Made by a program: the position numbers and the translations under genes. Below, piece after piece: positions 1 through 64,000 of a DNA stretch of 64,000 bases. The stretch is from an uncultured Eubacteriales bacterium (GTDB lineage Bacteria; Bacillota; Clostridia; Acetivibrionales; CAVYEU01): positions 15,885 to 79,884 of the forward strand of contig CAVYEU010000022.1 in assembly GCA_963767415.1 (NCBI GenBank), in the 5' to 3' direction. Under the pieces are notes generated by a model. That model saw only the letters and a list, made by a program, of their open reading frames with translations, did not search any database and was not told where the DNA came from. Numbering within the stretch: the first letter of the stretch is position 1; each line of letters begins with the position of its first letter.

Positions 1-753
1 CTCCTTTTTTGTTAATTGTTTATCTGAAAAGACACTTAACCCAAGAGTCTTTGAAAAATGGAATGTTACATTGGCATCAAGTGGAACACACTTTAAATCA
101 TCAACTAAATGCATACATATTGGAATTTGTTCCTGAAGATAGTTAGTATCTTTGGAGAGAATAGAAGCTCTTTCACAAGCACCGCTATAGACCAGAGAGT
201 TTTCATTTAAGCTGCCTTCACCTTCAGCAATAGCCCAACAGGTTTTTATATTGTCATCAACAGCATAATCTCTGGTCGGTACATGTTCACACTTCCACCA
301 TTCCCGAATATCAAAACCGCAAATATTACAGGTTAATTTAGGAGCTGAAAACCCAATACTTGTATCTGTTAGTAAACCTTTATTTATCATGTCAATCAAA
401 GAATCAGTAGTCAATTCAGGAAATCCCGAAACAGGCATATCCTTTGGAATATAGAAAGAGCCGTAGAGAGTTCTTATTAAATTTCCATCAGCAAGCAATT
501 CATCATCAGTTTGAGCTTCAAAAACCTTTCCTACAGGCAATAATTTTGTATTATGAACCATCATCTGCGGAATACCTTTATTGGCATCCTGTAAAAACTT
601 ATCCATAAGCTGCTCGGAAATAATAATCCCATGTGATCTGACAGGCAAAGTATCAATCATCAGATTCTCAAAGACTTCGACTGCATCATCTGAAAGTTCA
701 ACTTTGCTAAATTTATTAATTTTATTTAATTGTTTTTCTGTTGGTACTGCCAT
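1..753 (-). CDS. putative prohead (head-maturation) protease, HK97/S78-like; 3' end lies beyond window start
   Basis: Own translation of the minus strand: ATG at 751-753 after a GGGGGA RBS, 251 codons open to position 1. It is absent from the ORF track because no stop lies in the window. The MMVHNTKLLPVGKV and KGLLTDTSIGFSA blocks resemble the His and Ser blocks of HK97-type prohead proteases. It lies directly downstream of the portal gene. Confidence 0.45.
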   Translation of the reverse strand, partial: MAVPTEKQLNKINKFSKVELSDDAVEVFENLMIDTLPVRSHGIIISEQLMDKFLQDANKGIPQMMVHNTKLLPVGKVFEAQTDDELLADGNLIRTLYGSFYIPKDMPVSGFPELTTDSLIDMINKGLLTDTSIGFSAPKLTCNICGFDIREWWKCEHVPTRDYAVDDNIKTCWAIAEGEGSLNENSLVYSGACERASILSKDTNYLQEQIPICMHLVDDLKCVPLDANVTFHFSKTLGLSVFSDKQLTKKE

Positions 754-828
754 TTTTCAATTCCCCCTATCTCACATGAATTATTTTAGTGCAGTCAATA
801 AATTTTCTAACTTTCTAAAGTTCTAAAA

Positions 829-2172
829 TTAATTGTTTTTTGGATTATCATCACTTTGTGGATTTGTTGGGGTACGCTCATCTGTTGCAGCCTTTTTACC
901 GCCACCACCTCCAAAACGTAATCCTTCAGGTCTTGGAGTTCCATTTGGCTTATTTCCTGTAACAGCGATACAAGCATCTTCATCCGAAAGCCAGCCTAAA
1001 TCAACAAGTGTAACTGCGTTTTGTATAGCAATTTGTCTAAATTGTTCCTGTTCCAGTGCTGTTCTGATCTCTACAGGCACAAATTTAAATTTTACATGTC
1101 CTTGAAGGCCCTTAAAATTGAGAACCAGAGTTAATGCTCGGCTTAGAATTGTTTCTATAAGCCATTGAATATCTTCTAATCCCTTTAGATAAAGCTTTAT
1201 TTCAATTTTGGCAAATGTCTCAGTATTTCCATTAGCACGTCTGCCTAAAATTGTGGATAGAGTTTTTAAAGCCATATTCATTTGCTCGTTTATTACATTC
1301 ATAAGTTTTTCAGGATCAAGCATTGCTTTCCCGGCATCGGGTAGGTTGACTTCTGTACTGTCATAGTGGACAAATGCGTCATCAGGTTCTAGTTTGTTAT
1401 ACATCTGGATAATCTCGTTTAATTTTTCATTTAGCCATTCCTGTTTCTTTTGCTCGTTATTGCGGATACTAATTGGCATACGCTCAAGTAAAACCTTTTC
1501 GATAATTTTAATGTCATACTTTGGATAGCCCTGATTATGTACAACTGCTTTTAGGTCTTGTAAAACCTGCAATTGAAAAAACACTGCCTGAATTACAGAT
1601 ACAATAGGACTTACACCTGTTGGGTCATCTATAAAAGAGTCAAGCCCTTCATAGAAAAATGTTGGGATATCAAGCTTTACTTGTTTTGATGTGGATTGCC
1701 AGGGAATAATTCTGCCATTGTCATTTTTAAATATTATGGTTGCTGGATCAACTGGTGCAAAATATGCGATGTCTAATAAGTCGTCAGTAAGAACAAGCTC
1801 TAAAGAAGCTGCACCTCTTACAACGCCTGTTTTTAAGAGTTGATTTATAATTCTGTTAAGGCTTTTTGTGAAACTGAATCCAGTGATTGAAGGTTGTTCA
1901 AGGTTTAATAAAAAAGTGTTAATTTGTTCTTCGCCTCTTGAATATGGTTTGCCGTTAGGTTTTGTAACGCTTATTCTATATCCAGAATTGCCAAGACGAA
2001 TAAAATTCCAAATAGCAAATGACACGTCAGGGTGTATTTCACTTAAAATGTCCAATAGTTGGTCGACTGAGTAGTTTTTTAGTCTGTTCTCGCTTAATCC
2101 GAGTTGGTTTTGAACTCTTCGTGGAATACTTGAAAATATATTGCTTGTAACTGCATATTTGGGAACGCTCAC
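829..2172 (-). CDS. phage portal protein (N-terminus probably extends to 2284 across a frameshift)
   Basis: 447 aa ORF with GTG start, placed after the large terminase in the packaging operon; size and position fit a portal. The frame stays open upstream of the GTG without a start codon. A separate frame starts at ATG 2282-2284 (MGIWALIRRKKGSMTATTTPK) and would join if one base of the T5 run at 2221-2225 were removed. Confidence 0.6.
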   Translation of the reverse strand: MSVPKYAVTSNIFSSIPRRVQNQLGLSENRLKNYSVDQLLDILSEIHPDVSFAIWNFIRLGNSGYRISVTKPNGKPYSRGEEQINTFLLNLEQPSITGFSFTKSLNRIINQLLKTGVVRGAASLELVLTDDLLDIAYFAPVDPATIIFKNDNGRIIPWQSTSKQVKLDIPTFFYEGLDSFIDDPTGVSPIVSVIQAVFFQLQVLQDLKAVVHNQGYPKYDIKIIEKVLLERMPISIRNNEQKKQEWLNEKLNEIIQMYNKLEPDDAFVHYDSTEVNLPDAGKAMLDPEKLMNVINEQMNMALKTLSTILGRRANGNTETFAKIEIKLYLKGLEDIQWLIETILSRALTLVLNFKGLQGHVKFKFVPVEIRTALEQEQFRQIAIQNAVTLVDLGWLSDEDACIAVTGNKPNGTPRPEGLRFGGGGGKKAATDERTPTNPQSDDNPKNN

Positions 2173-3079
2173 ACGAGCACCACCAAGTTCATACCTGTGA
2201 ACTATCCTCTCGTTCGGATATTTTTGGTGTTGTGGTTGCCGTCATAGAACCTTTTTTTCTCCTGATCAAAGCCCAAATTCCCATATACAGCTATCCTCTC
2301 TTTGAAACCATTTTTTTTGGTCTATTTATAGCTTAGAACAAAAATAAAATTTTCTAACGGGTTTTAAGTGATAATTTTAAAATATTTTTTTTTTTGATAA
2401 CCATAAAAAATTAGGTCTGAGATATTAATTGCAGATATGTTAGATATTATCTTGATTTTCACTTAGACTTGTCCAAATCAATATCGTTAAATGCTAGTTA
2501 TTGACTATGATTTTAGATACGGCTTGTCCAAACAGAATATATTTATGTTTAAGTGCTTATGACTATATGGAGTATATTAATGGATTATATTAATATGATT
2601 ATATAATTATATGTATATATATATTGCAATGAAGTTTAAATTGATCGTAGATCAACTTCCCTAAAAATATTATTACTTTGGTAGGATTCTGCACTTAGTT
2701 ACTTCAAATATTATTTACTTTATATTAGATAGTTAATTTATTTAATTCATTTATATAATTACTTATTTAATTCTAGCACCCTACCCGATAACAACTGAAT
2801 AAAATTAATTGTGTACTCTATACTTCTATGAACAGGAATAGATAAAAAATAGAATATGGTAAATGAATTTTAGAGCATGATTTTTACATATAGATACAAC
2901 CTAAAGAATAATTAATATATACTTGTATAAAAAAAGGTTAAAATAGCAAGTCCAAGAATATGAAGCTAGTATTTATTTGAGTCGTAATTAATATTTATGC
3001 TTATACAAAGATAGCATTTATTTGACAGCAAGAAGGTAACTTTAATAAAATAGGCAGATAATATTTATAGACTAAACTG

Positions 3080-3117
3080 AAAAAGCAAGAAGAAAATTTT
3101 AGATTTTCCTTCTTGCT
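3080..3117 (-). terminator. rho-independent terminator at the end of the large terminase gene
   Basis: On the minus strand the stem GCAAGAAG (3085-3092 pairs with 3109-3116) has a 16 nt loop and is followed by TTTTT (plus-strand A run 3080-3084). The hairpin overlaps the terminase stop codon. Confidence 0.5.
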
Positions 3118-4790
3118 CCAAACATTGCAGGTATAGAAAAATGCTCAACTTCCTCAACATCACTGTTGTAACAGCAATATGCAGCTGCAGCTCTGGCATC
3201 TGGTAAGTCTTTTCCGTAAGGTTCAGAATGGGTAATTTTATTTCCGTTTTGTATTTTTAGGTGTTTTAAATCCTCATTTGCTTCTGGATAGTCTAAGAGT
3301 TCTATAAAACCTGTATAAATAAGCCCTTTTAGATGTGTGTGAATTGAAACCTGAAAAGGATTGCTAAACGATTTATCTTCTGCATCAACTCCATAAAGTT
3401 GTAACCGTTGGACACACTCAGCAGAATTAAATTTATCAAAAAGTGCTGATTCAACATGAACCCTTTTACATATTTCCTCTAAAATATCAGCAACATTTAA
3501 TAAATCTACAGGTAGTCTGTCTTTTTTAGATGGCTTCCATTGGAGTAACAATTCTTCTACAGGCTTATTCACAAATTTATCCACAATTACACCATCTTCC
3601 ATTACCTCTGTTAATGTTGGTAAAGCTTTCATAAGACATATAGTATAGCTGTCAGTAGTTACCCCCGCATCCCCACCAATAAAATATTTAGAATTTGTAT
3701 CAAGTGAATCAAGACCATAAATTTTCAGTCCTGAAAAGTGTAAAGATTTGCCGTTTGTAATTGTTCTTTGGGTAACAATACTTTCGATAACAATCGGATT
3801 TGATTTACCTGTTCTGACACATGCATCAACTTTTTCAGGGAATTGGTATAAACCTTCTGATTGTGCAGGAGGGTCACATTCATATTTTGTTCTTGCTCCC
3901 TCCGGGTCTTTATCATAGTGTTTTTGCAAACTACTTCTGTTAATTTTAGGATTAACTTCCCATGACTTGCCCTTGATAGCCCAAACTTTAGGGTCAGTAA
4001 GTGACTCATTATATTTTAGCATCATGAAATCTTCAGCAGAGCGTGGAAATGATATAAATATCAGCAGAATATTATCGTTAAACCGGGTAGATGCAGAAGA
4101 TAGAAATGTATTATATGCTTCTTCTGCTTTTTGCATCTCGAACCCACCTATCTCATCAAATACAACCAATATCGGATTAAAACCCTCAAAACTTGTAGCT
4201 TCAGAATGGGTACTATGTGCTGTAATATTTTTATAGAACCGTATTTGATTTTTAGTAATTTGATATTCGTTATATGCTGAGTTAGTATTCAAAGATGGGT
4301 TATAATTTACAGGTCTAAACCACTTGCAGTTTTTTAATCTGGCTTTTAGTTTTTTGAAGAATACATTGCTTGCCTGATAAGCATTAAGGGCGACATTAAT
4401 AATATCAATCTGCTCATCCTGTGCAAAACCGTAATAATCCTGCGGATTGGAAAGACAACAAAGTCTATAACACATATATGCAACAATACCAGAAACCAAA
4501 AAATCCTTGCCCGATCCTTTTCCAAACAGGACTGCCATTTCAGTAATTTCTTTGTACTCAGCAGGAGTTAAGGGGTCTTCTTTACTTAGAACATAATCAA
4601 CAGCTTCTAAGAATTCAGTTTGTTTTCCAGAGTGTGGCTGTTCATTTAGCATTTCTTTAGAAGTAAAAAACTCTAAAAGGCTTACAGGCTTCTCTCGCCA
4701 TACATCTTCTTTTTTGTTCTTATCAGATCCAAGAGCTATAAATTGGTTCAGTAAATCAGTGATATTATAATTATTATTTGGCATATGCAA
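3099..4790 (-). CDS. terL: terminase large subunit
   Basis: 563 aa. Walker-A-like LFGKGSGKDF near the N-terminus and an acidic VVFDEIGG Walker-B-like block, followed by a nuclease-sized C-terminal half. Lies next to the portal and a small HTH protein. Confidence 0.85.
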   Translation of the reverse strand: MHMPNNNYNITDLLNQFIALGSDKNKKEDVWREKPVSLLEFFTSKEMLNEQPHSGKQTEFLEAVDYVLSKEDPLTPAEYKEITEMAVLFGKGSGKDFLVSGIVAYMCYRLCCLSNPQDYYGFAQDEQIDIINVALNAYQASNVFFKKLKARLKNCKWFRPVNYNPSLNTNSAYNEYQITKNQIRFYKNITAHSTHSEATSFEGFNPILVVFDEIGGFEMQKAEEAYNTFLSSASTRFNDNILLIFISFPRSAEDFMMLKYNESLTDPKVWAIKGKSWEVNPKINRSSLQKHYDKDPEGARTKYECDPPAQSEGLYQFPEKVDACVRTGKSNPIVIESIVTQRTITNGKSLHFSGLKIYGLDSLDTNSKYFIGGDAGVTTDSYTICLMKALPTLTEVMEDGVIVDKFVNKPVEELLLQWKPSKKDRLPVDLLNVADILEEICKRVHVESALFDKFNSAECVQRLQLYGVDAEDKSFSNPFQVSIHTHLKGLIYTGFIELLDYPEANEDLKHLKIQNGNKITHSEPYGKDLPDARAAAAYCCYNSDVEEVEHFSIPAMFGARRKI

Positions 4791-4858
4791 AACACCTCCA
4801 TCTAAAGGTTATTTTAGGCGGAGGTGTTTCTCATAAGCATAAGGCTAAATTGAATTTA

Positions 4859-5476
4859 TCAGATCTGAGCAAAATTATTTTCTAAAAATAAATCGATAAT
4901 ATTTTTTCCATCTTCAAAACCATTTTTATATAAAGCATCTCTAATAAGGCTGTCTTTATGATTATTTGCTTCTTCGTATTCATAGAGAAGCACTTGACTG
5001 TCTTTAGGTAGTTTTTCGAGAATCTGTTTTTGCAGTTCAATTATTTTTTTATTTAGGTCTTTATGCAGTTCACTCTCATTTATAGCTTCATATGAAATTT
5101 CTTCTACTCTTAGCCCAATAAAGTGTTCCACATATTCCTTAAACTGTTCCTGGATAGCTTCTTTAGGCTTAATTCCAGTTGCATTTGTTTTTAAAACATT
5201 TATAAAAATCATTCCCTCTTTAAGCCCTTTTAAATAAAAGCTGTCTGCAATAATACTTTCTAAACAGGTAATTTTTGATTTTATTTCATCTAAACATTTT
5301 TCAAAAAATTCTAAATTTTCGTTTAACACTACGGTCTTAATCTTAAACAGTTCTACCTGAAACTGTGCCATAAAATCTTTATATTCCTTATCTGCTTCTT
5401 CAAAATTACTCCAATTAGAATCTACCCTCGAAAATATAAATTCCTTAAAAGGCTCCTCAAACTTTTCTTTACACAT
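4859..5476 (-). CDS. hypothetical protein (packaging operon)
   Basis: 205 aa ORF with an ATG start after a GGAGGAGG RBS, co-oriented between the terS-like gene and terL. No motif recognised. Confidence 0.5.
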   Translation of the reverse strand: MCKEKFEEPFKEFIFSRVDSNWSNFEEADKEYKDFMAQFQVELFKIKTVVLNENLEFFEKCLDEIKSKITCLESIIADSFYLKGLKEGMIFINVLKTNATGIKPKEAIQEQFKEYVEHFIGLRVEEISYEAINESELHKDLNKKIIELQKQILEKLPKDSQVLLYEYEEANNHKDSLIRDALYKNGFEDGKNIIDLFLENNFAQI

Positions 5477-5805
5477 ATAAATTCCTCCTCCAAAAATATT
5501 TTTTGAAAGAGAATTTAAAAAGGTGCAATAGCAGGTTTAAACCCTACACATGCACCTTTTTGTATAAAAAAGTTGAAATTATAAGCATAACTAAGTTATA
5601 ATAGCTTCTGGGTCGCTATGATAGCTTTTAAATGCTATACGTGTAGGTAGTTCCTAAACTGTTTTACCTGCATGTGCTTTGTCAGTGTTATCAGCACTGA
5701 CAAGACATGGTGACCTCTTAAAATTCTCTAACAATGATCATTATAATTATATCTTAGACTATATGCAACATCTTTTTGGTAATTTTGCCCTGTTTTAATC
5801 TTTGC

Positions 5806-6462
5806 CTATAAGTCCTTTTCTTCCTGATCTTTGGGTTCAACAACTTCGTTAAATTCTGTATCAGACATACTATTAACTTTTTTAGTAAGCCAAACAGAAT
5901 TTTGTTTTATGCGAAGCTTATCTAAAATAGGATTCAGAGCTTGAGGAGCTACATCATGGACAGTCTCAAGCACAATTTCCATAAATTTTTTAACATTCTC
6001 AAAATCGTTGATCTGTTTTTGCATTTCAGTCATTTGTTTCAACAAAACCCTCATTTCAGAACATAACGCTTTATATGATTTTGTATTTATTGTTCCGTTA
6101 CTTTCTGCTGCTTTATTTTCCATGTTAATCAGCAAAGTCTTGGTACGGTTATAAAGAAGCAGAGTTTCGTCTATAATATCAACTTGCTTATTCATTACCT
6201 TCAATAGCCGTCTTTTATCCTGATGCAGCAAATGTTTTTTTACTTCGGGTATCTTTTTTAGAAATCTCTCAACAGTCCAAAGTTTAATTTCATCATCTGA
6301 AGGTACAAGACCAGATATATTTAATTTCTCAGCTATTTCCTGATAAGTTAAATGTTCTTCTTCCCGAAGTCTAATTGCCATTTCTTCGAGTTTATACTTT
6401 TCAATTTTAGATTTACAGGTAGTATGAACCATTGATGTGGCCTTATTTACACGCTTTCCCAT
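5806..6462 (-). CDS. putative terminase small subunit (HTH protein)
   Basis: 218 aa with an N-terminal helix-turn-helix (LTYQEIAEKLNISG) followed by a coiled-coil region. Lies upstream of terL in the same orientation, with a GAGAGGTGA RBS. Confidence 0.45.
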   Translation of the reverse strand: MGKRVNKATSMVHTTCKSKIEKYKLEEMAIRLREEEHLTYQEIAEKLNISGLVPSDDEIKLWTVERFLKKIPEVKKHLLHQDKRRLLKVMNKQVDIIDETLLLYNRTKTLLINMENKAAESNGTINTKSYKALCSEMRVLLKQMTEMQKQINDFENVKKFMEIVLETVHDVAPQALNPILDKLRIKQNSVWLTKKVNSMSDTEFNEVVEPKDQEEKDL

Positions 6463-6469
6463 ATAATTT

Positions 6470-6637
6470 TCACCTCTCTTTTAATAAATCAGTAACTAAT
6501 TTTCTTTTCTTAGCAGAGCTATAGGATTTTGATTTATCTCTTTCCCATAGCTTATTTAATTCTGGATCAACTTTTAATTGTATGGCATTTAAAACTGTAT
6601 TGCTCTCCAACAAGGTATTATAGCTACAATTTTTCAT
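6470..6637 (-). CDS. small hypothetical protein (55 aa)
   Basis: Own translation, below the ORF-track size cutoff: MKNCSYNTLLESNTVLNAIQLKVDPELNKLWERDKSKSYSSAKKRKLVTDLLKER. AAGGAG lies upstream. Its stop overlaps the RBS of the terS-like gene. Confidence 0.3.
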   Translation of the reverse strand: MKNCSYNTLLESNTVLNAIQLKVDPELNKLWERDKSKSYSSAKKRKLVTDLLKER

Positions 6638-6678
6638 CTCTGACACCGACTCCTTTCTAAATTGGATTTACAAAAGTG

Positions 6679-6707
6679 ATATACGATGAAAATGAATGAA
6701 TTTTAAG
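6679..6707 (-). promoter_or_regulatory. variant copy of the phage promoter motif (CTTAAA-N15-TCGTATAT) upstream of the packaging operon
   Basis: On the minus strand TCGTATAT is the reverse complement of 6679-6686 and CTTAAA of 6702-6707, with a 15 nt spacer. It sits about 40 nt upstream of the first small ORF of the packaging block. Confidence 0.4.
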
Positions 6708-6825
6708 TTTTTAGAAAAAATGAATATTTTTAGAATATATTGGTAACTTATGCAGATATTGTTTGAATATATACAACTTTATTAAAAAAATTAAAAGTGG
6801 GCTACCGGGTTGGTGGGTTTAAATA

Positions 6826-7047
6826 TTAACGTCTATTAAACAAATTAAGTATTATAGTCAATATAACACTGATGATAATACATGTAACCAAAGGAAAGTA
6901 AAAAGTAATATTGTCTTTTCTGTATATAAAATCTCCCGGTAATCGTCCTATACCTAATTTACCACCAAAGTATATGATAATTCCACCAAGAAAAATTATT
7001 ATTCCAATTATAATAAGTATTTTACCAAATCCCTGTCCAAAGTCCAT
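6826..7047 (-). CDS. DUF2905-family small membrane protein
   Basis: 73 aa with two TM segments flanking GRLPGDFIYRKDNITFYFPLVT, matching the GRLPGD...FYFP signature I recognise for DUF2905. Confidence 0.7.
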   Translation of the reverse strand: MDFGQGFGKILIIIGIIIFLGGIIIYFGGKLGIGRLPGDFIYRKDNITFYFPLVTCIIISVILTIILNLFNRR

Positions 7048-7237
7048 TAATTAAAACTCCTACAATATTTTTTTATATATTATATTTTCCTCCAAATTAA
7101 ATTGTTAATTCAATTATATTTATGAAAAGCTAAAACTTTCTTAAAGCTAATAGTTATATGGATAATGATCAGCTCACAATTCAGTAAAGCATATAGGCAA
7201 TAAATACTTCTGGCTCGTTAATCATCCTTTTGCGGTC

Positions 7238-8083
7238 TTATCTGTTTTTTGATATTCTGTACGGATATTCCGATTTCACAATAGAAATATCACTGTGTAC
7301 TCCATTTTTATGTAATAGATTGCTTATATCCTCAGATGTATATTCGCAATTGGTTCCAATAATTATTTCTTTTAACGTGCACATGCCGTCCGATTTCAGC
7401 CAAGGTAAAGTGCAATGTAGTAGGGGCTCCTCTATGATATTGGAAACTTCAGAAATGGAATTTTGACTGTGTTCTTTACAAGGATAATAAATGACGCGCA
7501 CTTCTCTCTCGTCTTTAAAAGTCGGATTTTTTATAAATGCAGAATAATGTTTTAGCGTTGTGCGCACAGTCAACCATCCTAATGCTGTAGTATCACTTCT
7601 AAGCTTATCAATAAAAATAGGAATGAAATTTTGTGCCAAACCATCTCTGTCATAATAGACTTGATTCCATCCGATAGAATTCTCCAAATTCACGCTCGGA
7701 TGTGGCATATTAGGAGCAATTCCTGTAAATAGTTCCCTCGAAAATCCGATTGCAATACCACGGCTCATATCTCCATATTCATTCCAATTTTGCGCTAGAT
7801 CTCTATTAATACTAAGACACACACCATATGGCGTTTGGTCACCCTCTAGAGAAGAATGTAACTCTACTTCCATTTGACTATTGAGCATATTTATAATATC
7901 TGCTGAATTTTGCATGTCACCAAGACCTTTTTCTAAGTCTTTTTGAATACTGTCCCATATGATTTTAAATGTTCGACTCACTTCTTCCTTGTCATTAGAC
8001 TTTACAATTTGAGTTAACCATAGTGTTTTAGATTTTATAAAATATTTGAATTTTTTAAAGCTACAGTAATGATATAAAAGCAC
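7238..8083 (-). CDS. DUF2971-family protein
   Basis: The N-terminal LLYHYCSFKKF...LWLTQIVKSNDKEE matches the DUF2971 LYHYT...ND.E pattern. The track ORF starts at TTG 8113, but AAAGGAGG followed by GTG at 8083 is the more likely start. Confidence 0.6.
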   Translation of the reverse strand: MLLYHYCSFKKFKYFIKSKTLWLTQIVKSNDKEEVSRTFKIIWDSIQKDLEKGLGDMQNSADIINMLNSQMEVELHSSLEGDQTPYGVCLSINRDLAQNWNEYGDMSRGIAIGFSRELFTGIAPNMPHPSVNLENSIGWNQVYYDRDGLAQNFIPIFIDKLRSDTTALGWLTVRTTLKHYSAFIKNPTFKDEREVRVIYYPCKEHSQNSISEVSNIIEEPLLHCTLPWLKSDGMCTLKEIIIGTNCEYTSEDISNLLHKNGVHSDISIVKSEYPYRISKNR

Positions 8084-8211
8084 AAAACAACCTCCTTTTT
8101 CTGTTTCGTTCAACTTCCCATTATTGCTAAAACATTCAGTTACATGAACTGGCGATTATTAGCCTAATGTGTATATGGATTATGGCCAACATATTTTTTG
8201 CTTAATTAAAT

Positions 8212-8932
8212 CTATTTATAAAATAATAAGTAAGGATGTTTTTCTTTTAAATCTTTTATTCCATTAATTCTTTCTATAATATTATCATAATCGAGATAGT
8301 TAGATAATGTATTCAATGAAATATCAGCTATCAATAAAATTTGTTCTAGTGAAAATCCTGAATTGAATAGCTCCTTTATTAGCATTACTTTGAGTTTTTC
8401 TGGATTTATTTGGATCTTTCTATATCCGCCTTTTTGAAGATAGTCAGAAGCCTTATTTATAATTACATTTACCGAGTTAATAGCAAGAGGTAGTTCAGAA
8501 TATCCTTTATAATGCCTTGCGAAAAAGAAATTACTTCTAAAATTCTCGTCTCTAATATTTTCTACATATTTAATTATTCGTTCAATGAAAGCCTCTGGAA
8601 ACTCAAAAATTTTGTTATTAAATCTAATTGTATTATTCTGATAGTCAATATTATTAAGTTTAAGAGAAACAATATCTTCGCGTAACACTACAATACAAGC
8701 AAAGTAAAAACATAAGACGATTCCTTTCTGGTTCACGGGATTCTTCATACCCCTCCAATATACATTCAATCTCTTTAGTTGTTAGAGGCTCTATTTCCTC
8801 TTCATCTTGCAAATTATATATTTCCTTTAGCTCTTTATTAGATATAACATTGTGAAAAGGATTTTCGTTGTGAAGACCATATTTTATAAATAAATCATAG
8901 AAGTTTCTAATATATGCATATCTATTTCTCAT
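8212..8932 (-). pseudogene. degenerate, frameshifted tyrosine-recombinase-like gene
   Basis: Two overlapping ORFs (8660-8932 and 8212-8769). The first ends RNRLMFLLCLYCS and the second continues VVLREDIVSLKLNNIDYQNNTIRF, which together form the Xer/integrase TG.R.sE..L...DI block split by a frameshift near 8680-8692. The HxxR position reads EKLK. The N-terminal domain is truncated. Confidence 0.55.
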
Positions 8933-9079
8933 AGTTGCTACAGATGTTATTGTTCTTTATTATTAAGTTTTTTACTATTTTCAATATTATTTTTATTAAA
9001 GTCAATGAAGTCGTCAGGACTCAAATATTTCAATTCTCATAACCGTATTTTTTATCAATATATCTAAAAAATTTACTAA

Positions 9080-9628
9080 TTACATCATTATAAATTGACC
9101 ATGAATTAATATTAGCATTTTCTTTAAGCTTAAATACCTTATATTGTTGTAAGTATTTAGGTAATACGAGCCCTTATTAATCATTTTATGTGAAAAATAT
9201 CTTATAGTATCTGATTCATTTACCTCAAAAATATTATATCTTAAAATCTCTTTATCTTTACATTCACCTTCAATATCATTATTTACAAGAATATAATCCT
9301 TCCCGTCTGTTAAAATCCCCCATTCCACATTCTTGTCATTTAAATAGCTAATTAATTGATGTAAATCTTTCAAATAGGATTTGCCTGTAAAGCTCTTTTT
9401 AACTTCAATAAAAAGTATAACTTTAGAATTCATTTTAATAGTAATATCAGAAATTGTTACTCCTTTAATAACGGGATTCTCATAAAATTGCCATTTAAAT
9501 GGATACCCCAATATTTCAAGAAAAGGTGAAACAACCTTCATTTTAATATTGGCTTCATTAAAATCTTCGAAAGAATTACTAAGATTCATATATTTATCTT
9601 GTATTAGTTTTACATTTTCAAATATCAT
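9080..9628 (-). CDS. HsdR_N-like PD-(D/E)xK nuclease-domain protein
   Basis: 182 aa. EANIKMKVVSPFLEILGY ... DITI ... LFIEVKK ... QLISYL ... WGILTDG follows the pattern of the type I restriction R-subunit N-terminal domain. Confidence 0.5.
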   Translation of the reverse strand: MIFENVKLIQDKYMNLSNSFEDFNEANIKMKVVSPFLEILGYPFKWQFYENPVIKGVTISDITIKMNSKVILFIEVKKSFTGKSYLKDLHQLISYLNDKNVEWGILTDGKDYILVNNDIEGECKDKEILRYNIFEVNESDTIRYFSHKMINKGSYYLNTYNNIRYLSLKKMLILIHGQFIMM

Positions 9629-9674
9629 AAAACACCTCCGAAATTAAATTTCTACTTAAGCGAAAAACTACATA

Positions 9675-11111
9675 TCAAAATGACTTTTTGTGTTTGAGAT
9701 AATAAGTTGTATAACTTTTATAAATTGTTGTTAATTTATTATCATAACCAAAGGATTTACAAAGTAATTTATATTTTTCATCATATTTTAGATTATCTCT
9801 AAAATCATAATAACTACTTGTATCAAAAAGTTCATTATCAAACACAAAAAGAATATTTTTATCTTTATTTGAATCAGAAAATTCTTTTAATTGTTTTACT
9901 GTATATTCGGCATCATCTTCTAATTCGTTAATTTTTGATTCGAGTATTTTATTATTTCCTGCCATACTACTCCTAAATTGTTTTAAGATTTCATTTAAAG
10001 CTAATCCTACAGATAACTTATATTTACAATCCTTTTTTTCTTTTTCATTGTTTGTATCGATTTCAAAATATACCCCCCTTGCTTTCTTCAAATAAATCTC
10101 AACTATTTTTGGGTCTCTTTCTATGTAACATTTAAATAAAGAATGTTCTTCTTCATTTTCGAAATACAAAACTATTTCATCAAACTTACTTTTTATCCAA
10201 ACTTCTTCTTGATCAGTTTCATTGAAGAGAAAATTCTGTAATTTATAGGCTATGCTATCTTTTAAGTAATATTTATAAATATATTTAGAATCTAAATTTG
10301 TTTCCGTGTGGGATATAAATCCCCATTCTGGTATAGGCGTTATATAATTGCCACCGTCTAAGCTTACTAAGTGAATTTTTTTTAATAGTGTAGTTTTATA
10401 CATTATTTGCAAATTACTATAAAAAAATCCCGAATTGGTCTGAGAATAAACATAAAATTCTCCTCTTTTTCTATCATCTGCCTCATCTTCCTCTATAACC
10501 AACTGGAATTCGGGATTGAAATTGTTATAGAAAACATCCTCATTTCTTGTCCATTCAAATTTATTATTTAATCTATTAACTATTTGGTTTAAAGGTGGTT
10601 GTGTTAAGCCTAGTCGCTTCTTCCACAACATTTCTATTTCTTGATAATTTGAATTTTGAGATATTGATGTGTTCTTATCTCCTTCCCTTGTATAAATATA
10701 ACCCTCTTTAATTTTATTATAACTTTTGCTCTTACTTTTAAGGTAAAAGGGAGTATCATATGAGTTTAGAACAGTAATAACATCAATTTCTTTATCTTTT
10801 AGAATAATTTTGTCTAATTTGACATTCGGAGTATTATCGCCTGCAAAACTGGTATTTGAAAGTAAATCAAGTATATTAGCTTGATCTTTCCTATTATCTT
10901 CAGATACTCCAACTATTTCTCCTGTATTAGATACACCAATTATGATATAACAATTTTTATCATGTACTGTGTTTGCAAAACAAAGTATGTCATGCAAGAG
11001 TTTCTCATTATCTTCATGCCACTTTTGCTTGAAGTCGCAAAAATCGCTTTCTTTTCCAATGGAAATTAAGTGTTCAATGGTATTTTTAAATTCTGGATTA
11101 ATAGCTATCAC
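9675..11111 (-). CDS. AlbA_2 / Schlafen-like DNA-binding-domain protein with a large unknown C-terminal region
   Basis: 478 aa. The N-terminus ESDFCDFKQKW...LLHDILCFANT...CYIIIGVSNTGEIVGV matches the AlbA_2 (divergent AAA/Schlafen) pattern E..EFK...I.AFAN..GG.I.IGV.D.G.I.G. The start codon is uncertain because AGGAGG abuts the GTG at 11111. Confidence 0.5.
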   Translation of the reverse strand: MIAINPEFKNTIEHLISIGKESDFCDFKQKWHEDNEKLLHDILCFANTVHDKNCYIIIGVSNTGEIVGVSEDNRKDQANILDLLSNTSFAGDNTPNVKLDKIILKDKEIDVITVLNSYDTPFYLKSKSKSYNKIKEGYIYTREGDKNTSISQNSNYQEIEMLWKKRLGLTQPPLNQIVNRLNNKFEWTRNEDVFYNNFNPEFQLVIEEDEADDRKRGEFYVYSQTNSGFFYSNLQIMYKTTLLKKIHLVSLDGGNYITPIPEWGFISHTETNLDSKYIYKYYLKDSIAYKLQNFLFNETDQEEVWIKSKFDEIVLYFENEEEHSLFKCYIERDPKIVEIYLKKARGVYFEIDTNNEKEKKDCKYKLSVGLALNEILKQFRSSMAGNNKILESKINELEDDAEYTVKQLKEFSDSNKDKNILFVFDNELFDTSSYYDFRDNLKYDEKYKLLCKSFGYDNKLTTIYKSYTTYYLKHKKSF

Positions 11112-11540
11112 CTCCTGAAAGTTATAATTACGTATAAAAACTTTTTTACTAAAAAAATATTATCATTTCACAAAATTATCGTTTAAATTGCTTAATATTT
11201 CACCAATTTATCTAAGTAATTCACCTATATTTCTAGTTTTGGAGTTTTAATTATAGACAACTTAAAACTGTATGTATATTTTACCATAATTCAAAATGTA
11301 TCTGGTAAAAAACCCAAGTCATTTTAGCGAGCTAAAAACATTTTCAAAAATTTCCTATAGGGTTTGTATGGGTACTGTTGCCGAGGCTTGCCTTCCGCTT
11401 TTTTCTAGGCATTGGGGGGTGGGTATATGTTAGATATTCCGAAACCTGTCTGCCACTTTGGGGCTTGATTTATTGCTACTAAATATATCTCCATCCTATA
11501 CTAAAAAACGTAAGCTAAGAAGAAAGGGGGCAATTTTAAA

Positions 11541-11717
11541 ATGAAGGAAGATCAATTGAAAGATTTAGTCAGACGGGTAAGAAAAGACGGCTATATAAAA
11601 GTAGAAACAAGAGAAATAGCTTTTAAGGTTGCAAGGTTGGCGTTTGAAGACGAAGGCTACATTTTTTCAATTAGAAAGAATCACTTTAATTATTTTGTTT
11701 ATGACGAACAAAATTAA
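11541..11717 (+). CDS. small hypothetical protein (58 aa)
   Basis: Own translation: MKEDQLKDLVRRVRKDGYIKVETREIAFKVARLAFEDEGYIFSIRKNHFNYFVYDEQN. AAAGGGGG RBS lies 8 nt upstream. It is the first plus-strand gene after the divergent region. Confidence 0.4.
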   Translation: MKEDQLKDLVRRVRKDGYIKVETREIAFKVARLAFEDEGYIFSIRKNHFNYFVYDEQN

Positions 11718-11738
11718 AAACAAGGGTTTTGAAGGGGG

Positions 11739-12110
11739 GTGAATAATATACCAGAAAGCTTAAGTAAAAATGAACCAATAGGAAGTAAGTTATTTGAATT
11801 AAATATATCATCCTATGGAGTAGAAATACCGCAACAATATAATCCTATTTTAGAAAACAGGAATACTCATCAAACCACTAAACTAGCCGTTTTTGACAAT
11901 ATTGCTGTAGTTAAGGCCAAATATTTATTAATAATAATTCAAGGAACAAACGAAGCTAAAAAAGAATACGTTAAAAAAATTATTATTAGGAAAGTTAAGG
12001 CTTTAGGAAAAACAATTTACTATATTCGTCTTAATACTGAATTAAAGCGAATAATTGATATTGCTACAACGAAGGTAAAATCAACGTTTATAAGCCTTGA
12101 TAGTTCGTGA
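11739..12110 (+). CDS. hypothetical protein
   Basis: 123 aa ORF. The only start candidate is a GTG placed directly against a GGGGGG run, so the start is doubtful. No motif recognised. A 9 bp stem hairpin (CTTCATATA...TATATGAAG) follows at about 12118-12143. Confidence 0.35.
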   Translation: MNNIPESLSKNEPIGSKLFELNISSYGVEIPQQYNPILENRNTHQTTKLAVFDNIAVVKAKYLLIIIQGTNEAKKEYVKKIIIRKVKALGKTIYYIRLNTELKRIIDIATTKVKSTFISLDSS

Positions 12111-12375
12111 ATTCAGGCTTCATATAAAATCAATTATATGAAGTAAGGCAATATTTTAAAAATTATAAGAAATTGAATTTTACGTTTTTATATTTTAGGT
12201 TTTGAATTGTTTATAAACTTCGGTAATTTTTAAGACTTAAAAATATTATTGCAAGATTTGAAGAAGCAAATAAACAAAATTCAAGTTTAAAATTTAAAAA
12301 GAAATTTATTGCCTTATAAATTACTAGCAAAAAATATTTTAGGGCCAGACGGAGGGAGGAGGCCATACCACTCAC

Positions 12376-12680
12376 TATTCAAAGGTTTGTTTGAACTACA
12401 AATATTATATTTATACAAAAATATATTGAACTAATTGAAAGGTAGTATTTGAACTATACAAAGATATATTGAATTAATTCAAAGGTAATATTTGAACTAG
12501 AATACATTTGAAGTAGGAAAGTAATATTATATTTATTCAATAAAATATACTGTTTATTCAAAAATATATTGAATTAATTCAAAGGTAGTATTTGAACTAG
12601 GAATATATTTGAACTAAATACATTTGGGCTACAAAATATATATTGAACTAATTCAAAACTTAGGTACATTTGATCTATTG
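12376..12680. repeat. iteron-like array: repeats of ATATATTGAAYTAATTSAAAGGTARTATTTGAACTA with extra TTTGAACTA half-sites
   Basis: Near-identical 36 bp units at 12421-12456, 12464-12499 and 12564-12599. Degenerate copies start at about 12376 and 12638. TTTGAACTA occurs at least 6 times. The array lies in a roughly 0.9 kb ORF-free stretch upstream of the early/replication genes. Confidence 0.75.
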
Positions 12681-13047
12681 TGAAGTTATTTGAAAACATA
12701 ATATATAGGGTTAAAGTTGGATTTATACTTAACAAGTAATTTGTAGTTAATAAATACTTGAAATTTTATAGCAAACCACTTCAAATGGCAGTTACTATGT
12801 AGTAAATTTAGGGTTTTGGTATTTCCTTTTCAAGTAATATTCAATTTTTGGTCAGTTGTTTATGTCTTATATGTGTATATATAGGGTGATTTAATATAAT
12901 TTATTTGCATTAGCACTTAAACCACCCTAGCCGCCGCTTGTTCAAAATTTTAAAAACCTAGTTCGTATCAATAAACTAGCTTACAACATGCAAACGCTAA
13001 AATTTGAACCTAGCATTTCAATCTAAAAAAAGAAGGGGTATCTTACT

Positions 13048-13200
13048 ATGAAAAAATATTGTATAGCATTTCAAAATAGTTACGGAAAAATGGGCTTTAT
13101 TATTGAAGCTGAATCTAGTGAAGAAGCTCTAAAAAAAGTTTTAGAAGAAAACAAAATAAATAGTTATTTTGGGGTCGAAGCAATTCAAATTGTACAATAA
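13048..13200 (+). CDS. small hypothetical protein (50 aa)
   Basis: Own translation: MKKYCIAFQNSYGKMGFIIEAESSEEALKKVLEENKINSYFGVEAIQIVQ. AGAAGGGG RBS upstream. Confidence 0.4.
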   Translation: MKKYCIAFQNSYGKMGFIIEAESSEEALKKVLEENKINSYFGVEAIQIVQ

Positions 13201-13260
13201 ATGACCTTGAATAAATTAAACCGTTTATAAAAATAAATCAGATTGGAGCGTGTATAAATT

Positions 13261-13932
13261 ATGAAAATTCAATTTTTTTCAAAAAGAATCCTAGTAGGTA
13301 AATACGGCAATAAGGAAGAAACTGGAGGCAATATTTATATTACTTTAAATTTAGAAGCTAAGAACCAAAAAGCTGAAACTATAAACCACGAAACAATTAC
13401 TGGATATACAATTCTAAGTATGGCAGGGGAAATAAAAGATATAAGTAATAGGAAAAGTATTGAATGTGGCCAAATATTAGACACAATTAAAAACCCTTCT
13501 AATATTAGGGAGTTTGCTATTGATCCAGAAGATTTTAGAATAATAATTGATACTTGGGAAAAATATCACTTGAACGATCAACAACGTATATGTATTCATC
13601 AAAATAGCTTCAATTATAATTTATTACTATTACCTGAAAAAGAAATACAAAAAGCTGTTGACGATGCAAAAATAAGCGAAAACGAAAAAACTATTATAAG
13701 TAGAGTTATAGATAAAGTTGATACATTTAAAGTTTTAAAAATGATTGAAACAGCAAAATGTCCTAAAAAATATGTTTACGGTAGTAAATGGCTATTAAAA
13801 CCGATTCCAGAAGATACTTTGAAAACAATTAAAAATATTTTTAACAAGTATACTTCTGCTGATCCTAATGACTATCAAACAACAACCAGCGAACAAGACA
13901 ACCAAATAAGTTGTAATAGGTGTTTAACATGA
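13261..13932 (+). CDS. hypothetical protein (early region)
   Basis: 223 aa ORF with a GGAGCG RBS-like sequence upstream. No recognisable motif. Confidence 0.55.
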   Translation: MKIQFFSKRILVGKYGNKEETGGNIYITLNLEAKNQKAETINHETITGYTILSMAGEIKDISNRKSIECGQILDTIKNPSNIREFAIDPEDFRIIIDTWEKYHLNDQQRICIHQNSFNYNLLLLPEKEIQKAVDDAKISENEKTIISRVIDKVDTFKVLKMIETAKCPKKYVYGSKWLLKPIPEDTLKTIKNIFNKYTSADPNDYQTTTSEQDNQISCNRCLT

Positions 13933-14192
13933 GTAGATTATCTATTGATCTTATTAAACAAAGGAATAAGAATTCAGGCGGTCACTTTTTTGATGAGAAT
14001 ACTATAAAACTTTTTAAAAGAAAAATTGAAAGTCCGCCAGACATTAACGGGGTTTTTATTACATCCGAACAATATGGAGATCATTCTACCCGAATTTTTA
14101 GGCTAAGAAAATATAATCCTGAAACCTATAGCATTGAAACTATTAGCGAAGATTTAAAAAGTCTTGAAAGTGCAAGATATCAAGAAAATTAA
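13929..14192 (+). CDS. hypothetical protein
   Basis: The track ORF starts at GTG 13920, but ATG 13929 preceded by AGGTG is more plausible and gives a 4 nt overlap with the upstream gene, suggesting translational coupling. Confidence 0.5.
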   Translation: MSRLSIDLIKQRNKNSGGHFFDENTIKLFKRKIESPPDINGVFITSEQYGDHSTRIFRLRKYNPETYSIETISEDLKSLESARYQEN

Positions 14193-14224
14193 TATTAAAA
14201 TTAAATTTTTAAAAAAGAAAGGGC

Positions 14225-14935
14225 ATGGTGTTTTTTATGAAAAAATACATTACTGTTGATTGCTATAATGGCAAATATTCTGTATCTAGTTACGGTTACA
14301 GCACTGAATATAAGGAATGGGAACAAAATTTATTAAATAAATATTTAAATCAAGATAATACAGAACAAATAAGGAATTTTGGAAATATTGTATCCGACTA
14401 TGATAAACAAATAAAAGAACTCCTATTTAAAAAGGGTAAGAACGAATTACAATTGCAAATTATTGAATATTCCGAGGAAGTAAAAACAAAAAATAAGGAT
14501 ATTCAAGAATATATTTCAAATCTAAAAAAATCAAACAAGCTAAATGTTTGGTATAACAACGAAAGAAAATATTTTCCTGAGGATGAAACAATAGAAAATG
14601 GCACTTACAAAATGAATATTTGTGTTTATACATTAACCAATTACAGGGATAAATCAATTGAATATTACCAAGTCAGATATTGGTTTGGTCTTAATGAAAT
14701 TTTAACAAAAAACAGCAATTATAATTCAAAGAGAATACAAAGCGTTGAAAAGAAATTTAGAGGCAACGAAAAAGACCAGATGGAAAAGTATATTAAAGGT
14801 CGCAAACTGCACTATTCTAAATATTTCGAAGAAGAACAGCCTCCTGTTCCTATAGATTTAGCATACTACATTAAAAAACATGGGATTGCTTTAGAAGGTT
14901 ACAAGGTTGAAACTAAAGTTGAAGCTAAAGAATAA
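14225..14935 (+). CDS. hypothetical protein
   Basis: 236 aa ORF with an AAAGGGC RBS-like sequence. No motif recognised. Confidence 0.5.
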   Translation: MVFFMKKYITVDCYNGKYSVSSYGYSTEYKEWEQNLLNKYLNQDNTEQIRNFGNIVSDYDKQIKELLFKKGKNELQLQIIEYSEEVKTKNKDIQEYISNLKKSNKLNVWYNNERKYFPEDETIENGTYKMNICVYTLTNYRDKSIEYYQVRYWFGLNEILTKNSNYNSKRIQSVEKKFRGNEKDQMEKYIKGRKLHYSKYFEEEQPPVPIDLAYYIKKHGIALEGYKVETKVEAKE

Positions 14936-15076
14936 ACCTTTATAAACAGGCAGATCTAAAATTCAATAGTTAATTTTAGATCTGCCTGTATAAAATATAT
15001 GGGCAATGACAATATTTATTTTAAGGTGAAATGTATTGGTATACAAAAATTTTAGCTAATTTAGAGTTGAAAATTG

Positions 15077-15106
15077 TTGAATTTTGTTTCACTACAATGA
15101 TATAAT
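15077..15106 (+). promoter_or_regulatory. housekeeping-sigma-type promoter (TTGAAT-N18-TATAAT)
   Basis: TTGAAT at 15077-15082 and TATAAT at 15101-15106, about 90 nt upstream of the 15195 start. Confidence 0.4.
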
Positions 15107-15194
15107 TTTTCCAAGCTGAATTTATTTAAATGTAAGTTCATATCATTATATATGAAGAACTAATAAAAGTAAGCTTGCTTATGTGGGAGGGTAT

Positions 15195-15695
15195 ATGGTT
15201 ACTAAGGGGCTGTATTCAGACACCGAAAAGAAAGAAGTAATAGCTACACTAAAAGATGGCTATTATAATCAGCATTATACTGATACTGAAATAATTCTTA
15301 CGGTGCTTACTTTGCACCGAATGAAGAATATAGCTCGTGAGGATGTATTTCCTATGTATAAGCAAATATTTAATACTACATCAGAAATTTTGCAGGCATT
15401 AAATACAGCTTTACCTAGTGCTGAAGACAGACAGTTTATTTATGATTTTATTTCTCAACTAGATAAAGAAGATTTCGTCCAAGTTTTAAAAGAACAATAT
15501 TCAAAAAAACAAATAACAAAGATTCATATAACTTCTTTTCTAATTACTATGTATAAAGCACAGAAAATAACAAAAGAAGATTTCTTAGAAATAATAAAAC
15601 AAATAATTAAACCGAAAGACATATTTAAAGCATTTGATTCGATGCATGAAACAATTGATAATGATTTATACGCTTATGTTACAGAAAATGTCTAA
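15195..15695 (+). CDS. hypothetical protein
   Basis: The track ORF starts at GTG 15183. GGGAGGG followed by ATG at 15195 is the likely start. No motif recognised. Confidence 0.55.
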   Translation: MVTKGLYSDTEKKEVIATLKDGYYNQHYTDTEIILTVLTLHRMKNIAREDVFPMYKQIFNTTSEILQALNTALPSAEDRQFIYDFISQLDKEDFVQVLKEQYSKKQITKIHITSFLITMYKAQKITKEDFLEIIKQIIKPKDIFKAFDSMHETIDNDLYAYVTENV

Positions 15696-15911
15696 TCTCC
15701 TTCTGACAAAATACTTAACTTTATAAAAGGGCTTTTTTAAGTCCTTTTATAATTTCTTGAAAATACCCTATTTTTTGTTAAATTTTTAGACCTCGAATTA
15801 TTGCTCTATAACGTCATCATGGTACAATTAAATTATTAGGTATTATCTGCATTTTAAGGCGGTATACTGATCCAGACAGAACATATAGAATGAGAGGAAT
15901 TTTAAGGTTTT

Positions 15912-16265
15912 ATGAAAGAAGATGAAGTTTTAAAAAGAATTAAACAGCTTGCCAAAGAAGGTATTATAAATCAACTTCCAAGAGACAAAAAATTATACAA
16001 GGCTGTAGAGTATCGTTCTTCACTTGACCATATAACAATCGGTGAATATATTAAAAGATATGCATGTGTAGAATTTTACTCAGGCAGAGAAACTCGAAAG
16101 GGTATGGTTTATAAAGGTACTTTAGCTGAAAAACTTCCTCCATCAACTTTGTTTTATCTAAAGGAAACTAAAAAACTTACCTCAAAAGAAATTGCAGGAA
16201 TATATGGTACAACCAGACAGAACATTGATCGGTTGTATCATTCTTATAATAATAGAGTTAATTAA
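15912..16265 (+). CDS. putative HTH DNA-binding protein
   Basis: 117 aa. The C-terminal LTSKEIAGIYGTTRQNIDRLYHSY looks like a sigma-region-4/LuxR-type helix-turn-helix. Confidence 0.45.
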   Translation: MKEDEVLKRIKQLAKEGIINQLPRDKKLYKAVEYRSSLDHITIGEYIKRYACVEFYSGRETRKGMVYKGTLAEKLPPSTLFYLKETKKLTSKEIAGIYGTTRQNIDRLYHSYNNRVN

Positions 16266-16293
16266 TAAAATGAAAGAGTAGGTACTCAATTGT

Positions 16294-16560
16294 ATGGTTA
16301 AATTTTCTTTAGGCCAGATAGTCGTAACAAGAACAGCATTAAAAGCTATTACAGAAAATGATATTAATTCTGCATTATTACGTCATCACAATGGAGATTG
16401 GGGAGAAGTTTGTGAAGAGGATAAGCAAGAAAATGAATTTTCCTTAGAAAATAACTTAAGGATCATGTCAGTTTATTCTTCATCAAATAAAAAGAAATTC
16501 AGGATAATAACTGAAGCAGACAGAAGCTCTACAACTATTTTATTACCCGAAGATTATTAA
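16294..16560 (+). CDS. small conserved phage/plasmid-type protein (GDWG ... ITEADRS.TT.LLPEDY motifs)
   Basis: 88 aa. The LLRHHNGDWGEV ... RIITEADRSSTTILLPEDY pattern is one I recognise from a widespread small-protein family of mobile elements. Function unknown. Confidence 0.5.
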   Translation: MVKFSLGQIVVTRTALKAITENDINSALLRHHNGDWGEVCEEDKQENEFSLENNLRIMSVYSSSNKKKFRIITEADRSSTTILLPEDY

Positions 16561-16718
16561 TAATTACCCAAAGATTATTAATAATTGCAATAGTCTAATA
16601 AACCAGATAAGAACTATATTTTAAGGTGGTAATGTGTGTGTTTGCAAAAAAAATTTTTAGGCCCCTCTTAAAAAATAAGGTTTTATTTCGTATATCAACT
16701 ATGTTAGGGGGGAATAGG

Positions 16719-19700
16719 ATGATATACGCAGAACAGATGGGGCAATGGATTAAAATAAACTTTAAAGCAGACACTGCCACCTTTAAAACAATTGTTACAA
16801 TTTTAAAAACTATTAACGGTAAATTTTTTAATCCAGATAAAAAATTTTGGAGTATTCCTTACTCAAAAAAGGATGAGTTTGAATCCAAATTTTCAAAATT
16901 CCTTATAATTTGGGCAGACGGACGAAATACCAAAGGTAAAAAGGATTGGGGTGTGCCTTGTGACTCCACAATAATTCCTTATGGCTTTAAGGTAAAACCC
17001 TTTGCACACCAGATAGAAGGATTTAATGTAATGGTATCTCAAAAAGCCCTGATTCTTGCAGATGAAATGGGTGCAGGAAAATGCTTAGACAAGCATTCCT
17101 ACGCTCAAGTTAATGATGAAGCTATGACGATGGAAGAATTATGGGAAAAGTATGCAGACACATCTACACTTACCTACGATGATGAAGGAGGAGAATGGGC
17201 TGATTCTAAAGAAAAGCTTATCGTACCATCATTAAATGGTGAAGGTAAACTTGTTAAACAAGAAATAGTAAGGCTTTATAGACAAAGAGTATCGGAAAAT
17301 TTAACAAAAGTATCAACTGTTGGGGGTTATTACGCAACAATAACAAAAAGGCATCAGCTTTTAAGTGAAAATGGCTGGTCTAATAAAATCGGTAATTTTA
17401 TTTCAGGTGTTTCTTATCTACCAGAAGGGAATAGAAAACTTGATAGTGATATATTGGAGCTAATAGCTTGGTCACTGACAGAAGGTTATGAGAGAAGACA
17501 AAATGCAATGATAATCACCCAAAAAGATAAGGAACTATTAAGATCACTAGCTGCTTTAGTTTGTAAAATTGATTTTAAGTATAATCTGGATATCAGCCCG
17601 CAAGTCAAATATTCAAAAAATGGATGTTTCCAGCTATATATATGTGGAAAGAAATTCAAGAACTTTCTTGTTGATATGGGGTATGCATGGAATACAAATT
17701 CTGCTCACAGAAGTATTCCAACAATAATTCAACAATTAGACAATGAACATTTAGCTTTATTTTTAAGACATGTTTTTGATGCTGAAGGATCAGTAGGCAA
17801 GAATTTAATGGAGATAACTTTAGCTTCAGAAAAAATGCTAAATCAAATTGCTTATTTACTTTTACGTTTTGGTATACACATGACAATCCACAATAAAGAG
17901 TCTATGGCATATAACGGTAAAAGAATTAAAAGAACTTATTTTAGGGGAAATATCTGCGGAGATGAAGCAAGAAAATTTAAAGAACTTATCGGATTCAATA
18001 CGGGATATAAATCAAGATTACTTGATGAATTATGTGATAGACCTTCAAATCCTAATATTGATGTTATACCTACATTAAAGCTATTACAGGAATTTAAAGA
18101 AGTAACAAATTTACCTATGCTGCATTTTTGCACTCATGCAATTTATATCAAGTCACAGAATTGTTCTCGTGATTCTGCTAAAAAGGTTATAGCTTTATTA
18201 GATAAAATTATTAGTGGAGAAACCCTTGAAAAATATAAGTTGTTAGCACGTTCAAAGTGGACAGATGCTACTTTAGAAGCATATGAAAAACTCGATATTA
18301 ATTACGTTATTGAAGCCAGAAACAAAATTCAAAATATGCTTGATAAAGATTTATTGTATTTAAAAGTAACTAAAGTTGAAGATATTTGGTATGATGATTA
18401 TGTTTATGACTTAGAAGTAAAGGACACTCATAATTTTGTAGGCGGTGTTGGTGGACTTATGCTGCATAACACTGTTCAAGCCCTTACCGCTATGGAAGCA
18501 AGATATTTATTGGGTCAGATAAAAAGGGTATTAATTATTACAAAAGCATCTCTTACTTACAACTGGCAAAATGAGGCAGCCAAGTTTACCAGACAAAAAG
18601 CTGTTGTTTTAGGTGGCTCAAAAAATGAACGAATGAAACAGTATGCTGATTTATACTATGACAAAAAAACCTTATTTTTTATTACAAGTTATGAAACTTA
18701 CAGAAATGATTACTTCCATTTCCAACAGTTCTATTGGAGTGCCATGATCCTGGACGAATCACAAAAAGTAAAGGGTTGGAACACTAAAATCGGTGAATTG
18801 ATTCATGAAATAGATGCCGATTATAAATATGCTTTAACAGGAACACCTATAATAAATACACCATTAGAAGCATATAACATTTTAAAATGGTTAGGTGTCG
18901 AAAAACGCGACTGGTGGACTTTTAGAAACAGATATGCTGTTTTGGGTGGTTTTAATGACAAGGAAATTGTCGGGTATAAGAATTTGCCTGAGTTACAACA
19001 AAAAATTCAGAATGTTTTACTTAGAAGATTAAAAGAGGATGTTTTAGACCTTCCTCCTAAAATTAGGCAAGTTGTACTTTTAGAAATGACAGCTTCACAA
19101 AAGAAAGTATATAAAAATGTTAAAGCTGGCATCATTAATGAAACTTTAGGAGCTATGCAAACTGGAGAGATACATCCTTTAGTTGAACTTATCAGGCTTA
19201 AGCAATGTACATCATCAATCAGGATTTTTGAAGGGATTGAGGTTTCAGATGATGAGCATTCAGTTAAAATAAATACACTTAAAGAATATTTAGAAGATAT
19301 TTGCATTAGCAATAAAGCTGTAGTTTTTACACAATTTAAAACTGTAGTAAAAATACTTTTAAAGGATAAAGAAATTTTAAAGTATAACCCGGCTGTAATA
19401 ACTGGTGATGTTCATTCAGCTGCCAGAGCTGGAGAAAATACCTCAGATCGACAAAGGCAAGTTGACAAATTCCAAAACGATTCCTCTTGCCGCCTTTTTA
19501 TCGGAACACTCGGTTCTTGCAGGGAAGGATTGACTTTAACTGAAGGTAATTATGTATTTTTCTTAGATGAAGAATGGGCTGAAGCTTACAACCAGCAGGG
19601 GGAAGATCGATGCATGAGAATCGGGCAACAAAAGACAGTTAATATCTATAGATTTAGGTGCAAGGATACTATTGATGAGATTATAGGGCAGGTATTACTT

Positions 19701-19799
19701 GGAAAAGAAGAAATGTTTGATAATATTATTGATATGAAAAGTAGCGGAGCGACACCTAAAATGAAAACATTATTGCAGGATATTTTGAAAGTCGGATAA
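16719..19799 (+). CDS. SNF2-family helicase interrupted by an intein
   Basis: The track ORF starts at 16626, but GGGGGGAATAGG followed by ATG at 16719 is the likely start. HQ..G, DEMGAGK[intein]TVQALTAME, LDESQKVK (DExx box) and QGEDRCMRIGQ (motif VI) give the SNF2 motif series. Confidence 0.85.
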   Translation: MIYAEQMGQWIKINFKADTATFKTIVTILKTINGKFFNPDKKFWSIPYSKKDEFESKFSKFLIIWADGRNTKGKKDWGVPCDSTIIPYGFKVKPFAHQIEGFNVMVSQKALILADEMGAGKCLDKHSYAQVNDEAMTMEELWEKYADTSTLTYDDEGGEWADSKEKLIVPSLNGEGKLVKQEIVRLYRQRVSENLTKVSTVGGYYATITKRHQLLSENGWSNKIGNFISGVSYLPEGNRKLDSDILELIAWSLTEGYERRQNAMIITQKDKELLRSLAALVCKIDFKYNLDISPQVKYSKNGCFQLYICGKKFKNFLVDMGYAWNTNSAHRSIPTIIQQLDNEHLALFLRHVFDAEGSVGKNLMEITLASEKMLNQIAYLLLRFGIHMTIHNKESMAYNGKRIKRTYFRGNICGDEARKFKELIGFNTGYKSRLLDELCDRPSNPNIDVIPTLKLLQEFKEVTNLPMLHFCTHAIYIKSQNCSRDSAKKVIALLDKIISGETLEKYKLLARSKWTDATLEAYEKLDINYVIEARNKIQNMLDKDLLYLKVTKVEDIWYDDYVYDLEVKDTHNFVGGVGGLMLHNTVQALTAMEARYLLGQIKRVLIITKASLTYNWQNEAAKFTRQKAVVLGGSKNERMKQYADLYYDKKTLFFITSYETYRNDYFHFQQFYWSAMILDESQKVKGWNTKIGELIHEIDADYKYALTGTPIINTPLEAYNILKWLGVEKRDWWTFRNRYAVLGGFNDKEIVGYKNLPELQQKIQNVLLRRLKEDVLDLPPKIRQVVLLEMTASQKKVYKNVKAGIINETLGAMQTGEIHPLVELIRLKQCTSSIRIFEGIEVSDDEHSVKINTLKEYLEDICISNKAVVFTQFKTVVKILLKDKEILKYNPAVITGDVHSAARAGENTSDRQRQVDKFQNDSSCRLFIGTLGSCREGLTLTEGNYVFFLDEEWAEAYNQQGEDRCMRIGQQKTVNIYRFRCKDTIDEIIGQVLLGKEEMFDNIIDMKSSGATPKMKTLLQDILKVG
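17082..18470 (+). mobile_element. intein with LAGLIDADG homing-endonuclease domain, inserted in the helicase P-loop
   Basis: 463 codons starting with Cys directly after GAGK and ending LMLHN immediately before Thr (the +1 nucleophile). Block-B-like TKRH, two LAGLIDADG-like blocks (LIAWSLTEGYE and FLRHVFDAEGSV), and block F/G VYDLEVKDTHNFV...LHN. Excision restores DEMGAGKTVQAL. Confidence 0.8.
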
Positions 19800-19816
19800 A
19801 AAAATATTTATACCTA

Positions 19817-19846
19817 CCTAAATAATCTGTTCTCAATATCGTATAT
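19817..19846 (+). promoter_or_regulatory. phage promoter motif CCTAAA-N16-TCGTATAT (copy 1)
   Basis: CCTAAA at 19817-19822 and TCGTATAT at 19839-19846, with an exact 16 nt spacer. Lies in the intergenic region after the helicase and before the 19895 gene. Confidence 0.55.
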
Positions 19847-19894
19847 CAGTCTGTGAAAGGCTGATTTTTTTATTATGAGAGGAGAATACAAACA

Positions 19895-20164
19895 ATGATA
19901 GTACGGTTAATAATTAAAAATGAAGGTGGCAAAGCTATTTCTTTAAATGATGGATTCCCTTATTCAGTAGGTGATTTTATTATTCTAAAAGAATTTCCAA
20001 ATGTTGCTTTTAAAGTTGTTGAAAGAAGGATTGAAACTGGAAGCAATAATAAAAATATTTATGTTGAGGAAATAATATTTCCATCCATAACTGTAAATTT
20101 AATTTGCGAAAAAGGCTATTTTATCCCTACAAACATTGATTTTGAGCCAAATGAAGAAAATTAA
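19895..20164 (+). CDS. hypothetical protein
   Basis: 89 aa ORF with a GAGAGGAG RBS. No motif recognised. Confidence 0.5.
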   Translation: MIVRLIIKNEGGKAISLNDGFPYSVGDFIILKEFPNVAFKVVERRIETGSNNKNIYVEEIIFPSITVNLICEKGYFIPTNIDFEPNEEN

Positions 20165-20184
20165 TAAAAAAATTTTATGGTCTC

Positions 20185-20214
20185 CCTAAAAAACAAACCA
20201 CCAACATCGTATAT
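20185..20214 (+). promoter_or_regulatory. phage promoter motif CCTAAA-N16-TCGTATAT (copy 2)
   Basis: CCTAAA at 20185-20190 and TCGTATAT at 20207-20214, with a 16 nt spacer. Lies upstream of the replication gene block. Confidence 0.55.
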
Positions 20215-20253
20215 ATACAACGCAAAACAAAAATACGAAGGCGGTGGTTTTTT

Positions 20254-20706
20254 ATGGGTATTCTTAGTGATATTATTTCTGGTTCGGTATTTGACCAAAC
20301 AGAGTTAAGTGAAAAGTTGGTATCCGACTATTATGAAACAAACGAACTCAAGAAACAAGCGGAAAAACAACTTAAGGAATGGAAGGTAGTAATAATCAAT
20401 GCTTTAGAGAAATTAGGAACTAACGCAAAAAACATTGGTAAGTTTCAAGTGCTAAAACAAATAAAAGACACATCTAAACTTGATGAAAAACTTCTTTTAG
20501 AATTGCTTCTCTTAAAATCTAAAGAAGATGAAACTTTCAAAAAAGGTATTAAACAAACTGTTGATGAGGAAGGTGTAAAGCAGCTTATTTCAGATGGGTT
20601 TTTATCAATGGATGAAGTTAAACAAGAATGCTACATCCATGAGCAGCAAATAGCACTTGTAATTAAAAATACATCAAAAAGCAAAGGAGGTGATGAAAGT
20701 GGCTAA
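20254..20706 (+). CDS. hypothetical coiled-coil protein
   Basis: 150 aa with a GGCGGTGG RBS and a predicted helical, charged sequence. No specific motif recognised. Confidence 0.5.
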   Translation: MGILSDIISGSVFDQTELSEKLVSDYYETNELKKQAEKQLKEWKVVIINALEKLGTNAKNIGKFQVLKQIKDTSKLDEKLLLELLLLKSKEDETFKKGIKQTVDEEGVKQLISDGFLSMDEVKQECYIHEQQIALVIKNTSKSKGGDESG

Positions 20707-20920
20707 AACCAAAGAAATTGTAGTATCTGTTGGAATAACTAAGGCATTAAAAAAAGAGTATGAATTTATTAGATTGGATGTTGGAATTACAAAGACTATT
20801 GAATCAAAAGAAAACCATGAAATGGAGTACGAAAAAGCATGGAATGAGGTTCAGGATCAACTTTTGTTAAAGTTAGGCGAGCTTCATGGCAATGATGCAG
20901 TAAATAAGCTTTTACCTTAG
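20690..20920 (+). CDS. hypothetical protein
   Basis: 76 aa track ORF. AAAGGAGG directly precedes 20690, so GTG at 20699 is the better-spaced start. Confidence 0.45.
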   Translation: MMKVAKTKEIVVSVGITKALKKEYEFIRLDVGITKTIESKENHEMEYEKAWNEVQDQLLLKLGELHGNDAVNKLLP

Positions 20921-20952
20921 ACAAACAATAATACAAGGAGGCAGTTTAAATT

Positions 20953-21969
20953 ATGAAAAAAGACATGGAAAAATCAAATGCAGTTAGGATTGTTAGTGAT
21001 GATGAAAATTATATTATGAATGAAAGTCCAAATAATGGGGTCACTATTATCCCAACATGCTTTATACGGTGTATGCTTGTTTCAGAAGGGGCAAAAAAAG
21101 TAATGAGTGCTATTTTAACTTATTGCTACGGAGGAAAAAAACAGGCATACCCAAGTCATCATTGTATAGGAGCAATTACAGGTCTTGAAAGAAATGCAAT
21201 AAGCAAATATTCAAAGGAACTTAAAGATAAAAAGTTTATTGCTTGGGAAAAGCGTATTAACTCATCTAATATTTATTATCTTCTTCCTGTTAGTGAAAGT
21301 CCGTATATTATAGCTTCAGATATTATTTGGGCAGTAATATCAGATTTACAGGAACTTGGGGTTTATGCACCCAAAAAAATCAAAGTAGCTGTTTCACTGT
21401 TCAAAAAGAATCATATTGAAGAATTTATAAAAGAGGTAAGTTTAAATATGGATTGGTCTTACCATCTTTCAAAAATCAAATCAGTAATTATTTATTATAT
21501 CAAGAAAGGAGATAAAGCTATGTGCCCATTTGAAGAATATACTTCTGAAGAATATGCTTTTGAAGAGACACAAGAAAATGGATTGAATTTTAAATTTAAC
21601 GAATGGATGGCTTATTTTAAACGCCAATATAATCTTACGAACAATAATCCGTTAAATGCATATAAATTCACTCTGGAGGACAGAAAGCATATGAAAACTT
21701 TGTTGACATATATGTCTCCAAATATTCTTTTCAAAGCAATACCCTTATTTCTAAAAGCGGATGAATATAGAGGAGAGCTTCGATGTCTTCGTATTATGCA
21801 GCAGCAAACAGTAATGCAAATTTTAGCAGAAACGGTCAAAGGTAATTTTGAGTCAGTTGATGATTATTTAAACCTCTGCAGAAATAAATCTTTACGTCGA
21901 TCTCCTGCAGCTTTTGAGCCAGATGAAAGTACGCTGCTGGATGAAATAAGAATGAAGAAGGGGGTCTAA
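20953..21969 (+). CDS. putative replication initiator / replisome organizer (N-terminal winged-HTH)
   Basis: 338 aa. SAILTYCYGGKKQAYPSHHCIGAITGLERNAISKYSKELKDKKFIAWEKR looks like the HTH of phage replication organizers. It lies immediately upstream of the DnaC-like loader and DnaB. Confidence 0.5.
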   Translation: MKKDMEKSNAVRIVSDDENYIMNESPNNGVTIIPTCFIRCMLVSEGAKKVMSAILTYCYGGKKQAYPSHHCIGAITGLERNAISKYSKELKDKKFIAWEKRINSSNIYYLLPVSESPYIIASDIIWAVISDLQELGVYAPKKIKVAVSLFKKNHIEEFIKEVSLNMDWSYHLSKIKSVIIYYIKKGDKAMCPFEEYTSEEYAFEETQENGLNFKFNEWMAYFKRQYNLTNNNPLNAYKFTLEDRKHMKTLLTYMSPNILFKAIPLFLKADEYRGELRCLRIMQQQTVMQILAETVKGNFESVDDYLNLCRNKSLRRSPAAFEPDESTLLDEIRMKKGV

Positions 21970-21971
21970 TA

Positions 21972-22688
21972 ATGACAGCATTGTTTGATAAATGTGAAAA
22001 CTGTTTTATAAATTACAGATGTCCAATAAGTAACGGCAAAATTCCAAAACCTGAGACCTTAACCTGTCATCATATTGATCGAATTGAAAAAGCTATGGAA
22101 TCATCCAATATTCCAGCTAAATACATGTATAAGACACTTAATGATTTTATTATCGATTGGGAAAATGCTCATTGTTATGAGATCATTAAAAAGTGCATTG
22201 ATGGTTTGGGGTATGAAGATTCTAAAGAAGTATTCAATTTAATTATAACTGGAAGAGAATACGGCACAGGCAAAACATTTTCAGGTTGTGTGATTTTAAA
22301 TGAATTTATAATTAAAAAGTATAAGCTCTTCGATCTCGAAAATCCAATAGCTATGTATGTAGATTTCTCAAGCCTAATGAAACGGATCAAAGATAATATC
22401 GACTTAAAAGACCCTAATCTTCATACATTCATTGAAAACGTAAAGACCTGTCCATTATTAGTAATTGATGATGCTGGTTCAACAAGACTTTCTGATTATG
22501 TTAGAGATGAAGCATTTGTTATCTTTAATGAGCGTTATGCAAATGAACTAAGTACAATTTTAATCTCAAATTTCAGTATTGATTATCTTAAAGATGATTC
22601 CGCTTTGACAGAACGCATAATTTCAAGGCTTTCTGAAAACGGCAATATTTTATCATTTCAAGGAAAAGACAGGAGGAAAACAATATGA
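21972..22688 (+). CDS. DnaC/IstB-like helicase loader ATPase
   Basis: 238 aa. Walker A is GREYGTGKTF and Walker B is LLVIDDAGS. An N-terminal Cys cluster is present (CENC...C...C). Coupled to the downstream DnaB by a 4 nt overlap. Confidence 0.75.
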   Translation: MTALFDKCENCFINYRCPISNGKIPKPETLTCHHIDRIEKAMESSNIPAKYMYKTLNDFIIDWENAHCYEIIKKCIDGLGYEDSKEVFNLIITGREYGTGKTFSGCVILNEFIIKKYKLFDLENPIAMYVDFSSLMKRIKDNIDLKDPNLHTFIENVKTCPLLVIDDAGSTRLSDYVRDEAFVIFNERYANELSTILISNFSIDYLKDDSALTERIISRLSENGNILSFQGKDRRKTI

Positions 22689-23929
22689 TAGAAGAATTAC
22701 AATTTTTAAATGCCATATTAACCAGCAAAGATGCTACACTACTAAAAAAATACGGTATACAACAAGAACATTTTATTATTTTTAGGGATGTATATGATTT
22801 TATTGTCGAATATAAATCAAAATTTAGAGAATTGCCATCTCTCGACTTAATTTTATCCAAGTTTAAAGATTTTGATAAAGTCGAAATTGATAATCTTGAA
22901 TATGTTTCAGCTCAATTGAAAAAACAAAGATTGGGAAATGTAATAAAGCCTTTTATAGAAAAGGGTTCGGATATATTTAATGAACAAGGGTTTGAAGATG
23001 CTCTGAATTACTTCATGTATGAAAGTAAAAATTTAAAAAAAGGTTTTGAATCTGTAAAAAAATATCCGAGCTGGGTTAAAGATGCAGATATAAGGCTTGA
23101 CAAATTTATAGAAAATTCAAAATTATCTCTTAATGAAAAAGGTATATCAACAGGTTTTCCTGCTCTGGATAAAATTTTCAACGGAGGAATTAAGAAAAAA
23201 GATTTAGTTGTAATATTTGCCCGTTTGAAAAACGGTAAATCTTGGGTTGGCGAAAGAATGGTACTTGAAGCTTTTATTAAAAATCATTCTCCTATCCTAT
23301 TTTCCCTTGAAATGGATGATATGAGTACGGGTTATAGGCTTGATACTCTATATCGTAATTTTAGCAATAAAGGGCTTATCTGCGGAGATTCAGAAAATGT
23401 GTCTGTTGAGGGATACAACGACTATATTAACAATTTGAAAGTTCAAAATCGTAAACTTTGGATTTTCACTAACCAGCAAAATGGCAAAAGAAAATGGACA
23501 GTTAAAGATATTCGCAGTATCGCTGAAGAATTAGAATGTGGAATGATAGCAATAGATCAGTTATCTCTTCTCGGTTGGGACAGAGATTTCAAGTCTCCGA
23601 CTCTAGCATTTCATCATATTTGTGATGAACTTAAAACTCTTGCAATGGATTTGGATATACCTGTTATTTTACTTGCACAGGCTGGAAGACAAGTTCTTGC
23701 AAAGCTTCGGGAAGATAAGAATGCAATGCCAGAAAATGAAGATTTGCAATGGGCAGATGCAATAATGCAGTACGCTGACAAAGGAATTTCTGTCAGAAAG
23801 CAAGATGACATTATAAAAATGAAAGTTACTGCAAATCGTGGTGGTACTGAAGGACAGAATCTTTACTTCAAGTGGTATTTCGACAAAGGTATTATCGAAG
23901 ATTACGACCCAAGTACAGCACGTATGTAA
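22685..23929 (+). CDS. dnaB: replicative DNA helicase (DnaB family)
   Basis: 414 aa. GFPALDKIFNGGIKKKDLVVIFARLKNGKS (Walker A region), FSLEMD, IAIDQLSLL and LLAQAGRQ follow the DnaB motif order. Confidence 0.8.
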   Translation: MIEELQFLNAILTSKDATLLKKYGIQQEHFIIFRDVYDFIVEYKSKFRELPSLDLILSKFKDFDKVEIDNLEYVSAQLKKQRLGNVIKPFIEKGSDIFNEQGFEDALNYFMYESKNLKKGFESVKKYPSWVKDADIRLDKFIENSKLSLNEKGISTGFPALDKIFNGGIKKKDLVVIFARLKNGKSWVGERMVLEAFIKNHSPILFSLEMDDMSTGYRLDTLYRNFSNKGLICGDSENVSVEGYNDYINNLKVQNRKLWIFTNQQNGKRKWTVKDIRSIAEELECGMIAIDQLSLLGWDRDFKSPTLAFHHICDELKTLAMDLDIPVILLAQAGRQVLAKLREDKNAMPENEDLQWADAIMQYADKGISVRKQDDIIKMKVTANRGGTEGQNLYFKWYFDKGIIEDYDPSTARM

Positions 23930-23941
23930 AGGAGATAAAAA

Positions 23942-24115
23942 ATGACAGCAGCATTTAGAGTTATTTATACAACAGATTCTACAACCTTAATTAACCATCC
24001 AATGGTTCTGAATGTAGAGACCGCTTTGGAAGCCATTAACAAGGTTTTAGCAGATGATAATGTCGATATTAATGAACTTATAGGTATTAATGTTCTTAAA
24101 TATGAAATTGAGTAA
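23942..24115 (+). CDS. small hypothetical protein (57 aa)
   Basis: Own translation: MTAAFRVIYTTDSTTLINHPMVLNVETALEAINKVLADDNVDINELIGINVLKYEIE. AAAGGAG RBS. Confidence 0.4.
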   Translation: MTAAFRVIYTTDSTTLINHPMVLNVETALEAINKVLADDNVDINELIGINVLKYEIE

Positions 24116-24164
24116 AAAATAATCTGTTAAATGCTGCTTACATTCCATAATATAACAAAGTATC

Positions 24165-24218
24165 AAAAAACAAGTTACAGTTTGTTGAAAAAACAAGCTA
24201 CAGTCTGTTGAAAAAACA
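24165..24218 (+). repeat. tandem 23 bp direct repeat (2.3 copies) AAAAAACAAGYTACAGTYTGTTG
   Basis: Units at 24165-24187 and 24188-24210, with a partial unit at 24211-24218. Each junction creates a TTGAAA hexamer. Confidence 0.8.
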
Positions 24219-24237
24219 TTTTTCGAGGTTATATAAT
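24208..24237 (+). promoter_or_regulatory. housekeeping-sigma-type promoter (TTGAAA-N18-TATAAT) upstream of primase
   Basis: TTGAAA at 24208-24213 and TATAAT at 24232-24237, about 65 nt upstream of the primase ATG. Confidence 0.5.
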
Positions 24238-24301
24238 TGGAAGTTGTTATTAATTGATATATTTGGAAACATTTAGCTAAAAAAGGAGGGGATTAAAATA
24301 T

Positions 24302-25291
24302 ATGAATGACCTAGAAATGCTTAATATTAACATGGAACAGTTGATTATTGAATTGGAAAAAGATTTTAAACATTGTATGACAAATTATTATGCGTTTAAG
24401 AAAATAAAAATGCTTGATAATAATGTCATGTGCTGTTGTCCTTTTCATACGGAAGATCGACCTTCCTTTGGTATTCAAAAATCTTATCCATATAGGTTTA
24501 ATTGTTTTTCATGCAAAGAAAAAGGGGATATAATTACTTTAGTGTCATATTGCCTCAAAATAAATACTGACGAGGCTTTAAAATGGCTTAAAAGATCATA
24601 CAGATTATTCTATTCAAAATTTCAACCTATAGACATAAGTAAATTATTTAGAGATGATTCGGTAAATAAACCTATCCTGAATGAAGATGTTTTGAAAGCG
24701 TATGCTGTAAAACCTCATCATCCCTGGATTTTGAAAAGAAGATTTCATCCAGAAGTTTTAGACAAATTTCAAATCGGATATGACAATAAATTGAAAGCCA
24801 TTACTATTCCTATTTGGGATAGGTGGGGTAATCTTCGCTATATCAAAAAACGTTTCATTAATCCCTCAAGTAATGGCAGCAAGTATTTGAATCAAAAAGA
24901 TGTTTATAAAAGAGATATTGTTTATCCTATTCATTTTATAAAGCAAGCCAGGATTAGCGATGTAATTTTGTGTGAGGGTGAACTTAATGCACTATCTTTA
25001 TATCAAGCTGGAATGGCTGCAGTTGCAATAGGGAGTTCAATGATAACGAATGAACAAGTTCAGGTATTACTAAAATGTGGCATTAAAAGGGTGACAATAT
25101 TTTTTGATAATGATGAGGCAGGTTACAAAGGAATTGATATTGCTGAAGAAAGATTATTTCCCAATTTTATGGTTAATCACATAGTATTTCCTAAACAATT
25201 TAATGATGCAAATGATATGTTAAGAGCCAATTTACTTAGTAAAGACAAGCTTTCCATAGAAGTTTGCAAACAATTTAAACTAACAATTTAA
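24302..25291 (+). CDS. dnaG: DNA primase (DnaG-type zinc finger + TOPRIM)
   Basis: 329 aa. CHC2 zinc finger CCCPFHTEDRPSF...CFSCKEKGD. TOPRIM motifs CEGELNA and FFDNDEAG. Confidence 0.8.
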   Translation: MNDLEMLNINMEQLIIELEKDFKHCMTNYYAFKKIKMLDNNVMCCCPFHTEDRPSFGIQKSYPYRFNCFSCKEKGDIITLVSYCLKINTDEALKWLKRSYRLFYSKFQPIDISKLFRDDSVNKPILNEDVLKAYAVKPHHPWILKRRFHPEVLDKFQIGYDNKLKAITIPIWDRWGNLRYIKKRFINPSSNGSKYLNQKDVYKRDIVYPIHFIKQARISDVILCEGELNALSLYQAGMAAVAIGSSMITNEQVQVLLKCGIKRVTIFFDNDEAGYKGIDIAEERLFPNFMVNHIVFPKQFNDANDMLRANLLSKDKLSIEVCKQFKLTI

Positions 25292-25307
25292 AAAAATATT
25301 TTATCTG

Positions 25308-25337
25308 CCTAAAGAAATGAACTTCCATTTCGTATAT
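25308..25337 (+). promoter_or_regulatory. phage promoter motif CCTAAA-N16-TCGTATAT (copy 3), upstream of the sigma factor gene
   Basis: CCTAAA at 25308-25313 and TCGTATAT at 25330-25337, with a 16 nt spacer. Confidence 0.55.
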
Positions 25338-25389
25338 GTGCAATATGAGAGATAAATACCAAAAAAATACTAATTTGGGAGGGCAAATA

Positions 25390-25971
25390 ATGAAAACCGA
25401 CAGTAAAAGTAGTTTTGGAAAGATGTTGCAGAAAACTGCACTAGAAGGAAATGTCGAAGAGACAATTTCTTTACTAAGACCTATACTAATTGGAAAATAT
25501 GGTGCTCTTTATCACAAAAGGTATAAACATGCGATTGGTATGGAGGTTGAGGATATTGTATCAATTATGGAAGTTAAAGTTTGGGAAAGCATTTCTTCTT
25601 ATGATGCTTCAAAAGCTAGTTTCTATACGTATATATCCAATATTTTGGAACATCTGTTTGTAGATTTGCAAAAAAAGGCATCTAATAAGGGTAATCAAAT
25701 GATGGCTAATGCAAGTTCTATAACTTCTGAATACTGCAAAGATGATCAATGGGTTAGTTTTCATGAAACAATTGGCAAATATGATCTCGATTTATACAAG
25801 GTAGAATTAGAACTTTTTATAAATTTGGGTCTTACTCCCAAAGAAAGAACAGTAGTTACTTTAAGGCAGAAAGGATATGAGACATCGAAGATAGCAAATA
25901 TTATGGGGCTTTCAGAAGGGAGGGTATCGCAGTTATTATCAAGTGCAAGGAAAAAATGGCTAAATGCGTAA
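25390..25971 (+). CDS. phage-encoded sigma-70-family sigma factor
   Basis: The track ORF starts at 25336, inside the promoter motif. GGGAGGG followed by ATG at 25390 is the likely start. Region-2-like FYTYISNILEHLFVDLQKK. Region 4 HTH LTPKERTVVTLRQKGYETSKIANIMGLSEGRVSQLLSSARKK. Confidence 0.75.
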   Translation: MKTDSKSSFGKMLQKTALEGNVEETISLLRPILIGKYGALYHKRYKHAIGMEVEDIVSIMEVKVWESISSYDASKASFYTYISNILEHLFVDLQKKASNKGNQMMANASSITSEYCKDDQWVSFHETIGKYDLDLYKVELELFINLGLTPKERTVVTLRQKGYETSKIANIMGLSEGRVSQLLSSARKKWLNA

Positions 25972-26003
25972 AAAATAATAAAAAGAGGAAGGTTGTGGAT
26001 TAT

Positions 26004-26630
26004 ATGATTCAAAAGGGAATAGATGCAATTAAATCTGCTGTTGAAAATTCCAATAATGGAGTACCTTATTTAAAATTTAAAGCAAATGAGGCAAAGGTTA
26101 TCAGATTTTTACAACCAGTTGAAGAATTAATATCCGTTTATGAGCATGTGGAAGAATTTAAAATTGGTTGGAGAACTATTACATGTATAAGGAAGGAAAA
26201 TGGATGTCCCCTTTGCAAAGCAGCATTTAACCCTATATTTCATACTTATATACCTTTAATTGATAAAAGTGACCAAAATAAAGTAAAAATATTTAAAGTA
26301 GGTGTAAAAGTAGGTGATCAATTTATGGGACTAATTAAGGAGTATGGGGATATTACTAAAAGAGATTTCAAAATCTTAAAGACAGGTGAAAAATTAAAGA
26401 CTCAATATCATTTTTTTGCAAAAGACCCATCACCAGAAGATTGGAGTAAAGTTGAAATACCAGATATAGAAAAGCTCGTTCAGCCAAAAAGCATTTCTGA
26501 AATTGAATCAATTTTGGCTGGAGGCGTTACTGCAGGAAATAATGATGCATATGAAAACTCTGATGATGGATTTAAGCCTGTTGGTAGCAACGCTCCTCCA
26601 AATGGAGGTAAAAGCGGGTATCCATTTTAG
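26004..26630 (+). CDS. putative ssDNA-binding protein, T4 gp32-like zinc motif
   Basis: The likely start is ATG 26004 after GAGGAAGG. H-x12-C-x6-C-x2-C (HVEEFKIGWRTITCIRKENGCPLC) resembles the gp32 His/Cys3 zinc site. An acidic C-terminal tail (NDAYENSDDGF) ends in YPF, similar to the SSB ...DIPF tip. Confidence 0.45.
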   Translation: MIQKGIDAIKSAVENSNNGVPYLKFKANEAKVIRFLQPVEELISVYEHVEEFKIGWRTITCIRKENGCPLCKAAFNPIFHTYIPLIDKSDQNKVKIFKVGVKVGDQFMGLIKEYGDITKRDFKILKTGEKLKTQYHFFAKDPSPEDWSKVEIPDIEKLVQPKSISEIESILAGGVTAGNNDAYENSDDGFKPVGSNAPPNGGKSGYPF

Positions 26631-26640
26631 TACTATGAAA

Positions 26641-26685
26641 AAAGGCTTACAAAAACTTCTGTCCCTTTTTGTAAGCCTTTTTATT
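26641..26685 (+). terminator. rho-independent terminator
   Basis: AAAGGCTTACAAAAA (26641-26655) pairs with TTTTTGTAAGCCTTT (26666-26680) and is followed by a T-rich tail. Lies between the SSB-like gene and polA. Confidence 0.6.
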
Positions 26686-26715
26686 AACTCAAATATTCTG
26701 TAAGGAGTGAATAAC

Positions 26716-29700
26716 TTGAAAAATTATATTGAACTTCAGAATTTAAGAAAAGAGCTTAAAGTAACTCGTAAGGCTGTTGCAGAAGCAATAGGACTTAAAA
26801 ATGCAGTTAAATTATCCAAGTTTGAAGCTGGAGAAGAAGACAAATTGACTGAAGAACAAATTAACGCTTATGAATTATTTTTAGAAAGTATTCCTAATAA
26901 AAATAGGGATTCTAAATCTTCTACTGTAAAAACAGAATTAAATGTACCAACTCTTGAAGAATCTAAGGAAAAGGCTAAAAAAGATAAAGAAAAAAGAACA
27001 AGTCCTCCGTTAAAGAAGCTTATTACAAAGAATGAGGAACTCAAACAGATATCCGATTCTTTAGTCTTACCGAGAAATTTTATAACGGTAGATAATATAG
27101 ACTTATTGAATCAGTGTGTACAGGAATTATCTCAAGAAGAAGTTCGAATATTAGATACTGAAACTTATGGCTCTGACTCAAAGCAAGCCAAGAATCCGAA
27201 TCTGGCAAAGTTTTGCGGATTATCTTTGTGGCTTCCAACAGTAGATAAAGGTTATTGGATTCCTATTGCTTCAGAATATATGAAGTGTTTAGAACCTAGT
27301 ATTGTAAGAAATGCATTAAAACCTGTGTTAAATAATGATTCCAACAGATTCGGTAATTCATGCTTTGTTCAACGAAAAATACGAAAAAACGGTATAGTTA
27401 CAATAGAGAAAATAGAAGTACCTTATAAATTAGTAACTCATAACTATAAATTTGATGCTCATGTTATGAGACATTTTGGAATAGACCTACCTCATGCATG
27501 GTTTGATACTCTAATATGCTCATGGCTTTTAGATGAAAATGATGATCATAATTTAAAGGCACTCTGGAATAAATATTGCTGCAAGGATATTAGCGAAAGT
27601 GCTGATAAATTCAATAAACTATTTGGCAGTATAACCATGAATAAGGTTTATCCGAATATTGCAACTAATTATTCTATAAAAGATGTAAAAATGACTTATG
27701 AATTAATGCTATTTCAGAAGGAACAGCTTGATAATAACAAATTATGTGTAAAAATAGCAGATTTGTTTTGGAATAGAGAAATGCCAGTATTATCTATAGC
27801 TTATGCTGCTGAAAAACAAGGGCTAAGAGTTGATGTAGAATATTTAAGAAATATTGTTTCTCCCAAATTACACAAGGAATGTTCTGAAATATATGATAAA
27901 ATTCTTGAAATTTATGTTCGGGAAGGTCTGAAAGTACCTGAGAATAAAATTGCTGCAGCAATGGAAGAACACAGGTTACGTCAGATATTTAAAAAAGATG
28001 GAGTACCTTATGCTGTTTCTAAAAATGTTGGCTTCAATTTAAACAGTAATCCTCAAAAACAGGAACTTGTATGGGATATGTTAAAGCTTACTCCTCCGAA
28101 ACAACCAAGCAGAAAGAAAGAGGATATCCGAAGTCTAAATTCAAAAAAAGTGTTAAAGAAAATTAGAAAGCAACACTCAATAATTGAATTATTGATGAAA
28201 TATAACACTGCGAATAAGCTTGCCAGTGCTTTTGCTGATGCCTTGCCTAAATCCGTTATTTTATGCTCTGATGGTGTATATAGGGTTTTCCCAAATATAA
28301 ACTCCGCAGGAACAAAAACAGGCAGACAAAGTTGTACTAATCCTAATCTACAACAAATGCCTGCCAGAGTTGGAGAATTAATAAGAAATGCTTTTATTGC
28401 AGAAGAGAAAAGGTTATTACTGGCTGTGGATTATAATCAACAGGAGCTGAGAGTACTTGCCGATATTTCTGAAGATGAAGTATTAACTAAAGCCTTTTTT
28501 GACAAAAAAGATATTCACTCTCTCACAGCTTCAACCGTTTTATCACAGCAGTTAAGTTCTTTTAAAAAAACATTGGAACAATCAATTGAAAATTTAAGCA
28601 AAAGTAATACTGAAATTGCTGAAATATCTAAATTGGTTGCTGGAGTAGAAAAGGAATTATATTTAATTTCAGAGGATGAAATCAACAACCGGGTTAAGGT
28701 CTTGAAGGCAATGCCAAATGAACAACTTATCTCTGAAATTCAAAATAGACTTGATAATTTAGGATACCATTTTACTTACGGTCAAAGCTATGAAATATTT
28801 GAAATGATCCGCAATAAATTAACCCGAATAGTAGTATCCGAAAAAAGTGACAGCAAAGAAGTTGAAAAAACTGTTGGTATACATCCTGTTGAAGAAAGTA
28901 TTAATAACTTTCCATATGCTGACCCAAAATATATAAATTCACTTTATAAAATGGCATCCTCCCTCCCTGATGAAACAATGCTTGAATTATCACATTTTTT
29001 TGAGAAGCAAAGAAAGAACGCTAAAATACTTAATTTCGGTATTGTTTATGGTATGAGTAAATATGGTTTGGCAGATGCCCTTGAAATTGATACCGATACT
29101 GCACAATCATTTATTACAGGGTATTTGTCAGGATACAAAGGAATTATGAGAACTATGTACTTAACACATGAAGAAATGAAGAAAACTACTTTTGTGGAGA
29201 ATAAAGCTGGACGTAAACGCCGTTTCTATAATGAATTTGATAAGATGTATAATGATAAAAGCATGAAATGGCTTCTTGGCTCTTGTCAAAGGCAATCTTT
29301 CAATTTCAAGGTTCAATCTTATTCTGCTGATATGACAAAACAGGCTATGATTGATGTTCAACCGATTTTAGAACGGATTGGCGGTATTATTTTAATGGCT
29401 ATCCACGATGAAATATTATTTTCTGTACCAGCTACTATAACTCAAAATGATATTAAGGAATTAAGAGAAGCTATGCAAAATGCTATACCTCTTTGTGTTC
29501 CTATGACCTCTGATGCTGAAATAGGGCGAAAATGGGGTGAATGTAAGGCTGTATCTGAAATTGCAGATTTTTTAAGCTTGATTGAAGAACTCGATGATAG
29601 TGAAAGAAATGATAATACTACAGTTCTTGATGAAGAATCTGGCTTAGATACAAGCTATTTTGATACTGAAGGGGTCAAAGAAGATGAATTAAATAATGCC

Positions 29701-30348
29701 AATGAAAATGCTATTATGCTTAAAGCAGACAAGGAGGATCAAGTCAAAATGGGAATAGAAATGCTTCAAAACGAAATATTGACTATAAAAAATAAAAATA
29801 TTAGAGATGTCATAACGGAAGTACTTCAAAATGCTCCCACCTATTTTTGGGAGATACCAGCATCCAGCACTGGCAAACATCATCCCGAATATGCTTTAAA
29901 AGAGAATGGCCTCGTAAATCATATTCGAGCAGGAATAATGCTAATTGAAGATACTTTTAAAAATAATACAATTATGAATGTATTCTTTCCCGAAGGTCAC
30001 TCGGAGCTTATAAAGGATTGTATTAGAGGTGCTTATTTGATTCATGATTGTTGCAAAAGTGGTTTAGATAATGTTCCTGTTCCTCATACATGTATTGAGC
30101 ATCCCTTATTAGTCAAGGAATTAACTAAAAAAATAAAGAAATCAACCATAATGAAATTGTCAGAACAAGAAAGGTCTTGTCTGTCATATATGATGGGTGC
30201 AGTCGAGAAACATATGGGGGAATGGATTACAGATTGCAAAGGAAATAAAATTCTCGATACTCCTAAGAATGGGTTAGAAAAATTTATTCATATGGTAGAT
30301 TACTATGCTTCCCGAAAATTCCTTGAAGTAAATTTTGAAGTAAAATAA
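26716..30348 (+). CDS. polA: family A DNA polymerase with N-terminal HTH, 3'-5' exonuclease, fingers insertion and C-terminal HD domain
   Basis: TTG at 26716 is 8 nt after AAGGAG; the track uses GTG at 26707. Exo motifs are ILDTET, NYKFDAHVM and YSIKDVKMTY. Pol motif A is VDYNQQELRVLA, motif B is RKNAKILNFGIVYG and motif C is AIHDEILF. The C-terminal PASSTGKHHPEY...HDCCK resembles phage HD phosphohydrolase domains. Confidence 0.85.
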   Translation: MKNYIELQNLRKELKVTRKAVAEAIGLKNAVKLSKFEAGEEDKLTEEQINAYELFLESIPNKNRDSKSSTVKTELNVPTLEESKEKAKKDKEKRTSPPLKKLITKNEELKQISDSLVLPRNFITVDNIDLLNQCVQELSQEEVRILDTETYGSDSKQAKNPNLAKFCGLSLWLPTVDKGYWIPIASEYMKCLEPSIVRNALKPVLNNDSNRFGNSCFVQRKIRKNGIVTIEKIEVPYKLVTHNYKFDAHVMRHFGIDLPHAWFDTLICSWLLDENDDHNLKALWNKYCCKDISESADKFNKLFGSITMNKVYPNIATNYSIKDVKMTYELMLFQKEQLDNNKLCVKIADLFWNREMPVLSIAYAAEKQGLRVDVEYLRNIVSPKLHKECSEIYDKILEIYVREGLKVPENKIAAAMEEHRLRQIFKKDGVPYAVSKNVGFNLNSNPQKQELVWDMLKLTPPKQPSRKKEDIRSLNSKKVLKKIRKQHSIIELLMKYNTANKLASAFADALPKSVILCSDGVYRVFPNINSAGTKTGRQSCTNPNLQQMPARVGELIRNAFIAEEKRLLLAVDYNQQELRVLADISEDEVLTKAFFDKKDIHSLTASTVLSQQLSSFKKTLEQSIENLSKSNTEIAEISKLVAGVEKELYLISEDEINNRVKVLKAMPNEQLISEIQNRLDNLGYHFTYGQSYEIFEMIRNKLTRIVVSEKSDSKEVEKTVGIHPVEESINNFPYADPKYINSLYKMASSLPDETMLELSHFFEKQRKNAKILNFGIVYGMSKYGLADALEIDTDTAQSFITGYLSGYKGIMRTMYLTHEEMKKTTFVENKAGRKRRFYNEFDKMYNDKSMKWLLGSCQRQSFNFKVQSYSADMTKQAMIDVQPILERIGGIILMAIHDEILFSVPATITQNDIKELREAMQNAIPLCVPMTSDAEIGRKWGECKAVSEIADFLSLIEELDDSERNDNTTVLDEESGLDTSYFDTEGVKEDELNNANENAIMLKADKEDQVKMGIEMLQNEILTIKNKNIRDVITEVLQNAPTYFWEIPASSTGKHHPEYALKENGLVNHIRAGIMLIEDTFKNNTIMNVFFPEGHSELIKDCIRGAYLIHDCCKSGLDNVPVPHTCIEHPLLVKELTKKIKKSTIMKLSEQERSCLSYMMGAVEKHMGEWITDCKGNKILDTPKNGLEKFIHMVDYYASRKFLEVNFEVK

Positions 30349-30360
30349 ATTTTTTGCTGA

Positions 30361-30390
30361 CCTAAAAAAGAGGACTTTTATATCGTATAT
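30361..30390 (+). promoter_or_regulatory. phage promoter motif CCTAAA-N16-TCGTATAT (copy 4)
   Basis: CCTAAA at 30361-30366 and TCGTATAT at 30383-30390, with a 16 nt spacer. Lies upstream of the methylase. Confidence 0.55.
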
Positions 30391-30417
30391 AAGATCGAAA
30401 GGAGATGTGTCGGTCTT

Positions 30418-31278
30418 ATGAGTATATACGTTAAAAGTCCTCTTAATTATATTGGCGGTAAATTTAAGTTGTTACCTCAGATAATACCTTTGTTTCCTGA
30501 CAGAATTAATAATTTTATAGATTTATTTTGCGGAGGAGCAAATATTGGAATAAATGCTAATGCAGATACTATCATTTGTAATGATATTCAAAAAGAAGTG
30601 ATAGGATTTTGCAACGTTTGTAAAAAACAGTCCAGCAGCGAATTATTAAGAGTATTAAAAGATACAATTGAGTTATACAAATTATCTAAAGTAAATAAGG
30701 AAGGTTATATTAATCTGAGAAATGATTATAATTCAGGAAACAGAGCTTGGAATACCTTCTATGCTCTTGTTTCACACTCTTTTAATAATCAGATTAGTTT
30801 CAATAAAAAACATGAATTTACTGAATCTTCTGGTCGCAATAGAAGTTGGTTCAACCCTAATCTTGAAGCCAATTTTATAAAATTTATAGACCATCTCAAA
30901 ACCAAAAATATTGATTTTATTTCTTATGATTTTAGGAATATAAAATTTACTCACTTGTCTGAGGAAGATTTTCTATATGTTGATCCTCCATACTTAATAG
31001 CTAGTGCTAATTACAATAGAAATGGCAGTTGGAGCAATAAAGATGAAATTGACCTCCTAAATATTTTGGATGATTTCAATTCAAAAAAAGTTCGGTTTGC
31101 ACTCTCTAATGTTTTAAGACATAAGGGAAAATCCAATAATCTGCTCAAGGATTGGAGCAGCAAATACAATGTCCATCGGATAGAGAATGACTACAGAAAT
31201 TGCATTTACTGTACTAAAGATAAGTCTATAGGTTCAACTGATGAAGTATTAATAACCAATTATTTGAAAGGAGCTTAA
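30418..31278 (+). CDS. dam: DNA adenine methyltransferase (Dam/D12 class)
   Basis: 286 aa. N-terminal SPLNYIGGKFKLLPQIIPLFP, FCGGANIG (SAM-binding) and the catalytic DPPY in FLYVDPPYLIA. Confidence 0.85.
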   Translation: MSIYVKSPLNYIGGKFKLLPQIIPLFPDRINNFIDLFCGGANIGINANADTIICNDIQKEVIGFCNVCKKQSSSELLRVLKDTIELYKLSKVNKEGYINLRNDYNSGNRAWNTFYALVSHSFNNQISFNKKHEFTESSGRNRSWFNPNLEANFIKFIDHLKTKNIDFISYDFRNIKFTHLSEEDFLYVDPPYLIASANYNRNGSWSNKDEIDLLNILDDFNSKKVRFALSNVLRHKGKSNNLLKDWSSKYNVHRIENDYRNCIYCTKDKSIGSTDEVLITNYLKGA

Positions 31279-31280
31279 TA

Positions 31281-32195
31281 ATGGCTAATTTAAAAGGTTT
31301 AACAACTGCAATGAAAGAACTTGATAAAAAAGAAAAAGAACAGTCATTTACCGAAAAGTTTTTAAAGGAATATGACAGAATTATCGAAGCACTGAATACT
31401 AAAATCAATAACGATCAGGCTATCAGCAAACGTAAGGTTTGGAAGCCGTCTCATATTTCTAAATGTGAGATAAATCTTTATTATTACTTTCTTGATAAAC
31501 CAGCAAATTTTAACTCTGTAAAAGCAAGAACATGGAGAGCTTTTGGTTTCGGCACAGCCCATCATCGTTGGAATCAAGAAGAAATATTGGCTAAAGTAAG
31601 AGAAGTTACAGATTCTAAAATTGAGCTGCTTGATCTTAACAGGCTTGAGCTTCCAAATGGAACAAAAATAATTGAAAGGAAAGACCCTCTGGAACAAAAA
31701 CTGCAAAAGGCTCTATTGGAATTAAATTTATCTGAGGAATTAGTAAATACAGCTGTAAGTAAATTTAACGCTGAAAATATAATCGGAATTAGAGACACTG
31801 AATGGAAGTTTTTTAATGAAAAATACAATGTTTCGGGTATGATTGACGGTGCCATTTCTTTTGAAACCAAAAATATTATTTGGGAATACAAAACCATAAA
31901 ACCTGACGATTACAAGTTTCTTGTTGAAGTTCATAAAAAGTATTTAGAACAAGGTGCGATGTATTATCTCTGTCTTGGGATTCCATATATTTTATTTCAG
32001 TATGAAGATAAAGGAAGTCATGAATTTAAAGCCTTTGAATATGAATATAAACCAGTTCATTCAGAGTGGGTTATCGCTAAAATGGAGCGTATTAATAAAT
32101 GTATTGAACACAGGGTATTACCACCAAAACCTGTAGATGATTTTAATTGTAAGTTTTGCGAATACAAAGAGATATGTATCAAAAGAGAAAAATAA
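31281..32195 (+). CDS. PD-(D/E)xK exonuclease, Cas4/RecB-like with C-terminal Cys cluster
   Basis: 304 aa. MIDGAI ... WEYKT (D...ExK), an N-terminal Cys, and a C-terminal CKFCEYKEIC (C-x2-C-x5-C) typical of Cas4-type iron-sulfur nucleases. Confidence 0.6.
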   Translation: MANLKGLTTAMKELDKKEKEQSFTEKFLKEYDRIIEALNTKINNDQAISKRKVWKPSHISKCEINLYYYFLDKPANFNSVKARTWRAFGFGTAHHRWNQEEILAKVREVTDSKIELLDLNRLELPNGTKIIERKDPLEQKLQKALLELNLSEELVNTAVSKFNAENIIGIRDTEWKFFNEKYNVSGMIDGAISFETKNIIWEYKTIKPDDYKFLVEVHKKYLEQGAMYYLCLGIPYILFQYEDKGSHEFKAFEYEYKPVHSEWVIAKMERINKCIEHRVLPPKPVDDFNCKFCEYKEICIKREK

Positions 32196-32230
32196 ACATA
32201 TGTACTTTTCAAAAATTATTTTTTTTGTGA

Positions 32231-32260
32231 GCTAAAAAATTAACTTTCTATATCGTATAT
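32231..32260 (+). promoter_or_regulatory. phage promoter motif GCTAAA-N16-TCGTATAT (copy 5)
   Basis: GCTAAA at 32231-32236 and TCGTATAT at 32253-32260, with a 16 nt spacer. Lies upstream of the nuclease/recombination block. Confidence 0.55.
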
Positions 32261-32286
32261 AAGATTTAAAAGGTGGGTGAATTAAT

Positions 32287-32832
32287 TTGCAAAACCAAAA
32301 AATAAAAACTTGGCAGCATAACAATAAAGGATCAAAACGTCCAGATTTAGGTCATTATGTTAGAAGTACATGGGAAGCTAATATTGCCCGGCTATTTAAG
32401 CTATTTGGTATAAATTACATATATGAGCCTCAAACATTTAAGTTTCCTGTAAAGAAAGGAAACACAGCTTATACACCTGATTTTTACCTGCCTGAGTACA
32501 ATTTGTATATTGAAGTTAAAGGATATATGTATTTTAGCAGTAGAGTTAAGTTAAAAAGAATGTTTAGGTATTATTCCAATTTAAAATTACTCATTCTATC
32601 AAAAAACTGCTACAAGCTTTTAGAATCCCAATACAGCTTTCTTATTGAGGAATGGGAATATGAAAAACAAAAAACCAAAAAACTTTCTGATCTTAAAAAT
32701 CAGGCAGGAGATAATTTTTCTCTTAATAGGGATAATTTTATACAAATTTTCCAGAGTTTCCAGAACGAGGAGGTGAAGAAACTTTATGAACCGTCAAAGC
32801 GAAGCTCTAGACAATCAACAGAAAGAATCTGA
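32287..32832 (+). CDS. putative endonuclease (T7 endonuclease I-like junction resolvase motif)
   Basis: 181 aa, TTG start after AAGGTGGGTG. YTPDFYLPEYNLYIEVKGY resembles the Y.PDF....G..(I/V)E.KG core of T7 gp3-type endonucleases. Confidence 0.4.
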   Translation: MQNQKIKTWQHNNKGSKRPDLGHYVRSTWEANIARLFKLFGINYIYEPQTFKFPVKKGNTAYTPDFYLPEYNLYIEVKGYMYFSSRVKLKRMFRYYSNLKLLILSKNCYKLLESQYSFLIEEWEYEKQKTKKLSDLKNQAGDNFSLNRDNFIQIFQSFQNEEVKKLYEPSKRSSRQSTERI

Positions 32833-33469
32833 AAATGAGCAGTTTGTTCAGAAGCAAATAAAGAAGAATCCTACTGTTCTGAGAGGACTTCAAGAAGGCT
32901 TAAAAAAAGTTGGTGTGAAAGGTAATGCTCTATCAGATAGATCTGCAAATGATATTAGAAAAGAGATAGAAAACTTTAATCAAACAAAATCAATTGTAAA
33001 TATTATTTTAAAAGCAGGGATTCCCATTCCTAATAAAGTGGATATTGATCTTGAAGACGAATGGGGAGCAGTTAAAAACAAATACAATGGCTTATCAAAT
33101 ATACCTTCTCCGTTATTGGGTGAATATTTAGATAAATTCAGCACAATTTTGGGATATGCCTACTACTGCCAAGCAATAGCGGATTATGAAAGTATGTCTC
33201 TAAAAACACAGAAGGAATTTGCAAAGGAAAAGTTATTTTTAATTCAGCCTACCATGTCTAACAAAGATACTCAGGTTGCCCTTGTTCATAATGAACCGCT
33301 TTATTGTGAGTTAACAGAAAAATATCTGATCGAATATGGCAAATGGAGAATTATAACGGCTTTAGTCAATAGTTATGAACGTAAAACTGAAGCTATATCT
33401 CGTGAGATAACTCGCAGAGGAAATGAAATTAATTTTGATAACAGAAGTCATAACATCAGCAATATGTAA
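32786..33469 (+). CDS. hypothetical protein
   Basis: 227 aa ORF overlapping the upstream gene by 47 nt. GAGGAGG lies upstream. No motif recognised. Confidence 0.5.
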   Translation: MNRQSEALDNQQKESENEQFVQKQIKKNPTVLRGLQEGLKKVGVKGNALSDRSANDIRKEIENFNQTKSIVNIILKAGIPIPNKVDIDLEDEWGAVKNKYNGLSNIPSPLLGEYLDKFSTILGYAYYCQAIADYESMSLKTQKEFAKEKLFLIQPTMSNKDTQVALVHNEPLYCELTEKYLIEYGKWRIITALVNSYERKTEAISREITRRGNEINFDNRSHNISNM

Positions 33470-33623
33470 TCAAAATTGTAGGAGGAGAAACAAATGCAAA
33501 ATATTCAAACACTCAAACCAAAGATAGTGAATCTGTAACTCTAGGTAGAGAAATAGCTGAAACAAATTTCAGAGAAGAGTTTAGAAAGTAGAACAAAAAT
33601 AAACTAAAGTGAGGATGATCAGA

Positions 33624-33884
33624 ATGGAGATAAGAAATAAAATACTCAGAATTATTGAAGAAACGGTAGGCATTTTTGCAGAAGAACTAAAAATGGAGGC
33701 TCTTATTGAGGCAAATGATATTGATGAACTGGATTTCCTAAATATGATAATAGCTGTTGAAGAAGAATTTAATGTTGATCTTGAGGATTTAGGGTTTGAG
33801 GACATCAGAACTTTAACTGTTAATGATTTTATAGATTATGCTGAAACTACTGTAAATTCTGATAAACAAACTTTATGCAAATAA
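33624..33884 (+). CDS. acidic acyl-carrier-protein-like protein lacking the phosphopantetheine serine
   Basis: The likely start is ATG 33624 after GTGAGGA. EANDIDELDFLNMIIAVEEEFNVDLEDL aligns by eye with the ACP core LGLDSLDTVELVMALEEEF, with Glu at the Ser position. Confidence 0.4.
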   Translation: MEIRNKILRIIEETVGIFAEELKMEALIEANDIDELDFLNMIIAVEEEFNVDLEDLGFEDIRTLTVNDFIDYAETTVNSDKQTLCK

Positions 33885-33902
33885 TCTTAGGAGATACCTC
33901 AA

Positions 33903-35013
33903 ATGGCTAAAAAAGAACCCATTGTAAAGGAATGTGAATTAACTATTCAATCACAGGAATCAAATAAAGAACTTGAAAGAGAAAGTCTTATTAAGCAAGT
34001 TGAAGCTGAATATGGTAAGGGAGCTATATTTCTTTTAGGCAAAAAGCAAGCTACAGAATGGGAATTTCGTTCAACCGGGTCTATTGGTCTTGATATAGCC
34101 TGTGGAGGAGGAATTCCCAAAGGAGCACCAATTGTAATTCATGGTGCTGAAGGAGTTGGCAAATCATCAATTGCATGTATGATTTGTGCAGAAGCCCAAA
34201 AAAATGGTGAAGAGATATTCATTGTTGAACCAGAACAAGCTTTTAATCCAAATTGGGCAAGAAAATTAGGAATGTATATACCTCAAAATGAATTTGATAA
34301 ATACCCAGAGGGATATGGAGGAGTTTGGTTTCATCAGCCTTGCAGTCCTGCAGAAGATACATTGGATTTTATTGAATTCTTAGTTGACACAAAAAAATAT
34401 GGAATTATCGTACTTGATTCTATACCCGCATTAGTTACAAAAGCTGAAATTGATGGAGGCTTTGCAGACAGACAAGTTGGAGAACAAGCCAGACTTGTTG
34501 CTAAAGCAATGAGAAAATTAGTTTGGACAGGGAAGCTAAGAAATTCAGGAACTTCACTTATTTGTATCAATCAAATCAGGGATAAGATAGGAACTATATT
34601 CGGTGGAACTGAATCAACCGGGTGGCAGAGCATTAAAATTTGCAGCTATTGAGGATATCGAGGTTTATTCTGTTGGTTCTATAGAAGTAGGAGAAGACGG
34701 AAAGAAGAAAAAAATTGGTCAAAAAGTAGGTTGTAAACTCACAAAAAATAAATGTGCTCCTCCATACAGAACAACTGAATTTTCACTTTATTATGAACAA
34801 GGTATAGATAGGCTTGAAGAAGCTGTTACAATAGGTTCTATGCTTAATATTATTGATGTTAAAGGCTCTTGGTATCAATTTTTAGATAAAGCCAGCGGAG
34901 AAATTGTTATAGATAAGGTTCAAGGCAAAGAGAAATTTAAACAATCTATGATTGATGTACCAGAAAAATATCTTAAATTGCTAAATTCAATCAATTTAAT
35001 TATCAGAGAATAA
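33903..35013 (+). CDS. recA: RecA recombinase, interrupted by a frameshift near 34619-34623
   Basis: ORF 33903-34652 carries Walker A (GAEGVGKSS), VLDSIPAL and INQIRDKIGTIFGG. ORF 34603-35013 continues GGRALKFAA...KNKCAPPYRTTEF in the +1 frame. Removing one base in ACCGGGTGGC restores TESTGGRALKF. Confidence 0.8.
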
Positions 35014-35029
35014 GTGGAGGTTTTATAAT

Positions 35030-35416
35030 ATGCCAAATAACTTTAGTCAACGTACTGATCAAAAGCAAGCAAAACGAATAACAAAATCTCTTAACCAACT
35101 TGCTGCTAAAGTAAATTTTGATTTATCAGTAAAAATGGATAGACAAAGCGGTGCTGGCAACATCAAAGGAGATGTTAATGATTTTTTCTTCAAGTATGAA
35201 TTAAAGAATCGAAAGAAACCCTCTGAATCTATAACGATCAAGAAAAAATATTATGATAAAATTCAGGCAGAATGCCTTACCAACCTTACTTCTAATCAAA
35301 TACCTGCTGTAGTATTCGGATTCGGTGACGAAGATGATATTTTTAGCATTCGTTGGAAACACTTTATTCAACTTTTTAAAGAATTTTTGGAATGGAAAAA
35401 GGATTTCAGAAATTAA
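35030..35416 (+). CDS. hypothetical protein, possibly a small PD-(D/E)xK-type nuclease
   Basis: 128 aa, last gene of the plus-strand module. GNIKGDV ... FKYELKNRK is weakly reminiscent of a D...ExK nuclease core. Confidence 0.3.
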   Translation: MPNNFSQRTDQKQAKRITKSLNQLAAKVNFDLSVKMDRQSGAGNIKGDVNDFFFKYELKNRKKPSESITIKKKYYDKIQAECLTNLTSNQIPAVVFGFGDEDDIFSIRWKHFIQLFKEFLEWKKDFRN

Positions 35417-35560
35417 ATATTTCTACGCTCCTTCTCCAACTGCTTTATGGAAAATTAATATTGTTAATATCAATGGACAGTGATATTTTTGTTTTTAATA
35501 CAAATATAAATTTGGCCTATAATTATAATTCTTAAACTATTTTTTACAGTATTGTTTGAT

Positions 35561-36319
35561 CTAGTAACCAATAATTTTACCTTTCTTTAATGCAATTTTT
35601 TCAATGTATCTAAAACAAATTACTCCTAATACAAAATAAAAAATAGAGGTTAATATAAATAAACCCAAGTAATTTAAAGAATGTGAAAAAAGAGAATTAT
35701 TGTTTAAAAGTAAATCTACTAAAATACTTTTAGCATATGAAAAAGGAATAAATAAATTTTCATCAAATTTTATTATAGAATAAGTAATACCAATTTTAAC
35801 CAAAGCACTTAATAAATTAATTTCTTTTGAAATCAGCGATATTCCAGCTAATATTATCCCTATTCCGTATAGTCCTAATAAGCCTATGAATGAAGTCAGT
35901 AAAAACGATATAAAATCAAATGAATTTGTGTTTTTAGTAATAATATTTGAAATAATAATTACTATTGTAGTAAAAGACATTATTGATATTGATTGGATAA
36001 ACAATCTGGTGATTAAGATATTTCTTAACCCAAAAGGAGATAAAATAAGTTGTTCTATCGTGCCTATTCGAGATTCATTTAATATAATGTTACCTGTTTG
36101 AGAAAATGAAGATAAAACTAGCGATAAAACAATAAATACAACTATTGCTGATTGATAGTCCAGCCCGAAAAAAGCAGTTCCATCACTACTAATAGAGTTA
36201 TAATAAAGGGCGGTTATTGATACTATACTAATAAATAACCCTAATATTATTCTAAATTTGTTATTTTTAATTTCCCATATTTGTTTAAATAAATTACATT
36301 TAATCAGGTTATATATCAT
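35561..36319 (-). CDS. ABC-2-type transporter permease
   Basis: 252 aa with about six hydrophobic segments. Overlaps the upstream ABC ATPase gene by 11 nt. Confidence 0.65.
   Translation of the reverse strand: MIYNLIKCNLFKQIWEIKNNKFRIILGLFISIVSITALYYNSISSDGTAFFGLDYQSAIVVFIVLSLVLSSFSQTGNIILNESRIGTIEQLILSPFGLRNILITRLFIQSISIMSFTTIVIIISNIITKNTNSFDFISFLLTSFIGLLGLYGIGIILAGISLISKEINLLSALVKIGITYSIIKFDENLFIPFSYAKSILVDLLLNNNSLFSHSLNYLGLFILTSIFYFVLGVICFRYIEKIALKKGKIIGY

Positions 36320-64000: not shown

What the first reader, a model, noticed from the sequence alone, without database searches (positions are those of the whole stretch)
19817..32260. Conserved promoter-like motif CCTAAA-N16-TCGTATAT upstream of five gene blocks, plus a variant before the packaging operon, alongside a phage sigma factor
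**Seen in sequence.** Five intergenic sites share (C/G)CTAAA, an exact 16 nt spacer and TCGTATAT:
- 19817-19846
- 20185-20214
- 25308-25337
- 30361-30390
- 32231-32260

Each lies 30-60 nt upstream of a plus-strand gene start. A sixth site on the minus strand (6679-6707, CTTAAA-N15-TCGTATAT) precedes the small ORF, terS and terL block. One copy lies directly upstream of the phage sigma-factor gene (25390-25971).

**Established knowledge, from memory.** The -35 element equals the CTAAA of sigma-28/SigD-class promoters, and the -10 resembles their CCGATAT.

**Inference.** These are middle or late promoters read by the phage sigma, possibly autoregulated, or they co-opt a host alternative sigma.
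Basis: partly seen in the sequence, partly recalled or inferred. Interest (0 to 1): 0.7.

Follow-up and report, generated by a model that had tools for sequence, protein, structure and literature searches.

The report
Phage sigma factor's own promoter set
Seven near-identical two-part promoter sequences sit in front of the replication and DNA-packaging gene blocks of this phage, and comparison with about twenty related phage fragments suggests they are read by the small sigma factor the phage itself encodes, a familiar phage strategy carried out here by an unstudied sigma lineage.

Summary
The window holds exactly seven sites of the form CT(A/T)AAN-N16-CGTATAT. All are intergenic and point at a gene start 23-52 nt downstream. 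PWM scores are 34-55, against 10.6 for the next best position and about 7 for the shuffled maximum.

The site at 16667-16695, before the SNF2 helicase, was missed.

The sites head the helicase, the replication-initiator-to-primase block, the sigma/SSB/PolA block, the methylase/exonuclease block, the resolvase-to-RecA block and the terS/terL/portal block.

The sigma (25390-25971) is a two-domain protein without sigma-3. It has a FliA-like region 4.2, and its closest solved relative is a sigma-H-like protein.

Homologues sit in the same primase-sigma-SSB-PolA slot in about 20 metagenomic or prophage loci of 30-49% GC. Nearly all of these carry (C/T)T(T/A)AAC-N16/17-CGTATA repeatedly, on the sense strand only, often before the sigma gene itself. 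Two sigmas whose promoters have a different -10 element also differ in region 2.

Best reading: self-amplifying promoters read by the phage sigma, with ECF/sigma-W-like architecture. This is a new member of a known kind, and no experiment supports it yet.

The parts
6679..6707 (-). Promoter-like site CTTAAA-N16-CGTATAT. It precedes a 55-aa ORF (6470-6637), a putative terS (5806-6462), terL (3099-4790) and the portal gene (829-2172).
   Evidence: PWM score 33.6. terL is 48% identical to the Brevibacillus phage Jenst TerL. The portal matches phrog_3753. The terS assignment rests only on a weak N-terminal HTH.
16667..16695 (+). Promoter-like site CTTAAA-N16-CGTATAT, 23 nt before ATG 16719 of the intein-containing SNF2 helicase.
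   Evidence: PWM score 50.5. Helicase domains.
19818..19846 (+). Promoter-like site CTAAAT-N16-CGTATAT before the 89-aa gene at 19895-20164.
   Evidence: PWM score 49.3.
20186..20214 (+). Promoter-like site CTAAAA-N16-CGTATAT. It heads a block of a 150-aa gene, a 75-aa gene, the replication initiator, a DnaC-like loader, DnaB and (further on) the primase.
   Evidence: PWM score 52.2. Gene functions.
25309..25337 (+). Promoter-like site CTAAAG-N16-CGTATAT, 52 nt before the sigma gene. This is the predicted autoregulatory promoter of the sigma/SSB/(PolA) unit.
   Evidence: PWM score 45.4. The equivalent site is conserved before the sigma homologues in L002, L003 and L004.
25390..25971 (+). Phage sigma factor of 193 aa with sigma-2 and sigma-4 domains and no sigma-3. 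It is the proposed reader of the seven sites.
   Evidence: Pfam Sigma70_r2 and Sigma70_r4 above their cutoffs. Only the TIGR02937 superfamily model passes its cutoff. AF2 mean pLDDT is 87.4, showing two helical domains joined by a disordered linker. Fold and profile hits: sigma-H, FliA, SigF, ECF sigmas.
30362..30390 (+). Promoter-like site CTAAAA-N16-CGTATAT before the Dam-type methyltransferase (30418) and the Cas4-like exonuclease (31281).
   Evidence: PWM score 54.8. Gene functions.
32232..32260 (+). Promoter-like site CTAAAA-N16-CGTATAT before the resolvase/endonuclease gene (32287) and the block that runs to the RecA/UvsX-like gene (33903) and ends at 35416.
   Evidence: PWM score 49.7. 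Gene functions.
24208..24237 (+). Sigma-A-type promoter candidate TTGAAA-N18-TATAAT upstream of the primase, overlapped by two direct repeats AAAAAACAAGyTACAGTyTGTTGAAAAAAC. It is inferred to be the host-RNAP entry point that first expresses primase and sigma.
   Evidence: An 11/12 match; sequence. Relatives L011 and L012 have perfect TTGACA-N17-TATAAT at the same place. This is inference only, because sigma-70-type matches are not enriched over shuffles in this AT-rich DNA.
19845..19865 (+). Terminator-like hairpin followed by T7. Its 5' arm overlaps the -10 element and the predicted start site of the 19818-19846 promoter.
   Evidence: RNA fold -9.6 kcal/mol, z = -3.1. The insulating role is inferred.
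20195..20250 (+). Long hairpin that pairs the promoter spacer and -10 element with the RBS region of the gene at 20254, followed by a U-run. It can form only in read-through transcripts.
   Evidence: RNA fold -16.4 kcal/mol, z = -4.8. The role is inferred.
26639..26682 (+). Strong hairpin with 17 predicted base pairs flanked by A- and T-runs, lying between the SSB gene and PolA. No motif site lies between it and PolA.
   Evidence: RNA fold -18.8 kcal/mol, z = -6.7; sequence.

Best explanation
The seven sites are promoters recognised by host core RNA polymerase carrying the phage's own 193-aa sigma factor (25390-25971).

Proposed recognition (inferred by analogy with sigma-70-family factors): the sigma-4 domain reads the -35 hexamer CT(A/T)AAN, the sigma-2 domain reads the -10 element CGTATAT 16 nt downstream, and the upstream A/T tract probably acts as an UP-like or curvature element.

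Proposed cascade (inferred):

1. Host sigma-A polymerase first transcribes early genes and the primase-sigma region, from a candidate operator-overlapped sigma-A promoter at 24208-24237.
2. The sigma then activates its own promoter at 25309-25337, giving positive feedback.
3. It also activates six further promoters. These switch on the helicase, the replication initiator/DnaC/DnaB block, SSB/PolA, the methylase/exonuclease pair, the resolvase-to-RecA block and, on the other strand, the terS/terL/portal block.

Shown here: the sites, their positions and their statistics; the domain make-up of the sigma; and the co-occurrence of sigma and motif across relatives. Not shown: the start sites, the timing, and the assignment of the sites to this sigma, which rests on comparative evidence alone.
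For: 1. The class is sharp. Seven sites score 34-55 on the PWM, with nothing else above background (the PWM was trained on these seven sites). All are intergenic, sense-oriented and 23-52 nt from a start codon. They have two conserved blocks separated by a non-conserved 16-nt spacer, which is the anatomy of a sigma-type promoter.

2. A sigma-70-family protein is encoded directly behind one of the sites.

3. Sigma and motif co-occur in relatives. The closest homologues (35-48% identity; L002, L003, L004/L009) each have CT(N)AAA/ATAAA-N16-(T/A)CGTATAT before the sigma gene. The rest of that intergenic DNA is not conserved: CGTATAT and two A's of the -35 element are the only invariant stretches before the start codon.

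4. More distant homologues (26-31% identity) sit in the same DnaB-primase-sigma-SSB-PolA synteny. They carry 2-8 copies each of (C/T)T(T/A)AAC-N16/17-CGTATA before the replication initiator, SSB, PolA and other genes.

5. In nine IMG/VR loci the pattern NTNAAN-N16/17-CGTATA is found 37 times on the gene-sense strand and 0 times on the other strand. Eight of the nine loci carry it, and their GC content runs from 36 to 49%.

6. L014 has CTAAAC-N16-CGTATA, which links the window's CTAAAN form to the family form CTTAAC in the same register.

7. Specificity co-varies with the protein. The two sigmas whose phages use a different -10 element (L005 CCTATATAT, L011 GGTAAGTATA) lack the (K/R/V)-D dyad of region 2 that all eight CGTA-type sigmas have.

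8. Self-regulation and an 'AAC ... CGT' promoter are the norm for small two-domain (ECF-type) sigmas, and CGTA gives sigma-W selectivity in B. subtilis (PMC5758882).

9. Use of a phage-encoded sigma for middle and late genes is established in phiEco32/7-11 and SPO1 (PMC4331800; PMC9429907).
Against: - There is no transcript, start-site or binding data, so the assignment is purely comparative.
- The -10 element CGTATA with a 16-nt spacer is, from memory, the same as that of B. subtilis sigma-W promoters. A host ECF sigma could therefore read some of these sites.
- The host is unknown, and only 64 kb of a 93-kb contig is visible. Neither the host genome nor the remaining structural genes could be scanned.
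- PolA has no site of its own and lies behind a strong hairpin.
- One IMG/VR relative (L020) shows no match to the pattern used.
- The covariation in region 2 rests on 8 sequences against 2.
Confidence: 0.8

Rival explanations
1. The sites are promoters, but a host alternative sigma reads them: an ECF sigma of the sigma-W type, or a sigma-28/SigD type. The phage sigma would then serve another purpose.
For: - The -10 element CGTATA and the 16-nt spacer match the B. subtilis sigma-W consensus TGAAAC-N16-CGTATA (consensus from memory). CGTA is the sigma-W-selective -10 element in PMC5758882.
- TAAA-N17-CG is in the same register as the SigD consensus TAAA-N15-GCCGATAT (from memory).
Against: - The motif travels with the phage sigma gene through about 20 loci of 30-49% GC, including prophages in hosts such as Moorella and Anaerovirgula.
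- It sits directly before the sigma gene in the closest relatives.
- Where the -10 element differs, the phage sigma's region 2 differs as well.
- In the window the C of the ECF 'AAC' is not conserved.
- Aligned on 'CG', the sigma-D -10 element matches the window motif at only 2 of 8 positions (my count from the sequences and the remembered consensus).
Confidence: 0.1
2. The motif is not a promoter. It would instead be an operator for a phage DNA-binding regulator, or a short repeated element spread by duplication.
For: The sites are highly similar over about 50 nt, including the A/T tract. The repeat finder groups three of them as a 59-nt repeat family (D9).
Against: - There are two asymmetric blocks separated by a non-conserved spacer of fixed length, with no dyad or direct-repeat symmetry.
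- Orientation is strictly with the downstream gene, and the distance to the start codon is fixed.
- The same two blocks are conserved at homologous positions in relatives whose flanking DNA is unalignable.
- A sigma gene always accompanies the motif.
Confidence: 0.05

Closest known systems
ECF (group 4) sigma factors and their promoters, especially B. subtilis sigma-W (TGAAAC-N16-CGTATA, consensus from memory; the CGTA -10 element in PMC5758882)
   Same: - Two-domain sigma-2/sigma-4 protein of about 190 aa.
- Bipartite promoter with 'AA(C)' in the -35 element and 'CGTA' in the -10 element.
- A 16-nt spacer and close adherence to the consensus.
- A promoter in front of the sigma's own gene.
- Relatives even show the -35-proximal T-tract, as in CTTAACtttt in L011.
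   Different: - No ECF-specific HMM reaches its cutoff; only the superfamily model does.
- Profile comparison puts sigma-H-like, FliA, SigF and SigB ahead of ECF sigmas.
- Region 4.2 is FliA-like (SxxRVSQL), not the ECF 'GTVKSR' type (the ECF motif is from memory).
- No anti-sigma gene is adjacent; the next gene is an SSB.
- The sigma is encoded in a phage replication module.
- In this window the C of AAC is not conserved.
Sigma-28 / FliA / SigD class (TAAA-N15-GCCGATAT, from memory)
   Same: - The -35 element is (C)TAAA.
- The CG of the -10 element lies at the same distance (17 nt) from TAAA.
- Region 4.2 of the protein is most like FliA.
   Different: - There is no sigma-3 domain.
- TIGR02479 scores 34 bits against a cutoff of 190, and only over region 4.
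- The -10 element is CGTATAT rather than CCGATAT.
Phage-encoded sigma factors that drive middle and late genes: phiEco32 gp36 and phage 7-11 (PMC4331800), SPO1 gp28 and gp34 (PMC9429907)
   Same: - The sigma gene lies among the 'functional' genes.
- A short, highly conserved motif is over-represented in intergenic regions before replication and structural blocks.
- Host sigma-A promoters are presumed to serve the earliest genes.
   Different: - There is no detectable sequence relationship: tblastn against 50,697 phage records finds no match.
- The promoter differs. phiEco32 uses a single -10-like element TAATGTATA, whereas this one is bipartite.
- No anti-sigma or host-RNAP inhibitor was identified here.
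Sigma-H-like small sigmas (PDB 3mzy; B. subtilis SigH)
   Same: - 3mzy is the best solved-structure match by profile: E = 5e-27 over the full length.
- An integrative model of B. subtilis SigH is the best Foldseek match.
- Both have a short or missing sigma-3.
   Different: The SigH promoter consensus (RNAGGAWWW-N11/12-RNNGAATWW, from memory) is unrelated to CTNAAN-N16-CGTATAT.

Membership tests
Sigma-70 family sigma factor | Region 2 and region 4 domains | tested here: met
   Pfam Sigma70_r2 scores 27.5 bits (cutoff 24) and Sigma70_r4 scores 36.7 bits (cutoff 24.1). TIGR02937 scores 56.9 against 42.9. The AF2 model has two helical domains.
ECF (group 4) sigma | Only sigma-2 and sigma-4, with no sigma-1.1 or sigma-3 | tested here: met
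   The protein is 193 aa. AF2 confidence falls between residues about 111 and 135, with pLDDT below 50 at 122-130. Foldseek hits include sigma-E, CnrH, SigL, SigH(Mtb) and SigW.
ECF (group 4) sigma | Sequence membership in an ECF-specific family model | tested here: not met
   All ECF-specific NCBIfam models fall far below their cutoffs, for example NF058625 at 33 against 130 and TIGR02952 at 32 against 206. In the profile search against PDB, sigma-H-like, FliA and SigF rank above ECF sigmas.
ECF (group 4) sigma | Promoter with 'AAC' in the -35 element and 'CGT' in the -10 element | tested here: inconclusive
   The -10 CGT(ATA) is invariant in all 7 window sites. The -35 element has AA but the C is not conserved in the window. 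Relatives have the full TTAAC-N16/17-CGTATA.
ECF (group 4) sigma | Autoregulatory promoter upstream of the sigma's own gene | tested here: met
   The site at 25309-25337 lies 52 nt before the sigma gene. The equivalent site is present in L002, L003 and L004. This is a sequence prediction only.
ECF (group 4) sigma | Co-transcribed anti-sigma factor | tested here: not met
   The downstream gene is SSB-like (phrog_14578, E = 7e-19) and is conserved in all relatives. No anti-sigma was recognised nearby.
Sigma-28 / FliA / SigD | Three-domain protein (sigma-2, sigma-3, sigma-4) that passes the FliA/WhiG model | tested here: not met
   TIGR02479 scores 34.4 bits against a cutoff of 189.6, matching residues 147-189 only. 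There is no sigma-3 in the model.
Sigma-28 / FliA / SigD | Promoter TAAA-N15-GCCGATAT | tested here: inconclusive
   The -35 TAAA is met at 5 of 7 sites. The CG of the -10 element is at the same distance, but the rest is shifted by one base. The consensus is from memory.
Phage-encoded sigma with cognate middle/late promoters | Sigma gene in a phage genome, plus an over-represented intergenic motif before phage gene blocks | tested here: met
   TerL and portal genes and the replication module lie on the same contig. The seven sites are described.
Phage-encoded sigma with cognate middle/late promoters | Sigma-dependent initiation at the motif, shown by mapped start sites or in vitro transcription | not testable with these tools
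   This needs dRNA-seq or 5' RACE, or in vitro transcription with core RNAP plus purified sigma.

The most novel reading that the evidence does not exclude
The window's sigma belongs to an uncharacterised lineage of minimal sigma-2/sigma-4 factors with a FliA-like region 4.2. The gene is fixed between the primase and SSB genes of a widespread group of roughly 90-200 kb (contig sizes) phages and prophages of Bacillota.

In this reading the whole replication and recombination module, and at least the packaging operon, is placed under a self-amplifying (C/T)T(T/A)AAC-N16-CGTATA promoter code. Its -10 specificity co-evolves with a K/R-D dyad in region 2.

In temperate relatives the circuit may be triggered from a sigma-A promoter that carries a LexA-like box. 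Some promoters in the window are nested inside terminator or RBS-sequestering hairpins, so that only transcripts started at the promoter escape.

Such sigma/promoter pairs would be ready-made orthogonal switches.
Probability: 0.45. Interest if true: 0.6.

Novelty: new member of a known kind. Interest (0 to 1): 0.5.

Why it matters
If confirmed, this gives the transcription programme of an uncultured phage lineage directly from sequence. No cultured relative carries this sigma: searches of 50,697 phage records with the window's sigma and with two distant homologues gave no match, apart from two weak hits (E about 5e-4) in unannotated human faecal 'Bacteriophage sp.' records.

It defines a new sigma/promoter pair with natural specificity variants: CGTATA, CGTAATA, CCTATATAT and GGTAAGTATA. 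These variants could be used to study how small sigmas read the -10 element, and they could serve as orthogonal expression parts for Bacillota.

It does not overturn anything. Phage sigma cascades are textbook biology.

Tried and rejected
- **Nucleotide and protein searches of cultured phages (INPHARED).** The replication region gave no nucleotide match. The window sigma and homologue P0005 gave no protein match. P0006 gave only two weak hits in faecal 'Bacteriophage sp.' records. Only TerL finds relatives: Brevibacillus phages Jenst and SecTim467 and Bacillus phage EZ-2018a, at 47-49% identity.
- **Word-indexed search of 5.8 billion proteins with the sigma.** It found only the protein itself.
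- **IMG/VR and JGI metagenome scans with the close-relative alignment.** Nothing was found. The alignment of seven sequences was too divergent to build search patterns.
- **Genome collection scan.** It gave only a Bacillota MAG contig, which is the same element as L004.
- **Fetching the rest of the 93-kb contig through TerL.** The protein is not on record in that index, so the structural genes left of the window could not be scanned. Source names for window proteins were absent, so the host remains unknown.
- **Sigma-70-type promoter scan.** It is uninformative in 30% GC DNA: 121 matches found against 112 expected.
- **Rfam and tRNA scans of the window.** Both were empty.
- **A second apparent motif upstream of 47488(-) and 51366(-).** It turned out to be part of a roughly 600-bp segmental duplication, not a promoter class.
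- **The gene after the sigma as a second sigma or an anti-sigma.** It is SSB-like.
- **Literature searches for this motif.** None found it described.

Full report
**1. The observation**

The pattern CTAAA-N16-TCGTATAT occurs five times, all on the + strand, at 19818, 20186, 25309, 30362 and 32232. Dinucleotide shuffles give none.

The octamer TCGTATAT occurs eight times against 1.5 expected. The extra copies are:
- 52482, which has no -35 element and lies antisense inside a gene, so it is probably chance.

The two extra bipartite sites read CTTAAA, then 15 nt, then TCGTATAT. If the -35 element is written as a hexamer, all seven sites are CT(A/T)AAN-N16-CGTATAT. The spacing is therefore constant and only hexamer positions 3 and 6 vary.

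All seven sites also share an A-tract followed by a T-tract further upstream. The consensus is AAAAnAAtTTTTt...CTaAAaAA...T..AtaTCGTATAT.

A PWM built from the seven sites scores them 33.6-54.8. The next best position on either strand scores 10.6, and the best score in shuffled sequence is 7.4 +/- 2.8. The PWM was trained on these same sites, so their own scores are inflated. What matters is that the class has no weak members above the shuffled background.

All seven sites are intergenic, where 13.7% of the window is intergenic (P about 9e-7). All are co-oriented with a start codon 23-52 nt beyond the -10 element.

**2. What the sites precede**

Gene functions come from Pfam, PHROGs and tblastn.

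| Site | Genes downstream |
|---|---|
| 16667(+) | SNF2 helicase with an intein |
| 19818(+) | 89-aa gene |
| 20186(+) | 150-aa and 75-aa genes, replication initiator, DnaC-like loader, DnaB, and further on the primase |
| 25309(+) | sigma factor, SSB-like protein, then PolA behind a strong hairpin |
| 30362(+) | Dam-type methylase and Cas4-like exonuclease |
| 32232(+) | resolvase/endonuclease, running to the RecA/UvsX-like gene |
| 6707(-) | 55-aa ORF, probable terS (weak HTH only), TerL (48% identical to Brevibacillus phage Jenst) and portal |

The class therefore covers the replication and recombination module plus the packaging operon. The genes at 11.5-16.5 kb and the primase have no such site. 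They have plausible sigma-A-type promoters instead, for example 15077-15106 and 24208-24237. In 30% GC DNA such matches are not above chance, so this point is inference.

**3. The sigma**

- The 193-aa product of 25390-25971 has Sigma70_r2 and Sigma70_r4 domains above their cutoffs. In NCBIfam it passes only the sigma70-ECF superfamily model.
- The start at 25390 (RBS GGGAGGG) is preferable to the 208-aa database call. That start would fall about 8 nt after the -10 element.
- AlphaFold (54-sequence alignment, mean pLDDT 87.4) gives two helical domains joined by a disordered linker, with no sigma-3.
- Foldseek finds a B. subtilis SigH model first, then sigma-E, CnrH, WhiG and other ECF sigmas.
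- A family profile against PDB sequences ranks a sigma-H-like protein (3mzy, E = 5e-27) first. FliA (8.5e-19), SigF, SigB and WhiG follow, and then ECF sigma-E (4e-11) and SigW (3e-10).
- Region 4.2 (GLSEGRVSQLLSSA) is close to that of FliA (GVSESRVSQLHSQ).

The protein therefore has the minimal ECF-like architecture. By sequence it is not a member of any named ECF group or of the FliA family.

**4. Relatives and the decisive comparative evidence**

An exhaustive HMMER search found 136 homologues at E <= 1e-3. The closest are 48, 38 and 35% identical, and all are metagenomic singletons.

Their contigs show a conserved order: (integrase) - replication initiator - DnaC-like - DnaB - (ThyX) - primase - SIGMA - SSB-like - PolA - Cas4-like exonuclease - resolvase - methylase - RecA. 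The SSB-like gene is 32-65% identical between these loci, and 43-65% to the window's copy.

Before the sigma gene of the three closest relatives the motif is present:
- L003: CTCTAAA-N16-TCGTATAT.
- L002: CTGAAA-N15-TCGTATAT, with the A/T tract.
- L004/L009: ATAAA-N16-ACGTATAT.

In an alignment of these upstream regions the invariant columns are two scattered T's in the A/T tract, two A's of the -35 element, CGTATAT, a GA dinucleotide about 12 nt further on, and the start codon.

More distant loci each carry their own version, several times and only on the sense strand:

| Locus | Promoter form |
|---|---|
| L008 | CTTAAC-N16-CGTATAGAT |
| L012 | (G/C)TTAAC-N17-CGTATAA |
| L010/L021 | CTTAA(A/T)-N16/17-CGTATA |
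| L007 | TT(T/A)AAC-N16-CGTAATA |
| L005 | CTTAAC-N17-CCTATATAT |
| L011 (Anaerovirgula multivorans prophage) | CTTAACtttt-N12-(C)GGTAAGTATA |

Nine IMG/VR loci with sigma homologues were scanned with the pattern NTNAAN-N16/17-CGTATA. They have 36-49% GC and come from contigs of up to about 200 kb. The pattern occurs 37 times on the sense strand and 0 times on the antisense strand, typically as (C/T)TTAAC-N16/17-CGTATA before an RBS and a start codon. Only L020 lacks it.

L014 has CTAAAC-N16-CGTATA, which bridges the window's CTAAAN form and the family's CTTAAC form in the same register.

The two sigmas whose phages do not use CGTA in the -10 element (P0011 in L005 and P0014 in L011) also lack the (K/R/V)-D dyad in region 2. 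All eight CGTA-type sigmas have it. This is suggestive covariation, based on 8 sequences against 2.

**5. Mechanism**

The best-supported reading is that host core polymerase carrying the phage sigma initiates at these seven promoters.

The layout has an AA-containing -35 hexamer, a 16-nt spacer and a CGTA -10 element. This is the layout of ECF-type promoters, and CGTA is the sigma-W-selective -10 element in B. subtilis (PMC5758882). The sigma-W consensus TGAAAC-N16-CGTATA is from memory.

A site in front of the sigma gene implies positive autoregulation, as is usual for ECF sigmas (same paper).

First expression of the sigma probably comes by read-through from the candidate sigma-A promoter before the primase (24208-24237). 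Two 30-nt direct repeats overlap that promoter. L011 and L012 have perfect TTGACA-N17-TATAAT at the same place, and in L011 it encloses a GAAC-N4-GTTC box. This step is inferred.

Three sites have a hairpin arrangement:
- 19845-19865: a terminator-like hairpin whose 5' arm overlaps the -10 element and the predicted start region (-9.6 kcal/mol, z = -3.1).
- 20195-20250: the promoter spacer and -10 element pair with the RBS of the next gene, followed by a U-run (-16.4 kcal/mol, z = -4.8).
- 30384-30420: a smaller hairpin that includes the start codon.

Such structures could form only in read-through transcripts, so they would insulate each unit. This too is inferred.

The overall logic is host sigma-A for early genes and a phage sigma for the functional and structural blocks. 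That is the logic of phiEco32/7-11 (PMC4331800) and SPO1 (PMC9429907).

**6. Rivals**

- **A host ECF (sigma-W-like) or SigD-like sigma reads the sites.** The similarity of the -10 element makes this possible. It is disfavoured because the motif follows the phage sigma through many hosts and GC contents, sits before the sigma gene, and varies with the sigma.
- **An operator or repeat element rather than a promoter.** This is unlikely. The two blocks are asymmetric, the spacer is non-conserved but of fixed length, the orientation is strict, and the blocks are conserved in otherwise unalignable DNA.

**7. Novelty and verdict**

The kind, a phage-encoded sigma with cognate promoters, is well known.

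This lineage, its fixed position inside the replication module and its promoter code were not found in the literature searched. No close relative was found among cultured phages either.

I rate it a new member of a known kind, with moderate interest. Everything about function rests on sequence comparison, and start-site mapping or a sigma-dependent reporter would settle it quickly.

Noticed in passing
window 12400-12660: A cluster of four or more iterons (AAAWATATATTGAAYTAATTSAAAGGTAGTATTTGAACTA) lies in a 1-kb stretch that is largely free of ORFs, upstream of the early + strand genes. It could be a replication origin or an operator array.
   Followed up: partly
window 35561-61143 (- strand): The same contig carries cargo that is unusual for a phage. 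It includes two giant ankyrin-repeat proteins (1402 and 1018 aa), two GTPases, two response-regulator-domain proteins and an NRPS-like condensation-adenylation-thiolation-reductase pair. None of these genes has the sigma-type promoter.
   Followed up: partly
window 41815-42578 vs 49730-50492, and 47163-47740 vs 51044-51630: There are segmental duplications of 72-96% identity inside the ankyrin/GTPase region, including about 600 bp of upstream sequence plus the N-terminus. This explains an apparent second 'motif' before the genes ending at 47488 and 51366.
   Followed up: yes
window 16719-19799: The SNF2 helicase is interrupted by an intein with a LAGLIDADG homing endonuclease (Pfam Intein_splicing and LAGLIDADG_3).
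   Followed up: no
window 26716-30348: PolA is 1210 aa here, against a single ORF of 804 aa in L011. In L005 and L010 the PolA is split by an HNH or LAGLIDADG gene. The window copy may carry an intein or a large insertion.
   Followed up: no
window 2173-3098: A 926-nt AT-rich gap between terL and the portal gene has no ORF of 60 aa or more on either strand. It gives no Rfam or tRNA hit.
   Followed up: partly
window 7238-11111 (- strand): Several defence or anti-defence-like genes lie next to the packaging block: a Schlafen/AlbA_2 protein (9675-11111), an HSDR_N-domain protein (9080-9628) and a DUF2971 protein (7238-8083).
   Followed up: no
window 24160-24237: Two direct repeats AAAAAACAAGyTACAGTyTGTTGAAAAAAC, each containing AACA...TGTT inverted arms, overlap the -35 element of a sigma-A-like promoter before the primase. 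This may be a repressor operator controlling the first expression of primase and sigma.
   Followed up: partly
L011 about 8915-8945: In the Anaerovirgula multivorans prophage, the sigma-A promoter before primase-sigma is TTGACA-atAGAACATACGTTCTg-TATAAT. It encloses a GAAC-N4-GTTC (LexA/Cheo-like) box, which suggests SOS control of the sigma cascade.
   Followed up: no
L004 1121-2113; L008 2170-3252; L009 6418-7434: Some relatives encode a second, longer sigma (330-360 aa, with r2 and r4 domains) next to or near the small sigma. The window has none in that slot.
   Followed up: partly
window 52482-52489: An isolated TCGTATAT octamer lies antisense inside a response-regulator gene and has no -35 element. 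It is probably chance.
   Followed up: yes

Follow-up and report, generated by a model that had tools for sequence, protein, structure and literature searches.

A phage-type family-A DNA polymerase probably fused to a YhaM-like HD domain

Results

Layout of the locus and start of the polA-HD gene

We analysed a 64-kb stretch of DNA (the window) in which a polA-HD gene, on the plus strand at 26716-30348, closes a replication module of the order DnaC-like loader, DnaB, primase, sigma factor, SSB and PolA. As the first-pass annotation stated, the gene is one 1210-aa ORF. All three strings quoted in that annotation are present in the translation, and its overall architecture (helix-turn-helix, exonuclease, PolA with a long fingers insertion, acidic linker and HD domain) was read correctly; coordinates and supporting features are given in Table 1. 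The gene product is best explained as the replicative family-A DNA polymerase of a siphovirus-like phage or prophage of ~90 kb.

The ORF as listed begins at GTG 26707, in the same frame as TTG 26716, and ends at 30348. We take the TTG as the likelier start because AAGGAG lies just upstream of it and the GTG overlaps this ribosome-binding site, which is strong. Further in-frame starts, as far as residue 189, are TTG44, preceded by a weak GGAG only, and TTG131, TTG171 and ATG189, which have no ribosome-binding site and lie inside a clade-conserved region or the exonuclease domain; none of them is a strong alternative. The hairpin between the SSB gene and polA folds at -18.8 kcal/mol (z -7.5), with 0 of 200 shuffles equally good. 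A strict terminator scan, with a loop limit of 8 nt against the 10-nt loop here, called nothing in this gap.

Table 1. Features of the polA-HD gene and its upstream region, in window coordinates
Feature	Residues	Position	Strand	Basis
Terminator-like hairpin between SSB gene and polA		26639..26682	+	Perfect 17-bp stem, then U-run
Shine-Dalgarno AAGGAG		26702..26707	+	Sequence; 8 nt ahead of TTG start 26716
Probable XRE-type helix-turn-helix	1-60	26716..26895	+	Sub-cut-off Pfam matches, AF2 helices
Basic helical N-terminal region	61-118	26896..27069	+	Alignment, AF2 model
3'-5' proofreading exonuclease	119-340	27070..27735	+	Exo I/II/III residues intact (Pfam, alignment, model)
Thumb, palm, first part of fingers (motif A D572)	341-604	27736..28527	+	
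All-helical fingers-tip insertion	605-760	28528..28995	+	Pfam null, alignment, AF2 model
Fingers O-helix and palm	761-945	28996..29550	+	Motif B R766/K770/F774/Y778, motif C H897/D898/E899
Acidic linker	946-1011	29551..29748	+	21 D+E, 5 K+R, pI 4.1
Internal AAGGAGG		29731..29737	+	11 nt before in-frame ATG 29749 (M1012)
YhaM-like HD domain	1012-1210	29749..30345	+	Profile, alignment, structure matches

A family-A polymerase with intact active sites

The protein is a family-A DNA polymerase with intact exonuclease and polymerase catalytic residues. DNA_pol_A_exo1 (PF01612) matched at 2.7e-12 (47.3 bits, cut-off 23.6), and the DnaQ-like proofreading carboxylates of Exo I (DxE), Exo II (NxxxD) and Exo III (YxxxD) are all present, bearing out the three Exo motifs first reported; each of D147, E149, D247, Y319 and D323 is kept in at least 90% of the 57 PolAs aligned. 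This domain carries a lineage-specific insert of ~27 aa at about residues 206-236. DNA_pol_A (PF00476) matched over two stretches at 2.7e-81 (273.9 bits, cut-off 34.3), and the Klenow fragment (PDB) at 1.5e-53. The reported Pol motifs A, B and C likewise held: D572, R766, K770, Y778, G779, H897 and D898 are invariant in the 57 sequences, with E899 and F774 at least 90% conserved. A further insert lies at the thumb tip, at about residues 403-445. The bacterial Pol I equivalogs PRK05755 (353.6 bits against 720) and TIGR00593 (315.4 against 600) were rejected. The Pfam search found no 5' nuclease domain (5_3_exonuc) in this polymerase; the sole PF02739 match of the assembly is a 907-aa ORF on contig C88.

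At the N-terminus, residues 6-52 matched HTH_31, HTH_3 and HTH_19 at E 0.0014-0.013, each under its Pfam cut-off (19.3, 17.2 and 15.8 bits against 27, 23 and 30.2; PF01381 and PF13560 tested). The best Atlas match (0.87) was to phage HTH_3 clusters, a lead only, and the AF2 model has four helices (2-13, 18-24, 28-35 and 46-58) at low pLDDT (29-56). The XRE-like helix-turn-helix claimed earlier is kept as probable on weak evidence, and may bind DNA. It is missing from all nine closest PolA relatives in the alignment. The second half of the basic region that follows is clade-conserved, with K100, K101, K105 and P119 invariant in the alignment.

An enlarged fingers insertion that marks the clade

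The motif A Asp and the motif B Lys are 198 residues apart here, compared with 113-151 in 9/9 closest relatives and 44-55 in 47 bacterial Pol I. The long insertion first placed at 28550-28995, with an A-B gap of ~190 aa, therefore stands, with its limits refined to about 28528-28995. It is not unique to this protein: in the alignment, the closest relatives carry a shorter insertion at the same site with conserved residues in common. Since this shorter form occurs in all nine, the insertion marks the clade and is merely enlarged here. The AF2 model shows helices throughout, and no intein, LAGLIDADG or HNH Pfam match was found at E <= 10 in 28540-29010, in agreement with the reported lack of intein boundaries. 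We rejected an intein on the lack of a splicing or homing match, the conservation of parts in relatives and the all-helical model. Elsewhere in the window, the same scan method detected an intein in the SNF2 gene.

A C-terminal HD domain with YhaM as its nearest solved relative

Structure prediction upheld the proposed HD-type domain after an acidic linker: AF2 modelled the last 199 residues at pLDDT 96.5 and pTM 0.91, the model matched HD structures, and all six ligands (H1069, H1110-D1111, H1129, H1166 and D1195) are present, together with the invariant H1056. Across 61 sequences H80, H121-D122, H140, H177 and D206 (fragment numbering, +989) are invariant. Domain profiles, which recovered the polymerase and exonuclease and left the helix-turn-helix under cut-offs, gave no PF01966 match for the query itself at E <= 10 (residues 979-1210) or E <= 0.01 (residues 990-1210), whereas 49 of the 61 aligned family members match (best 5.4e-9).

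In Foldseek, YhaM (9h3f_A) was the sole match at E <= 0.001 (5.2e-4, prob 1.00). It also led the VIA list (Z 15.4, rmsd 3.8, 169 aligned; next 9.2), which holds mostly recognisable HD-fold proteins, with no other fold near Z 15.4. Searches with the family profile also picked up YhaM/Cbf1 chains (4.8e-8 and 3.9e-7), and the aligned region takes in a PA[AS]S..H motif that precedes the HD core. YhaM/Cbf1 of B. subtilis and S. aureus (PDB 9H3F, 9O7T) is thus the best match by both sequence profile and structure, sharing this motif and the two-metal ligands H..HD..H..H..D, and the predicted C-terminal structure is an HD fold with YhaM, a Mn-dependent 3' exonuclease of ssDNA and RNA, as nearest solved relative. 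The link from the phage family to YhaM is remote (14-16% identity). YhaM is a ~314-aa protein with an N-terminal OB fold and HH where the phage family has H-M, and is described as cellular and LexA-regulated (PMC12107432), whereas here the HD domain is attached to a polymerase. No OB fold is found: the polymerase and acidic linker precede the HD domain, and free members begin at the HD module. The YhaM equivalog (NCBIfam NF010007) was rejected at 13.7 bits against a cut-off of 460.

The ligands follow the dinuclear-type pattern H..HD..H..H..D, including the invariant H1129 and H1166, which PMC8177086 associates with dinuclear sites. Its table gives the HD phosphodiesterases and nucleases (Cas3, Cas10, PDEs and PgpH) as dinuclear, two HD-GYP entries as trinuclear, and YfbR, YGK1, YpgQ, SAMHD1 and EF1143 as mononuclear. 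The pattern alone leaves the substrate unfixed, because a dinuclear HD enzyme, YqeK, acts as a nucleotide diphosphatase (PMC8177086); YhaM, with the motif H..HD..HH..D, is reported as a Mn-dependent 3' exonuclease on ssDNA (PMC12107432). HD phosphatases are said to conserve strictly an Arg before the first His, typically at -3 (PMC8177086). Position -3 is Leu in this family (at least 90% conserved), and -1 is Arg in the consensus and Asn here. Assignment to the HD phosphatase subclass (YfbR, SAMHD1, DatZ type) was rejected on the missing Arg at -3.

A phage HD family found mostly as free proteins

The HD domain matches phrog_5889, a family that includes SPO1 gp32.6, at 1.9e-42, shares all invariant residues with it as a true member, and is 33-45% identical to free phage homologues. 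This family is large and phage-borne, and its members are normally separate proteins of ~190 aa in replication/recombination modules, unlike the polymerase C-terminus described here. In SPO1 the gp32.6 gene follows polA at a distance of ~2 kb, with SSB ahead of it and exonuclease and ligase genes behind it, and the phage c-st copy lies upstream of the replicative helicase and primase. Replication or recombination genes occur within two genes at 13 of 30 non-redundant IMG/VR loci and nucleotide-metabolism genes at 4; at 17 loci neither replication nor recombination genes are neighbours, and in phage early regions replication and nucleotide genes are intermingled anyway. Among 62 longer members, a recognisable extra domain is absent in 46, and the extra modules found were ExoX-like_C (8), HARP (3), HTH_40 (2), a topoisomerase zinc ribbon (1) and a PolA end (1). 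BFVD matches were uncharacterised proteins throughout. A look for separate HD genes next to polA, as the first-pass annotation suggested, found none of this family within the stored flanks of the PolA relatives (0/77 loci), so the HD gene has no general tie to this clade of polymerases.

Function of the HD domain and reality of the fusion

We give a probability of about 0.5 to the reading of the whole protein as a phage replicase with a YhaM-type HD module acting on 3' ends. The evidence favours a DNA/RNA-end phosphodiesterase over dNTP-pool editing because YhaM is nearest, the ligand pattern is dinuclear, the phosphatase Arg is missing, relatives are fused to DNA-binding modules and no modified-base gene was found; substrate, polarity and biological role are inferred.

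The same points weaken the first-pass suggestion that the fusion serves dNTP-pool editing or modified-nucleotide handling, which we consider unlikely. The HD domain would then hydrolyse free dNTPs or dNMPs near the polymerase, excluding a canonical base or sanitising the pool, in the manner of cyanophage S-2L DatZ or of the dTTPase/dTMPase activities known from hydroxymethyluracil phages. Consistent with this, 27 of the 44 cultured-phage records with a homologue are Bacillus phages, many of the SPO1/CP-51 type, which we take to be hydroxymethyluracil phages; the nucleotide-metabolism neighbours at 4/30 loci, and SAMHD1 and dNTPase structures among the weaker fold matches, point the same way. 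PMC8989533 describes SPO1 and SP8 as hydroxymethyluracil phages, and in the parts of that paper used here the genes behind the dTTPase/dTMPase activities go unnamed. HD phosphohydrolases acting on dNTPs or dNMPs are well known (table of PMC8177086), and the phage enzyme DatZ is an HD dATPase whose function is tied to that of the phage polymerase (PMC8065100). However, the dNTP/dNMP phosphatases tabulated in PMC8177086 are mononuclear, against six ligands here, and the Arg that it describes is replaced by Leu at -3, with Asn at -1. The nearest relative is a nuclease scoring far above other HD structures, and relatives carry DNA-binding module fusions. The contig encodes a ThyX-type thymidylate synthase and a dUTPase, PHROG scans of it gave no PurZ-like or dUMP-hydroxymethylase match and no modified-base pathway gene, and the model of DpoZ, the aminoadenine-incorporating PolA (NF038380), was rejected at 113.1 bits against a cut-off of 500. 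DatZ itself is of the YfbR/OxsA type, with a conserved Arg19 before the first His, and occurs unfused, in a PurZ (Z-genome) setting (PMC8065100); it is absent among the best 50 structure matches listed.

The HD domain might instead serve chiefly to assemble polymerase multimers or bring in partners, with catalysis in second place, as the metal-dependent D3 hexamer of the YhaM HD domain (PMC12107432) and the D3 hexamer of DatZ (PMC8065100) would allow. All metal ligands are family-invariant and present here, favouring kept catalysis, and we hold such a scaffold improbable as the main function; it is compatible with action on 3' ends rather than exclusive of it.

The fusion is probably real, given a second PolA-end-plus-HD protein and a linker open only in this frame. 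The second protein, P0123 (508 aa, on a 92,466-bp contig of another assembly), runs from PolA motif C to the PolA end, then linker, then HD in one ORF, and is 41% identical to this protein over the PolA end and 40% over the HD domain. Both proteins have the junction SE[IV]xDF[LM]xLIE and the linker start (SEIADFLSLIEE). A tree built from 70 sequences places the P0001 and P0123 HD domains together with P0122 (support 0.889). Linker residues 967-990 are predicted to be disordered. The internal AAGGAGG, one of six on the plus strand of the window, and the ATG behind it, at which the N-termini of stand-alone homologues align, are either left over from a once separate HD gene or function as an internal start, whose use would yield a free HD protein.

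It is very improbable that adjacent polA and free HD genes were merged by a missed stop or linker indel, the sequencing error that the first-pass annotation named as a refutation. Only two fused forms were found, P0123 being partial: the full-length fusion is a singleton (the only match of 665-2118 aa), and P0123's HD domain as query gave no long matches. The intact AAGGAGG and ATG ahead of the HD part also fit a merger, as does a T6 run at 29569-29574, where a miscount would end polA about where relatives end; indel errors are possible because recA on the same contig is frameshifted. Against this, frame 0 stays open over the ~58 linker codons between the T6 run and M1012, whereas stops abound in frames 1 and 2; with ~0.08 stops expected per codon in DNA of this composition, we estimate a chance of ~1% for such a stretch. 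The linker is also acidic, like the C-terminal tails of aligned PolA relatives, and P0123 comes from another assembly with the same arrangement and conserved junction.

We regard as most unlikely an anti-defence phosphodiesterase that degrades a cyclic or linear nucleotide immune signal: dinuclear HD enzymes do include cyclic-nucleotide and cyclic-dinucleotide phosphodiesterases (PMC8177086), and PDE catalytic domains occur among the fold matches at Z 7-9, but these score far under YhaM, PADLOC families gave no match at E <= 0.01, and a signal-degrading enzyme would have no evident reason to be fused to a polymerase or to DNA-binding modules, or to sit in replication modules.

Discussion

Several family-A polymerases are decorated with extra modules, including the UDG-PolA of N4-like phages, helicase/primase fusions, the T7 thioredoxin-binding domain and the phiKMV thumb insertion. 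Like the present protein, they combine a Klenow-type core with ordered insertions and one more domain of DNA-repair type; for the UDG fusion, a possible 'second editing mode' has been discussed (PMC10201439). Their fusions are N-terminal, whereas the HD domain here is C-terminal; section 31 of PMC10201439 describes no 60-145-aa helical insertion between motifs A and B, and its main text does not contain 'phosphohydrolase', 'C-terminal domain' or 'helix-turn-helix'. A precedent for joining a polymerase to an HD domain is the RNA polymerase beta-like subunit of group 1 Bacillus jumbo phages, in which an HD phosphohydrolase domain is fused to the C-terminal part (PMC7824862), but this is an RNA and not a DNA polymerase.

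We propose that the ancestor was a 730-820-aa polymerase like the closest relatives, with basic N-terminal helices, exonuclease, fingers-tip insertion and acidic tail. Three additions would have followed: an XRE-like helix-turn-helix at the N-terminus, a larger fingers insertion, and the in-frame joining of a stand-alone HD gene that lay downstream. The linker would derive from the former acidic tail, and the ribosome-binding site and ATG of the HD gene would survive within the ORF. YhaM holds single-stranded nucleic acid through its OB fold, which is needed for substrate binding. In place of the OB fold, the polymerase may supply the DNA tether for an HD module that would be a two-metal phosphodiesterase of the YhaM type. 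This module most likely acts on nucleic-acid 3' ends at the fork or on recombination intermediates, cutting back 3' single-stranded tails or ends of RNA/DNA, or stripping 3' blocking groups, and would be a second end-processing activity alongside the DnaQ-type proofreader. Since the proofreader is already intact, the need for another 3' exonuclease is not obvious.

More tentatively, and as a conjecture that we find possible rather than likely, the SPO1 gp32.6/phrog_5889 family could be a general, hitherto unrecognised replisome accessory of phages: an OB-less, YhaM-type two-metal nuclease or phosphoesterase tethered variously by an ExoX-type tail, HARP, zinc ribbon, HTH or polymerase, with the replicase here holding two 3'-end editors and the internal ribosome-binding site also yielding free HD protein.

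If that conjecture is correct, one chain would carry two chemically different 3'-end editors, and the HD domain could clear ends beyond the DnaQ-type proofreader, such as 3'-phosphates, damaged or blocked termini, and RNA ends. The fusion hints at the role of a widespread, unstudied phage protein family.

A composite family A polymerase within a phage replication block

The 1210-aa protein under study (P0001) is encoded by one long ORF in the window. The first-pass annotation had placed its start at TTG 26716, and this is indeed the likelier choice, because the alternative GTG overlaps the ribosome-binding site (table below). Other in-frame starts up to residue 189 were poor: TTG44 has a weak GGAG only, while TTG131, TTG171 and ATG189 lack a ribosome-binding site and all lie within the clade-conserved region or the exonuclease domain. 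The N-terminal extension therefore belongs to the polymerase.

Coordinates of the PolA-HD gene, its signals and other features of the window
Feature	Position	Strand	Remark
SNF2-family helicase	16626-19799	+	1057 aa; intein with LAGLIDADG homing endonuclease inside (Intein_splicing 2.2e-13, LAGLIDADG_3 5.9e-17)
Perfect 17-bp hairpin with U-run	26639-26682		z -7.5; 3' of the upstream SSB gene
Shine-Dalgarno AAGGAG	26702-26707	+	8 nt 5' of TTG 26716
PolA-HD ORF	26707/26716-30348	+	starts GTG 26707 (overlaps AAGGAG) or TTG 26716
Fingers insertion	28528-28995		residues 605-760
Internal start ATG	29749		in frame; AAGGAGG 11 nt 5' of it
recA, two overlapping ORFs	33903-35013	+	249 and 136 aa; frame change near 34610-34620
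Three large ORFs	38065-42973 and 47810-50863	-	1402, 236 and 1018 aa; repeated phrog_9049/phrog_9262 matches (unknown function)

The window spans 15885-79884 of a 93,089-bp contig, the largest in an assembly of 2.63 Mb and 116 contigs, and the contig's G+C content (32.7%) is like that of the remainder. With genes for a tape-measure protein, major head protein, portal, large terminase, integrase and sigma factors, the element carrying the PolA-HD gene is a large siphovirus-like phage or prophage. It encodes a ThyX-type thymidylate synthase and a dUTPase, and its replication block comprises an SNF2 helicase, a DnaC-like loader, DnaB, a DnaG-type primase, a sigma factor, SSB and PolA, together with a Dam methylase, a PD-(D/E)XK (Cas4-like) exonuclease, an endonuclease, RecA and a resolvase. 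No phage-borne 5' nuclease was found; across the assembly, PF02739 matched just one ORF, of 907 aa, which lies on a different contig. The three phrog_9049/phrog_9262 ORFs are possibly repeat-rich surface or host-interaction proteins. The last ~60 bases of contig C22 (the end of locus L081) are very G+C-rich, against 32% elsewhere, and may represent a chimeric or adapter-like end.

The polymerase core matched Pfam DNA_pol_A (2.7e-81, in two stretches) and DNA_pol_A_exo1 (2.7e-12), with matches to the Klenow and Taq structures at ~1e-53. We aligned the protein with nine close relatives and 47 bacterial PolAs, and found its catalytic residues invariant or at least 90% conserved in Exo I/II/III (D147, E149, D247, Y319, D323), motif A (D572), motif B (R766, K770, F774, Y778, G779) and motif C (H897, D898, E899). 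Because these residues are conserved, both the proofreader and the polymerase are predicted to be active. Its closest matches, at 36-39% identity, are nine PolAs of 730-819 aa from metagenomes or genomes. All 3088 matching records from cultured phages fell below 60% identity and none reached 80% query coverage, which places the protein, as judged by sequence, at a distance from cultured phages.

An XRE-like HTH had been proposed at the extreme N-terminus, and it is probable: residues 6-52 matched three HTH families of one Pfam clan (E 0.0014-0.013), all under gathering scores, and the model has four helices with HTH-like spacing at low confidence, since no homologue covers this part. The Atlas pointed to small phage HTH_3 proteins (0.87), as a lead only. 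The region is absent from all nine closest relatives. It may serve in autoregulation, origin targeting or the binding of a partner.

The motif A Asp and the motif B Lys are 198 residues apart, against 113-151 in the nine closest relatives and 44-55 (mostly 53) in the 47 bacterial Pol I proteins, so that the first-pass estimate of roughly 190 versus 50 was correct. The same site carries an insertion clade-wide, with Y692, F695, R699 and L743 conserved in common in the alignment with the nine closest relatives (A1); two of these, P0005 and P0009, also have part of the extra helical segment. As had been noticed, the insertion lacks intein features: a Pfam scan gave no intein or endonuclease signature, and the model, moderately confident here (pLDDT ~43-87), shows successive helices. 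Given also the partial conservation in relatives, we rejected an intein. In its relevant section, the 2023 PolA reclassification reports insertions of other types and none resembling this one (PMC10201439). By phmmer, neither the insertion nor the first 100 residues of the protein had a paralogue at E <= 0.01, in this genome or in the loci examined. Smaller, lineage-specific inserts occur in the exonuclease domain (~residues 206-236) and at the thumb tip (~residues 403-445; ~40 aa, non-Cys, low model confidence). At the thumb-tip site, four of the nine relatives (P0006, P0007, P0008, P0011) carry a Cys-rich, zinc-ribbon-like insert (CPKC...C.CG; A1 columns ~437-470).

The probable fusion of polymerase and HD domain

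We put the probability that the PolA-HD fusion is real at about 90%. The rival account, named in the first-pass annotation as what would overturn the composite protein, is that an error wrongly merged polA with an adjacent HD gene. In its favour, P0001 is the sole full-length example found, an intact AAGGAGG and ATG stand ahead of the HD part exactly where free homologues begin (AAGGAGG occurs six times on the + strand of the window), and recA on the same contig is frameshifted. Against it, the 66-residue linker is open in the polymerase frame only, the other frames being full of stops, and its acidic composition (21 D+E, 5 K+R) resembles the C-terminal tails of relatives. A second protein, P0123 (508 aa, on two contigs, the longest 92,466 bp), independently shows this layout: a PolA stretch from motif C to the end of the polymerase (41% identical), the same SE[IV]xDF[LM]xLIE junction, a ~230-aa Cys-rich linker and an HD domain (40% identical). 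When 70 HD-family members were placed in a tree, both fused HD domains and the free P0122 formed one clade (support 0.889).

Since P0123 begins inside the polymerase, it is probably encoded by the final segment of a polA that is split. Its residues ~95-200 include several zinc-ribbon-like CxC/CxxC pairs, where P0001 is only acidic. The retained ribosome-binding site and ATG in P0001 suggest that a polA stop codon was lost recently, and a free HD protein is possibly co-produced with the fusion. In recA, the reading frame shifts after '...GTES' and resumes with 'PGGRALKF', which looks like the effect of one surplus base. A genuine pseudogene, programmed frameshifting or an indel in the assembly could each explain this, and the matter is relevant to how accurate the contig sequence is.

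Searches for further full-length fusions found none. Word-index searches found only P0001 itself with its own HD domain (proteins of 665-2118 aa) and nothing with the P0123 HD domain (890-2540 aa; weak evidence). A JGI metagenome scan with alignment A4 gave one locus with the PolA end only, an IMG/VR scan with P0123 gave no further fusion, and a GTDB genome scan gave one locus with a free HD protein of 193 aa. Separate HD genes next to polA, which the first-pass annotation had thought worth seeking in relatives, were absent from all 77 IMG/VR loci of the closest PolA relatives, with at most 10 kb of flank and less at some loci; the SPO1 locus, included as a control, was the one positive.

A widespread phage HD family related to YhaM

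The HD part had no Pfam match and matched phrog_5889, of unknown function, at 1.9e-42. Exhaustive phmmer with residues 990-1210 reached 1475 clusters (50% identity) at E <= 0.001, 632 at <= 1e-10 and 13 at <= 1e-30. Among the best 149 non-self matches, 90 are at most 235 aa long, 56 are 236-330 aa and three are longer. The family occurs in at least 563 IMG/VR stretches and also in SPO1, a model phage. Of 149 genomes from the order to which this one belongs, two have it, this one included; the other copy is a free 207-aa frame.

The C-terminal HD-type domain recognized in the first pass was borne out. Its AF2 model is very confident (pLDDT 96.5), and 49 of 61 aligned family members match Pfam HD. 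Foldseek against PDB gave one significant match, a YhaM cryo-EM structure (E 5.2e-4, prob 1.00), and an independent structure search also ranked YhaM first (Z 15.4; next chain 9.2). The remaining structure matches were mostly HD-fold (exopolyphosphatase C-domains, PDEs, GlyRS HD, SAMHD1, Cas3-HD, PgpH, HD-GYP), and BFVD returned uncharacterised or generically named HD proteins only. The family profile matched YhaM/Cbf1 chains at 4.8e-8 and 3.9e-7, in an alignment starting upstream of the HD core. Invariant across the 61 members are H67, G76, H80, H121, D122, H140, P141, H177, D206 and S210 (fragment numbering; add 989 for protein residues). In P0140, a 450-aa member, the HD module is duplicated in tandem; the second copy has an HR dyad and other altered ligands, and is probably a degenerate, inactive partner domain.

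Probable substrates of the HD domain

YhaM is an Mn-dependent, ssDNA-specific 3' exonuclease, also known as a 3'-5' exoribonuclease, that combines an OB fold with an HD domain bearing an 'extended H..HD..HH..D' two-metal site (PMC12107432). According to a review of the superfamily, the six-residue pattern H..HD..H..H..D diagnoses a dinuclear site; in its table, the phosphodiesterases and nucleases are dinuclear (trinuclear for two HD-GYP entries), whereas the dNTP/dNMP phosphatases YfbR, YGK1, YpgQ, SAMHD1 and EF1143 are mononuclear, with YqeK a dinuclear exception (PMC8177086). HD phosphatases also have a strictly conserved Arg shortly N-terminal to the first His, typically at -3 (PMC8177086). 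The phage family has all six ligands; its position -3 is a conserved Leu, and its position -1 is a consensus Arg but Asn in P0001.

Accessory domains point the same way, towards nucleic acid: of 62 longer members, eight have an ExoX-like C-terminal module, three HARP, two HTH_40, and one each a topoisomerase-type zinc ribbon, DUF3072 and a PolA end, with nothing recognisable in 46. Gene context is suggestive of a replication or recombination role, and only suggestive because phage early regions mix replication and nucleotide genes. In SPO1, gp32.6 is encoded ~2 kb downstream of polA, with the SSB gene on one side and genes for an exonuclease and a ligase on the other, and the phage c-st copy lies upstream of the replicative helicase and primase. 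From at least 563 IMG/VR matches we kept the 80 best, which collapsed to 30 loci at 70% identity; replication or recombination genes lay within two genes of the HD gene in 13 (SSB, polymerase, clamp, ligase, annealing proteins, exonucleases, ERCC4 nuclease, primase), nucleotide-metabolism genes in four and both classes in two. One IMG/VR phage has two adjoining HD-family genes, one a 143-aa piece, directly upstream of nrdD/nrdG (L134:5086-5514 and 5896-6558).

Taking the YhaM affinity, six ligands, accessory domains and context together, we favour a nucleic-acid-end phosphodiesterase, for which we infer 3' exonuclease, 3'-phosphoesterase or RNA-end trimming as the exact reaction. The polymerase would then stand in for YhaM's OB fold as the DNA tether of the HD domain.

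That the domain instead acts on free nucleotides, in dNTP-pool editing or modified-nucleotide handling as first proposed, is possible and rather unlikely. Several hydroxymethyluracil phages carry the family. Such phages have dTTPase and dTMPase activities, whose genes are not named in the relevant passages (PMC8989533), and DatZ is a phage HD enzyme that polices the pool for its polymerase (PMC8065100). Against this proposal, the present phage makes dTMP, with ThyX and dUTPase, and the HD motif evidence points elsewhere. A Z-genome/DpoZ system was rejected, the DpoZ score being far under cut-off and PHROG scans of the contig giving no PurZ-like match. Two minor alternatives are anti-defence signal phosphodiesterase activity and a role that is architectural (oligomerising) alone; YhaM hexamers assemble via the HD domain (PMC12107432), and a defence-system HD was discarded, as the HD, N-terminal and insertion pieces had no PADLOC match at E <= 0.01.

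Novelty and implications

PolA, the HD superfamily and XRE HTHs are all known kinds; what is new is the combination and its implication for the gp32.6 family. Our literature search found no paper pairing a family A DNA polymerase with an HD domain. Work on DNA polymerase I, HD phosphohydrolases and phages describes no PolA-HD fusion in its relevant passages (PMC7824862, PMC8065100), although a phage RNA polymerase subunit with a fused HD domain has been described (PMC7824862), and the literature found on HD domain phosphohydrolases does not mention SPO1. The terms 'phosphohydrolase', 'C-terminal domain' and 'helix-turn-helix' are absent from the main text of the PolA reclassification, whose supplementary cluster tables could list such a fusion (PMC10201439).

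We conclude that the PolA-HD protein is a genuine, well-formed composite replicase and mainly a functional lead. Enzyme engineering has a practical interest in natural polymerase-nuclease chimeras of this kind and in the enlarged helical insertion of the fingers. Were the HD domain a nucleotide hydrolase, the protein would unite covalently, in one chain, the kind of partnership that DatZ has with its polymerase. Should the domain prove a nuclease or phosphoesterase of 3' ends, the protein would be a family A replicase with a second, non-DnaQ editing or cleaning activity, and a C-terminal accessory-domain fusion of a kind unlisted in the main text of the 2023 reclassification (PMC10201439). The fusion serves as a 'Rosetta stone', tying a large uncharacterised phage HD family to a replicative polymerase and thereby giving it a testable function.
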